Shown here piece by piece: positions 1-64,000 of a stretch of 64,000 nt of DNA. The notes beneath the pieces were generated by a model, which ran no database searches, was not told where the DNA came from, and was given only the letters and a program-made list of their open reading frames with translations. The stretch is from Malacoraja senta (taxonomy: Eukaryota). The DNA lies in the NCBI GenBank assembly GCA_038087875.1, contig CM075994.1, positions 11,224,001-11,288,000 of the forward strand. Direction: 5' to 3'. Position 1 is the stretch's first letter; the number at the start of each line of letters is the position of its first letter. The position numbers were made by a program, and so were the translations under genes.

Positions 1-435
1 GGGCTCACCGTTTCGGTGCTCATCGAGTCATCGCGGATTTCCGCGTTGGAGAGCCGGGTCGTCGGGTAGCCCCGGATTTTCCGCGATTTCGGCAGATTAC
101 CCGGCAGCGGTAATCTCGCGACTGATCACCGGTGGAGGAATCGCCGCACGCTCGAGGGGCTGACGAGTCTTCCTGTGTCTCCGAACATCGTGCTGCATCC
201 GCCGAGCTACCCGCCGAAACCCCGTGCTGAAAACGCAATTTTGCAATCAACGGGACGAATCTGCCGCCCGCATCCAGAACTCTGAAACTCCAACCCGGCC
301 AGAACGTGTGGATCCATCCCCATAGAAGACTTCAGAGGCAATAGACAATAGGCAATAGGTGCAGGAGTAGGCCATTCGGCCCTTCGCGTCAGCGCCGCCA
401 TTCAATATGATCATGGCTGATCATCCACAATCAGT

Positions 436-1383
436 GGATGTAGTGTATCTAGACGTTCAGAAAGCCTTTGATAAGGTCCCGCACGGGAGACTGGTGACTA
501 AAATTGGTGCACATGGTATTGGGGGTAGGGTGTTGACGTGGATAGAAAATTGGTTGGCAGACAGGAAGCAAAGAGTAGGAGTGAACGGGTCCTTTTCAGA
601 ATGGCAGGCAGTGGCGAGTGGAGTGCCACAAGGCTCGGTGTTGGGGCGGCAACTGTTTACCATATATATTAATGATTTCGAAGAGGGAATTAGGAGCAAC
701 ACTAGCAGGTTTGCGGATGACACAAAGCTGGGTGGCAGTTTGAACTGTGAAGAGGATGTTCAGTATAGGAGTAGAGAGGTTCTTCTGCAGTTGTATAGGG
801 CTCTGGTAAGACCACATCTGGTGTATTGCGTACAGTTTTGGTCGCCTAATTTGAGGAAGGACATCCTTGTGATTGAGGCAGTGCAGTGTAGGTTCACGGG
901 ATTGATCCCTGGGATAGCGGGACTGTCATATGAGGAAAGATTGAAAAGACTAGGCTTGTATTCACTGGTGTTTAGAAGGATGAGGGGGGATCTTATGGAA
1001 ACATATAAAAATTATTAAAGGACTGGACAAGCTAGATGCAGGAAAAATGTTCCCAATGTTGGGCGAATCCAGAACCAGGGCCACAGTCTTAGAATAATGG
1101 GGAGGCCATTTAAGACTGAGGTGAGAAAAAACTTTTTCACCCAGAGAGTTGTGAATTTGTGGAATTCCCTGCCACAGATGGCAGTGGAGGCTAAATCACT
1201 GGATGGATTTAAGGGAGAGTTAGATAGAGCTCTAGGGGCTAGTGGAATCAAGGGATATGGGGGGAAGGCAGGCAAGGGTTATTGATTGGGGACGATCAGC
1301 CATGATCGCAATGAATGGCGGTGCTGGCTCGAAGGGCCGAATGGTCTCCTCCTGCACCTATTTTCTATGTTTCTATGTTTCTA
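436..1383 (+). mobile_element. 5'-truncated CR1 LINE (RT C-terminus, internally deleted), nested in the 3' UTR of the minus-strand CR1
   Basis: ORF 407-1018 has GVPQGSVLG and FADDTKLGG fused directly to QYRSREVLL, which marks the deletion. Tail is (tttctatg)n. Confidence 0.85.
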
Positions 1384-2145
1384 GCACCCCGTTCCTGCTT
1401 TCTCTCCTTATCCCCTGACTCTGCTATCTTTAAGAGATCTATCTAATTCTCTCTTGAAAGTATCCGGAGAACCGGCCTCCCACCGCATTCTGTGGCAGAG
1501 AATTCCACAGACTCAACTCAAAAGTTTCCTCATCTCCGTTCTAAATAGCTTACTACTTATTCTTAAACTGTGGCCCTTGGTTCTGGACCCCCCCCCCCAC
1601 CCTCCAACATCGGGAACATGTTTCCTGCCTCTAGCGGGTGCAAACTCTTAATAATCAGATAAGTTTCAATAAGATCCCCTTAAATCCTTCTAAATTCCAC
1701 AGTATACAAGCCCAGCCGCACAATTCTATCAGCATATGACAGTCCCGCTATCCCGGGAATTAACTTTGTGAACCTACGCTGCACTCCCTTAATAGCAAGA
1801 ATGTCATTCCTCCAATTTGGAGACCAAAACTGCACACAATACTCCAGGTGTGGTCTCACTAGGGCCCTGTACAACTGCAGAAGGACCTCTTTGCTCCTAC
1901 ACTCAACTCCCCTTGTTATGAAGGCCAATATGCCATTCGCTTTCCCCATTGCCTGCTGTACCTGCATGCTTACTTTTATTGACTTATGAACAAGGACCCC
2001 CAGATCCCGTTGTACTACCCCTTTTCTCCAACTTGAGAGAATTTAGATAATAATCTGCCTACCTGTTGTTGCTTATCAAAGTGGATAACCTCACATTTAT
2101 CCACATTACCCACTCATCCAACCTGTCCAAGTCAGCCTGCATTCT

Positions 2146-2229
2146 GCTGGCACATTCCGCAGGCATTGTCACTTTTCATTTCACTGCACATCTCGTATGC
2201 GTATGTGACAAATATACTTGACGACGTGA
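2146..2229 (+). mobile_element. Short LINE/SINE 3'-tail insertion
   Basis: Flanked by a 'cattct' direct repeat (2140-2145 and 2230-2235); ends gtgacaaata..cttgac. Confidence 0.5.
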
Positions 2230-3199
2230 CATTCTCATAGCATCCTCCTTACAGTTCCTCTTTTCCAACTTGACACAATTTAGATTCAAGATTCAAGATT
2301 CAAGATTCAAGATTTCTGCCTTCCTATTTTTGCTACCAAAGTGGATATTCTCACATTTATCCACATTAAACTTCATCTGCCATGCATTTTCCCACTCACC
2401 CAACCTGTCCAAGTCACCCTGCATCCTCCTCACATTTCACACTGCCACCCTGCTTTGTGTCATCTGCAAATTTGCTAATGTTACTTGTAATCCCTTCATC
2501 AAAATCATTAATGTAAATGGCTGTTTCCCAGCACCAAGCCTTGCGGTACCTCCAATAGTCACTGCCTGCCATTCTGAAAGAGACCCATTAATCCCTACTC
2601 TTTGTTTCCTGCCTGTCAACCAATTTTCTATGCATGTCAGCACTCTACACCCAATACCTTTTGCCCTAATTTTGCCCACTAATCTCCTATGTGGGACTTT
2701 ATCAAATGCATTCTGAAAGTCCAGGTACACTACATCCACTGGCTCTGCCTTGTCCATTTCCTAGTTGTCAGGCTAACTGGTCTATAATTCCCTGTTTTCT
2801 CTCTCCCGCCTTTCTTAAAAAGTGGGATAACATTAGCTTCCCTGATCCTGAATCTATAGAGCATTGGAAAATGATCACCAATGCGTCCACGGTTTCTAGA
2901 GCATTTCCTTAAGTACCCTGGGATGCAGACCATCAGGCCCTTGGGATTTATCAGCCTTCAGTCCCATCAGTCTACCCAACACCATTTCCCGCCTAATGTG
3001 GATTTTCTTCAGTTCCTCCGTCACCTCAGATCCCCTGGCCACTAGTACATCAGGAAGATTGTTTGTGTTCTCATTAGTGAAGACGGATCCAAAGCATCTG
3101 TTCAACTCATCTGCCATTTCTTTGTTCCCCATAATAAATTCACCCTTTTGAGTCTTCAAGGGTCCAAATTTGGTCCTAACTATTTTTTTCCTCTTCACA

Positions 3200-3583
3200 T
3201 CTATATAACTAAAAGTCTCATCTTGACCACTTCCTGTCTGCGCTGTATATTGATTTTAGAAAAAACGTTACCATATATCGCTATGATTTTTGGTCATCTT
3301 ACTCACAGTCCTCCTCCGCTGAGACAGCCTCGAGGATTTTTCCGATCGATGAAAAATTAAAAATCTTGAGATCAGCTGATTGGTCCTCTCGCCTGTCAAT
3401 CACCATGATGAAGGTAACGTCCCTTCCGGGGGGGGAGGCAGAACTATAAAACCCCGGAAGCCTGGACGCGAGTCAGTCACTCTGGAAGATCGCGAGGGAG
3501 AGGCCACAATTGTGATTCTCAGCTGTGAATAAACGGAACTGTGTGTGTGCAATGTACTTGCAATAAATGATTTGTTAGCCGTT
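3200..3583 (+). mobile_element. Non-autonomous Helitron copy A, 5' part
   Basis: A|TCTATATAACTAAAAG 5' terminus inserted at an A^T site of the CR1. Homologous to the 5' ends at 19060 and 34079 (minus strand). Confidence 0.75.
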
Positions 3584-3886
3584 AACCGTTTGCAGTGCAG
3601 CATTTCAAAGCAGTTACCACCACCAACAACCGTTTGCAGTGCAGCATTTCAAAACGGCTACCACCAGCAGCAACCGTTTGCAGTGCAGCATTTCAAAGCA
3701 CTTACCACCACCAACAACCATTTGCAGTGCAGCATTTCAAAGCAGTTACACCACCAACAAACGTTTGCAGTGCAGCATTTCAAAGCAACCACATTTTCAT
3801 TTTCAAACCACATTAAGGGCACTCACAGTTGAGTAGACATGTATTCAGTGTCATTCACAGCTCAGAGAGACGTGACCTTTCGCTTC
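3584..3886 (-). mobile_element. Helitron internal segment with 44-bp tandem repeats (inverted piece of copy B)
   Basis: Reverse complement of the 44-bp array at 6388-6625. 3830-3886 resembles the reverse complement of 6900-6975. Confidence 0.65.
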
Positions 3887-6184
3887 ATATTGTGAAAAAA
3901 GTGTCTTGTGAGAAATGTGCCTCGTGAGAAAAGTGTCTGACTTTGGCTCGAGAGTCTTCGGCGAGGAGATTGAGGAGAGGAGATTACGCCAAAAGTTGGA
4001 GAGGACGGGATGCGGTGAACACATGACGGGTAAGCTGATTCAGTGTGAGGCTTGGAGGATGTGGGAGGTCAGAGACACTGATGGTGCCTCTGTCTGCTAC
4101 AACTGTGGTAAGTGTGCCAAGGTTCAGCTCCTGAAGGCCCGCGTTGGGGCACTGGGGAAGCAGCTGGATGACCTCAGGGCCATCCGATGTAACGAGAGTT
4201 TCGTGGATAAGACCAACAGTGAGATTGAGACGCCTAGGCTACAGGAAGAGCGAAGGTGGGTGACTGTGAGAACGAGGAGTAAGCGTAGAGTGCAGTAGAC
4301 CCAGGTGGCTGTGTGAATGGAAACCTAATGAAAACAGGCACACCCTTTTGGAAGCTGTCGGGGCGGGCGACGCTTCCAGTCCGACAGGTGGACAGGTCGG
4401 TGGCTCTAACCCAAGCGATGAGATTCGACCGGCGAGACCGACGTCGGGGAGAGCTATAGTGGTGGGTGACTCCATTGTCCGAGGTACGGACTGGAGATTC
4501 TGTTGCGGCAGCCGAGGCTGGAGGATGGGCTGTTACCTCCATGGTGACAGGGTTAAAGAGATCACAGACCGACTTCAGAACATCCTCGAGAGGGAAGTTG
4601 GACAACCGGTAGCAGTTGTGCACGTGGGCACAAACGACATCGTGAGGAAGAGGAAGGAGTTTCTGCAACGCAAGTTTAGAGAGTTAGGAAGAAGATTGAA
4701 AAGCAGGACTTCTGGGGTGGTTATCTCTGGATTGCTTCCAGTACACGTGCTAGTGAGGGCTGGAACAGGGAGATAGGGGACCTGAATGAGTGGCTGGGGA
4801 TTGGTGCAGGGAGCAACGATAATGCTTTATAGACCACTGGGATCTCTTCTGGGGTAGGGGTGACCCGTAGAATAGGGACGGGTTACACCTTAACTGGAGG
4901 GGGACCAACGTTGTGACAGGCAGGTTTGCTAGTGGTACACGTGTGGGTTTAAACTAAATAGTGGGGGGACGGATTGACAAATTGGGAGTATAAAGATGGA
5001 GTTAAAGGGAAAGCGAGCACAGGAAAAGTTACAAAAGACTCCAGGAGTAATGGGAAGGAAAGTTCGAGACGGATTAAGGTCAGGGCCAATATTGACCGGT
5101 GTGAAAGGGGAGGTGAATACTGAAGTCAAAGTGTTGTTTATGAGTGCGCGAAGTATTTGAAATAAAGTGGATGAGCTTGAGGCTCAGTTAGAAATTAGCA
5201 AGTATGATGTTGTGGGAATGGTTGCAAGAGGACCAGGGCTGGGAACTGAATATTCAAGGATAGACGTCCTATCGAAAAGACTGACAGGTGGGTAGAGGGG
5301 GTGGGGTAACTCTGCTGGTGAGGAATGACATTCAGTCCCTTGAGAGGGGTGACATGAAATCAGAAGATACAGAGTCAGTATGGATAGAACTGAGGAATTG
5401 TAAGTGTAAAAAGACCCTAATGGGAAATATCTACTTACCCCCAAACAGTAGCCTGGATATAGGGTGCAAATTGAATCAAGCGTTAAAATTGGCATTTCGT
5501 AAAGAGAATACTACGGTTGTTATGAGAGATTTCAACATGCAGGTAGACTGGGTAAATGAGATTAGTAATGGACCCCAAGAAAGGGAGTTTGTGGAGTGCC
5601 TCCGTGATGGATTCTTAGAGCAGCTTGTACTGGAGCCTATCAGGGAGAAGGGAATTCTGGATTTAGTGTTGTGTAATGAACCGGATTTGATAAAGGAACT
5701 TGAGGTTAAGGAGCCATTAGGAGGAAATGACCATAATATGATAAATTTTAATCTACAATTTGAGAGGGAGAAGGGTAAATCGAAGGTGTCAGTATTACAG
5801 TTGAACAAAGGGGACTATGGAGCCATGAGGGAGGAGCTGGCCAAAGTTGACTGGATAGATACCCTAGCAGGGATGACAGTGGGACAACAATGGCAGGTAT
5901 TTCTGGGAATAATACAGAAGGTGCAGGATCAGTTCATTCCAAAGAGGAAGAAAGATTTCAGGTGCCGCAAGGGGCGACCGTGGCTGACAAGGGAAGTCAG
6001 GGACAGTATAAACATGAAAGCGAAGAAGTACAGCATAGCAAAGATGAGCGGGAAGCCAGAGGACTGGGTAACCTTTCAAGAGCAACAGAAGAAAAATAAA
6101 AAAGGCAATACGGAGAGAAAACATGAGGTACGAAGGTAAGCTAGCCAAGAATATAAAGGAGGATAGTAAAATTTTATTTCGGTA
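3887..6184 (+). mobile_element. CR1 LINE 5' half: ORF1 (Cys-rich region, coiled coil, SGNH esterase) and ORF2 endonuclease, frameshifted
   Basis: QCEAWRMWEV..CYNCGKC; esterase motifs IVVGDSIVRG and VVHVGTND; APE motifs GRGGGV, DFN, ILDLVL, GNDHN. Confidence 0.9.
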
Positions 6185-6386
6185 CAAGACAAAATGGGAC
6201 CCGTTGGGCCATTGGGGGGTGGGATTCTGGAGCGATAGTATGGGTGTTGTGGGCCGAATGGACTGGTTTCCAGGGCTAGTATGGACATTGTCTGCCGAAT
6301 AGATTATTAGGCTGGCAGCTCAATCACTCAGGCCTGGTGTGCTGGCAGCGCAGTCACTCAGGCCTGGTGGGCTGGCAGCTCCGTCC
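6185..6386 (-). mobile_element. Helitron copy A, 3' part (degenerate terminus)
   Basis: A|caagacaaaatgggacccgttgg is a decayed form of A|CTAGACTAAGTGGGACCCGTTGG, as seen at 9697 and 29691. Confidence 0.7.
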
Positions 6387-6387
6387 C

Positions 6388-6625
6388 GGTTGTTGGTGGT
6401 GGTAACTGCTTTGAAATGCTGCACTGCAAACGGTTGTTGGTGGTGGTAAGTGCTTTGAAATGCTCCACTGCTAACGGTTGTTGGTGGTGGTAACTGCTTT
6501 GAAATGCTGCACTGCAAACGGTTGTTGGTGGTGGTAACTGCTTTGAAATGCTGCACTGCAAACGGATGTTGGTGGTGGTAACTGCTTTGAAATGCTGCAC
6601 TGCAAACGGTTGTTGTTGGTGGCAA
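6388..6625 (+). repeat. 44-bp tandem repeat, about 5 units
   Basis: Unit ggttgttggtggtggtaactgctttgaaatgctgcactgcaaac. Confidence 0.9.
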
Positions 6626-7021
6626 TCGGTTAACTTCCTGTTTGCACTGTATATTGATTTTGGATAAAACGCTACCACTTACGGCTGTGATTTTTGGCCA
6701 TCTTACTCAGTCCCCCTCCGCTCATCAGGTGCAGAGGATTCTTTCCATCAATTAAAAATAATAGTGTTATTAGTGTTTAAAAAATTGTTGAGAATCTCTC
6801 TCCTGTCAATCACGCCATGAAAGCCACGCTCCTTCTGGTGGGAGGGGAGAGGGATTATAAAACCCGGAAGTATGGGTGTGGCTCAGTCTCTGCAAGATGG
6901 GGAGGAGAGGTCACGACTCTGTCTGAGCTGTGAATCAACTGAACACACTGAATGTCCACTGAACTGTGAGTGTGGTGTTTATGTGGTGTTTAGTGTGGTT
7001 TTATGGTGGTTTTATGGTGGT

Positions 7022-7712
7022 TTCACCCTGCTTGAAATGGTATGAAACTGCATTTGAATGTGGTGGCCTTGCATCTTGCATGAAATGGTATGAAACTGCA
7101 TTTTAATTTGGTTGTCTTGCACCCTGCATGAAATGGTGTGAAACTGGACTTGAATTTGGTGGCCTTGCACCCTGATTGAAATGGTATGAAATTGCACTTC
7201 AATTTGGTTGTCTTGCACCCTGCTTGAAGTGGTATGAAATGCACTTGAATTTGGTGGCCTTCCACCCTGCTTGAAATGGCATTAAACAGCGCTAGCATTT
7301 GGTGGCCTTGCACCCTGCTTGAAGTGGCATGAAACTGCACTTGAGTTTGGTGGCCCTGCACCTCGCTTGAAGTGGTAGGAAACTGTACTTGAGTTTGGTG
7401 GCCCTGCACCCTGCTTGAAGTGGTATGAAACTACACTTGAATTCGGTGGACTTGCACCCTGCTTGAAGTGGTTGGAAACTGCGCTTGAATTCGGTGGCCT
7501 TGCACCTTGCTTGAAGTGGTAGGAAACTGCACTTGAATTCGTTGGCCTTGCATCCTGCTTGAAGTGGTAGGAAACTGCACCTGAATTTGGTGGCCTTGCA
7601 CCCTGCTTGAAGTGGTATGAAACTGCAATTGAATTTGGTGGCCTTGCACCCTGCTTGAAATGGTAGGAAACTGCATTTGAATTTGGTGGCCTTGCACCCT
7701 GCTTGAAATGGA
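7022..7712 (+). repeat. 48-bp tandem repeat, about 14 units
   Basis: Unit gcttgaagtggtaggaaactgcacttgaatttggtggccttgcaccct. Explains the 16-aa periodic ORFs in the track. Confidence 0.9.
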
Positions 7713-7811
7713 ATTTCAAGGAATAGCCGTGAGTTAACTGCTCGCCCACCAACCGTGAGTGAGTTGCCCTCCCGTGTGAACATGGGACCCAACGGGTCCC
7801 ACTTAGTCTAG

Positions 7812-8287
7812 TATTGTTATATATGTCCACTACGCATGAAAAAAGAGATACACTTTCCAGATGTTGGATGTGTACACGTGTGCCCATGCAATTAAGAGGA
7901 GATATTCCCCTTAAGATTATCGCTTTGAACGTTTCGGAAATGGTCGAGTGGTACATGCCCCAGAACCATTCCCACCTGCTTGTATGTCTACCATAAGGAA
8001 CGTTGCAAATACAAGCCCAAATACAACCGTTCCTACTGTTCCTCGTTCTAGGCCATTCTGGGCCCTTTAGTGAAAGAAGGCAAGAAGTGGAATTTGCCAT
8101 GTCAGGCAATATAGCGGGTCCCGAAAGTACGGAACGCTTTGTGCAGTCGAAATCTCAATGTCTTTGACAGTACACGTGTGGGCTTCAGTCACATTACGGC
8201 TCGAAACCGTTCAACTGGATACCCTTTTCAGGACAACTGTTTTCCCCTTTCGGTAGAATCCTTGAGTGCTTGCAATAGTACCTATTT
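7812..8287 (+). pseudogene. env: Endogenous retrovirus env, SU N-terminal and central part
   Basis: LLYMS..TLSR-CWMC-TRVPMQLRGDIPL..LNVSEMVEWY, with the CWxC motif at 7862-7873. Ends in ..LSACNSTYF. Contains stops and frameshifts. Confidence 0.8.
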
Positions 8288-9327
8288 TAGCAATGTTAAA
8301 AGATTTTGAGATTTTAAAAATAAAGTCTGCAATTTATCCCATCAGATAAAGCATAAAAAGAAGTTTAATTTGACACCTAATTCACTTTCATACCTTCAGT
8401 ATTAAAGAAGTTATGGCCATTTTCATACGCGGAAATTAGCATCTTGTTCCCTATTGCTTTTCCATTGACTTAACACAAAAGCTGTGATCGAGGACAGTCA
8501 AAAGCCCATAACTTTCTTAAAAATTAAGATAACTGAAAGACATTTTCAGTTATTATAGATTGAAGCATTCTGAAACAAATATGAAACAATTTTACTTAGA
8601 AGACATGAAAGTAAAGCATATAATTAGTTAGTTACCTAATTGTAGCTAATTACAAAATGCAATTACTAGATCTAAACATCTATCAATTTCTCAAGAATAG
8701 ATTAACATTTTTAAATAGCCTAAGTGTCCAAATAACATTCACACAATAATTCACAATATAACATAATTTTTAAATCTCATTTTCATGAATTTACAGGCCA
8801 AATGGAAGGAATTGAATGTTTAATACCTGTAAATTAATGGGCATTTAATTCATCTTGTGAGTGTGGATTTCTGGAACGCGATCTTTTGGAACGTTCATTT
8901 GCGGTGAATTTAACCCGTATTGGCATGAAAAATACTGCCGTTAATTCGGGGAATAAAATCACCGTGACGCATGAAAAAATGTGAATTAAAGGCTTCTTAA
9001 GAAGCACTTTTATACATTTAAAGAAACCACTTTCGTTTACCTGTCCCGTGTGTGAAATCCGTCCCCGTTATCGGCGTTGACGCTTCAGGAGCTGCTTTTA
9101 AAATTACTCCAGCGCTGACATTGACGATTTAATAAAAATAAAAAATACACAAATCGCCACTAGGAACGATTCTTCAGCCAGCGCTTGTACTCCAACAAAA
9201 TATTAACCAGGACAAGGGAGGAGAAACCCGCGTTTTAACCCCGCCCCCCCTTAAAGGCGCCAAAATCGCGCACACGGCCAGTGGCAGAATTACAGCGCGA
9301 CTGAAGGTAAGTTTTGTAACATACCTA
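8288..9327. mobile_element. About 1.04-kb non-autonomous TIR DNA transposon (hAT-like termini), copy 1
   Basis: Imperfect TIRs TAGCAATGTTAAAA / TTTTGTAACATACCTA. Flanking direct repeat cctattt (8281-8287 and 9328-9334). An inverted second copy lies at 27345-28386. Confidence 0.85.
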
Positions 9328-9334
9328 CCTATTT

Positions 9335-9696
9335 TGTCTACGTTCCCTGTTTGCCCCAGGATAGTTGAGGCTCCTATTGTTTCCCTCATTTTGTTTATAT
9401 TATTCGGCACTATAAGTCCTTATCCCAAATGTACTCTCAGTCAACATGGAAAGGTTCTTTGCTCTTGCATTTCCTTGCCAGGGCATGGTAAAGGGTGAGA
9501 GAGAGAGCATCAATATAGCCTCTGCGTGAGTAAAGGTTACTAATTTCACTGCCCTAGCCTTGGAAGAAATTACTGCGGAGGAGGTGGTCATCCGGACAAT
9601 TGCTCAGCAAAACAGAATGGATTTGTATATCCTCCCAGCAGAAAACGTGAGAACTGAATACGTGATGGAATCTGAATGGTGTAATTATATCCCAGA
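9335..9696 (+). pseudogene. env: Endogenous retrovirus env, SU C-terminus plus TM ectodomain
   Basis: PCLPQDS*GSY..IIRH; decayed furin site (YPKC); fusion peptide ERFFALAFPCQG; heptad LEEITAEEVVIRTIA; ISD QQNRMDLYILPAE; CX6CC remnant ..ESEWCNYIPD. Confidence 0.85.
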
Positions 9697-10069
9697 CTGG
9701 ACTAAGTAGGGACCCGTTGGGTCCCAGCATCACATGGGATGGCTGGTCACCCAACGCAATATTCCACCTCTCCACCAATTCCAATATTGCTGGCCAGTGG
9801 GGGGGAGGGGGGCTTTCTGTTGCGCTAGTATGGGTGTCGTGGGCCGAAGGTACTGGTGTCCAGAGGGCTAGTATGGACATTGTGGGCCGAATGGCCTCAT
9901 GGGCTGGCAGCTCAGTCGCTGAGGCCAGGCAGCTCAGTCACTGAGGCCTGGCAGTACACTCACTCAGACCTGGCAGGCTGGCAGCTGAGAAACTGTCAGA
10001 AATTCTGCCCAATACAGGTGACAGACTCTGTGAGAAAGAAGGGGGAGAGGGTGGACTGAATGTAATATT

Positions 10070-10475
10070 GGGCTGGCAGTTCAGTCACTTACGGCTGGTG
10101 GTCTGGCAGTTCACTTACTCACGGGTGATGGGCTGGCAGTGCACTCACTCACGGCCGATGGGCTGGCAGTGCAGTCACTCACGGCTGGTGGGCTGGCAGT
10201 GCAGGCACTCGCGGTTGGTGGGCTGGCAGTGCAGTCACTCACTGCTGCTGGGCTGGCAGTGTAGTAACTCACGGCTGGTGGGATGGCAGTGCAGGCACTC
10301 ACGGCTGGTGGGCTGGCAGTGCAGTCACTCACGGCTGGTGGGCTGGCAGTGCAGTCACTCACGGTTGGTGCGCTGGCAGTGCAGTCACTCACGGCTGGTG
10401 GGCTGGCAGTGCAGTCACTCACGGCTGGTGGGCTGGCAGTGCAGTCACTCACGCCTGGTACGCTGGCAGTTCACT
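10070..10475. repeat. 30-bp tandem repeat, about 13 units
   Basis: Unit ggctggtgggctggcagtgcagtcactcac. Confidence 0.9.
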
Positions 10476-10789
10476 CAGTCTCCCCTGCTCCCTTCACCCT
10501 CCCACTCTGCTCCTTGCCATTCCCTCCCCCCGCGCCACGCATTCAGTCCATCTCCCCACAACCTCCCCCCATGCACACCCACAGAGCATCCATTCCTGCC
10601 CATTAGGTTCCGATTGTGATGAAGAACACGCAGGCATGAAAAGTGGAAAAAAGATTTATTAAAGTTTAATATGTGAATGACTTTTAAAATATAAGAACAA
10701 TTTAAATGTTAAAGATGAGAATTATTAAGTTCTTTCTTGTAGTGTCTCTTGTTGCTGCTCACTGCGTCTTTATGTGTGTAGACACAACC

Positions 10790-10975
10790 AGACTCACACA
10801 GACACACACAGACACACACAGTCTGTGAATTGAATACGTGATAGGATTTGAATGGTGTAATTATATCCCAGACTAGACTAAGACACACACAGACACACAC
10901 AGACTTACACACACTCACACACACACACACAGACTCACACACACAGACTCACACACAAACACACACAGACTCACT

Positions 10976-11006
<31 letters not shown>

Positions 11007-11016
11007 GCGCACGCAC

Positions 11017-11058
<42 letters not shown>

Positions 11059-11510
11059 GCACACACACACACACAGACTCACACACACACAGCCTCACAC
11101 ACACACAGCCTCACATACACACACTCACACACACACACACGCACAGACTCACACACACACAAACAGACTCACTCACACACTCACACACACTCACACACAA
11201 CCAATACTAAAATGCCAAGGAACTTCAGAACGTGGCGAACATACAGTGTGTAAACCGAATGATTCAAACGTTTAAAGCCTCCTGGTGAGGCTGCTGCTGC
11301 TGAAGCAAAAACGTGCTTTAAATTACGTCCAACAAACACACTCAACATAGACAGAGCAATCAGATCTCTTGAATTATCAACGACGTCTTCACTATGCATT
11401 CTGCAGTCAGCACCATCTTGCCACGAAGAGACTTTACACGAACAGACACACACACACAGACTCACACAGACTCACACAGACTCACACAGACTCATACCGA
11501 CTCACACATA
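10790..11510. repeat. Compound (CA)n/(CACAGACT)n microsatellite with embedded non-repeat segments
   Basis: Directly visible; interrupted at 10826-10882 and 11208-11445. Confidence 0.9.
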
Positions 11511-11519
11511 CCTTCAGTG

Positions 11520-13762
11520 TTTAAGAAGGAACTGCAGATGCTGGAATATCGAAGGTAGACAAAAGTGCTGGAGAAACGCTGCGGGTGCAGCAGCATCTAT
11601 GGAGCGAAGGAAATAGGCAACGTTTCGGGCCGAATCCCTTCTTCAGACTGATGTAGGGTGGGAGGGGGGGGGGACGCGGAGAAGAAAGGAAAAAGGAAGA
11701 GGAGGAGCCCGAGGGTTGAAGGAGAGCTGAGAAGGGGAGGAGACGGCAAGGGCTACCGGAAATTGGAGAATTCAATGTTTATGCCGCTAGGGTGCAGACT
11801 GTCCAAGCGGAATATGTGGTGCTGCTCCTCCAATTAACGGTGGTATTCACTCTGGCCATGGAGGAGGCCCAGGACAGGGAGGTCGGAATCGGAATGGGAG
11901 GGGGAGTTAAAGTGCTGAGCCACCGGGAGATCAGGTTGGTTAATGCGGACCGTGCGGAGGTGTTCGGCGAAACGATCTTGGTCTCACCGATGTAGATTAG
12001 CTGACATCTAGAGCAGCGTATGCAATAGATGAGGTTGGAGGAGATGCAGGTGAACCTCTGTCGCACCTGGAACGACTGCTTGGGTCCTTGAATGGAGTCG
12101 AGGGGGGAGGTAAAGCGACAAGTGTAGCTTCTCTTGCGGTTGCAAGGGTAAGTGGACGGGGAAGGGGTGTTTCGGGAGGGAAGGGAAGAATTGACAAGGG
12201 AGTTACGGAGGGAGCGGTCTTACCGGAAAGCAGACAGGGGGGAGATGGGAAGATGTGGCAAGTGGTGGCGTCACGTTGGAGGTGGCGAAAATGACGGAGG
12301 ACTATTTGTTGTATGTGACGGCCCGTGGGGTGAAAGGTGAAGACTAGGGGGACTCTGCCTTTGTTACGAGTGGGGGGATGGGGAGCGAGAGCAGTGTTGC
12401 GGGGTATGGAAGAGACCCTGGTGAGAGCCTCATCTATAGTAGGGGAGGGGAACCCTCGTTCCCTGAAGAATGAGGACATTTCCGATGCCCTGGTGTGGAA
12501 CACATCATCCTGGGAACAGATGCGGCGTAGACGGAGGAATTGGGAGCAGGTGATGGAGTCCTTACAGGAAGCAGGATGGGAAGAAGAGTAGTCTAGATAG
12601 CCATGGGAGTCAGTGGGTTTATAGTGGATGTCGGTCAGAAGTCTATCACCTGTGATGGACATAGTTGGCTAAGAAATGGTAGGGAAGTGTCGGAAATTGT
12701 CCAGGTGAATTTGAGTGCCGGATGGAAGTTAGTGGTGAAGCGGATGAAGTCAGTCAGTTGTGTGTGGGTGCAGGAGGTGGCACCAAAGCAATCGTCGATG
12801 TAGCGGAGGTAGAGGTCGGGGATGGGGCCCTGGTACGCCTCGAAAAATGATTGTTCGACATACCCGACAAAGAGGCAGGCGTAGCTGGGGCCCATGCGCG
12901 TGCCCATAGCTACGCATTATATTTGGAGGAAATGGGAGGAGTCAAACGAGAAGTAATTGAGGGTAAGGACCAACTCCGTTAGGCGGAGGAGAGTATCAGT
13001 GGACGGGTATAGGTTGATTCTCCGATCGAGGAAGAACCGGAGGGCTTTGAGACCATCCTGGTGGGGGATGGAGGTGTAGAGTGACTGGACGTCCATGGTG
13101 AAGATGAGGGGATGGGGGCCTAGAGAATGGAATGCCCGGAGACGACGGAGAGTGTCTCAGGTGTCTTGAACATAGGTAGGGAGGGATTTAACTGGGGGGA
13201 TAGGATGCAGTCACGGTATGTGGAGATAAGTTCGGTAGGGCACGAACAGGCAGAGACAATGGGTCTACCAGGACAGTCAGGTTTGTGGATTTTGGGGAGA
13301 AGGTAATATCGGGCCTTGCGGGGCTGGGGAACGATGAGGTTGGGGGCTCAGGGGTGGGGGGGGGCAGGGAGCGGTTGTTGATGAAGTCGGTGATGATGCT
13401 AGAGATAGTGGCCCGGTGCTCGTCTGTGGGGTCATGGTCCAGGGGTAAGCAGGAGGAGGTGTCTGAGAGTTGGCGCGTGGCCTCAGCTTTGTAGAGATCG
13501 AGGCGCCAGACTACCACGGCACCTCCCTTGTCGGCGGGTTGGATAACCCAGTTTGGGTTGTTGTGGAGTGAGTCGATGGCTGTACGTTCAGGGGTAGAGA
13601 GATTGGAGTGAGACAGGGGAGTGGAGAAGTTGAGGCGGTTGATGTCCCGTCGGCAGTTTTGGATAAAAAGGTCTAAAGCCGGAAGGCCATGAGGGGGGGG
13701 GGTCCACGAGGATGTGGTTCGTTGGAGACGGGAAAAGGGATCATCACTAGGAGGCGAGGACT
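11520..13762 (-). mobile_element. Penelope-like retroelement, 5'-truncated (RT plus GIY-YIG endonuclease), frameshifted
   Basis: MGTRMGPSYACLFVG, YLRYIDD, TDIHYKPTDSHGYLDYSSSHP; GIY-YIG FTCISSNLIYCIRCSRCQLIYIGETK. Confidence 0.92.
11615..11652 (-). ncRNA. Minimal hammerhead ribozyme motif in the Penelope terminal repeat
   Basis: Minus strand reads cagt CTGAAGA agggattcggccc GAAA cgtt, i.e. CUGANGA - stem II - GAAA with a palindromic stem III. Confidence 0.65.
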
Positions 13763-13800
13763 AGGCCCCAAGGCCCCAAGCCAATTTGGCAAACACTATG

Positions 13801-16800
13801 TGTAGGTTGATGATGCATGTGAATCAATCACACTTAACCAGCATCACTAACTCCACCCCATTATAACATTTATACAAACGCCCATTCCCAGCACCGCTAG
13901 TTGAAGCAGCCAGGATGAACTGACAACACCTCGTTTTGCAATGCTGCCAAGTTAATGTGCTGATTAAAGATGTGTGTAAATCTAATATCGTTTGAAGAGA
14001 AATGGTCTTATCCACTCCTCTTGTATAACGGTTTTTTATTTTATCTTTTGTGAATTTTGCTTTACTTCACGATGGCTTCTTCTTGTCGGAAGCCTGAGCC
14101 TCTTGTCTTTGATGCCGATATCAGCAAACGCTGGGCCACGTTTGAAATTGATTACCAGCACTACATGAACATTGTACACCGACATGAACCAGATGCTGTC
14201 AAGGCCTCTCTCCTGCTCAACCTTGCGGGACCTGGTGCCCTTCGTCGATCCAGAACATTCCGTTATGCTCCGGCTATTCGTGATGCCAATGACCAGCTAA
14301 TTACACCGGCGGAGTCTCCTACTGACCCTAATGTTTTGCTGCGTAAACTGGCTCAGATCTATCACCTGCCCTCAAATCACATTTTGGACAGGGCAAGGTT
14401 TTTCTCTCGTCGTCAACTTCCCGGGGAAAGAGTTGACTCATTTATTTCTTCTTTGATGTATCTAGCCCAACGTAGACGATTTCACGAAATGCCGTTGGAT
14501 CAGTTGACTGATCAGTTAACGAGGGATATTTTAGTGAATGGTATCACCGATCAAAAGCTCAGATGAGAGCTCCTGAGACGGCCAGAGTTATCGCTAGAGG
14601 ATGCACGCACAACTGCTGAACTTGTTGATCCTATAGACATTTCGCATGAAAGCAATACCATCAATCTGACGGGCCTCACTAGGCAGCGGACATACACAGA
14701 TAACAGCCGATCTAAGACCCAAGCTAGCCAGGCAGCTCTCAGCGTTCCTCCACAGAAATGTCCTAACTGCGGCTATCTACACAACAGGCAATCCACCTGC
14801 CCCGCCCTCGGGAAGGCTTGTAATTACTGCAAAAAGCTAAATCACTTTGCCTCAGCCTGTCGGGCTGCTATCAGGGCCCGAGGAAAGAATGCGCCCAGTC
14901 TCAAGCCTAATCTCAATTTTTTGCAACGAGACAGCAACATACTGACTCCCCACTTCCAGCTCGAAGCCGCCCCCGAATATATTCCATTTGACTCGCAAGA
15001 CGACCCTACTGTTTACATGTTACAGCATGCTGCTGCCAAGAACTCTGATCCTATAGTGACGATATCTGTAAACAATGTTGCTTTTGGCGCGAAACTGGAC
15101 ACGGGGGCGAAAGTCAACACAATGTCAATCAACCTTTTTAACAAGATCAGGGCTAACGAGCCACTTGTCAAGGACGCGTCCACTTTACATGCTTTTGGTG
15201 GGGAGGTGCTAGTTCCTCTGGGCAAAACCAACTTGAAATGTGTACTGAAGAAAACAACTAGGGAATTGACTTTCCATGTGTTGAACTTTAATTCAGTTAC
15301 TCTGCTTGGCAATCGTGCCTGTCAGGAACTGGGGCTGATTTCCTTTGATAAAACTGTTCACAAACTGCAAGTTTCTTTTGATCCACTGAATGACGTCCCT
15401 GGTATCTTCGACAACAACCTAGGCAAGTTGCCTGTGTCCTACAAGATTATTACTGACCCCGATGTGACACCCGTAGTCCGAAACCCGCACAGATTGTTGT
15501 TTACCATGACTGACAGGGTTCACTCTATGCTGAAGGACATGGTCTCCAAAGGCGTAATTGAAGGAGTCAGCGACCCCACCGACTGGGTCTCAACCATGAT
15601 TGCCACAGTCAAGAAGGGAAAGGATGAATTCCGCCTGTGCATTAATCCAAAAGACCTGAACACTGCCATTAAGCACCCACACCGTCCCATGAAGACAGTA
15701 GAGGATGTTGCAGCAAAGATCGGAACGGCCACCCTATTTTCCGTCCTAGATGCAAAGAACTCATTCCGGCAGATACCGCTGGACAAGAGGTCATCAAACC
15801 TCACCACATTTGCCACCCCATTCGGCAGATATAAGTTTCTGAGAATGCCATTCGGGATCAACTCCGCCAGTGAAGTCTTCCAAAGAACTATGGAGCAATT
15901 ATTCGAGGGTCTGCCTTGTGCCATTATTGTCGACGATATCCTCGTCTATGGGAAAGACGCAGCGGAACACGACCACAATCTCAGGCTCATCTTGGAGCGT
16001 GCTGTCAAGATCAACCTCAAGCTCAATCCTGACAAGTGCAAGTTCAGGGTTCCAGTGGTCTCCTATGTCGGCCACATCTTCACCCCTGACGGCCTCAAAC
16101 CGGATCCGAAGAAGACTTCTGCCATCACAGAAATGCCTGCACCCACTAACGTGAAAGTGCTGCAACGTTTTCTGGGCATGGTAAACTATCTCGGAAAGTT
16201 CATACCAAACCTCAGCGAATTAAGCTCCACACTGCGGCAGCTGACAAAAAAGGACACTGCATGGTCATGGTTCCAGCAACATCAGGATGCCTTCGATGTT
16301 CTGAAATCAAAACTGACCAGTGCACCGACCCTGACTTTTTTCGACCTGAAACGTCCGGTGGTGATCACCTGCGATGCCTCGAAATTCGGGCTCGGCGCAG
16401 CCTGCCTGCAACCGTCTGATGATGGCACTACCTGTCGCGTATGCCTCTCGCACCATGACCGACACGGAGCAGCACTACGCGCAAATCGAAAAGGAACTGC
16501 TGGCGGTCGTCTTTGCCTGCTCCAAATTCCACGACTTCGTCTATGGCAACACGTTCATGGTTGAGACGGACCACCAGCCACTGGTGACAATCTTGAACAA
16601 GCCTATCCACGCCGCCCCAGCTCGTTTGGAGCGCATGATAATGCAGCTGCAGCGGTACGACTTCTCTATTACCTACACAAAGGGCAAGGACATGCATGTT
16701 GCTGACACACTCTCTCGTGCCCCTCGAACATCTTGCGAACAACACCCACACGAACGGGAGAATTTCACGGTTCTCGGTGTCGGTCTAGTCTCCAGAAACA

Positions 16801-18452
16801 ACTGCGCACTCTGGCCGCGCACGCTGCTAATGATGATACGCTTCAAGCCCTCTCGTCCATCATCAAAACAGGCTGGCGAGACAATCAATCCAACACGCCC
16901 ACAGAGGTGCAGCCATACTTCTTGGTCCGCGATGAACTGGTGGTTCAGGATGGTGTGGTCGTCAAGGGCCACAAGGTAGTTGTACCTGCATCGCTACAAG
17001 ACGAATACTTCAAAGAGGTACACAGCGGTCACCCAGCAGCGGACTCCACACTGGCACGCGCCCGGGATCTACTGGCCCGGAATGGCCACGTACATCCGCG
17101 ACCGCGTAGCCTCCTGCCCCACTTGCAACAATCTTGCACCTCATCAGCAGCGGCAACCCCTTCTGCAACAACCTCCATCAGCACTGTCTTGGTCGTCGCT
17201 GGCTGCGGACATTTTCGAATGGTGCGGTAAGCACTACCTCGTTCTTGTCGACTCGTTTTCTAACTGGTTTGAACTTGACCAACTGACCTCCCTCACGTCG
17301 GAGGTCAGTTGGTCAAGAAGCTGAAAAGACAATTCTCAGCCCATGGCGCTCCTGTCATCCTGAGAACCGACAATGGTCCACAGTTCACCAGCCACTTGTT
17401 CAAGCTTTTCGCCGACCGATGGAACTTCCAGCACGTCACAAGCAGTCCCGAGTATCCACAGAGTAATGGACTCGCTGAACGCGCTGTCAGAAGCGCCAAG
17501 CACTTGCTGGAGGGAGCGTGCATTTCAAAGTCAGACGTCTATCTCGATCTCCTGAATCTCGGAAACATCGCAAGAGACGGAACCTTGGGGTCACCAGCAC
17601 AGCGGCTGCTGTCGAGGGTGACAAGGTCTCCGGTCCCCATCGCACAACAGCGGCTGGTTCCTCGGGTGTTGAAGCCCGCCACTAGCCAGCAACGTCTCCA
17701 AGAGAAGCACGACATCCAGAAACGGTCATACGACAGTTCCAGCAGACCACTCCAGCCTCTACTGCCGGGCCAGGTCGTCCGTCTACGAAATCCAACTGGA
17801 CATTCTCGTCTAGGCGTTGTTGTGCGCCCGACTGATGAGCCGCGATCGTACCTTGTGGACTGTGAGGGAGCGGTTTACCGGAGAAATCGACAGCACCTGC
17901 TTGCTGTGAAGGAGCCCCGACCACCGCCTGCTGATCCCTATGCTCCGCCGCTCCAGTTCCAGCCGCCTTCCGCAATGTCTCCCGCCCGTCTCTGCATGCC
18001 TGGCACCCCCCAACGTCCATCTGTCTCCACTAACCACGGGGTTTCACCCACCGCATGTTTCCCCCCTCGGTCACCACAATCCTCTCCCGCGCGATTTTCA
18101 CCTTCAGCCTCTCCGCCTAATCCTTCAGTTGAGGGAGGGGATGGTTGGGTCCGCACGCGTTCGGGCCGTGTTAGTAGACCACCAGACAGGTATGGCGAGT
18201 ATGTTTAATATGCTTCCTCTCCACATTTAATCTTTAGGGGGAAGGATGTAGATTGATGATGCATGTGAATCAATCACACTTAGCCAGCATCACTAACTCC
18301 ACCCCATTATAACATTTATACTAACGCCCATTCCCAGCACCGCTAGTTGAAGCAGCCAGGATGAACTGACAACACCTCGTTTTGTAATGCTGCCAAGTTA
18401 ATGTGCTGATTAAAGATGTGTGTAAATCTTATATGGTTTGAAGAGATTTACA
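13801..18452 (+). mobile_element. Full-length Ty3/Gypsy (Mag-like) LTR retrotransposon, defective
   Basis: LTRs at 13801-~14002 and 18247-18452 (TG..CA; 6 mismatches in about 200 bp). PPT tagggggaagga. TSD ctatg/ctttg. Domain order gag-PR-RT-RH-INT. Confidence 0.95.
14072..18208 (+). pseudogene. Gypsy gag-pol with a stop at 14564 and several frameshifts
   Basis: Zinc knuckles CPNCGYLH..C / CNYCKKLNHFASAC; PR LDTGA; RT IVDD; RNase H CDAS, ETDHQPL; INT TDNGPQF, YPQSNGLAER; C-terminal RTRSGRVSRPP. Confidence 0.92.
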
Positions 18453-18705
18453 CTTTGCAAACAACCCACACATTTTCTGAAGAGTCTTTAAAAGCCAAGC
18501 CAATTTGGCAAACACTTTGCAAACAACCAACACATTTTCTGAAGTCTTTAAAAGCCAAGCCAATTCGGCAAACACTTTGCAAACAACCAACACATTTCCT
18601 GAAGAGTCTTTAAAAGCCAAGCCAATTTGGCAAACACTTTGCAAACAACCAACACATTTTCTGAAAAGTCTTTAAAAGTCAAGACAATTTGGCATACACT
18701 TTACA
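18453..18705. repeat. About 62-bp tandem repeat inside Helitron C, interrupted by the Gypsy element
   Basis: Unit gaagagtctttaaaagccaagccaatttggcaaacactttgcaaacaaccaacacattttct. A partial unit remains at 13775-13800. Confidence 0.85.
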
Positions 18706-19065
18706 ACCACATCGAGGGGACTCACCGTGGAGTAGACGTGCGTTCAGTTATTCGCAGCTCAGAGAGCCGCGACCCTCTCGCTTCCTCCGTCTCGCAGAGA
18801 CTGAGTGTGGAACGACACTTCCGGGTTTTATAGTCCCTCCCCCCTGCCGCCAGCGGGGGCCGCAGAAAGAATGGCGATATTTTTTAAAACATTAATAAGT
18901 CTCTATTTTTCATCGATGGGAAAAATTCTCCAGTCCAATTGGGCGGAGGGGGAGTCTGAGCGTGGTGGCCAAAAATAACGGCCGTAAATGGCGGCGTTCT
19001 CTCGGAAATCGCGAAACAGAGAGGCGAAAGTGGTCAAGATCTTAGTTTTAGTAATATAGATGTAA

Positions 19066-19722
19066 CAATACAATTGAATCAGTTTTATTCGCCACTTGCA
19101 CATAAAGTGCAAGTGAAATGAATTTGCCAACAACGGTACGATGAAAAAAGAACACATAAAAACACAATAAAATTTTAACATAAACATCCACCACATCCAT
19201 CCATAACATAAACATTCATCACTGTGGTGGAAGGCACAACATTGTCCAGTCCTCCTCCATTTCCCCCGTGGTCGGGACCTCAACCCTCCACAGTCGCCGC
19301 TGCGGGCGTCCAGATGTGTAGACAATGTAATGTCCAGGTAAGTCCTAAATCGGTGCTTCCCTAACGGAGACCGCGGCCTCAGGTTGGTGTAGGCCGCAGG
19401 CCGGCGGTCGAAGATCAAAAGTCCCCGCCGCACCGCAGCCGGAAGCACCGCAGACCGCAGGGTCCGCGGTCGGAGCTCCGCTCCAGGGGTCCCCGGCGAG
19501 GGACCCCGCTCCTGATGGTAAGTCCACGCCGCGCCCGCGGCAGAAGTTGGCCGCGGGCCGGCGGTCGGAGCTCCTCTCCTCCCGGGTCCCCAACAAGGGA
19601 TCCCAGGCCCAGGACGCCGCGCCGGCTGGAGCTCTGCAGACCGCGGCTTCAGGCTGCCGCGGGCCAGCGATCCGAGCGCTTCTCTCCGGCGACCCCCGGC
19701 GAGAGCTCGCAGCTCCGCGACG
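19066..19722 (-). mobile_element. GC-rich non-coding retroposon with stem-loop, AATAAA and (TATTG)n tail
   Basis: Hairpin cacttgcac..gtgcaagtg near the tail. Body homologous to 59690-59960 (opposite strand) and 61783-62440. Confidence 0.65.
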
Positions 19723-19745
19723 AATGCGTCCTCGCTTTAAAAGTG

Positions 19746-20000
19746 AACATTATCAATCTGGCTGACCGAATTCGTCAAGAGGCAGCCAAGATGCATGAAA
19801 CAAGATGATAATAGGAGGAGTACGTTGTCTCTGCGGGGATGTCGAAAGGGATGGTTGGGATTGATAGGGATCTGTTTGATGCAAGGTTTAATTTTTCTCG
19901 TTACCATCAGCCGAGTGTTGTTTGTTTATTATGCGCTTCTGAAATGTCGCTGTGTGAGGAAGATGGAGCGAAGTATCCCTTTTTTTTCTAAGTCACGTTC
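19746..20000 (+). pseudogene. env: Endogenous retrovirus env, C-heptad, transmembrane anchor and tail (3' boundary approximate)
   Basis: NIINLADRIRQEAAKMH, then after a frameshift GWLGLIGICLMQGLIFLVTISRVLFVYYALLKCRC. Confidence 0.75.
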
Positions 20001-21579
20001 CCTGAGCATCAAGATGGTTTCGGGACGTATATTTAGAGGTTTTTCTATTTTCTTGACTTCAAAAGATACGGGCAGAGGAAGATCGTTGAATTTTAACTGT
20101 GTTCGGGAGGCAATTGATGTCGGGAACAGGATTTCCGGTACAGGTAATTGAGAGATTGGAATTATTATGTGTCATGGGGGCCATGGGCACATACAACACA
20201 GAAGCACGTCAGTCGACCCATCCTGAGCGCACCGACCATCGGTGATGGCAACACTGCGAAGAACGCGATGCCCAGATGCTTCTCATCATAGACAGAGTTC
20301 CAAGTTATTTCGGTAAAATTAGCAGATTATGCGTAAAGGTAACGCACAATTGTTGCTTCTGTGAAGGACCAGGTACTTGTACTTGTTCACTTAATCCAGT
20401 TTGATCTCTGCCATAACTGATCCTGATGGTTGCATTACTTCACATTAACAGATAAGGCTATTTTATTCCACTCATTGCCATCACGTTTCAACTCTACTAC
20501 AGAGACAAATATCCCTTCTCTTTTTCCGCAGTTCTGGGGAACTGGGCCAAGGGTATCGGACACGAAATATTAGCTACTTCTATTCCACCATTTTCTGTAA
20601 CTATTTCAGATTTCCAATTAACACGTTGTTATTGTTTAGATTGTGTTGCTCTGCATCTGGAGGCGTGTAGGTTTGCCCTGGTCCTAATAGTTTCCTGAGC
20701 CGAACTCACCATTGTACATCTCAACAGATGCAGAATATAGGATTTCAATACGAATACATTGCACATATTCACAACTACAATAACACTGGTACAATATTCC
20801 AAGCATCTCTATCAGTCTGTTATTTACCAATGTAGCACAGTTTCAACATATCTGAATCATTATAGATTTCAGGTGTATGTTTAAACCTCCGTATCTCAAT
20901 TAGCAAAAACGAATGAAGAGCAACAGTTGTTCAACTAAACAAGGGAATAACAGTTCACAAGAAATTAGTGAATGTCTTAGCCAAGAATGCTTTGTGGAAA
21001 AATAACTAAAACATAATGTATTGCTTCTCGTTTTAAGTTTATTGCAAAATGTGTTAACGACAGTTATCCATAAGAATAACGACAAAATATTACATTAAAA
21101 AGAAACCACTCATAATTCCTTTCTTTATGCAATGCTCATAGCAGCATTAAGGTTTCCATGAGATATTATTAGACTTCAGTAGGTGACTGGGGTGTTTGCT
21201 AAATTTAAGCAGAAAATAGATTCTGTCCGACTGAAGGATCCGCACAGGATCCCGCTTAAGAAAATATTTGCCGTTCTAGATTCAAATCCTTGACCTTCCT
21301 GTTAGCCTGCCTATTAAAAGACATTATGGATATATTTGGAATTTGGATATAAATGTTTACATCTCTCCCGAAATGTGAAGTGCAACGATATTCGCACAGA
21401 GTCGGCGATCCAATTTGTTTGGTTTATTAAAATACGGATTGTAATTCAGAAAACGCCTCTTACGCGGGTAGAACAAGGACGACGGAGATAATCTTCTTAA
21501 AAAGTAATTAAAAAGTAAAAGTAATTTGACCGAGCAACTAATGGATAATTAGAAAAACGCTGAAGGACGCAGACATATT

Positions 21580-21660
21580 GACATTTCGGGTCGGGATCAT
21601 TCTTCAAACTATCTGAAGAAGAGTCTCCACCCGAAACGTCAACTCCATCCCCAGATGCTG
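21580..21660. mobile_element. Head-to-head pair of Penelope terminal-repeat fragments with hammerhead cores
   Basis: Plus strand CTGAAGA(21613)..GAAAcgtc(21640); mirrored degenerate copy at 21580-21610. Confidence 0.55.
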
Positions 21661-21832
21661 GTTGATCCGAAATTGGTCGGATATCAGAAATCAGTTAGAT
21701 ATAACATTATTACTTCAAAAAGAACAACATTCTCTGTAGGAACAACTACATTTTTGAAAATAATTGAATGGTTTTAAGAAATAGATACATCGGAATTTCG
21801 CAATCTCATATCCCGTCTCACCATTTACATAT

Positions 21833-21985
21833 AGCTCTTAGGGCTAACTGAATCAAGGGATATGGAGCGGAAAGCAGGAACGGGGTACTGATTCTGGATG
21901 ATCAGCCATATTCGTATTGAATGGCGGTGTTGGCTCAAAGGGCTTAATGGCCTACTCCTGTATATATTGTCTTTGTTTCTATGCT
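21833..21985 (+). mobile_element. CR1 3' UTR fragment
   Basis: Matches 1225-1383; tail tttctatg. Confidence 0.75.
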
Positions 21986-22629
21986 TAGACTGATTTCACT
22001 TGATCTGCACTCGTGCAATCTCAGTCCGGATGAAGGATCTCGATCCGTCAATCTCCAATCTCAATCTTAATCTCCTGTGTCTGTGTTTTCTGAAACATTT
22101 GTCCTCGTTATTGAACAACAAAAATAGACAGTAAACCATAATCCGCCTACTGCGCTGTTACTTTCGAATTTATCGTATTGCGTGCGTGCGGAGTACTACC
22201 GGCAATGACAATTGTTGCAAGCAAAATAAATAATTCAGATAACGTGAAAATTAAATCTTACTGTGCCGTTGCTGGGAATTACAGTTAGGCTGCCCTTCAG
22301 AAACGAAAATAATCACGTTCCATATAAAAGTGGAAAGAGAATCCCTGCCAGGATTTTTATTTGAGTATCCTTCACAGTCATCATGGATACGTGATATTGT
22401 GTGGCAATTTTTTGGCGACAATGCAGGTGATTGTTGTGATACAAATTAATGAATCGACATTAAGGCCATGAATGCCGAGAGATATCATTAGCTGAGGAAG
22501 CATGGTAATCTTATAGATGTTTCTGGGGAAGTGTGTATCACGATATTCCTCATCAGTAATGTCACCCGAAATATAGACGAGAAACTTGACTATTCAATCC
22601 CTATAAGACTGCAGACTGATTAACAGTTT

Positions 22630-25483
22630 TCTGGTTTAAAAGCATTATATATGAATACGCGATGTATAAGAAATAAAGTGGATGAACGAGGCTCAGTTAG
22701 AGATTGGTATATATGACATTGTGGGGAATACAGATACATGGCTGCAGGAGGATTAGGGTTGTTAACTGAATATTCAGGGTTATACGTCCTTCAGAAAGGA
22801 CAGGCGGGTGGGCAGAGGAGGTGGGGTAGCTCTGTTGGTGAGTGATGAAATGTAGACCCTTGCGAGGGACGACATAGGGACTGGAAATGAGGAATTGTAA
22901 AGGTAAGAAGACACTAATGGGAGATATCTACAGCCCCCCACGCAGTAGCCGGGATATAGGGTGCAAGTTGCAGCAGGAGTTAGAAATGTCATGTAACAAA
23001 GGTAATGCCACTTTGGTTATGGGAGATTTCAATATGCAGACTGGGAATATCAGGTTGAGTCTGCGCCCCAAGAAAGGGAGTTCGTAGAGTGCCTCCGAGA
23101 TGGATTCTTAAAGCAGCTTGTATTGGAGCCTATCTGAGAGAAGGCAATTCTGGATTTAGTGTTGTCTAATGAACCAGATTTAATAAGGGAACTCAAGGTA
23201 AAGGAATCGCTCGCGGGTAGTGACCCTAATATGATAAGTTGTATCTGCAATTCGAGAGGGAAAAGGGTAAATCAGAATTGTCAGTGTTGTATTTGAACAA
23301 ATGGGACTATGAAGGCATGAGAGAGGAGCTGACCAAGGTCGGCTTGAAAAGGATCCTAGCAGGAATGACGATGGAACAGCATTGGCAGGTATTTCTAGGC
23401 ATAATCCAGAAGATGCAGGATCATTTCATTCCAAAGAGGATGAAAGATTCTAATGGGGAGTAAGAGGCAACCGTGGCAGACAAGGGAAGTTAGGGACGGT
23501 AGAACACTCAAAGAAAAGTTGTATTATATCGCAAAGAGTAGAGGAAAGCCAGAGGATTTGGAAACTTTCAAAGGATATCAGAAGGTAACTAAAAGGGCAA
23601 TACGGGGTGAAAAGATGAAGTACGAAGTTAAGCTTGCCAATAATATAAAGAAGGATAGTAAAAAGCTTATTTAGGTGTGTTAAGCGAAAAAGATTAGTAC
23701 AGACACATGTGGGTCCCTTTGAAGACAGAAACAGGTGAAATTATTATGGGGAACAAGGAAATGACAGAAGAGTTGAACAGGGACTTTGGTTCTGTCTTCA
23801 ATAAGGAAGACACCAACAATCTCCCAGATGTACTAGATGACAGAGGATCTAGGAAGACAGAGGAACATAAATACATTTGCATTAGACGAGAAATAATATT
23901 GGGTAGACTGATGAGACTGAAGGCTGTAAAATGCCCAGGGCCTGATGGTCTGGGTATCCCAGGGTACTCAAGTAGGTGGCTCCAGAAATCGTTGACGCAT
24001 TGGTGATCGTTTCCCCATTTTCTTTTGACTCAGGAACTGTTCCTGCGGATGGAGGGTAGCTACAATTATCACAATTTTCAAGAAAGGAGCGAGAGAGAAA
24101 ATGGGGCATTATAGACCAGTTAGCATGACATCGGTGGTTGGGGGGCGGTGCTGGAGTCAATTATTAAAGAAGTAATAACGGCGCATTAGGATGATAGTTA
24201 TAGGATTGGTCGAAGGCAGCGTGGATATATGAAGGGGAAATCCTGCTTGACTAATCTTCCGGAGTTTTTTGAAGATGTGACAAGTAAAATGGATGAAGGA
24301 GAGCCAGTGGATGCAGTGTATCTGGACTTTCAAAACGCCTTTGATAAGGTCCTACACAGGAGAATAGTGGGCAAAATTGGAGCACAATGTATTGAGGGTA
24401 GGGTAAGCCATGGATTGAGAATTGGTTGGCAGGCAGGAAACAAAGTGTAGGAGTTAACGGGTCCCTGTCAGAATGGCAGACAGTGCGACAGGAGTGCCGC
24501 AAGGCTCGGTGCTGGGGCCACAGCTATTTACAATGTACATTAATGAATTGGATTATGGAATTAAAAGTAACATCAGCAAATTTGCTGATGACACAAAGCT
24601 GGGTGGCAGTGTGAACTGCGAAGAGGATGCTAGGAAGTTGCAGGGTGATCTGGACAGGTTGAGTGAGAGGGCAGATGCATGGCAGATGCAGTATAATGTA
24701 GATACATGTGAGGTTATCCACTTTGGAGGCAAGAACAAAGAGGCAGATTATTATATCAATGGTGTCAGATTAGGAAAAAGGGAAGTGCAAAGAGACCTGG
24801 GTTTCCTTGTACACCAGTCATTGGAAGTATACGTGCATTTACCGCAGGCTGCGAAGAAAGCGAATGGCATGTTGGCCGTCATAATGAGAGGATTTGAGTA
24901 TAGGTCCTTCTGCAGTTTTACAGGGCCCTACTGAAACCACATCTGGAGTATTGTGTGCAGATTTGGTCTCCTAATTTGAGGAAGGACATCCTTGCTATTG
25001 AGGGAGTGCAGCGTAGGTTCACAAGGTTATTCCCGGGGGTGGCGGGACTGTCATAAGAGGAAAGATTGGAAAGATGTATTGACTGGAATTTAGAAGGATG
25101 AGGGGTGATCTTGTAGAAACATATACAATTATAAAAGGACTGGACGAGCTAGATGCATGAAAAATGTTCCCAATGTTGGGGAAGTCCAGAACCAGGGCCC
25201 ACAGTCTAAGAATAAAGGTGATGCCATTTTAAACTGAGATGTGAAAAAGGTTTTGCATCCAGAAAGTTGTGAAATTCTCTGCCACGGAAGGCAGTGGAGG
25301 CCAATTCACTGGATGAATTTAAAAGAGAATATGATAGAGCTCGTGGGGCTAGCGGAATCAAGGAGTACTGGGAGAAGGCAGTCATCTGATTGTGGATGAT
25401 CAGCCATGATCACAATCAATGGCGGTGCTGTATCGAACGTCCGAATGGCCTCCTCCTACACCTATTTCTATGTTGCTATGTCT
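22630..25483 (+). mobile_element. CR1 LINE ORF2 (EN plus RT), 5'-truncated, decayed
   Basis: MGDFN, KGKSCLTNL, YLDFQNAFDKV, GVPQGSVLGP, KFADDTKL; CR1 tail. Confidence 0.92.
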
Positions 25484-25774
25484 TCACCATAGTCCTGAAA
25501 AGTTCACTGACAAATTCAGCCACCTGGAAAACCCAGGCGTTACACCACTCCGCAGTCTACTGATAACAAACTGAACATTTAAGAATCAATTCTGGTATGA
25601 ATATCGGGTGGAAGTTTCTTTCGTCTAATCCCGCTGCACAAACTGGAGGGCTACGCCGGCTGCATTTACTGAGAAGCTACATCATAACATTCGCTTTTGG
25701 TCCGTATGATAAAAGCTTGTAAACGTAAACGTACAGCTGTTTGAAATTCGGAAGTTGCTTAAAACATACTGAAG

Positions 25775-25868
25775 ACAGACACTAAATGCTGGAGTAACTC
25801 TGCGGGACAGGTAGCATCTCTGGAGAGAAGGAATGGGTGACGTTTCGGGTGGAGACCCTTCTTCAAAC
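25775..25868 (-). mobile_element. Solo Penelope terminal-repeat fragment with a mutated hammerhead core
   Basis: Minus strand reads tTGAAGA agggtctccaccc GAAA cgtc acc. Related pieces at 36519-36592 and 48213-48367. Confidence 0.65.
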
Positions 25869-27344
25869 ATAGTGATCTCCGCGTTTCTGAAAAAGAAGCA
25901 TTACTTGAGAGAATTTAAGCCCATGTTTCTCTTTCTGGCTTCAATATATTGGAAAAAGAGTAAATAACACAGATGTCAATCATGTGGCTGGAGTGTAGTG
26001 TCTCTGGCATCCACAATCATAACGAGTCTAGAGCCGGTGATCATGGTGCACATTAGTCCAGCCTCAGAATCACCCTTGACACATTACATTTTGCCTACCG
26101 TTCTCGGACACTTCATCGGACGCCATCTCTATGGCGCCACGGTGCAGTCATCTCCAGAACATCTGGAGAAGAAGGCCTCCTATTGTTTGTCTACAGATCC
26201 ACAATCAGTATCACAATCCCAACCAAACCCATCTCCATATTCCTGTAACTTGCAGACATCACGCCCTCCGCCACTGAGTCCCTGACTCGCACACATAATC
26301 AGAAAGGGTAAGCGACAAATCATCGTCCGCGATCATTTTCATAATCGGCGCACAGAAAAGCCGCGTCGTCCGCATCTTACTCTCTCCCTGTACACTTACT
26401 GCTGTGTGACCAGTTCTTGCTCCAACTACATTTACAGGTGTGTAGATAAATACACCGTGGTCAGCCGGATCTTACAAGGAGATTGAGATCTTCGTAGCAC
26501 GATGTGAATGCAACAGCCTCTTCCCTCGTGTCTGAAAGACGAAAGAGCTAGGAATTGGACTTAAGAAGAGGTGGAGTGCATGAATCAATCCGCATCAATA
26601 GTGCTGAGTTAGAAACTAGGTAGGCAGGCAGATGTGTGACAAGAGAGCACGGGAATGAGAATCACATGAAATTGCAAAAGTCATCATTCGGTCCTCTATC
26701 TCACAAGGTATCACTTGAAAAACCATAATTCAATCCGATGCAGAAATACTAAAACAATAACGATTTGTTAACGATGGTACAAAATTAACGATTCACATGT
26801 GTGCGAGTGCATTGGATCACAGGAATTACAAACGGAACATTCGAGTATTTATAAATTGTAATTATAGATTCAACTGAACATTCAAGGGTAGACGTCTTAT
26901 CGAAGACAGACCGGTGCACAGAGTGGGTGTGGTAGCTCTGTTGGTGAGAAATGTAATTCAGTTCCTTGCGAGGGGTGACATAGATTCAGGAGATGTGTCA
27001 GTATGGATAGATCTGAGTAATTGTAAGGGTAAAACGACCCCAATGGGAGTTATCAACAGGCCCCCAAACAGTAGCCTGGATATAGGGTGCAAGTTGAATC
27101 AAGAGTTAAAATTGGCATGTCATAAGAATAATGCTACGGTTGTTATTTGTGATTTCAACATGCAGGTAGACTGGGAAAATCAGGTTGGTACTGGACCCCA
27201 AGAAAGGGTGTTTGAGGAGTGCCTCCGTGATGATTTATTAGAGCAGCTTGTATTGGAGCCTACCAGGGAGAAGGCAATCTTCGATTTAGTGTTGTGTAAT
27301 GAACCGGGTTTGATAAGGGAACTCGAGGTAATGGAGACATTACG

Positions 27345-28386
27345 TAGGTATGTTACAATACTTGCCTTCAGCGGCGCTGTAATTCTGTCACTGGCCGCGT
27401 GCGCGATTTTGGCGCCTTTAAGGGGGGGGCGGGGTTAAAGCGCGGGTTTCTCCTCCCTTGTCCTGAATTATACTTTGTTGGAGTACCAGCTTCTGTGGAA
27501 GAAGCGTTCCGAGTGCCGTTTTGCGTAGTTTGTTTTAAAAATCTCCCAACAAGTTCAGCATTGGAATCATTTTAAAATCATCTTCTGAAGCGTGAACGCC
27601 AACAACGGGGACGGATTTCACACAAGGGAAAGGTAAACGAAAGTGCTTTATTTTAATGTATAAACGTTCTCCTTAAGAGGCCTTTAATTCACATTTTTAC
27701 ATGCGACACGGTGATTTTATTCCCCGAATTAACGGCAGTATTTTTCATGCCAATACGGGGTTAAATTCATCGCAAATGAACGTACCAAAAGATCGCGTTC
27801 CAGAAATCCTCACTCGCAAGATGAATTAAATCCCCATTAATTTACAGGTATTAAACATTCAATTCCTTCCATTTGGCCTGTAAATTCATGAAAATTAGAT
27901 TTAAAAATTATGTTATATTGTGAATTATTGTGTGAATGTTATTTGGACACTTAGGCTATTTAAAAATGTTAATCTATTCTTAAGAAATTGATAGATGTTT
28001 AGATCTAGTAATTGAATTTTGTAATTTGCTACAATTAGGTAACTAACTAATTATATGCTTTACTTTCATGTCTTCGAAGTAAGATTGTTTCATATTTGTT
28101 TCAGAATGCTTCAATCTATAATAAATGAAAATTTCTTTCAGTTATCATAATTTTTAAGAAAGTTATGGGCTTTTAACTGTCCTCGGTCACAGCTTTTGTG
28201 TTAAGTCAATGGAAAAGCAATAGGGAACTAGATGCTAATTTCTGAGTATGATAATGGCCATAACTTTTTTAATACTGAAGATATGAAAGTGAATTAAGTG
28301 TCAAATTAAACTTCTTTTTATGTTTTATCTGATGGGATAAATTACAGACTTTATTTTTAAAATCTCAAAATTTTGTAACATTGCTA
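27345..28386. mobile_element. About 1.04-kb non-autonomous TIR DNA transposon, copy 2
   Basis: TAGGTATGTTACAA ... TTGTAACATTGCTA; flanks cattacg / catcacg. Reverse complement of 8288-9327. Confidence 0.85.
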
Positions 28387-30899
28387 CATCACGAGGAAGT
28401 GAGCAAAATATGACAAATTTTGATCTACAATTTGAGAGAGAGAAGGGTAAATCGGAGGTGGCAGTATTATAGTTGAACAAAGGGGACTATGGTGTCATGA
28501 GGGAGGAGCTGGCCAAAGTTGACTGGAAAGATACCCTAGTAGGGATGGGAGTGGACCCAAAATGACAGGTATTTCTGGGAATAATACAGAAGGTGTACAG
28601 AAGGTTCATTCCAAAGAGGAAGACAGATTCTAAGGGGAAGAAAGGGCGGCCGTGGCTGACAAGTGAAGTCAGGGACAGTATACAAATAAAAGAGAAACAT
28701 TATAACATAGCATAGATGAGCGGGAAGCCAGAGAATTGGGTAACTTTTAAAGAGCAACAGAATATAACTAAAAAGGCAATACGGGAAGAAAATAGGAGGT
28801 ACGCGGATAAGCTAGCTACGAATATAAAGGAGGATAGTAAAAACTTCCTTAGGTATGTGAAAAGGAAAAAATTGTTAAGACCAAATTTGGAGAATTGAAG
28901 ACTGAAAATGGTGAATTTATTATGGGGAACAAGGAAATGGCAGACGAGGTAAACAGGCACTATGGAACCGTCTTCACTAAGGAGGACACAAACAATCTCC
29001 CTGGTGTACTAGTGGCCATAGGATCTAGGGTGATGGAGGATCTGAAAAAATGCACATTAGGCAGGACATGGTATTGGGTAGATAGATGAGACTAAAGACT
29101 GATAAATCCCCAGGGCGTGATGGTCTGCATCCCAGGGTACTCAAGCAGGTGGCGCTGGAAATCGTGGATACATTGGTAATAATTTTACAATGTTCTATAG
29201 ATTCAGGATCAGTTCACGTGGATTAGAGGGTAGCTAATGTTATCCAAAGAGAAAACATGACATTATAGACCAGTTAGCCTGACATCGGTGGAGCGGAAGA
29301 TACTGGAGTCAATTGCAAAAGATCAAATAGCGGCACCCTTGGATAGCAGTAGCAGGATCGGTCCGAGTCAGCATGGATTTATGAAGGGGAAATCATAGTT
29401 GACTAAATTTATGGAATTTTTTGAGGATGTAACTTGGAAAATGGACAAGAGAAAGCCAGTGGATGTAGTGTACTTGGACTTTCAGAAAGCATTTGATAAG
29501 GTCCCTCATAGGAGATTAGAGGACAAAATTAGGGCACATGGTATTGGGGTAAAGAACTGACATGGATAGAAAATTGGTTGGCAGACAGGAAACAAAGAGT
29601 AGGGATTAACGGGTCCCTTTGAGAATGACAGGCAGTGACTAGTGGGGCACCGCTAGGGTCTGTGCTGGGACCGCAGCTATTTACAATAAACTAGACTAAG
29701 TGGGATCCTTTGGGTCCCAGGTACACACGGGGGGCTGGTCCCCAAATGCAATATTCCACCTCTCCACCAATTCCAATATTGGTGGCCATTTGGGGAGGGG
29801 GTCTTTCTGGAGCGCTAGCATGAGTGTTGTGGGCCGAAGGGACTGGTTTCCAGAGGGCTAGTATGGACATTGTGGGCCGAATGGATTCCTGGGCTGGCAG
29901 TTCAGTCACTCAGTCACTCAGGTCTGGCAGTTCAGTCACTCAGGCCTGTCAGTTCACTCACTCAGGCCTGGCGGGCTGGCAACTCAGGCCTGGTGGGCTG
30001 GCAGCTCATTCACACAGAGCTGGTGGGCTGGCAGCTCAGGGCTGGTGGGCTGGCAGCTTAGAAATTGCCAGAAATTCTGCTCAAAACAGGTGAGAGACTC
30101 TGTGAGAGAGAAGAAGGAGAGCGTGGAGAATCAAGTTTAGCCATTTTTCATCAGATCACAGCAATGAAGGAGGAAAGTCTGACCTGGAGTGGATCTCACT
30201 GTGAGCCAATGATGCGAGGGAGAAACATACTGGGGTGAGGTTTAATACTTACGGGGGGAATTCTTACTGATGGGCCGAAGGAACTCCTTCTGGGCTAGTA
30301 CAGGCATGATGTGCCGTATGTACTCATTAAATAAATCAGAGTGAAATCTCATTTAAAGGCACTTTTTCTTGAATTTTCCCGGCCTGGCACATGCCATTTG
30401 GGCCAAAATACTCCTCCTGGGCTAATACGGTCATTTTCGACAAAAGGGAATAGTTTCTGGGCTAATAGGGGCATTGTGGACCGAAATGAGTGGTTTTAGG
30501 TTGGCCAAATGTGGGCAGTCATGTGAGCCACTCACTCGCGGCTGGTGGGCTGGCAGTTGACTCACGGCTGGCGGGCTCACACACAGACCCTCCATCACAC
30601 ACACATACCCTCCACCTCACACACACAATCCATCACACACACACAGACACCCCCATCACACACACAAACATTCATACATACACACACAGCCACACTCACA
30701 CACACACAATATCCATCACACACTCACAGCCACCCTCCATCTCACACATACTGACTCACACACACTCACTCAAACAGACACACCATATACACGACAGTAA
30801 ATCTCTTGAATCTACTCACGCGGCTGAGCGCGGCCTCTCCAACGAGCGGGACTTCCGGAGTGAGCGGGACATTTGGATCAACCGGAGTGCAGGGCCAAC

Positions 30900-33680
30900 A
30901 AGTCAACTCAAGTCAAATCAAGTAAAGTCAAGTCAAGTCAAGCACAGTGAGTGCAGTGCCAACAATCCATTTCAAGTCAAGTCAAGTCAATCCATTTCAA
31001 GTCAAGTCAAGTCGATTCATTTCACATCAAGTCCAGTCAAGTCAAGTCAATCCATTTCAAGTCAATTCAATCCGTCAATCCAAGTCGCTCCAAGTCAATC
31101 GAAGGCAATCCAAGGCAATCCAAGCCAAGCATAGTCAAGTCAAGTAAAGCCAAGCACAGCGCAAGCGGGGCCAACAATACAATCCATTTGCCAACAAAGT
31201 CAATCCATTTCAAGTCAAGACAATCCATTTCAAGTCAAGTCAAGTCAATCCATTTCAAGTCAAGTCAACTCAATCCATTTCAGGTCAAGTCAAGTCAAGT
31301 CGTCCAGCCATTTCAAATCAAGTCAGGTCAATCCATTTTAAGTCACTCCAAGTCAATCCTTGACAATCCACGACAATCAAAGTCAATCCAAGTCGCTCCA
31401 AGCCACTCCAATTCTCTCCTAGTCACTCCACGTCACTCCAAGTCAATCCAAGTCAAGTCAATCCAAGCCAAGCCTAGTCAATCCAAGTAAAGTCAAATAA
31501 AGTCAATCCAAGTCAATCCAAGTCAATCCAAGTCAATCCAATTCAATCCAAGTCAATCCAAGTCAATCCAATTCAATCCAATTCAATTCAAGTCAATCCA
31601 AGTCAATCCAAGTCAATCCAAGTCAATCCGAGTCATCCAAGGCAATTCAAGCCAAGTCAAGTGAAGTCAAGTAAGGCCAAGCCAAACGCAGGGCAGGCGG
31701 GGACAACAATACAATCCATTTGCTTTCATTTCAGGTGAAGCAAAGCAAAGGCAAATCAAAAGCAAAAGCACATGGCAGGCGGGGCCAGCCAACAATGCAA
31801 TTCATTTGCTCTCATTTCAGGACAAGCAAATCTAAGGCAAAGCAAAAGCAAAAGCACAGCGCAGGCGGGGCCGGCCAACAATACTGTCCTGAACGGCTGC
31901 CCGTCCTGCAGCTGTCCGTTTTTTCCCCTTCTTTTTTTATTATTTTTAGTACGTTGAGGGTGCAGTCAGGGGGCCTAATCTTTTTATGTGTGGGGGGTGG
32001 TGGGGGGAAGGGGGAAACTGTTTTTCGAGTCCCTACCTGGTCGGAGGGGTTGCCTTACTCCGAGCAGCGCCTTCGACCCGTCCTCGCGGCCTACCAGCGG
32101 GGCCTGGAGCGGCGTTTCCTGAGGGGACCTGGCCAGAACCTCGGCTTCGGCGGCGGCACAGCGCTGGAGCGCTATCGCGGAGTGGGCGATGCCTTGTCTG
32201 GGTCGCCACGCTGGAACTCCGGTATGCTGGGACCGCCGATAAAAACATCGCGGAGCCGCGGGTCTGTGGAGCGGCCAGCTGCGGGGACCGCCGATAAATA
32301 CATCGCGGGTCTGTGGAGCGGCCAGCTGCGGGGACCGCCGATAAAAACATCGCGGGTCTGTGGAGCGGCCAGCTGCGGGCGGCGGCGCTGACTTTAACAT
32401 CGCGGGGCCTGGGATCTTTCGCCGAGATCGCCAGTATGTGCAGCTCCGTCCAGAGCGGCCTGTTGGCTTGAAAGCCGCGGTCTCCAGTAAGAAGGCGGCC
32501 GTTCCTGGCACCCCAAGCCGCTGAGAGGGTTCTCCCGACGCCGGAGTACCATCACCCGGCGAGAACGGCCAGGAACATCGAGCCTCCGTAGTGGCGACCG
32601 TGGAGGCCTCAATAGGCCCGACTATGGGTGGACATGGGGATGGGGACTGGACTTTGTGCCTTCCCCCACAGTGGGAACCATTGTGGGGGGATGTTTTTAT
32701 GTTTAATGTTAAACTTCTTAATGCTATGTTGTATTTTTATTAGTGTGCTGCAAGGACATCAGAATTTCCCCTGAATAAGGGGATTAATAAAGTAAAAAAT
32801 CAATCAATCAATACAATCCATTTGCTTTCGTTTCAGGTCAAGCAAAGCAAAGACAAAGCAAAAGCAAAATCACATGGCAGGCGGGGCCAGCCAACAATAC
32901 AATCCATTTGCTATCATTTCAGGTCAAGCAAAGCATATCAAGTCAAGTCAAGTTAAGTCAATCCATTTCAAGTCAAGTCAAGTCAATCGATTTAAAGTCA
33001 AGTCAAGACAAGTCAAGTCAGGTCTATCCATTTCAAGTCAAGTCAAGTCAAGTCAAGTCAATTAAATAGATTTCAAGTCAAGTCAAGTCAAGTCAGGTCA
33101 ATCCATTTCAAGTCAAGTCAAGTCAAGTCAATCCAGGTCAATCCAAGTCAATCCAAGTCAAACCAAGTCAAGCCAAGCCAAGTCAAGTAAAGCCAAGCCA
33201 AGCACGGGGCAGGCGGGGCCAACAATACAGTCCATTTGCTTTCATTTAAGGTCAAGCAAAGCAAAGGCAAAGCAAACGAAAAAGCACAGGGCAGGCGGGG
33301 CCAGTCAACAATACAATCATTTTGCTTTCATTTAAGGTCAAGCAAAACAAAGGCAAAGCAAATCAAAAGCACAGGGCAGACGGGGCCAGCCAACAATGCA
33401 ATCAATTTGCTTTCATTTCAGGCCAAGCAAAGCAAAGGCAAAGCAAAAGCAAAAGCACAGGGAAGGCGGTGCCAGCCAACAATACAATCCATTTGCTTTC
33501 ATTTCAGGTCAAGCAAAGCAAAAGCAAAAAGACAGGGCAGGTCAAACAAGTCATTGCATTTTCATTTCATTTCCATTTCCATTGAAGTTTCAAGCACAGG
33601 GCTGGCTAAATTACTCATTGCATTTTCATTTAATTTCCATTTCCATTGCAGTTTCAAGCACAGGGCTGGCCAAACAACTC
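30900..33680. repeat. (CAAGT)n/(CAATCCAAGT)n simple repeats and longer AAAGC-rich units inside Helitron D
   Basis: Directly visible; interrupted by the insert at 31885-32808. Confidence 0.85.
31885..32808 (+). mobile_element. GC-rich non-coding retroposon with a Rex/L2-like 3' stem-loop and (CAAT)n tail
   Basis: TSD caatac (31879-31884 and 32809-32814). Ends aatttcccc..ggggattaataaag..caatcaat. Confidence 0.7.
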
Positions 33681-35502
33681 ATTACATTTTCACTTTGGGC
33701 TAACAAATTATTTATTGCCAATACATTGCAGACTCTCAGTTCAGTTGAATCACAGCTTAGAATCACAGTTAGGGACTCTCCCTCACAATTTTCCAGAGTG
33801 AGTGACTCACGTCCGGCATCCGGGGCTAAATACTCCCGCCCCCCGGAAGGGGCGTTGCCTTCACCATGGTGAGAGGACCAATCAGCTAATCTCACGATTT
33901 TTAAACATTCATATTTTTTTATTTTTCAGCGATCGGAAAAATCTTTGGGGCTGCTGCAGTGGAGGAGGACTGTGAGTAAGATGGCAAAATTCATAGCGAT
34001 ATAGGGTACCGTTTTTTCTAAAAATCAATTAACTACAGAGAGGAAATGGTCAAGATGAGACTTTTAGTATAATGACAGATATTATTAATTCAGATGAATG
34101 GATTACAGGTAACATTAGCAAATTTGCACATGACACAAAGCTGGGTGGCAGTGTGAACTGTGAGGAGGATGCTATGAGAATGGAGGGTGACTTGGACAGG
34201 TTGGTTGAGTGGGCAGATGGCATCGCAGATGCAGTTTAATTTGGATAAATACATTATCCTTCATTGGTAGCAAAATAGGAAGGCAGATTATTCTCTAAAT
34301 GATGTCAAATTGTGAAAACTGGAAGTACAACGGGATCCCGAGGTCCTTGTTCATCAGTCAATGAAAGTAAGCACGCAGGTGCAGCAGGCAGTGAAGAATG
34401 CGAATGGCATGTTGGCCTTCATACAAGAGGAGTCGAGTATAGGAGCAGATAGGTCCTTCTGCAGTTGTACGGGCCCCTAGTGAGATCACACCTGAGTATT
34501 GTGTGATGTTTTGATCTCCAAATTTGAGGAACGACAATCTTGCTATTGAGGGAGTGTAGCGTAGGTTCACAGGATTAATTCCCGGGATGGTGGGACTGTC
34601 ATATGCTAAGAGAATGGAACGGCTGGGCTTGTATATTCTGGAATTTAGACGGGTGAGAGGGGATCTTATTGAAACATATAAGATTATTAAGGGTTTGGAC
34701 ACGCTAGAGGCAGGAAACATATTCCCGATGTTGGGGGACTCCAGAACCAGGGGGGCACTGTTTAAGAATAAGGGGTAAGCAGTTTAGAACGGAGATAAGG
34801 AAACAATTATTTCACACGGAGAGTTGTGAGTGTGTGGAAGCCGGTTTTCTGGATACTTTCAACAGAGAGCTAGATAGGGTTCTTAAAGATAGCGGAGTTA
34901 GGGGATATGGGGAGAAGGCAGGAACGGGGTACTGATTGTGGATGATCAGCCATGATCACATTAAATGGCGTTGCTGGCTCGAAGGGACGAATGGCCTACT
35001 CATGCACCTATTGTCTATTGCCTAAACAGCCACTTTTTTGTTATGTGTTGTGCAATATTTCTGTCACATCTTCAAACTCATTCAGAGTCTCGGTAAATTT
35101 GATTGTTCGCATAATCATAGATATCTCCTCAGATTTTAATTGCACATGATACTTGTAAAACATAAGAGAGTGTGCATATTGCAATTTGTTGGTGCAGCTA
35201 ATGGAGAAAATTCAAAAGAAACCGCATTAAAGCGTTTACAAAAATATTTAAGCTGATAACCGATGTTTGATGTATTGACGATTTCAACAGCAGAAACATG
35301 TCTCTACAGACTACCATTTTAACAGTGATGAAGGGCATGAAACAAACAACCTAATTAACGTGATCGTGATTGAATAATACCAATCTCATAGCGTGTTGAT
35401 TCCACCCTTGAGGTTTCTGTAAAGTATAAGTACGAGCTAACTTTGAAATCGGGAGATCCGTGAGCCTATTGAACTGACTAGAAAGGCATCTTCCAACTAA
35501 AT

Positions 35503-35572
35503 ATGAACAGGCATGCACTCCCGAAGACCGAGAGTATTTACTATCCTATTCTTGCAATCATTGGAGTCCCAG
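35503..35572 (+). CDS. GPR139/GPR142-like class A GPCR, coding exon 1
   Basis: ATG..MNRHALPKTESIYYPILAIIGVP plus G, then a GTAGGT donor (phase 1). The YYP..IGVP motif supplies the first half of TM1 that the downstream ORF lacks. Confidence 0.85.
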
Positions 35573-38169
35573 GTAGGTGAGCCAGAGAATGGTTTTACAG
35601 ATGTTCGTTGATGTGATTGACAGACGATATTGAACATCATGGCAAACATATCTGAAAACATTACAGATTTCTATGAAATTATTATTGCAAACAAAGTGCT
35701 GTCAAAAACAAAGTATCGTGCTGATCTCACTTGTGTACTGGATCTAAAAATCATCTGGAAAAATGATTGAATTTCTCTGACCGTAAAATTATATATAAAC
35801 GTTTTATAAGTAATATAATATTCTATATATTTTATATTAGTCAAGCCCACTGGACACAACAAGCCCTCCTTCTCCACCTCATACACAGTCCACCTGAACA
35901 ATGGCCGATTCAACGCATCCAAAGAGGGGTCTGCATATAAACGCGATGTTTCAAGCTCTTTATATTTTCATTCCATGCAGTTGATTTTGCATAGCTTCAT
36001 TATACGAAGAACAAGTAAACGTACGGCGGCTTGCTGCTGAGCATTATCGATCATAACTGATTTTAACTTTAGACTTCACGGCCGAAATTTAAAAAAAAAC
36101 GGTTTGATGGATGCTGTTCTCTGTATTCTGTAACTCTCGCTAAAGAATGTCAGTCATGTGTGCGAGTCCGTGCGCATGTTATGATCGCAGGTGCCTCATC
36201 TGTCTGATAACTTACCGCGAAATAAAACATGCAAGTCGAGGGATGCTGTCGGTGAGTTTCCATAAAACACACGTCTTTTTATTTCCATTGTGAATGCTCA
36301 GCTAAATTAGCTCACGGTTTACTAAGGCTGAGCAACGTGGTTTCTTTTAAAGCATTGTAACATTTAAATACAAGTTGCACAAAGTGAAACTGTCTAATGG
36401 TCCTGATGTGACCTAGATTTGACAGCAGGAAAAATAAAATTCGCCGTTGCATTTCAGGAAGATTTAATTTTATATTCAGCAGACATTCAGAAGAAAGGTA
36501 AAACACTTATTGCTTTTAGACACAAAATGCTGGAGTAACTCAGCGGGACAGGCAGCATCTCTGGAGAGAAGGAATGGGTGACGTTTTGGGTCACCTGTTG
36601 CTTTTAGACTGTTTTGCCAGATTTAATCGCTAATATTTTTGTTCTTATCGCCGGTGATTAAAGTGTTGAGGATCCATCTGCAAACTGCGATGGGTTGTGT
36701 AGCGGAGATTATGGCATGCTCCAAGTTTAGTAGTTTGGGTCGAGACTACGCCTAATCACTTCCAAGAGCACGCTCTCTCTTTAGTTATGATGTTGCTTAT
36801 CACCAAAAGTGTATTAGATGCGGTACCTAGACATTATTGAGCTGAGATGTCGTATGTTCGCATTTAACCCATCAGACCTACAGCAGTCACAGCTCGAGAA
36901 ATTGCATCGTGTTGCTTCTTTAAATGGTTACATATTTGCAAGTGTTCGAGATTATCAAACCGGAATTCAACCTCTTCCTGGAGCCCTTCAACACGTATTG
37001 TCACACGGCCAACAGGGTTATTCCGGGGTTGCGCACGCATACTTCTAGCGCATGGGTCTTACATTTATGTTTCCCAATGAATTCGTCTTGTAGGATAGAC
37101 AACGATCCCACGCATTTAGCGGTTTGCAAACTGCACATTTTTAGCAGGAAAATGCCAACCTGTCAGTCAGTAGAGCGGGTCGGGATGTACTTGTGTTGAA
37201 AGCCGATCATGACGGTTGAAGCAGTGAACTTATCGACAGGTTGTGCCTCTGCCGTTGAGTTGTGTTGCCCGGTTTTTCTTGGCTCTGGAGCAACGGTCTA
37301 CCATCTGTGATTGACTGAATTTCAAAGCGCCAAGACACCACCGAGGGGAGCTGGCGGACTGATGCCGGCCTTTCTGTCGTTCACCACCGTATCGGAAGCA
37401 CACGTGTGTTTAGAATTGGAACTGCGTTTAGTGAGTATGAGCACAATTTGTGTCCGCAACCAATTTAATGCCGTGACGGCAGATAACAAAAGGTAGCGTG
37501 ACAAAATTATTTGAATATGGTCCTGGTCGACGTGGCGGTAGTAATTAAAGCAAGTGATTGCCCTTCCATTTCTCAGTAAGTTTGAATTCTTTGGAAGATG
37601 CTTCAGATGTTTAAATTAAATCGGTTGTTTTAATGCTGAAGTGTTTCATTATTTAGTGTGTTAAATCTATTCCAATATTTTCTAGCTTGCCTTGAGCCAT
37701 TGGAGATGTTTCACAAATGAAACTGGCGATAAATTTTAAGTATCAAAGGTTATCTGGCTTTTCGAAAGTCTGGACCTCGGTCCATGATATGTGTGCCGAA
37801 TTCATGTGTGAATCGCATCCGCCGCACAGCCTCTGTAGCGGATATCAGACGTCAGCCTGCTTGGTCAGCCATATCGGAAATTAATGTGTGTACGTGGACT
37901 CTAAGGGGAGAGAAATGGACAGCAGGTTGCCATGAAAATGTTAATGATTGCCCCCTGCTAATTTATTACAGTAGAGGCACAGAATGAGGAATGTGAGAAG
38001 TGTGTATGCAGAGGGGGGCAACAATGTACATGCTGCTGTGAGCTCTAAATGTCACATTTGCAGATAAGCTGCGAAAATTAAATCTGTGTGATTATCAGTG
38101 GGGAGGCGCGGTTTCCACGAGATAAACTAAGGTAACATGAGTGCCAAACACGTGACAAATCAAATCTGA

Positions 38170-38720
38170 AATTAATAAGCATCTCTAAACATCCTTGGCC
38201 GACGGGTATCCAGCTGCAAATGGGCTTTGGACTTCAGGCCAGGCAGGCTCCTATCACGTGGAATTGGTTTTACCGTCTCCACAAGGATAGCCCACAATAC
38301 TGCTACTGCTCGGAGCTGTGTGCTCAGTCCATGCTCTACTCCAAATACACCCATGTGTGTTTGACCACGTACAACGGTAACTCGGTGTTTATGTATGCCG
38401 ATGATGCCACTGTTGACGGGCACTTCGACAAGAATGATGAGACGAAATAGAGGAAGGAAATCCGGTACATAGTGTCATTAAGTCAGGACACTATCTAGCC
38501 GTTAACATCTCGGCGACACAGTTGCGTGTGAACTAAAGGAAGCGGAGAGGACAAACACCGCCCCATCTCATCTCTATATGTGATCAATATTTCGTGTTAT
38601 GTGGCATTAATATCACCAACACAATAGCTGGTCCCTTCACGGAGATGCGATAACAACAAAGCGCAACAGTGTGTTCACTTTATGAGAAGTCTGAGAATTA
38701 AAAGGGGTCCAACCGTAAAC
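38170..38720 (+). mobile_element. Old Rex1/Babar-like RT relic in the GPCR intron
   Basis: LCAQSMLYSKYTHVC..FMYADDATVDG resembles GCVLSPLLYSLYTHDC..KFADDTTVVG. Confidence 0.6.
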
Positions 38721-38856
38721 CTGTGTAATATAGTTTGCTATTCCAAAGTGTTATAGGCAAGAAAAACTCGTACACGCATGACAAATTGAAGCAAATGAAT
38801 ATATATTTCGCGGGTTATTGCTCGTTCGTAATTCAATTTTCTTCTTTTGGTTGCAG

Positions 38857-39803
38857 CAAATTTGGTGGCAATCCTTATCCTGTCGTCTGGAAAGTGCGGC
38901 CTCACTGGATGTGTCATCCAGTATCTGAAATCAATGGCGGTAGCTGATCTAATGGTACTGGTTTCCAATGTAATACTCTATGAGATTAAAGAGGCATATT
39001 TTCCGCATTCATTCCTCAATTACACGCCCATTTGCCGTTTTGTTATTACACTGAGTTATATTTCGCTCGATTGTTCCGTCTGGCTGACTGTCACTTTTAC
39101 ATTCGATCGATTTGTTGCTATATGTTGCCAGTCGTTGCGTTCAAAATATTGTACCATGCAGACGGCATTGAAAGTAATAACAGCGGTGTTTATGTTGAGT
39201 ATTTTAGAAAATATTCCACTCTACTTTATATTTGAACCACGCAAAGTAATTAATGATGTACCATGGTCCTGTTATGTAAAATCAAGTTTCTACACATTAC
39301 CCACCTGGGTCGTGTATTTATGGTTTGCAACACTCTTAACCCCATTTGCGCCATTTGTGTTGATTCTTCTGCTTAATACCTTGACCATAAAGCATATTAT
39401 CATGGCCAACAGAGTCAGGAGCAAGCTCCGAGGGAGTAATAGAGAGGCGTGTCAGACTGATCAAGAGACTGAGAACAGAAGGAAATCGATCATTTTACTC
39501 GTTGCAATATCTGGCAACTTTATTTTCTTATGGATGGTAAACCTTGTGTTCTTCATCTGTGTACAGTTTACAGATTTTCAATTTATGGAAACAGATTACA
39601 TCGACTCGTTCACCATTGTGGAAAGAAGTGGCTTTATGCTGAGGTGTATGAGTACTTGCACAAACACTTTCATTTATGCAGTTTCTCAGAGACACTTCAG
39701 AGAGGAACTGAAGAATGTAATTTCACGTCCCTTCCTTGCCATTGCTAATATATTCAAACGTTTGAACACAAAACTAACTTTATCCAAATATGTAATCAAG
39801 TGA
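38857..39803 (+). CDS. GPR139/GPR142-like class A GPCR, coding exon 2 (spliced protein 338 aa, intact)
   Basis: Acceptor ttttcttcttttggttgcag| with matching phase (G+CA=Ala). Motifs NLVAILIL, MAVADL, DCSVWLTVTFTFDRFVAIC, ENRRKSIILL, STCTNTFIY; seven hydrophobic segments. Confidence 0.92.
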
Positions 39804-40069
39804 TAATTTGCGACGCACACATATATATCTGTAACATGTAATAGGATTTGTCGTGGTATCCCTTTCCACAATTTCTTGGGATTTTGTCTCCCTATTTAGT
39901 TACCATGAACCAATACTAAACCAAAGTGATATTTTTGAAATATAATGTACGGTCATTGAAATAGTATATTTGTTTACATTTACTCATCCCATTTATGACG
40001 ACAACTTAGTTTGAAGTCCATTGTCTGTCATCAGTAACAGAAAATCGTTCAAGTCAGTATAATATGGTT

Positions 40070-40464
40070 TATTATAAACCGGGCGGAATTAAAGATAGAC
40101 GGAATTTAAAAATAACGTTTTGTGGCCTGACGGACGCCAAGGGTAACTGAAAATGTAAATGATGTTCCTTCCCACTGAGCTGATGTAAACTTTTAACAAC
40201 GATATCATCCAACCTTAAACACAGTTCCTCTTCTTTTTGCCTTTCAATTCTGCACGTGCCTCTTAGAATTTCATATAACTGTATCAGTTCGTCCCTGTTT
40301 TCCCATTTCTCGGCAACCCTTGCCGCAATGCATTTGCCTTCTTTACCCACAAGTATTTGCTTTCGCAAAATTTCTCACTTCTCACATCTTGGGATAAAAT
40401 TCACGTGCAATGTTCCGTCAAGCTTTCTATCTGTTCGATATTCAGCTGCAGGCTCAGTTAATTT
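40070..40464 (-). mobile_element. Old Penelope relic, probably continuing after the L1 at about 46551-46720
   Basis: KEHHLHFQL..SVRPQNVIFKF resembles the Penelope C-terminal EEQHLIFRLG.LQP motif. Confidence 0.45.
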
Positions 40465-40668
40465 TCCTCGCGGTCGACTTCCGGTGGCGCCATGTTGGAC
40501 TAACAGACGTGCACCTAGCTCCTCTCCCGAAAAATTTCACGATTTATCGTGTAAAACGGGTCCAAAAATCGGGATTGTTTTTAAAAACCTTACCGGAGCT
40601 TCTGGTCGCCGCGCTGATGACGTCATCACTAAGCGCGATGTTTTAAACGGTGGTTTGAAGCCCTTTAA

Positions 40669-41817
40669 ATGAGAAAACTGTCTCCAGCTGTGAGCCCTCA
40701 GAGAACAGTGAAAAAGCTGCTGAAAGACCAGAAGAAATCTGAAGCAGAAGTTACCTCTGAAGTCTCTGAAGTCTCTGAAGTGGCTGCAGAAATGGATACA
40801 AGATCTAAGAAAGAGTTTGATGACTTGAAGAAATCAGTGAAAAATATGAAAGATGAGATTTTGGATGAAAATAAAATTATGATGGAAAATATGAAGGAAA
40901 ATATGAAGGAAGATAAAAAGGAAATGAAAGAAAATATGAAGGAAGATAAGAAGGAAATGAAGGAAAATATGGCAAAAATGATGGAAGGAATGGAGAAGAT
41001 GATGAGGGAATTAAATGCTGGTAACCAGAAGAATATGATTGATTCACTGGACATTATGAATAAACGAATTGATGAGGTGAAAGATGGACTATCAGAGAGA
41101 ATGGACAAGATGGATCAAACTAATACGGATAAGTTCACGGCTGTGCTTGAAACAGTAGCTGCAAGTATGCGCACAATTACGGAATTGGAGAAAAACACGG
41201 CTCGAATGGTTAAAGACATGGCGAAAATGAGGCAAGAACATGAGCAAATGAGGCGAGAAAACGAACAAACTTCACTACAGATGGTGACTCAACTGGAGAA
41301 AGTCTCAATCAAATGCCTGGACCTGGAAGCTCGCTCTAGACGCCAGAATTTGAGAATTCTTGGAGTTTCAGAGTGAGCCGAAGGGGAGGATGTACGTGAG
41401 TTTGCCATGGGCTTGCTTAAACAACTGCTGAATCTTTCCAAAGAACCGAAAATCGAAGTGGCTCATCGTGTCCCAAGATTTAAACAAAGATCTGGTGCGG
41501 GAAAAACTTATCCACGACATATTATTGTGAAATTTCGGGACATTTTAGAACTGGAAGATGTTATGAGTAAAATCAAATACGGTGTGCAACTGCGGCTGGA
41601 CAATGATACTATTAAGATATTCAGGGACTACCCGTATGAAATTGTGCAAAAAAGAAACAAATTTGAGAAGGTTAAAGATCTTTTAAGAGGGAGAGAAGGG
41701 ATCAGATTTTGGATTTTTTATCCCGCGAAAATGCGTATTTCCTTTAAGGGTCTTGAAAAGTCATTTGTTAAGCCTGAAGAAGCGTTTAAATATGCTCAAA
41801 CTATCGTTGAAAAATAG
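40669..41817 (+). pseudogene. L1 ORF1p (coiled coil, RRM, CTD) with an in-frame stop at 41374-41376
   Basis: DLEARSRRQNLRILGVSE*, IEVAHRV, PRHIIVKF, IFRDY, YPAKMRI. Confidence 0.9.
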
Positions 41818-42635
41818 AAAGGAAAGGGAGATCTGAACCATTTTAAGCAATGCTTTGTCTGGGGATAGTTACACTGTTATCTTCGGAATGTTGAATCAAG
41901 GACACTTTTTGTTCAAAACGAGTAAACAACTGAACAGATGGCAATGGTATATACCAGAAAGCATATAATTGCTTATTAGATTATAATATTATAACCAATT
42001 GTAAGAACTTATCCTATTAACAACTTAATAAGTTATGCTTGTTAGATTAGAATACTAATAAAAACAAAAATAAAAAATAACGAACTAACATACTAATATG
42101 AATTTTTAATAAACTGAAACCTTATCTATAAGTGGGAGGAGGGGATGAGAAACGAGCAACTGGCTTAGGTCCAGGGGCACGTCTCGTTAACCCCTTCAAC
42201 CATCAGTTGATTCTTATTGAAGTCAAAAATATTGGTTTAATAATTAAACTCCGATATATATATATGTTACAATGAAACATACAGGGTAAAAGTGTATTAT
42301 ATATCTGAATGTGAGGCCCCGTTTTAATATTATAATATGTTATGATTAACCAAGAGAGCGGAGCTATTTGTGTAACAACGCAATGGAAGTCAAAATAAGG
42401 TTTTTTCCCACCTACAGGTGGGACACTCGCTACAGTGCCGACTATATCAGACACTGTATCTTCACTTTTTTAGTTTTTTTTTTAGCACATGAAATCACTT
42501 GTTTGTGTTTTGTGTTTAGTGATAAGCGTAAAATGGACATAACAGCAAAACTTAAAAACTCAAAAGCTCCCCCAATACCTAAAGACCTGGGATTTGGATG
42601 CACCACAAGATTTAAAGGTACTATAATTATTCAAA

Positions 42636-45600
42636 ATGCATGACACCACACAAAAGAACCTAGGAAGAATCTCATTTTGTAGTTGGAATATAAGAGGTAT
42701 TAACGAACCTATTAAAAGGGGTACAATACTAGCTCAGCTGAAATTGTACAACTCCGACATTATCTTCCTACAAGAAACACACCTAAAATCTCAGGATCAA
42801 GTTAGGTTGAGGGCGAAATGGATAGGTCAAACATACCATTCTTCATTTACTTCAAAGTCTAGAGGCACATCAATCATCATAAGAAAAGGTATACCATTTA
42901 AAGCAAAGAATATTATAACAGATATAGAAGGGAGATACCTAAAAGTTAATGGAGAAATCCATGATACTCCACTTACTTTGGTAAATATATATGCCCCTAA
43001 CTTTGATAACCCCCACTTTTTCAATAAAATTTTCAACATAATTGCAGAGTCAAACTATCAAAATGTTATAATAGGAGGAGACTTTAACTGTGTTTTAGAT
43101 CCGTACTTAGATAAATCAAGTCAAAAACAGAGAGGGAATATGAAATCGAAAACTGGGGAACTTCTCAATACCTATATAAACAACACTAATATAGCAGATG
43201 TTTGGAGAATTGTTAATCCAACTGGCAGGGAATACTCGTTTTATTCAATGGTACATAAGACATACTCACGTATAGACTACTTTCTGCTGGATACAAAATT
43301 AATCCCCCAAACATCTAATGCAATATACCACACAAACTCGATTTCAGACCATTCTCCACTAACTTTCTTTTTAAAACTGGAAGGATTGTCTAAGAATAAA
43401 ACGTTTTGGAGATTTAATTCTCAAATTCTAAAAGATCCACAAGCGAGTATATATTTAAAAGAACAAATGGAGGTCTTTTTTCAAATAAATGATACTCCAG
43501 ATATATCGCCTACTGTATTATGGGAATCTTTTAAAGCATACATTAGGGGTATTATAATTTCATATCAAGTTTTTCAAAATAAAAAGAATAAGAATGAACA
43601 AAGACAGTTAGAAGAACTTATTAGACAAATGGATATAGATAATGCTAAAGATCCATCAATAGATAAACATAATAAAATAATAATTTTGAAATTTAAATTA
43701 AATAAATTATTATCTGCCAAACTTATAAGACTTTTTCAAATTACAAAACAAGAGCACTTTGAATTTGGGGATAAACCGCATAAACTTTTGGCTCGCCAGC
43801 TAAAAAAACGAGAAAAGGAACATACTATACCAAAGATCAAATCAGATAAAGGGGAATTATTAACAACACCAAAGGATATTAATAATAGATTTGCGCAATT
43901 TTATGAGAATTTCTATACATCTAAAACGACAATTGATTCCAATAATATCACAAAGTTCTTGGATACCTGTAATCTTCCAAAGTTAGAACTGAAGGAACAA
44001 GAGGAACTGGGTGCACAAATCTCAAGATTAAGTAAATACATTAGTAAATTAATAAACCCAGATCAGACGAGGTTTATCCCTAAGAGATACTCGTCTAACA
44101 ATATGAGACGTCTACTCAACATAATGCACTCACACAAATCTGAAGATGAAGAATTATCAATTATTTCGCTGGATGCTGAAAAAGCATTTGATCAAGTAGA
44201 ATGGAATTATATGGACAAAGTATTACAAAAATTTCAACTGGGGGTGAATTTTATTCTATGGATCAAGTTACTATATAACAAACCTACAGCTAGAATACTA
44301 ACTAATATCATATTATCCTCGAAATTCCAACTATCAAGGGGAAATAGACAAGGATGCTCATTATCACCACAGCTGTTTGCTCTCATTATTGAACCGCTAG
44401 CAGAAAAAAATAGAATACACCCTGATATCCATGGATATAATACTAAAGATTCATATAATAAAATATCTTTATACGCGGATGATATATTACTGTACATTAC
44501 AAAACCTCAAATCACTATACCAAATATATTAAATTTAATTGAAGATTTTGGATCTTTTTCTGGATATAGAATAAATTGGAATAAAAGTGACATTATGTCA
44601 ATAAAACCGAAAGATTCAACACATCTTTTAAAATTCCCTTTTAAAATAGCTACAGAAAAATTTAAATATTTGGGAATCGAAATTACCAGATCATATCAAG
44701 GTATGTTTAGGGCAAATTTTGACCCCTTACTTAATAAATTAAACACACTAATTAAATTCTGGAAAACGCTCCCGATGTCTTTAATAGGCCGAATAAACGC
44801 AATAAAAATGATCTTTTTACCACAAATTTTATACCTATTTCAATCAATTCCTATATACTTACCAAAGAAGTTTTTTAAAAAACTCGACTCAGATATCACT
44901 AATTTTATATGGGACTATAAATCACATAGAATACAAAAAACTCATCTGAATAAACCTAAAATATTAGGGGGTTTAGCACTACCTAATTTTATGTATTATT
45001 ATTGGTCAGTAAATATTAAAAATATGATTCAACTGATGGATAACTCGGCCCAGCAAGCGGACTGGATTGTAATGGAGAAAGAGGATTGCTCCTCTAGAAA
45101 CATTGGAGCGATCCTCCTCTCTCCAATGAAATTGAATAACATAAATTATAATAAGAACCCAAATATTCATAGTACAATCCGAATTTGGAAACAAATAAAA
45201 CAAAATTTAAAATTAAGAAATTTATCACTTTTATTACCTATAGTCAATAACCCTTCGTTTAATCCTTCTATTATAGATAAAGCTTATACACAATGGGATA
45301 GATTAGGAATTAAAACGCTTGGTGACTTGTATGAAACTGGAAAATTACTTTCATTTCAACAATTACAAATAAAATATAAACTCGGAAATAATCAATATTT
45401 TAAATATTTTCAAATATGCGACTATTTGAAAAAATATACAAAAGATCATCATAATAACCCAGCAGATGTACTGGATGAGGCAATGCAGATATAAGCGGAA
45501 TCAGCAAACTTAATATCATATTTGTATAATATTATCTTAAATGCACAAATACCATCTACGGAGGGTATCAGAAGAGACTGGGAACAAGAGTTAGCTATTA

Positions 45601-46142
45601 AAATTTCAAAGGAAAGATGGAATGAATACTTATTACACGTGCATAAATGCTCGATTAATGTAAGACACACTTTAATACAATTTAAAATTTTACATAGATT
45701 ATATAATTCGAAAACTAAAGTTCATAAAATTTTCCCAAATGTATCATCTATTTGTGATAAATGTCAATCCCAAGAAGCTACCATAACGCACTCATTCGTT
45801 TCTTGTACAAAAATTCAAAAATTTTGGAATGACATTTTTGAAATCTTTACAATGTTATTTAAAACAAGACTGATACCCAAAGCAGAATGGATTATCTTCG
45901 GTATACCGGAAGATGGTGCAGAACTAAATGTGTTTCAAAAGAAACTAATGGACTATGGGTTAATAACTGGAAAAAAGCTAATTCTAAAATTTTGGAAGAA
46001 GGCTCCAATACCAACTATAAATATGTGGATTTCAAATATGTTTGAAACATTACACCTAGAAGAGATAAGACTCCTCCTAGAAGGTAAACCAGATCACTTC
46101 CACCTGACGTGGTCTGCATTTATAGAATTATTACAAACATAG
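42636..46142 (+). pseudogene. L1 ORF2p (APE, RT, Cys-rich region) with an in-frame internal deletion and a stop at 45492-45494
   Basis: SWNIRG, LQETH, GGDFN, SRIDY, SDH; SLDAEKAFD, RQGCSLSP, YADD; CDKC..HSFVSC. Confidence 0.92.
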
Positions 46143-47819
46143 GGTGCAAAAGTACTTAAAAAAAAATTGAGGTCAGGTAAGGGGGGATGATAGTTGAAGA
46201 GTTGGTATGTCCCATTTACGTAATGCTCATAAAAATATTTGTTTCTCTCTTTTTCCTCTTTCTCTCTTTCTTTCTTTCCTAGGGTCTATTTCTTAACTCT
46301 TTTTCTTTTGTTTTTAATTTTGCTCTTATAGGGTCTTCGTCCTTTTTTGTTGTCACATTTCCTACACTTTCACTTTTTCCTTCACTTTCTTCTTTCTTTC
46401 CATCTTTTCCTTTTCTAGTGTAAAAAATAAATGGAGTACATTAGTTGTAAGAAGATATAAATGACAAGTACTAATTTTATGTGGTTGTAATATAATGTAC
46501 TTCTAATAAAATACAAATTTAAAAAAAAAAAAAAAAAAATCCTCGCGGTCCACAACATCCATGTTTTTCCTGTCATCCTCAAACTCGCTAATCATATATC
46601 CAACATACGCACCGAATTAGCAATTTTATGAAAAAAAGCAAAGATCCATCACCGATCTAAACTCCACCGGTGGCCGCATATTTTCTAAGGAGATAATAAA
46701 TCTTCAACCACCACCCCGGGGCCTTATCACAAAAATGACAACATTGCATTGATCTCCCTGTGAATTAGACTACTGGCCTGCTCTACATTGTGAGATCTTG
46801 ACAAATGCCTGAATAAAATTCATTTAGGCATTGTTCACTGCCTTCATCCATATTATTAAATGCCGTAATATTTGTGAAGTGTTCCCACGCACAATTACAT
46901 GCTGACTATACCCGATGAGACATTGCTTCAGATTTAACGCTCCTTGGATCATAAGACTTTCAGAAATTGGAGCACAATTAAGTTATTCGACCCGTCGACT
47001 CTGCCAGTCGATCATGGCGAATTGTCTTTCCTTCTCAACCGCAATCTCCTTCATTCTCTCGGTAGCTTTGGACGTCCTTGCTGATCAAGGGCATTTGTAT
47101 CGGTTATCGGTTTATAAAGTACCATATGTTCTGACCTCTACAGCCGTTTGTGGCAAAGACTTTCAAATATGCACCGCGTTCTGGCTAAACAATCTCCTCT
47201 TTTGACCACTATAATCCTTATTCATTCAATGACTTCTAAGTGCACTCCATACCTTGATATGATCCATAATAGGTAAATAAACTTTTGTTACCCTGCTACA
47301 ACATCATTAAATGTTTGCACAGTTGCCGCAAAGGAAAGTGCAAATTACTGGGATGGAATAATAGAAAAACGTGGAAGCTAAAACCTTTTATATTTCTCCA
47401 CCGGAACGTTGACTGTTGCTCGTCCCACAGATAATGGTTCTCCAGCATTTACTGTTTCCAGTTCAGATCAGCACATTTGTTACTTGATCTTCACCTTACT
47501 ATCTGAATGAAGGTGGCAATTGAATAGTTTAACAACCTGCGACTCCTAAACTAGTATGAAGCAAAGAATAGGTTGTGTAAACAGGCCCGTACGAAGCTTT
47601 ACAAAATGGGGGGTGGCATGACAGGATTACAAAAAAATTAATGTAAAATAATGTGCGCGCTGCGCACATGACGAGCGCGAAGCGTGAAGTCCCTCGATGC
47701 CAGGGTCCAGGGCCCGCTTAAGGGCCCATGAAGCTCAGGGGTTTTTGATGCTCTCTGATGCATCCTGAGCCTTATTTTGGAGCTTTTTGCAGCAAATCTA
47801 TGACCAATATTTCAGAAAT

Positions 47820-50647
47820 TTACAGGAATCTGAGAGGTAGCTTTTTCACACAAAGGGTGGTGGGTGTATGGAACGAGCTGCCAGAGGAGGTAGTTAAGGC
47901 TGGGACTATCCTAATATTTAAGAGACATTTTGACACGTACATGGATAGGACAGGTTTAGATAGATATTGTCCAAACGCGTGTGAGTGGGTCTAGTGTAGA
48001 TGGGACATGTTGGTCAGTGTGGGCAAGTTAGGCTGAAGGGCCTGTTTCCACACTGCACCACTCTATGACTAAAAAGTTAAGAAGAAAAATGCATGTAGAT
48101 AAGTAGAGCAGATTTGAAAGTGAAATGTAAAGGCAGAGAGAGGTTTATGGGTGGAAAGATACATAGGAAAGGAGGGGGAGGGTGGGCTTGGGCAGATAGA
48201 TGAACGGAAAATAGACGCAAAGTGCTGGAGTAACTCAGTGGGTCAGGCAGCATCTGTGGAGAACATGGATGGGTGACGTTTCACGGAGTGCTGGAGTAAC
48301 TCAGTGGGTCAGGCAGCATCTCTGGAGAAAAGGTATAGATTATATTTCGAGTTAAGCCCCTTCTTCAGTAATATGCATGATGTGACATGCATAGACATTC
48401 CTGCATGTCACCCAAACCATCGTGAACTACTTTGTGACGGTGCTTGCCCTTTCCTACAACGTCTCTGCTGCCTTGGGTGATGCAGGACAGGACACGAGCT
48501 TTGGGACATGGTGTGAAGCTGTTGCAGTCTGTCCCAGCCTGGTAAAAGCCTGGATGGAGTGGATGTGGAGAGGATGTTTCCACGAGTGGGAGAGTCTAGG
48601 ACCAGTGGCCACAGCCTCAGAATTAAAAGACGTTCCTTTAGGAAGGATATGAGCAGAGGGTGGTGAACTGTGGAATTCATTGCCACAGACAGCTGTGGAG
48701 GCAAGTGGACATTTTTCAGAAGGAGATTGATAGATTCGTGATTGATACGGGATTCAGAGGTAATGGGGAGGGCAGGAGAATGGGTTTGAGAGGGAAAGGT
48801 ATTTAGTCATAGAGTGATACAGTGTGGAAACAGGCCCTTCGGCCCAGCATGTCCGATCTACACTAGTCCCACCTGCCCACGTTTGATCCATATCCCTCCA
48901 AACCTGTCCTATCCATGCACTAACTGTTTCTTTAATGTTGCGGTAGTCCCTGCCTCAATTACCTCATCTGGCAGCTTGTTGCATACACCTACCACACTTT
49001 GTGTGAAAAATATACCCCTCAGATTCCTATTAAATCTTTCCCCTCCATCTTAAACTTATATCCTCTGCTCCTCGATTCACCTACTCTGGGCAAAAGACTC
49101 AAGAGAGTTCAAGAGAGTTGTATTGTCATGTGTCCCTGATAGGACAATGAAATGCTTGCTTTGCTTTAGCACACCAGAACATAGTAGGCACGAATACTGA
49201 ACAGATCAGTGTGTCCATATACAATTGCATAAATATATACACACATGAATAATTACACTGATAAAGTGCAAATAAACAGATTATTGGCTATTAATGTTCA
49301 GAGTTTTGTCCGAGCCGAGTTTAATAGCCTGATGGCTGTGGGGAAGTAGCTGTTCCTGAACCTGGTCGTTGCAGTTTTCAGGCTCCTGTACCTTCTACCT
49401 GAAGGTAGTGGGGAGATGAGTGTATGGCCCGGACCTGATCTATTTAAATAATGATTTTATACACCTCTATTAGATCATCCCTCATCCTCCTGTGCTCCAT
49501 TAAACAGATGTATGGAGTCAACCTGATCTATTTAAATAATGATTTTATACACCTCTATTAGATCACCCCTCATCCTCCTGTGCTCCATGAAATAGAGTCC
49601 CAGCCTACTCATCCTCTCCCTATAGCTCTGGCCCTCTAGTCCTTGCAACATCCTCGTAAATCTTCACTGTACCCTTTCCAGTTTGATGACATATTTCCTA
49701 TAACATGGTGCCCAGAACTGAACACAATACTCTGAATGCGGCCTCACCAACTTCTTATCCAAATGCAACATGACCTCCAACTTCTATACTCAGCCTGACC
49801 CGCTGAGTTACTCCAGCACTCTGCGAAACATCACAGAACAGGGCAAGATTAACAAGTTTGCTGATGATACAGAAGTGAGTGGTTTTGCAGGTAGTGGATG
49901 TGGTTGTGAAAGATTGCAGCAGGATCTGGATCAATTAGCCAGGTGGGCAGAGGAATGGTTGATGGTTGCATGGTTCCTTGAAGGTCGAGTCGCAGGTATA
50001 TCAGGTGGTCAAAAAGTATTTTGGCACTTTGGCCTTCATCAGTCAGAGTATTGAGTAAAGAGGTTGGGAGGTCATGTTGCAGTTGTATAAGACGTTCGTG
50101 AGACCGCATTTAGAATATTGTGTTCAGTTCTGGGCATCATGTTATAGAGAGAAGTCAAACTGGAAGGAGTACAGGAAAGATTTATGAGGATGTTGCCAGG
50201 ACTAGAGGGTGTGAGCTATCGGGAGAGTTTGAGTAAGTTGGGACTCTATTCCATGGAGCGCAGGAGGATGAGGGGGTATCTTATAGAGGTGTACAAAATC
50301 ATTAGAGGAATAGTTCGGGTAGATGCACAGTCTTTTGCCCAGAGTAGGGGAATCGAGGACCAGATAACATAGGTTCAAGGTAAAGCGGTAAAGATTAAAT
50401 AGGAATCCGAACGGTAACTTTTTCACACAAAGAGTGGTGGGTGTGTGGAACGAGCTGCCAGAGGAGGTAGTTGAGGTTGGGACTATCCCATCGTTTAAGA
50501 AACAGTTAGGCAGGTACATGGATAGGACAGGATTGGAGGGATATGACCAACCGCAGGCAAGTGGAATTAGTGTAGTTGGGACATTGTTAGCCGGTGTGGG
50601 CAAGTTGGGCCAAAGGGCCTGTTTCCACACTGTGTCACTCTATGACT
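47820..50647. mobile_element. Cluster of CR1 3' fragments (both strands), Penelope terminal-repeat pieces and a Rex/L2-like tail
   Basis: FFTQRVVGVWNELPEEVV at 47820-48070 and 50400-50647; minus-strand CR1 at 48786-49790; insert at 49100-49432. Confidence 0.75.
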
Positions 50648-50681
50648 ATCCATGTTCTCCATTGATGCTGCCTGACCCATT

Positions 50682-51610
50682 GCGGCAGATTGTGGTTCCT
50701 CAGCTGCTGTAGGAAGAACATCATCTGTTGTGCCTTTTTGACTGTGGAGTCAAAGGTAGCCCCCCACTTAAGGTCATTGGAGATGATGGTTCCCAGGAAT
50801 ATAAAAGACTCCACAGATGTGACTGTGGTGTTGTTGAGGGTGAGAGGGGCGAGGGGAGGGGAACCTCTCCTAAAGTCTGCAATCAATTCCACTGTCTTAA
50901 GAGCATTGAGCTCCAGGTTGTTGCTACGGCGCTAGGACGCCAGCTGTGACACTTCCTGTCTGTAGGCAGATTCCTCCCCATCCTGGATCAGTCCAATAAG
51001 GGTTGTGTCGTCCGCAAACTTGATAAGCTTGACAGAGGTGTCTGTGGAGATGCAGTCATTGGTGCAGAGAGAGTAGAGGAGAGGGGGGAGTACGCAGCCT
51101 TGCGGTGCTCCTATGCTGAGCGTTTGCGGGTCCGATATGTGCTTTCCCAGCCTCACACGCTGCTTCCTGTCTGTCAGAAAGTTGGTGATCCACCGACAGA
51201 GGGGTTCAGGCACAGTCAACTCGGAAAGTTTGGAGTGTAGTAGCTCTGGCACAATGCAGAGCTAATATCAACAAATAAAATCCTCGCAAAGGTCCCCTGG
51301 CGTTCTAGGTGCTGGAGGATGAAGTGCAGGCCCAGATTGACTGCGTCATCCACAGATCTATTGGGCCAATATGCAAACTGCAGGGGGATTGTGATATTTT
51401 TCAGCTTGGCCAGCACAAGCCTTTCGAGTGTCTTCATGACTACAGAGGTCAGTGCGACAGGCCTGTAGTCATTAAGACAAGTAATCCTTGCCTTTTTGGG
51501 TACAGGGACAATAGTGGGGACTTTGAAACAGGCAGGGACAGTACATGTTTGCAGGGACAGGTAAAAATTGTCTGTGAGATTTCCGGCTTTTCTGTCTTCT
51601 GAAAAGCCTC
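50682..51610 (-). mobile_element. Rex1/Babar-type LINE RT fragment
   Basis: [45 protein letters not shown]. Confidence 0.85.
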
Positions 51611-52209
51611 TCCACCTCCTCTATTTTTATTGTTGATGAAGTGATGTTGTTCAGCAAGGAGGGAGTGGGTAATTGGGTGTGAAGTAGTGATTGGAGTGTG
51701 GTGGGTGTAGAAGGGTCCAGTCTTTGCAGACTGAGGTCAGGCTGTGAGTGGGTGTGAAGTGTCGGTTGGAGTGGGAAAGGGTCCAGTCTTTTCATGCTGG
51801 AGTCTTGCCTTATGTAGGTGTGAAGTGGTGAATGGGAAGGAGATGGTGCAGGGTCCATTCTTTGCAGACTGGGGTCTGGCTGTGTTTGTTGGGGAGGGGG
51901 TACCAGGGTTACGTTTCTGATTTTCAAACCTGCAGTAAAATTCATTCAGATCGTTGGTCAGCTGACGATTATCTAAAGAGCGGGAGGCTTTCCTCTAATA
52001 GCTCGTGATTTCTTGCATGCTCCTCCAAACTGAAGAAGAGTCACTGGCTGAGAACTTGCACCTCAACTTCTCAGAGTACATTTTCTTGGCAGCTCTGATT
52101 CCGCTTCTCAGCTCTTTATCGGTTAGGCAATCTTTTAACTTTAACGATTAGGCTATCGCCTTGACGCATATTTGCTTTCTCCTTTCTCCCTCCCAAGCAA
52201 CGTTGGAAG

Positions 52210-52435
52210 GCCCGCGGCGGCGGAGGGGAGGGAGAGGCGAGGGTCCGCGGCACAGGGGTGGAGAGGCGATGGTCCGCAGCGAGGGGGGGGAGAGGCGAGG
52301 CTCCGCGGCGGGGGCGGAAGGAGAGGCGAGGGTCCGCGTGAGGGGGAGAGGCGAGTGTCCGCGGGGGGGGGGGAGAGGCGAGTGTCCGCGGCGGGGGGGG
52401 GGGGTGAGAGGCGAGTGTCCGCGGCGGGGGAGAAG
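52210..52435. repeat. G-rich tandem repeat, unit about 27-30 bp
   Basis: Unit gagaggcgagggtccgcggc(g)n, about 8 copies. Confidence 0.8.
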
Positions 52436-52855
52436 CGACGATCCGTGACGGGGGTGGGGGGTGACGTGGGCGGAAGATGGCGTGTGCCCGGTGTCTATTG
52501 TTGCGGGCTATATTTTCTTTCACTGCGAGTTTTAAGTTACTGCCTCTGATGATTCTACTGTTGACCGGAAGGTGTCTGGTTGTCGGAATATTACAGGGAA
52601 CAAACAGAACAATAGAAAGAAAAGTGTATTCAAATGACGCATTGTCGTATATGCTATCATCTGTTTTTTATTATCCGTGAACATCTTATTCATTAAGAAG
52701 TTTCTGTTCGCTCTAATGTACAATGATATATATTTTCATTATAATAACTCCAAAGGTCCGTTTCATGTGGTTATGGCGGTAGATATTTTATCTCACAAAA
52801 GTTTACAAGTATCGACATGAATCAATCTTGATTGAAAGGTTGGATGAAAGGTTCG

Positions 52856-53178
52856 GACGGTCACGGTTGGTCTGCGACAGAGTTGCTGCCTTACAGCGAA
52901 TGCAGCGCCGGGGACACGGGTTCGATCCCGACTAAGGGCGCTGTTTGTACGGAGTTTGTACGTTCTCTCCGTGACCTGCGTGGGTTTTCTCCGATTTATT
53001 CGGGTTTCCTCCCACACCCCAAAGACGTACAGGTTTGTAGGTTAATTCGCTTGGTAAATGTTTTTTTTAAATTGACCCTTGTCGGTGTAGGATAGTGTTC
53101 ATGTGCGGGGATCGCTAGTTGGCACGAACCCGGCGGGCCGAAGGGCCTGTTTCCGCGCTGTTTCTCTAAAACTAAACT
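52856..53178 (+). mobile_element. tRNA-derived V-SINE (HE1-like)
   Basis: B-box GGTTCGATCCC; V-domain-like gagtttgtacgttctc..gcgtgggttttctcc..ggtttcctcccaca; CR1-like 3' end gggccgaagggcctgtttcc. Confidence 0.8.
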
Positions 53179-53429
53179 GTACAAATTAAAAAAAGAATCT
53201 ATATTTCAATAACACACACCATTCGCTTCATGTATTATTATGCAACAATATGATTATTACTCTGGGGCAATGCAAGAAGGTATTTTAAGCGAAATGCCAC
53301 ATGCGTTTCTTGCAGACGATACTTGTTGTTTCGTATAAAGGTATTAAAAATCGAAATGATTGTTCAAAATTGAATATATTTCCAAGGGAAGGATCATTGT
53401 AAAAAATGTTAGCATACGTTCTGAAATCT

Positions 53430-54490
53430 GTAACATAATGTTTGCAGCAAGGAGAAAGGAAAAGTTGTGCTTATGATGGACGTCCCCTTTCTTGAGTAAC
53501 CGTAGTTTCCCCGCTGCTATGATGGGTGCATCATCACCCACATCTCCTCTGGGTCTTGCAGTTCTGCTCTCGCTCCCCTTGCCTCCGCACGGAACTACGA
53601 AATGGTTCCCCAGGTCCTTAAATTTCAGCCACCTGCCTCCTTATCCAACACATTATTCTCCATATCTACCCCACACATCTTCCCATCCCCACTACTTCTC
53701 GGCTTCCATAAAGACCGCTCTCCCTTATCCGTTTGCAGCCTAACCACCCTCTCCCCAGGTACCACCCGCTACAGCACAGGAGATGTAACACCTGCCATCA
53801 TGCATTACATCCGTCCAATGCCACCAGTAGTCCTTCTACGGGAGAGAGAGGTTCGCATGCACGTCCACTGACGTCATCTGCTGGTTTTGGTGCGTCCGAT
53901 GTGGACTCTTTACTTCGGCAAGACCAAGCGTTGACGAGGCGACCATCTCACCGAATAGTTGCTCTCGGTCGGGGAGGTGGTACACCATATTCCGGTTATT
54001 AAACATTAAAACTCGATTACCCATTCCCACATGCATTCGTGTATTTGGCCTCCTTCATTGTTAGAGTAATGCCACACGTAAGTGTTGGAACACCATCTCA
54101 TATTCCGCTTGAATATTTTACAAATTAACGGTATGAGCACTGAACCCTTCAATATTTGGTAACTAACCGAAACTACTACTCCCCCCTTCGACCCCCACCC
54201 TCTACCCCCCCCCCTGCGATTCGCCCCAACTGCCTTCGCACTCGTGTCTCCCTTCCCTCTATCCACGTGAAACCATCCGCCGATCAACCCCCTTCACCTA
54301 TCCACCTACCATGCCAGACTTTGTCCCAATCTCAACTCTCTTCCCTCTATCTACACAGGAACAAGCACAATCAGTATGAAGAATTCCCTGACCAGAAGAG
54401 TTAACGAACCATGTTCCCCAAAGGTACTGTATGACGCTGTAAATTACACCAGCAATTTGTGTCTACAATATCTGCAGTTTCTTGTGTCTT
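53430..54490 (+). mobile_element. Old Penelope 3' fragment
   Basis: Nucleotide similarity to the reverse complement of 11520-12500; LEHHLIFRL motif; decayed terminal repeat. Confidence 0.65.
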
Positions 54491-54844
54491 CATATGTGTG
54501 AACGTATTGGATTAGTTGTTAGCCCGTGTTAAACGAATCCAGATATAGCACCACCTTCCCTGATGATTTTCAACGTACACGACAATTGATCTTCCGCTTT
54601 TTTCATCCCCCGTCTCTCTCGGGTAATAGGATTGTTGCACCCCGATTTCCACAGTAATCTTGAACGTACTTCACAGCTTTCTATATATTCCCCCATTAAT
54701 TACGCTCTGTAACATTTGATCTGATGACGATCATCTGCATAATATTTTTCACCGTATGACGTCTCCCACCGCATCCACACCAACCATCGATCAACCTGGC
54801 AAACTTGCTCTGTGTTGTCCCACTTTGTCCATTCAGATGCCACA

Positions 54845-55025
54845 AACAAGAGGCAACTTACAGATGCCAATTAACCTACCAACTTGAAAGTCTTTGTGAT
54901 GTGGGAAGAAGTCGGAGCATCCAGTGGAAAATGCAGTCACATTGAGAATGTGCAAATTCCAGACAGATATCATCCGAGGTGAATGTCAAACTTGGGTCAA
55001 GAGCTCGGTGAGGCAGCAACTCTCT
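54845..55025 (-). mobile_element. Decayed V-SINE copy
   Basis: aattaacctac..gtctttg..tgtggga matches the reverse complement of 53010-53047. Confidence 0.5.
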
Positions 55026-55744
55026 TCCGCCCATTACTCAGCTCACCCACTCTGCGCAAACTACTGAATGTCGCGTAGACATATTGGAACGAGCCAGGCT
55101 ATGTAAATATCCATCTCCCTTTTCATTCTCTATACCTTTACAGTATCGACAGGTTTTGCCAGGCTTTCCAAAGATGCCAGGAGTTCCCTTTCAATTTGAA
55201 CGTACTGCGGGCATATTAAGGTGACATCTCGCCATACACCATTAATAACATTTCCTCGTTCCCTTTTCCATATTCATTTCCACCTGCTTCTATCTCCAAT
55301 CAGATGAGCCGTGACGCGCAAGTCTAAAGCACCCTCGACATCCGATACCAATACCACGTCCGCCCGTGAGTCTCCCCTGCTCCTCATTCTACCATAAGCT
55401 CTCTCCGCTTAGTAGATTCGGTCATTCAGTCCACTATGGAACTGCAAATATGCAGATGTTCCAATGAGATTTCTTTGACCTGAAACGCTTTCTCTGATGC
55501 ACTCTCCTCGGATATTGCATGACATGCGAGTATTCTCAGTGGTTCCCTTTTCACTCAAGAACCAGTGTTCCCACTGAAAATTGGACGAACACGTCCACTT
55601 CCCAAACCCCCGCTCTCACACTCGCACACAAACGGACTAACACATTTTAAGTTGGTGTGAAAAATACTTTGTGTTAAAATAAGCAAAAATTTTCAGAAAT
55701 ATTTATTTCAAGTGAAACAAATCGCGAAATAGTGCCTGTGATTT

Positions 55745-56045
55745 GACTTATGACTTAGATTCCTTAATTGTCATTCAGACCTTTCGGTCTGAACGAAATT
55801 TCGTTGCCTGCAGTCATACATATAATAAATAACAAAACACACAATAAACACAAATTAACATCCACCACAGTGAGTTCACCAGGCACCTCCTCACTGTGAT
55901 GGAGGCAAAAGTCTTAAAGTCTCTGTCTCTTCCCTCTTTGTTCTCCTTCTGCGCTGAGGCGATCCAGGCTTCTGACGCTGTGACCCCGCCGGGTGATGGC
56001 AAATCAGTCCCGCGGCTGAATCCGTGCTCCGCTCCGCGACGGGCG
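55745..56045 (-). mobile_element. 3' fragment of a GC-rich retroposon or LINE tail
   Basis: Hairpin ttcagacc-tttc-ggtctgaa; motif acatccaccaca..cactgtg shared with 19185-19230. Confidence 0.55.
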
Positions 56046-56196
56046 ATATGCTTTTTCGGGATACGAATATGTATGGCAGCGATGTAAACAGGAAAAACGC
56101 TAATGTATTACCCATTACAAATTTAGTCCTGTGCATCGTAAATTAAAATTCCATTTGAATGTGCATATGTCCCCTGAGTTTGTCAAGCTGTGTCTT

Positions 56197-57090
56197 TCAC
56201 TTCAATAATTTAGAAAGTAAAACAAGAGGCCGTTTAATCATTTTCTTCATTTCATCTCTGAAGTTTCGTTGGGACGCAGCATAAATGAACGTGTTTGGAC
56301 AAGTGCTTAAAACTCTTAACTGGAATCCAGTTTCTTCTGCAACGGCGAATGATCTCTGTAATCAGATTTCATCAGTTGATTATCGGTAAAATGTAGAGCA
56401 TCAAAGCAAGCAAAATTTACCGTCCACAATAGAAGGAAACGACCAGATATCGCGAGTAGTAAAATGATCGATTTCCGTCGGTTCTCAATTTCTTAATCCA
56501 TCCGGCACTTCTCACTTTCGTTTCCCCGTAATTTGTTTCTGATTCTGTTCGCCCGTATAATATGACTTATTGTTAAGGCGTTGAACAGGAAGATCAACAC
56601 AAATGGTAGAAATAGTGTTAAGATGGTCTCTAACTATAAGAATGCAGCCCAAATAGGTAAATTATAGAAGCTTGATTTTGCAGTGCAGTATCGGGGCACA
56701 TTGTCAATTACTTCACGTGGTTCAAGTAAGATGAAAACCGGCATATTTTCGACAATGCATAATAAACAAACGATCGTTATAACCGTTGTTGATTTTTTTC
56801 AGTGCAGTACTTAGTTTTTAACGACTGACCACAAATAGAAACAAATCGATCAAAGGTAAACGACACAATCGGAACAATCAATAACAATATAAATCAAGGT
56901 CATATTGAGACGGCAGATTGGAGTGTAATCTAGGACTGAACGTGGAAAAACGCATCATTAATCTCAAAAAGTATTGGACCAAATATCAGATGCGATAGGT
57001 TAGCTGCCGCCATCCATACTAGATACCGGGTGATGCATATGGAGAGCCCACACTTTCCGGTGGACAGGATGGAGATTGTCAATATATTAG
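56197..57090 (-). pseudogene. GPR139-like GPCR paralog, exon 2, disabled
   Basis: Acceptor ctttattctttgcag| in the same phase as the intact gene. NILTISILSTGKCGLSICITRYLVWMAAANL, FTFDRFVSIC, ENRRKSIILLLAISG, STCPNTFIYAASQRNFR. Several frameshifts and stops. Confidence 0.9.
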
Positions 57091-57829
57091 CTGCAAAGAA
57101 TAAAGGGAATTGCATTAAAACGTATCTTGTAAATTGTCTTTCTTCCACATGTTGCATTATTTCCATTGCTCATTTATCCACAGTTTTTTAATTCAATTTA
57201 TGGAATGAATAATAATCAGGATACGGTTTCTATCTCTTGCCTATTATCCATAATTTATGCACTAAATGGGGCATACACGAAATGCACGAAATGGGAGCTA
57301 TTAGAGTAACCAACGCTATTAGGGATTTTTGGTTATCTTTCAAATTTCCTCTGGAGCAACAATAACTGTGCTGGCGTGATTCAACTGTGAGAATGATTAG
57401 ATTGATAAGGACAGTGGTCGGTACGCATTAAGAATTTGGATCACAGGTCACGTTGTGATATAGCTGCAGATTAATTTCAGACGTTAAAGCTGCGGGTTGC
57501 AGAAAATATTATACTATCGTTTATATTTATTACCAGATTATTTTTATGCTTAAACTATCCTGGTATGTTCTCACTTTGTTATAATACAGTAACAACTACC
57601 AGGTATGTTTTCTTAACAGAAACCAAACAATTGCTGTACAACAAATCGTTATGGAGGCCTTTGAATTATGCAAGTATAATCGAGAAATAAGTGTGAGAAA
57701 TGTGCTCAGTGAATGTAAGGTTACATGGTTATCACAGCATTGATGTCCGCCGTCGCTGATATTACCAGATAACGGTGGCCGTATTTGAAAAAAAACCCTT
57801 AAATTTCGCCATGGAGAAATTTATTTGAT

Positions 57830-58945
57830 TCTCTTTTTTTTAAATATTTTATTTATTAGAAGTAATGTACATTACAGTGATATAAGCCAAAAATAACATA
57901 ATACATTCCCTGTACCACTTCTTGTTTTAAACTTAAAAAATAAGAAAAATAGAGAGTTAGATAAGATAGTAAGTGCGTGAAAGAGTGATCAGGAGAAACC
58001 CGTGGAAACGTAAAACACGAGAAAGAGTTAAAAAGAAAACCAAAGAAAAAGAAAGAGAGAAATAGAGAACAGAAGATATAAGAAAGTAACATAAGACAAA
58101 AGGGATGTACCTACTTCGTATCTTTACACACCCCTCACCAGATCCTGAAACCATTTATTTTCAAAGTTATGTTGCACCCTATGCTTGTAATAAGTCGATA
58201 AATGGAGACCAAATCTTTTGGAAATGGTCTGATTTGCCTGCTAGGAGGAATCTCATGTCTTCCAGGTGTAACATTTCGGACATATTTGAAATCCACATGT
58301 TTATCGTTGGTGTGGGAGCGTTTTTCCAGAATTTAAGTATGTCTTTTTGCCATTATTAAGCCGTAATTAAGGAAGCTCTTTTGGAACGAAGTCAGCTCAA
58401 AGCTGGCTTCCATTGTTCCAAAAATAAAAAATTCTGCGTTCGGGTTCAGTTTTATTTTAAATAATTTTTTTAACATTTCAAAGATTTCATTCCAAAATGT
58501 TTGGATTTTTATACAAAAAAGAATGGAATGTGCTATAGTTACTTCTTGGGATAGACATATATCACAGATGGGGGAGACATTTGGAAAAAAGTTACTTCTT
58601 GTAGTTTTTGAGTAATATAGTCTATGTAAAGTTTTAAATTGGATTAGAATATGTGTTACATTGATCGAGCATTTGTGCACATATAGCAAGTGTTTATCCC
58701 AACTCTCTTTCGAGATTTTTATAGCTAGTTCTTGTTCCCAATCTCTTCTAATTCTATCGGATGATGGCATTTCTATATTTAGGATGATATTATACAAGTA
58801 TGATATTAAATTAGTTGATTCCGCCTTTATATTCATTGCTTCGTCTAATAGGTCTGGAGACAAATTTTGATATTCTTGTGTATATTTTTTCAAATAGTCA
58901 CGGATTTGAAAATATTTAAAATATTGATTAATATTGATCACTCCT
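57830..58945 (-). mobile_element. 5'-truncated L1, same family as 40476-46539
   Basis: ORF 58333-58989 matches the ORF2 C-terminus. T-run at 57834. Candidate TSD tttatttgat (57820-57829 and 58946-58955). Confidence 0.88.
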
Positions 58946-59389
58946 TTTATTTGATCGTGATAAAATGACAGTTGTGATTTTGACACCAAAAATAGTTTGT
59001 TGTATTTTTTTTATCCTGCAATCGATTCCCCAATAATTCAAAAACCTTTTGCATTTCTGGCAGTAATTTTTGCAGATCTGTGTCAAACAGTAATATTACA
59101 TTGTATATTATATCTATGTTTCGTCAAACTGGAACTACAAATCAGTGCCAAAAGGATAGCTTCCGTATTCAGGGCAATTAAGCTGAATGGTTAGCATTTG
59201 AAATAAAATGCTTGACGAAATTAATCGCATCCAGTAAATCTCCCCATTTAACGTCGACACTGCTCATTAGGGAATAACGTCCATCTCGTTTTGAGCGCAG
59301 CAAAATACACTTTTATGGCACAAAACAAATAGGTGTATGTGGGACTATTCCCTACCTTCGTTGACTTTATCGACATGATAAACTTTATC

Positions 59390-59960
59390 GGTGGGGGCGC
59401 TGCAAGCCGGCAACCCTGTCAGCAGCTTGGTAGTCTTTTCAACGTTTGTTTCTTATTTTAAGTGTGTTTTAATGTATGTTTTTAATGTTTCTTTGTGTGT
59501 CTTGTGTGGGGAGTGGTGTGGGGGTGGGGTGGTCAGCAGGGAAACCGTTTCGGTCGCCTCCTCCACGGAGAGGCGACTTTTTGCAGCTCGCCTCCCCCGT
59601 GGCCTAACATCGAGGATTGGGCGGCCTTTCCCGGAGACGCGCCCGGGGCTTCAGCGGCGGGCGCAGCGCGGACTCTCGGCGTGGACCGGGCGAGCCCTCA
59701 CCAGGGCTCGCCGGAGGTGAGCGCTCCGTTACGCTGGCCCGCGGCAGCCGGCAGCCTGAAGTCGCGGTCTGCGGAGCTCGGCGTGCGGACCCTGGGATCC
59801 CTCGTGGGGACCCGGGAGGAGAAGAAGCTCTGACCGTCGGCCCGCGGCCAACATCTACCGCGGGCCCGGCGTGGACTTACCCTCGCCCCTGGAGGGGAGC
59901 TCCGACCGCCGGCCCTGCGGTCTGCGGTGCTTCTGGCTGCGGCGCGGCGGGGACTTTAAA
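59390..59960 (+). mobile_element. GC-rich non-coding retroposon, 5' portion
   Basis: 3' part homologous to the reverse complement of 19420-19700; 5' architecture like 31885-32100. Confidence 0.6.
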
Positions 59961-60744
59961 TCTTCGTTCCCATAATATCTTCTATGTTGCACTAAAATCC
60001 TTTTCCTGTTCCTTCCCCTGCTGTTTTTTTCTACTTTTCTTAATACCTCTCTGCTGTGGGTTAGTTGCGGGAACGGCTATAATATAACATATTAAATGGT
60101 GGGGTGGCACACTGAGTCAAATATAATTGGGATGCAACACTAACACGAGCCTTTGAGCCCATCAAGTACACATAAAATTTGCAGATACGAGGAATTGCGG
60201 ATGCGATATTACCAAAAAAAGATACAATGTATCGGAATATGTTAGATGGTCAGACAACGTCTCCGGATGACTTCTTCCTCTTGCGTTTGAGTCAGCAGAA
60301 GTCCGCAGCAGGGTGATGCCATCCGGTTTGACATCCAGAGATGCCCGCTCTGACTCTGAAAATCAGTGACTCTGCCTTCTGCGCTATTGGGATGTCAGCT
60401 GTTAAACCGTGTTAACCAAATTAGCTTGCAAAGAAACTGATTAAAATCATTCCAAGAAGCTGCTGCTTGAACATTACTGAAATAATGGCCAGCGTGGCAT
60501 TAAAACCAACTATAATCTCGGCGTTTTACGTAATTATGAAATATGAGGGAAGTAACGGATGGGTGGAGCTGACATCCAAAATCAGACATCATCCTGATGA
60601 ATAGACAAGCAGCCAGATGGCCGACTCTTGCTTTTAATATTCACCATGCTGAGTTGATTGCATGGAAAATTACTCCTGCCGTGAGAAATATTCCGGTCAT
60701 TTGAAGAGCTCAATTTTGCTGCTCCTTTGAAATATTCTGACGTA

Positions 60745-61137
60745 TACTCTGGGATTTAGAAGGATAAGAGAGGATCTAATTGAAGCATATAAGATTATTA
60801 AGGGTTTGGACATGCTAGAGACGCGAAATGTTCCCGATATTGGGTGTCCAGAGCCAGGGGCCACAGCTTAAGAATAAGGCGTAAGCCATTTGGAACGTGT
60901 GGAAATACTTTTTCACACAGAGAGTTGTGAGTCTGTGGAATTCTCGGCCTCAGAGGGCGGTTGAGGCCGGTGCTCCAGATACTTTCAAGAGAGAGCTTGA
61001 TAGGGCTCTTAAAGATAGGGGATATGGGGAGACGGCAGCAACGGGGTACTGATTGGCTATGATCAGCCATGATCACATTGAATGGCGGTGCTGGCTCGAA
61101 GGGCCGATTGGCTATTGTCTATTGTATTTTGTCTATT
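60745..61137 (+). mobile_element. CR1 3' fragment
   Basis: Matches 34635-35020; (ctattgt)n tail. Confidence 0.8.
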
Positions 61138-61534
61138 CAGATGTTATTAAGGATACAATGGGTAATCCACACAAAGCGGCGGCACATATCACAGACCTTG
61201 GAGAAGGTACTACATGATTGCCTGATCATCTTCACGCCACCGTAAATGCATTCGCAGTGCATTGATCACAACAGGTTTCAACATTGAAGTTGTAGAGACA
61301 TCCAAATTGTCTCGAATGTTCAAAATATCCCATTTCATCGCAAGATTTGTGCATGTAACAAATATGGGGAACAAGATACATATGGATAATTTGTCTCTTA
61401 TCAAATTAATTTGGTTGCATAGGATTGACCTATTCCGTTCAAACCAATACAGAATTGAGATCATTGGTACATTACTGTGAAATTTCAACAGATCGGGCAA
61501 ATTCGCAATTTTAACGGGAGCCGTACCTCGCTAT

Positions 61535-64000
61535 CTTCCGGGTTTTATAGTCCCTCCCCCCTGCCGCCAGCGGGGGCCGCAGAAAGAATGGCGATATTTT
61601 TTAAAACATTAATAAGTCTCTATTTTTCATCGATGGGAAAAATCCTCCAGTCCAATCGGGCGGAGGGGGACTCTGAGCGTGGTGGCCAAAAATAACGGCC
61701 GTAAATGGCGGCGTTCTCTCGGAAATCGCGAAACAGAGAGACGAAAGTGGTCAAGACCTTAGTTTTAGTAATATAGATGTAACAATACAATACAATCAGT
61801 TTTATTCGCCACTTGCACATAAAGTGCAAGTGAAATGAATTTGCCAACAGCGGTACGATGAAAAAAGAACACATAAAAACACAATAAAATGTTAACATAA
61901 ACATCCACCACATCCATCCATAACATAAACATTCATCACTGTGGTGGAAGGCACAAAATTGTCCAGTCCTCCTCCATTTCCCCCGTGGTCGGGACCTCAA
62001 CCCTCCACAGTCGCCGCTGCGGGCGTCCATATGTGTAGACAATGTAATGTTCAGGTAAGTCCTAAATCGGTGCTTCGCTAACGGAGACCGCGGCCTCAGG
62101 TTGGTGTAGGCCGCAGGCCGGCGGTCGAAGATCAAAAGTCCACGCCGCACCGCATGAGGAAGCACCGCAGACCGCATGGCCCGCGGTCGGAGCTCCGCTC
62201 CAGGGGTCCCCGGCGAGGGACCCCGCTCCTGATGGTAAGTCCACGCCGCGCCCGCGGTAGAAGTTGGCCGCGGGCCGGCGGTCGGAGCTCCTCTCCTCCC
62301 GGGTCCCCAACAAGGGATCCCAGGCCCAGGACGCCGCGCCGGCTGGAGCTCTGCAAACCGCGGCTTCAGGCTGCCGCGGGCCAGCGATCGGAGCGCTTCT
62401 CTCCTGCGACCCCCGGCGAGAGCTCGCAGCTCCGCGACGAATTATCAATCTGGCTGACCGAATTCGTCAAGAGGCAGCCAAGATGCATGAAACAAGATGA
62501 TAATAGGAGGAGTACGTTGTCTCTGCGGGGATGTCGAAAGGGATGGTTGGGATTGATAGGGATCTGTTTGATGCAAGGTTTAATTTTTCTCGTTACCATC
62601 AGCCGAGTGTTGTTTGTTTATTATGCGCTTCTGAAATGTCGCTGTGTGAGGAAGATGGAGCGAAGTAACCCTTTTTTTTCTAAGTCACGTTCCCTGAACA
62701 TCAAGATGGTTTCGGGACATGTATATTTAGAGGTTTTTCTATTTTCTTGACTTCAAAAGATACTGGCAGTGGAAGATCGTTGAATTTTAACTGTGTTCGG
62801 GAGGCAATTGATGTCGGGAACAGGATTTCCCGTAAAGGTAATTGAGAGATTGGAATTATTATGTGTCATGGGGCCATGGGCACATACAACACAGAAGCAC
62901 GTCAGTCGACCCATCCTGAGCGCACCGACCATCGGTGATGGCAACACTGCGAAGAACGCGATGCCCAGATGCTTCTCATCATAGACAGAGTTCCAAGTTA
63001 TTTCGGTAAAATTAGCAGATTATGCGTAAAGGTAACGCACAATTGTTGCTTCTGTGAAGGACCAGGTACTTGTACTTGTTCACTTAATCCAGTTTGATCT
63101 CTGCCATAACTGATCCTGATGGTTGCATTAATTCACATTAACAGATAAGGCTATTTTATTACACTCATTGCCATCACGTTTCAACTCTACTACAGAGACA
63201 AATATCCCTTCTTTTTTTCCGCAGTTCTGGGGAACTGGGCCAAGGGTATCGGACACGAAATATTAGCTACTTCTATTGCACCATTTTCTGTCACTATTTC
63301 AGATTTCCAATTAACACGTTGTTATTGTTTAGATTGTGTTGCTCTGCATCGGGAGGCGTGTAGGTTTGCCCTGGTCCTAATAGTTTCCTGAGCCGAACTC
63401 ACCATTGTACATCTCAACAGATGCAGAATTTAGGATTTCAATACGAATACATTGCACATATTCACAACTACAATAACACTGGTACAATATTCCAAGCATC
63501 TCAATCAGTCTGTTATTTACCAACATAGCACAGTTTCAACATATCTGAATCATTATAGATTTCAGGTGTATGTTTAAACCTCCGTATCTCAATTAGCAAA
63601 AACGAATGAAGAGCAACAGTTGTTCAACTAAAGAAGTGAATAAGAGTTCACAAGAAATTAGTGAATGTCTTCGCCAAGAATGCTTTGTGGGAAAATAACT
63701 AAAACATAATGTATTGCTTCTCGTTTTAAGTTGATTGCAAAATGTGTTAACGACAGTTATCCATAAGAATAACGACAAAATATTACATTAAAAAGAAACC
63801 ACTCATAATTCCTTTATTTTGCAATGCTCATAGCAGCATTAAGGTTTCCATGAGATATTATTAGACTTCAGTAGGTGACTGGGGTGTTTGCTAAATTTAA
63901 GCAGAAAATAGATTTTGTCCGACTGAAGGATCCGCACAGGATCCCGCTTAAAAAAATATTTGCCGTTCTAGATTCAAATCCTTGACCTTCCTGTTAGCCT
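61535..64000 (+). repeat. Segmental duplication, copy 2 (runs off the window); includes the Helitron 5' end, the GC-rich retroposon and the env tail
   Basis: Near-identical to 18818-21308, apart from a deletion of about 26 bp at 62440. Confidence 0.95.
62441..62700 (+). pseudogene. env: Duplicated env C-heptad and transmembrane fragment
   Basis: IINLADRIRQEAAKMH and GWLGLIGICLMQGLIFLVTISRVLFVYYALLKC, the same as at 19749-19950. Confidence 0.7.

Follow-up and report, generated by a model that had tools for sequence, protein, structure and literature searches.

Endogenous retroviruses (ERVs) with a gamma-type Env are already described from cartilaginous fish. In the accessible part of Chen et al. 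(bioRxiv 10.1101/2021.11.23.469661), they were reported in six such fish, three of which carried over 500 copies, and nine types of anamniote gamma-type Env ERVs were distinguished, which may include the lineage described here. CmiERVs of elephant shark (Han 2015, PMC4422223) are likewise old pol-env proviruses in cartilaginous fish; according to the available sections of that paper, they were classified by Pol, whereas the provirus in this study has no surviving reverse transcriptase (RT). Env proteins for comparison were those of Heterodontus francisci (P0001) and Heptranchias perlo (P0002), both named "ERV group PABLB member 1 Env-like", and Scyliorhinus torazame (P0003; "syncytin-A-like"), the names being those of NCBI.

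In the window (the whole stretch of 64,000 nucleotides that was analysed), three islands on the plus strand are, judged from the sequence, very probably what is left of a single retroviral env gene of the gamma type, which was broken by stops, frame changes, and inserts of mobile DNA, and is likely functionless now. The window and P0001-P0003 have in common CWxC early in the surface subunit (SU), a fusion peptide near the start of the transmembrane subunit (TM), ISD followed by the CX6CC position, C-heptad, and anchor. On the other hand, P0001-P0003 have open frames, a furin site, and a whole CX6CC, whereas the window copy is split, truncated, and contains many stops. When the Heterodontus Env was used as a tblastn query against the window, an 83-aa stretch of TM matched at 52% (E 4.6e-16); the corresponding values for P0002 and P0003 were 47 and 43%, respectively. 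The locus is a proviral fossil of an ordinary kind, the decay of which can be read well, and demonstrates neither a new virus type nor a co-opted gene. Only general surveys were found in the literature on this locus, which may be described in closed papers or supplements.

An HMM built on 20 fish Env proteins (alignment A1) and searched against the six-frame window gave five matches, all of which followed the order of the profile: 7811-7975 (profile 20-74, E 2.2e-9), 7995-8288 (weak; 91-187, E 0.097), 9443-9700 (234-319, E 6.1e-19), 19746-19811 (weak; 322-343, E 0.51), and 19771-19977 (329-393, E 0.0034). No match at E<1 was obtained with the reversed window, and the noise level of the HMM was given by two places on the minus strand (22969-23046 and 37052-37267; E 0.2-0.75). 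These results agreed with an earlier note on this DNA, in which the three islands had been read as a colinear gamma-type env from a cartilaginous-fish host. The Env profile match that it had expected at 9440-9696 was found with the fish-Env HMM, but not with Pfam, which gave no family at E<=0.1 in any of the 9 frames of the three islands. With the second island, a PDB search returned a single unrelated match (E 1.6), and none of 16 candidates scored in a word-based protein search. Since these searches were blank on the pieces of the window, the identification is based on the lineage-specific profile and on paralogs: TLV_coat exceeded the cut-off (22.5 bits) in L023 (24.3 bits) and L029 (29.1 bits), and gave no match to the window's own pieces. 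The TM ectodomain of the paralog also matched solved structures, including filovirus GP2 (E 1.6e-13) and syncytin-1 (E 1e-8). Gamma-type fusion subunits are known to be homologous (available text of PMC9967133), and the likeness to filovirus GP2, syncytin-1/2, and ASLV TM was confined to the heptad-ISD-CX6CC core and has no bearing on a filovirus origin or co-option.

All the env motifs named in the earlier note were located. Island 1 (7812..8287) is a partial SU with stops and frame changes (46% to P0021 over 52 aa), in which CWMC at 7862-7873 aligned to CWVC of P0002 and P0021; therefore, the CXXC motif of SU is present. Island 2 (9335..9696) comprises the end of SU, the fusion peptide (ERFFALAFP, starting at 9449), N-heptad, and decayed ISD and CX6CC, and closes with ESEWCNYIPD, ending at 9696; the heptad/ISD stretch IRTIAQQNRMDLYIL is present in it. 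Directly before the CX6CC position, QQNRMDLYIL of the decayed ISD pairs with LQNRMALDYLL of P0002 in an ungapped alignment. As had been claimed, the furin-site stretch is missing and only the third cysteine of CX6CC is left; because the whole CX6CC is kept in L023 and L029, the ancestor had this motif. An in-frame TGA is found at 9527-9529. Island 3 (19739..20151) contains the C-heptad NIINLADRIRQE (starting at 19746), a hydrophobic anchor (19843-19953) in a frame different from that of the C-heptad, three stops at 19806-19814, and decayed 3' sequence in which no LTR was recognised. The env start and furin stretch are lost, and no open frame extends from signal peptide to anchor.

Three insertion sites divide the env in the window into four pieces. 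At the 5' side, the 3' end (hairpin, CTAG, then T) of a Helitron-like non-autonomous repeat on the plus strand (6630..7811; start approximate) adjoins island 1. A non-autonomous DNA transposon (TIR element; 8288..9327), the terminal inverted repeats of which are imperfect, is flanked by a 7-bp target duplication (8281-8287 and 9328-9334); it had no Pfam match in six frames, and a second copy is located at about 27330-28386 (K2P 0.079). Island 2 is followed by a non-autonomous Helitron-like element on the minus strand (9697..19060), swollen by nested elements, which inserted between A and T with no target duplication seen: the 5' TC follows A at 19060, and the 3' hairpin and CCAG (CTAG in duplicates) precede T at 9696. 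The A and TC were present at 15/15 fetched 5' ends (the site in the window and 12 further distinct ones), while 3' ends were read only at 9697, 7811, and in duplicates, the pattern being blank in short dispersed stretches. The terms non-autonomous and Helitron-like were applied because a six-frame Pfam search of 9697-11500 and 18450-19063 gave no match to RepHel. The edges of the islands at 8287/9335 and 9696 in the earlier note were exact. Its extension of the Helitron to 19745 was not, since the Helitron-like element stops at 19060 and is followed by approximately 6 env-like bases (19061-19066) and a separate dispersed repeat of ~670 bp on the minus strand, with an (ATTGT)n tail (19067..19738; ends approximate). 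This repeat, which had no Pfam match and is 88% alike to a copy at the unrelated site L107, is possibly SINE- or LINE-like. The 10-kb gap, which had been assigned to one element between the second and third of three pieces, consequently holds four mobile elements.

Two of these are nested in the Helitron-like element. The first (minus strand, 11430..13700; ends approximate) is a decayed retroelement that is probably Penelope-like, judged from RT and GIY-YIG-like motifs; RVT_1 was below the cut-off (E 0.0035). The second is a Gypsy-type LTR retrotransposon on the plus strand (13801..18449) with protease, RT, RNase H, and integrase, no env match, and LTRs (13801-14000 and 18247-18446) that are 97% alike. 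The earlier statement that the window holds no gag or pol thus stands for the provirus's own genes, but not for the Gypsy-type gag-pol at 14054-18208. The latter was ruled out as a partner of the env: it is only 23% alike to the retroviral Pol of L060, and the Gypsy element was absent in 4/4 duplicates examined, which retain env.

A 59-bp second copy (90% identity) of 9648-9706, covering the ends of island 2 and the Helitron-like element, is found at 10824..10882 on the plus strand, in a CA-rich microsatellite of this element. It occurred in 18/20 duplicate loci and 0/13 dispersed Helitron-like loci (4.5-kb stretches that may not all span the site), and capture and spread of this env piece by Helitrons was unsupported.

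Natural copies without inserts were available for comparison. The TIR element was present in 2/20 loci and absent from the other 18, in which islands 1 and 2 are contiguous (empty sites), whereas the Helitron junction was present in 20/20 (recognised by its pattern in 19, and with a single altered base in L011). The Penelope-like element was present in duplicates and skipped by dispersed Helitron-like copies. In L031/L033, all three env parts are contiguous, and are 77, 85, and 87% alike to the islands of the window; island 3 was 87 and 84% alike to L031/L032, and 70% to L027. The long gaps, the blank Pfam results, and the presence of an unrelated ERV 4-6 kb upstream might have suggested that pieces of two or more proviruses lie in order by accident, or that the motifs arose by chance. 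This is refuted by the contiguous natural copies and is further opposed by the empty reversed control, leaving it next to no probability.

Concerning the other parts of the provirus, integrase remnants are located upstream of env in L031, L023, and L029 (integrase core in L023, E 4.6e-13). A search for env sequence 5' of 7811 and for pol of the same provirus, which covered the window, the 20 kb preceding it, and the upstream stretches of four fetched duplicates, detected neither. A genome search with the integrase remnant of L031 gave 9 matches (9/9 candidates scored), none at window-type duplicates, and no RT of this lineage was found. The RNase H/integrase of the paralogs was 28-35% alike to the MLVIN_C-bearing Pol of L060, and their integrase had no match in PDB informative for class; the retrovirus probably belonged to class I. 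The stretches examined for the window, L029, and L027 contained no LTR pair, and a search with 20100-20900 gave only duplicates at 95-100% among the 40 of 79 candidates that were scored, a scope that could not reveal solo LTRs.

In the tree, an own-genome clade (96/87) contained the window and L031, which were united by a long branch (0.76; support 100/100); Heterodontus Env was sister to this clade at 85/81, which is not firm.

The window locus belongs to a set of at least 31 near-identical segmental duplicates and lies beside an open GPR139-like receptor gene (plus strand, 38832..39803; 7tm_1 E 7e-19), the named matches of which among the best 120 were all from cartilaginous fish. A segmental duplicate of 18818-21308 (96.9%) lies at 61535..64000 on the plus strand, where island 3 occurs once more (about 62440-62845). 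The env remnant was also found in sequencing runs of four organisms, with 4 of the 24 listed runs covered; none of the listed runs is recorded as RNA, which has no bearing on expression. Retention in so many places and organisms, together with the well-known co-option of gamma-type Env (available text of PMC9967133), raises the question of a co-opted env (syncytin- or restriction factor-like), in which the inserts are spliced as introns or one duplicate still codes. No insert, however, starts with GT on the plus strand. Stops were found in all 20 copies examined (of 31 or more): the second SU stretch was interrupted in 20/20 and the TM frame in 19/20. The 20 copies contained 102 distinct non-synonymous and 25 synonymous variants, corresponding to a pN/pS of 1.41 (p 0.13 against neutrality), and 1.27 for each of the CWxC and TM stretches alone; the variants counted come from duplicates that are related to one another and do not represent independent lineages, and part of the second SU stretch is possibly out of frame. 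The missing gene start, furin site, and two CX6CC cysteines also argue against co-option, as does the amplified block, which takes in flanking repeats over tens of kilobases and is therefore not env-specific. No purifying selection is visible among the duplicates, and the env is dead, as the earlier note had concluded; we regard co-option as very improbable.

The dead env may alternatively have been kept and amplified as non-coding DNA, acting through antisense or small RNAs against younger ERVs, or as a regulatory piece of the receptor cluster. The block is multi-copy, and young targets exist: the genome contains at least 150 related env matches, and in 41 of the 150 listed the frame stays open for 379 aa or more. 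These young envs are, however, too distant for RNA pairing (~50% in protein to the nearer paralog, and absent from the 43 matches that island 2 gave at the DNA level), and the env copies carry many indels. Such a role is therefore only slightly less improbable than co-option, and recruitment as a small-RNA source or regulatory module is an equally doubtful cause of the amplification of the env block with the GPR139-like cluster.

Decay of a single provirus, the preferred reading, may have proceeded as follows. A retrovirus would have integrated near a GPR139-like gene in the germ line of an ancestral cartilaginous fish, and the provirus decayed. Integration was presumably common to L031: the downstream flanks of the window and L031 are 74-85% alike. 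A GPR139-like paralog is also located near the older ERV duplicate, L064 matching the window's receptor gene at 75%. An old segmental duplication may then have separated the L031/L033 paralog, which kept integrase remnants, from the lineage of the window, where Helitron-like elements and the SINE/LINE-like repeat would have inserted and gag, pol, and the env start would have been lost. The Penelope-like element probably entered the Helitron subsequently, the block appears to have multiplied afterwards to at least 31 places, and the Gypsy and TIR elements may have entered the window's own copy last.

The locus offers a worked case of provirus decay, in which the order of nested inserts is readable from presence or absence among segmental duplicates, and illustrates that decayed env fossils escape Pfam, yet are detected by a lineage-specific profile. 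Since the remnant occurs in several organisms, it could be used as a marker by which to date this ERV lineage and the expansion of the GPR139-like cluster. The unrelated ERV 4-6 kb upstream of the window has a separate env, and an integrase 5 kb upstream, considered as a candidate for the provirus's own, is part of that ERV.

The three env islands of the window (7812-8287, 9335-9696, and 19739-20151, + strand) are the fossil of a dead gamma-type env gene, a real and well-supported finding, and the earlier note, made from the raw sequence, had read them correctly overall; each motif listed there was present at its claimed position. General libraries missed this env because the islands were short and decayed: no Pfam family was found in nine frames of the islands, the PDB gave only one match to an env piece, which was unrelated (E 1.6), and a word-based protein search with the env piece gave no match. 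The absence of an Env profile match had been named as what would speak against the reading; this was literally the case with Pfam, whereas an HMM of fish Env, built from 20 Env proteins found via the open stretch of a better-preserved, more distant env locus (L023), matched 9443-9700 with an E value of 6.1e-19. Matches to this HMM followed the profile order at five places, the others being 7811-7975 (E 2.2e-9), 7995-8288 (E 0.097), 19746-19811 (E 0.51), and 19771-19977 (E 0.0034), and the reversed window, as a control, gave nothing at E<1. The first ~128 residues of the 531-aa Heptranchias Env had no counterpart in the window. In L031 and L033, the two paralogs at 85%, the three env parts lie next to one another (77, 85, and 87% identity), and this settled the proposed colinearity.

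A DNA search of the same genome (1.94 Gb; window at C18:11224001-11288000) with 9349-9695 as the query, in which 40 of 72 candidates were scored, yielded at least 43 matches: 31 at 92-100% identity, 2 at 85%, 5 at 68-74%, and 5 short ones. The loci at 68-74% were less decayed than the window env. The open stretch of L023 (165 aa) exceeded the TLV_coat cut-off of 22.5 bits (24.3 bits), as did another distant env locus, L029 (29.1 bits), and an integrase core was found upstream of the L023 env (E 4.6e-13). The best protein matches of the L023 stretch, which hit 1042 representative proteins at E<=0.001, were shark Env (Heterodontus, 61%; Heptranchias, 58%; Scyliorhinus, 53%), and in the PDB it matched filovirus GP2, syncytins, and ASLV TM. 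A protein search of the genome gave at least 151 env matches (150 of 1229 candidates scored), and 41 of the 150 listed were located in open frames of at least 379 aa. Young ERV families across the genome (e.g., L060 and L062) had long open gag, pol, and env frames, with a pol of 1335-1338 aa containing RT, RNase H, integrase, and MLVIN_C; here they served as references only.

The window env belongs to an already known kind, the gamma-type Env ERVs of cartilaginous fish, and its high rating in the earlier note was too generous, though the reading itself was correct. The defining features of gamma-type Env, which is common among fish ERVs, are CXXC in SU together with ISD and CX6CC in TM (PMC9967133). 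Chen et al. (bioRxiv 10.1101/2021.11.23.469661) describe ERVs of this type in 6 cartilaginous fish, with >500 copies in 3 of them, and Han (PMC4422223) pol-env ERVs in elephant shark; PMC10435555, searched for shark terms, contributed nothing further. No account of this locus was found among the papers listed, and the supplements of Chen et al. may include this lineage.

In the TM stretch, K2P distances from the window were 0.016-0.042 for four duplicates, 0.133 for L031, and 0.31-0.37 for four independent loci, the latter lying only 0.12-0.19 from L023. In a TM tree of 34 stretches and 83 columns (midpoint root for drawing only), a branch of 0.76 was common to the window and L031 (support 100/100), and both were nested in a clade of their own genome (96/87), to which Heterodontus Env was sister at 85/81, which is not firm. 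The window and L031 also had in common the position of the TM stop and a shortened furin region, and their downstream flanks matched; L031 had remnants of an integrase upstream and, close by, a receptor paralog. Neither the window, as had been stated, nor the sequence upstream of it yielded a pol of the window env lineage, and no LTR pair was found for its provirus. In contigs of four public runs, coded as four organisms, each of the 30 bins of a natural duplicate was represented at a likeness of 80% or more, by pieces 350-460 bases long (about 90-95%); such contigs can indicate presence alone, and X1, one of the organisms, is possibly the species that the window comes from. The env remnant therefore likely predates the divergence of the four organisms.

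The dead state was borne out by stops, which interrupted the second SU stretch in 20/20 copies examined and the TM frame in 19/20; several copies had frame-changing indels. Distinct variants (102 non-synonymous and 25 synonymous) gave a pN/pS of 1.41, with no departure from neutrality (p 0.13), and the CWxC and TM stretches alone each gave 1.27, values that are no test over independent lineages because the copies are related. Decay of CX6CC and the furin site was likewise confirmed: the third cysteine alone was left and the furin site was gone. Removal of the inserts by splicing, as introns, would be unlikely because none started with GT on the + strand.

The matches at 92-100% were segmental duplicates, numbers of which are lower bounds and may include assembly haplotypes; fetched copies aligned with the window over tens of kb (~90-96%), flanking repeats included. 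The 3' part of this block recurred at 61535-64000 and as a tandem array (period ~11.7 kb) on two contigs. The arrays on C2683 and C479 (L093 and L094) consisted of ~11.66-kb units of sequence like window 18719-31746, carrying env island 3, with a near-constant size across many copies. An inverted twin of the window region with ~99% identity (C18:11113000-11126400; L002, L068, and L080), roughly 100 kb upstream, either arose by very recent duplication or is a haplotype in the assembly. All named proteins among the best 120 matches of an open GPR139-like receptor gene (38832-39803) were from cartilaginous fish, fitting the proposed host. This receptor family is expanded in cartilaginous fish, and the duplicated block may be linked to growth of the cluster. 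A near-intact L1-type LINE (40669-46142) had one stop in each ORF, with an L1 RBD-like match in ORF1 and endonuclease, RT, and zinc finger in ORF2.

The env was interrupted at 8288-9327 by a 1040-bp TIR element, whose inverted ends are imperfect and which has a target duplication of 7 bp. It was present in 2/20 fetched loci (the window and a 99% twin) and missing from 18/20; a second copy was located at about 27330-28386. The Helitron-like element (9697-19060, - strand) had A then TC at the 5' end, in 15/15 fetched ends and at 12 distinct sites besides its own, and a 3' hairpin with CCAG (CTAG in duplicates) before T; RepHel gave no match in it. Nested within it were a decayed retroelement, presumably Penelope-like from its motifs (RT E 0.0035, below the cut-off), and a Gypsy-type LTR element (13801-18449; LTRs 97% alike) missing from 4/4 duplicates examined. 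The Helitron had been drawn too long, including a separate 670-bp repeat that marks a third insertion site and starts after ~6 env-like bases; a copy of this repeat at 88% lies at an unrelated site. Another Helitron-like 3' end cut the env at 7811. The env/Helitron junction recurred as a 59-bp copy at 10824-10882, in a microsatellite within the Helitron-like element; this copy is likely a templated repair patch predating block multiplication.

We propose that a single retroviral integration would have been followed by decay of the provirus and then an old duplication; next, Helitron-like and SINE/LINE-like elements would have inserted while gag, pol, and the beginning of env were lost, after which the block would have been amplified, and the Gypsy and TIR elements would have inserted last.

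A separate, decayed second ERV (L047:3600-6300), too short for the TM tree, lay upstream of the window, 4-6 kb from its start. It matched RNase H (E 6e-4) and integrase (E 2.4e-5), the latter carrying WQIDYTGP, a motif known from class III elements. Its env was gamma-type and contained CWAC, and part of the TM recurred inverted near 6974-7096. If its pol is class III-like and its env gamma-type, it would be a recombinant form. Four env-family loci (window 7812; L031:6321; L021:6424; L029:5110-6469) were broken at, or close to, one shared AT-rich stretch directly preceding the CWxC region, by different interrupters (Helitron-like, CR1-like, and other LINE-like); this stretch is possibly an insertion hot spot.

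Follow-up and report, generated by a model that had tools for sequence, protein, structure and literature searches.

A large, probably chemosensory receptor family of sharks and rays related to GPR139

Cartilaginous fishes have large olfactory organs. Their olfactory repertoire is reported to comprise about 8 OR-like, 3 ORA, 3 TAAR, 2 TARL and some 35 V2R-type genes (PMC11979771). For mouse OR promoters, enrichment of O/E, homeodomain and TATA sites is described in PMC3247239, and for GPR139 PMC5430874 places the Trp/Phe site at F3x33, H5x43, W6x48 and N7x38. We analysed a 64,000-nucleotide stretch of Malacoraja senta DNA (the window), for which an original prediction had proposed an intact GPR139-like receptor and, on the opposite strand, a pseudogenised paralog. 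In the following we compare this locus, and the family to which it belongs, with these systems.

The intact gene, here called type A, lies on the forward strand. Its exon 1 (35503..35572, 70 nt) runs from the ATG to a phase-1 GT donor and encodes the N-terminus and the first half of TM1. A 3.3-kb intron follows (35573..38856), in which a SINE-like piece of very high copy number lies at about 36517-36593, and exon 2 (38857..39803, 947 nt), entered through a pyrimidine tract and AG, stays open from TM1 (N1.50) to helix 8. Splicing the two exons in silico reproduced the proposed in-phase join and the 338-residue seven-helix protein, with DRF at residues 107-109 and NTFIY at 293-297. The splice 35572^38857 is inferred from the sequence; it is supported by 534 exon-1-plus-donor matches genome-wide against one in the control, and by homologs from sharks and rays whose annotation begins at the same Met. 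Across a 201-nt exon 1 region, all 40 genome copies that were scored, out of 72 candidates, were 97-100% identical. Five runs (X1, X2, X3, X5 and X4), all DNA, covered intron and exons equally; coverage by X7-X9, tentatively taken as RNA, was close to nil, and among the joints listed none crossed the intron, a pattern that speaks neither for nor against expression. The gene was in none of the runs recorded as RNA; a search with the exon-junction region returned 58 matches, all of them annotated gene models, and none of the nine Logan-derived homologs spanned the junction.

The predicted protein is confirmed as a two-exon class A (rhodopsin-like) GPCR. Pfam 7tm_1 matches it at E 1e-18 (68 bits against a cut-off of 30.5) and is the only model above cut-off, with Srx and PEN-2 below. 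The alignment-based AlphaFold model, which we used in place of the single-sequence model (pLDDT 45), has pLDDT 85, seven helices and helix 8, and its top Foldseek matches are all class A, with GPR139 at rank 25. The class A marks D107, R108, C83, C162 and W249 are invariant in all 88 aligned sequences. Departures from the class consensus are just as uniform: the third residue of the D/ERY motif is F, the NPxxY proline is replaced by T at 7.50 in 87 of 88 sequences, and P is found at 6.50, in the CWxP motif, in none of the 88. The short N-terminus, DRF and NTFIY that had been noticed in the window copy are present, as traits of the whole family rather than peculiarities of this gene, and since GPR139 also lacks P7.50, its absence is a trait of the clade.

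The proposed resemblance to GPR139 was borne out. Searched against the PDB, the family profile finds its best match in GPR139 (human PDB 7VUG/9M42; E 7.8e-17), which shares with the family the position and phase of the intron before N1.50, a TM1 start of the form YY..G.PAN, Asn 5.58, Trp6.48 and an aromatic residue at 3.33. In our tree GPR139 is the sister group of the family (97/86), and both fall with invertebrate peptide-type receptors and apart from the other class A receptors sampled in the genome. Both branches are long and attraction is possible, but the shared TM1 intron agrees with a single clade. The genome's true GPR139 is a separate single-copy gene (G000:C5:81989026-81989955), to which family members are only 24-31% identical, so that the family is a sister clade and not the 1:1 GPR139 ortholog. 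The family also differs from GPR139 in lacking Pro6.50, in a C3.25-ECL2 cysteine pair (GPR139 has no cysteine at 3.25), and in carrying E/D in place of GPR139 H5x43 and Y/F in place of N7x38. By numbering set from motif anchors, the Trp/Phe site is kept at 3.33 (F/Y) and W6.48 and changed at 5.42 (E/D in 83 of 88) and 7.39 (Y/F in 86 of 88). Two of the four residues that GPR139 needs are therefore replaced, and we reject inherited Trp/Phe sensing; the suggested amino-acid sensing finds no support. No GPR142 stood out among 128 scored candidates, the set being compared without a bona fide GPR142 sequence. Low-copy bony-vertebrate orphans auto-named 'probable GPR139' (salamander, coelacanth XP_005988539, teleosts, bichir) form one clade with the family (100/99), the salamander genes (XP_069092602) being its direct sister (100/91). 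They contrast with the shark and ray family and its hundreds of proteins, and are possibly the GPR210A/B named in coelacanth, gar and fish by PMC6504862. Membership in the OR, V1R or V2R families was rejected, given the Pfam assignment to 7tm_1 only and the best PDB match to GPR139; a relation to TAARs was judged only by the aminergic-type outgroups of the tree.

The family is large. One family motif has 1,301 matches in the genome against 7 in the control, and 38 of 40 sampled matches proved to be family members, 28 of them with an open exon 2. By this motif count the family comprises more than 1,200 motif-bearing loci, that is, over a thousand related genes, clustered in the genome. The prediction of many clustered copies with pseudogenes was thus correct, and the case of one or two copies genome-wide or a lone GPR139 ortholog, which would have spoken against it, is contradicted by the genome search and the phylogeny. 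Homolog searches returned hundreds of shark and ray proteins and a few clusters in bony vertebrates. A literature search, with subscription journals mostly outside its coverage, found no paper on the family.

The second gene of the window, type B, was found where it had been predicted, on the reverse strand and convergent with type A. Its exon 2 (56197..57090) consists of pieces 50-62% identical to the type A receptor and, counted against an intact paralog, bears four frameshifting deletions and two in-frame stops. The claim that it shares the intron position and phase of type A holds for the acceptor; its exon 1 is absent from the window and the next 30 kb. In sister copies of the pseudogene, a candidate exon 1 lies some 5 kb upstream. 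Two lesions are each common to 29 of 30 pseudogene copies, by which we reject an independent death of the neighbour: judged from these shared lesions, type B died once, before the cassette was amplified, and then hitchhiked. This single break makes the pseudogene copies usable as a neutral control. Both genes sit in a block (20251..64000) that is part of a duplication of at least 50 kb, whose inverted duplicate, 99.4-99.6% identical, is found on the same contig at a distance of about 130-240 kb. The window represents a single unit of a cassette, an intact and a dead gene together, that was amplified recently.

One could ask whether such copy numbers arise as a by-product when repeat-rich regions undergo segmental duplication, and are swollen by unpurged haplotigs, with the sequences left to drift or to an unrelated role such as gamete recognition. 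The amplification of a dead gene together with a live one, the block duplicated at 99.5%, the many copies on small contigs with four identical pairs among 56, and an overall dN/dS near 1 (0.8-1.0 among intact copies) would all fit. However, the 52 distinct sequences require at least 26 loci in a diploid, seven copies at 89% identity or more sit on the window's own contig, and the tree shows subfamilies shared between this genome and sharks. Selection speaks against drift as well. For a list of pocket sites whose generic numbering was set by motif anchors, 47 distinct intact copies gave an omega of 2.04 in the pocket and 0.40 in the cytoplasmic half (difference p 9e-16), against 0.72 and 1.35 in the pseudogene control. 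Replacement diversity among 28 intact copies was 0.110 in the pocket and 0.010 in the cytoplasmic half, where neutral-type diversity was 0.027 in the intron, 0.028 in the 3' flank and 0.032 at fourfold sites; the pseudogene copies lacked this pattern of a high pocket and a low cytoplasmic half. Drift cannot yield a pocket four times as diverse as the intron together with a cytoplasmic half only a third as diverse while the co-duplicated pseudogene is flat, and we give the by-product explanation little credence.

Codon models, run with our own code on branch lengths from a DNA tree, favoured M2a over M1a in intact copies (2dL 99.8; 7% of sites at omega 5.2). This test alone is liberal, since the pseudogene control is also nominally significant (2dL 14.8). 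Recombination was not detected among intact copies (p 0.34), and some was detected among pseudogenes (p 0.01). Judged from codons, CpG hypermutation is an unlikely source of the pocket variation, with sites 61, 65 and 258 touching a CpG context. Taken together, the dN/dS signal, positive at the predicted pocket positions, demonstrates diversifying selection on the predicted pocket and purifying selection on the cytoplasmic half, and the predicted pocket evolves at about four times the rate of neutral DNA. Rapid recent amplification with strong pocket selection is typical of host-pathogen races, and the combination of birth and death with pocket selection is also seen in families of immune receptors. 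The family could be imagined as an immune or pathogen-sensing repertoire on leukocytes or barrier epithelia, like the formyl-peptide or Mas-related receptors, in which microbial ligands drive pocket diversity and EBF1 acts in the B-cell lineage. Chemokine receptors are indeed among the next PDB matches of the family profile, but in the tree the family falls with GPR139 and the peptide-type receptors of invertebrates, and the very short N-terminus would leave no chemokine-type docking segment.

Upstream of the window's type A gene, on the forward strand, lie words that we take to be forkhead-like (35341-35348) and homeodomain-like (CTAATTA, 35351-35357) in the proximal promoter, an EBF(O/E)-like palindrome (35404..35413) 21 bp above the TATA box, and the TATA box itself (35425..35430), 78 bp before the ATG. 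The window copy's EBF-like site is weak (three mismatches to the consensus), and the position is occupied across subfamilies, typically about 22 bp above the TATA box. A TATA word was present in 20 of 24 promoters (8.7 in shuffled sequence), mostly 60-100 bp before the ATG. EBF-like sites within 48 bp above it, a test window picked after sets 1 and 2 were seen, occurred in 11/24 promoters of set 1 (2.4 shuffled), 11/20 of set 2 (2.7) and 11/15 of a holdout (2.2). As the promoters are homologous, these counts measure conservation and not independent enrichment, and what they demonstrate is a conserved promoter of EBF-like site plus TATA box in the family. Over the whole 300 bp the EBF consensus was only weakly enriched in set 1, the promoters showed no enrichment of the loose O/E word YYYCARRRR, and unanchored Gibbs sampling of them did not converge. 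The homeodomain word was found in 15/24 promoters of set 1 (4.9 shuffled), 7/20 of set 2 (4.5) and, without enrichment, 3/17 of the holdout (3.0); the forkhead word, present in 9/24, 5/20 and 3/17, is a conserved element of some promoters.

The B-cell factor EBF1 counts towards an immune role, and EBF factors also act in other neurons and in fat. The remaining words argue against such a role: no enrichment was seen for NF-kB, Oct, RUNX or IRF words in the promoter sets checked for them, and the ETS word, without enrichment in two of three sets, gave p 0.03 in set 2 alone, and there it was just as frequent in far-upstream DNA. We consider an immune function unlikely; were it correct, the family would still amount to a very large expansion of vertebrate GPCRs that has gone unstudied. 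The forkhead-like word would suit a chemosensory repertoire outside the nose, in solitary chemosensory cells of the skin, taste buds, ampullae or gut endocrine cells, and GPR142, a gut and islet sensor, lends this some plausibility. In the catshark, PMC11979771 places the expression of OR-like and V2R-like genes in ampullae, gills, stomach and scattered epithelial cells. Yet the element present family-wide is the EBF-like site, and no motif of olfactory receptor promoters is better supported than this one; POU/Oct words are not enriched either, which makes a non-olfactory site distinctly unlikely.

We lean towards the family being a chemosensory, and probably olfactory, receptor repertoire of sharks and rays. 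EBF factors would switch on single members in sparse sensory neurons, and the ligands of an acidic pocket (D3.37, E/D5.42, E2.62, E7.35) would be soluble in water and probably cationic, with amines or basic peptides as candidates. Each paralog would be tuned by substitutions at 2.57, 3.32, 5.42, 7.39 and 7.43, whereas all members would signal, through their conserved inner face, to a single G protein, probably Go, and from there to TRPC2; Go and TRPC2 are proposed because all catshark olfactory neurons carry both (PMC10116579). In the same animal these neurons form an almost continuous layer, yet the cells labelled per mm number only 5.9 for v2r1, 2.8 for taar1a and 0.45 for ora2 (PMC10116579), so that many catshark olfactory neurons may lack a known receptor. 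Against the olfactory reading, PMC11979771 has no GPCR among the 50 most specific genes of a catshark brain-plus-olfactory library, an absence that extends to V2Rs.

A bolder proposal, advanced tentatively from these genomic patterns, is that sharks and rays smell mainly through a hitherto unrecognised fifth receptor family from the GPR139 clade, of about a thousand genes, switched on through O/E sites as mammalian odorant receptors are, and still being retuned by positive selection. If true, it would overturn the view of their olfactory repertoire as a few dozen V2Rs; a family twenty or more times larger than the reported repertoire would have been hidden under the automatic name 'probable GPR139'. 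The cassette, in which about 50 young paralogs that differ chiefly at pocket residues come with their own neutral control, also provides a compact panel for ligand finding.

Compared with known systems, the family is unlike OR, V1R and class C receptors in matching none of their Pfam models at E 0.001 and in having a coding intron in TM1. Some of its promoters resemble the mouse Greek Island Lhx2/Ebf composite, in which a homeodomain word directly precedes a degenerate EBF site: an abutting composite occurs in 6/53 promoters by strict pattern, and in 5/53 at one offset (about 0.02 expected). In the family it sits in proximal promoters of a minority of subfamilies, whereas in mouse it is a mark of enhancers that few promoters carry (PMC5608512). 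With the OR, TAAR, V1R/ORA and V2R/OlfC repertoires the family shares large clusters, pseudogenes, diversification of the pocket and a promoter of O/E site plus TATA box.

The plus-strand receptor gene in the window (type A) comprises a 70-nt exon 1 at 35503-35572, with a GT donor, and a 947-nt exon 2 at 38857-39803, with an AG acceptor. Joined in silico, the presumptive splice is in phase and yields a 338-residue protein with DRF and NTFIY. Exon 2 matches Pfam 7tm_1, and a model built from an 88-sequence alignment predicts seven helices plus helix 8 (pLDDT 85), which upholds the intact two-exon seven-transmembrane receptor of the original prediction. Among 47 type A copies, this one has the sole Gly at residue 41 (Arg in 45) and the sole Ala at residue 181 (5.42; E, D, K or G in the others), and may therefore be newly retuned or beginning to decay. 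Its convergent minus-strand paralog (type B, exon 2 at 57090-56197) is a pseudogene as foreseen: compared with an intact paralog it carries four frameshifts and two stop codons. The exon 1 expected from the claimed common intron was found neither in the window nor in the 30 kb beyond it. A LINE fragment at 58333-59010 (minus strand), where similarity to a sister type B locus stops beyond 58640, may mark the loss of this exon. A faint TM2-like relic of a third receptor at 57664-57774 (minus strand; 7 bits, E 0.04) may be due to chance.

The noted resemblance to GPR139 extends to intron position and phase and to the family profile, for which human GPR139 is the top-ranked match (E 7.8e-17), the match to the single type A protein being weak (E 6e-5). 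It extends only in part to the ligand site: Trp/Phe sensing by GPR139 needs four residues according to PMC5430874, of which the family retains two and substitutes the other two. A pattern from the profile-GPR139 alignment finds one locus in this genome, whose product is plainly GPR139, and no second copy was found among 128 scored candidates. Family members are 24-31% identical to this true GPR139. The suggested phylogeny was run under LG+G4 with GPR139 as the representative of the GPR139/GPR142 pair, on 54 rows chosen from those available for run time. The 27 elasmobranch family members form one clade (95/86), with a salamander gene pair as sister (100/91), followed by coelacanth, teleost, bichir-type and one further vertebrate orphan (100/99 for all 34); GPR139 branches next outward (97/86), and then invertebrate-type receptors. 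The separate single locus, the low identity and the family's own clade rule out a 1:1 GPR139 ortholog. PMC6504862 gives the name GPR210A/B to fish and coelacanth orphans from this region of the tree, which may be the ones placed here.

Far from one or two copies, the motif FTFDRFV occurs 1,301 times in the genome, against 7 for the reversed control, in tandem arrays across many contigs, as anticipated for an expanded repertoire with clustered copies and pseudogenes. From the first 100 matches listed, 40 were picked by hand; 38 belong to the family (38-55% identity), 28 of these with an open exon 2. Two exon-1-plus-donor patterns gave 534 and 30 matches (1 and 2 in controls). Among 3,362 exon 2 candidates in the 1.94-Gb genome, the best 126 were scored; all are at least 57% identical, and 56 are type A copies whose protein identity is at least 88%. 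Since four pairs among these 56 are identical, haplotigs possibly inflate the copy count in part. Of 3,417 candidate homologs in the protein database, 2,009 pass, and the best 120 of these include 111 from sharks, skates or rays, mostly labelled 'probable GPR139'; protein matches also place members in chimaera. A different subfamily, with about 24 head-to-tail genes on the largest scaffold (C1, 111.44-112.13 Mb), represents a second recent expansion.

The contig that carries the window has type A and type B genes in alternation, each pair convergent, and the window's block recurs there as an inverted repeat (99.4-99.6% identity over at least 50 kb). Type B copies at 94-100% DNA identity make up 31 of 40 scored. 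None of the 30 copies examined is intact: 29 have lost one base near codon 72, and 29 have a stop at codon 179. Type B therefore broke once and was then carried along as the cassette amplified. Four intact type B genes lie elsewhere in the genome; in the intact loci L071-L074 (contigs C1013, C5096 and C3238) DRW or DRC replaces DRF, which the window pseudogene retains. Two GC-rich repeat copies that resemble each other, at 18903-20151 and 61620-62750 and so some 42 kb apart, are possibly near the cassette boundaries. Between the two receptor genes lies a near-complete plus-strand LINE (40669-46142), with ORF1-like frames and an endonuclease-plus-reverse-transcriptase ORF2 containing one internal stop. 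At 14054-18208 (plus strand) lies a broken pol, LTR-retrotransposon-like, in which parts of reverse transcriptase, RNase H and integrase can be recognised. The type A intron holds a repeat of about 77 bp (36517-36593), a very high-copy SINE-like piece that matches more than 100,000 contig records in every one of four DNA runs.

Selection was analysed over 300 codons in 47 of the 56 type A copies (four duplicates, two with stops, two frameshifted and one with a deletion were dropped) and in 28 distinct type B copies of 30, the latter as a neutral control. Overall pN/pS is 0.8-1.0 for type A and 1.0-1.3 for type B, so the average gives little information. We separated the cytoplasmic half from 26 positions taken as the predicted pocket after the class A literature, placed by motif anchors and with each distinct allele counted once. 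The proposed dN/dS test is positive at the pocket: type A omega is 2.04 there and 0.40 in the cytoplasmic half (p 9e-16), the pocket exceeding both the synonymous rate (p 6e-5) and random extracellular sites (p 0.0007), while the pseudogenes give 0.72 and 1.35. At codon positions 1-2, diversity in 28 type A copies with flanks is 0.110 in the pocket and 0.010 in the cytoplasmic half, against neutral yardsticks of 0.027 (intron), 0.028 (3' flank) and 0.032 (fourfold sites) in the same copies; type B gives 0.013 and 0.033. With our own codon-model code, M2a improves on M1a for type A (2dL 99.8); it assigns 48% of sites to omega 0.07 and 7% to omega 5.2, and flags ten sites: 61 (2.57), 90 (3.32), 145, 171, 177, 181 (5.42), 258, 264, 280 (7.36) and 283 (7.39). 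Type B is also nominally significant (2dL 14.8), but without a conserved class. The pocket is acidic throughout the 88-sequence alignment, with D3.37 in 83, E/D5.42 in 83, E2.62 in 80 and E7.35 in 86.

Promoters were searched with EBF-like, homeodomain and TATA consensus words, in 24 dereplicated sequences (50 loci; 26 distinct, two without a proper start dropped), in 20 (30 loci) and in a holdout of 17, of which 15 have a TATA (24 of the 40 regions scanned for it yielded an exon 1). The TATA word sits some 80 bp upstream of the ATG. An EBF-like palindrome with at most two mismatches occurs within 48 bp above it in 11/24, 11/20 and, in the holdout, 11/15 (shuffled expectation 2.4, 2.7 and 2.2), mostly at -21 to -25; its window and consensus were set after viewing the first two sets and left unchanged on the holdout. 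A stricter holdout gave 5/7 against 0.9, the exon-1 criterion being relaxed for the fuller version. Because family promoters share ancestry, these counts do not amount to independent enrichment; they show that the site is conserved between subfamilies whose proteins are about 45% identical. A CRE-like word, picked after viewing the sequences, occurs in 5 of the 17 holdout promoters (L303-L342; 0.8 shuffled).

Taken together, the conserved signalling face, the diversifying pocket, more than 1,000 clustered genes and the O/E-TATA promoter make a chemosensory repertoire the best fit, and probably the right one. Immune sensing seems unlikely, non-olfactory chemosensation somewhat more so, and drift or another role the least probable. 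According to PMC10116579, catshark olfactory neurons form a nearly continuous layer, all with Go and TRPC2, and labelled cells per mm number 5.9 for v2r1, 2.8 for taar1a and 0.45 for ora2. The authors conclude that V2Rs dominate; in our own reading, many of these neurons may be without a known receptor.

We found no study of this receptor family in the literature searched, '139' is absent from the main text of the catshark sensory genome paper (PMC11979771), and the automatic name that the genes bear in databases is wrong, in line with the expected, largely uncharacterised elasmobranch family. In the mouse, O/E, homeodomain and TATA sites are over-represented in OR promoters (PMC3247239, PMC5608512 and PMC3247230); the family's EBF-like and TATA words parallel the first and last of these, whereas homeodomain enrichment is matched in the first of our three sets only. 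The family would resemble an olfactory repertoire in its working, yet lies outside the four known families, OR, TAAR, V1R and V2R.
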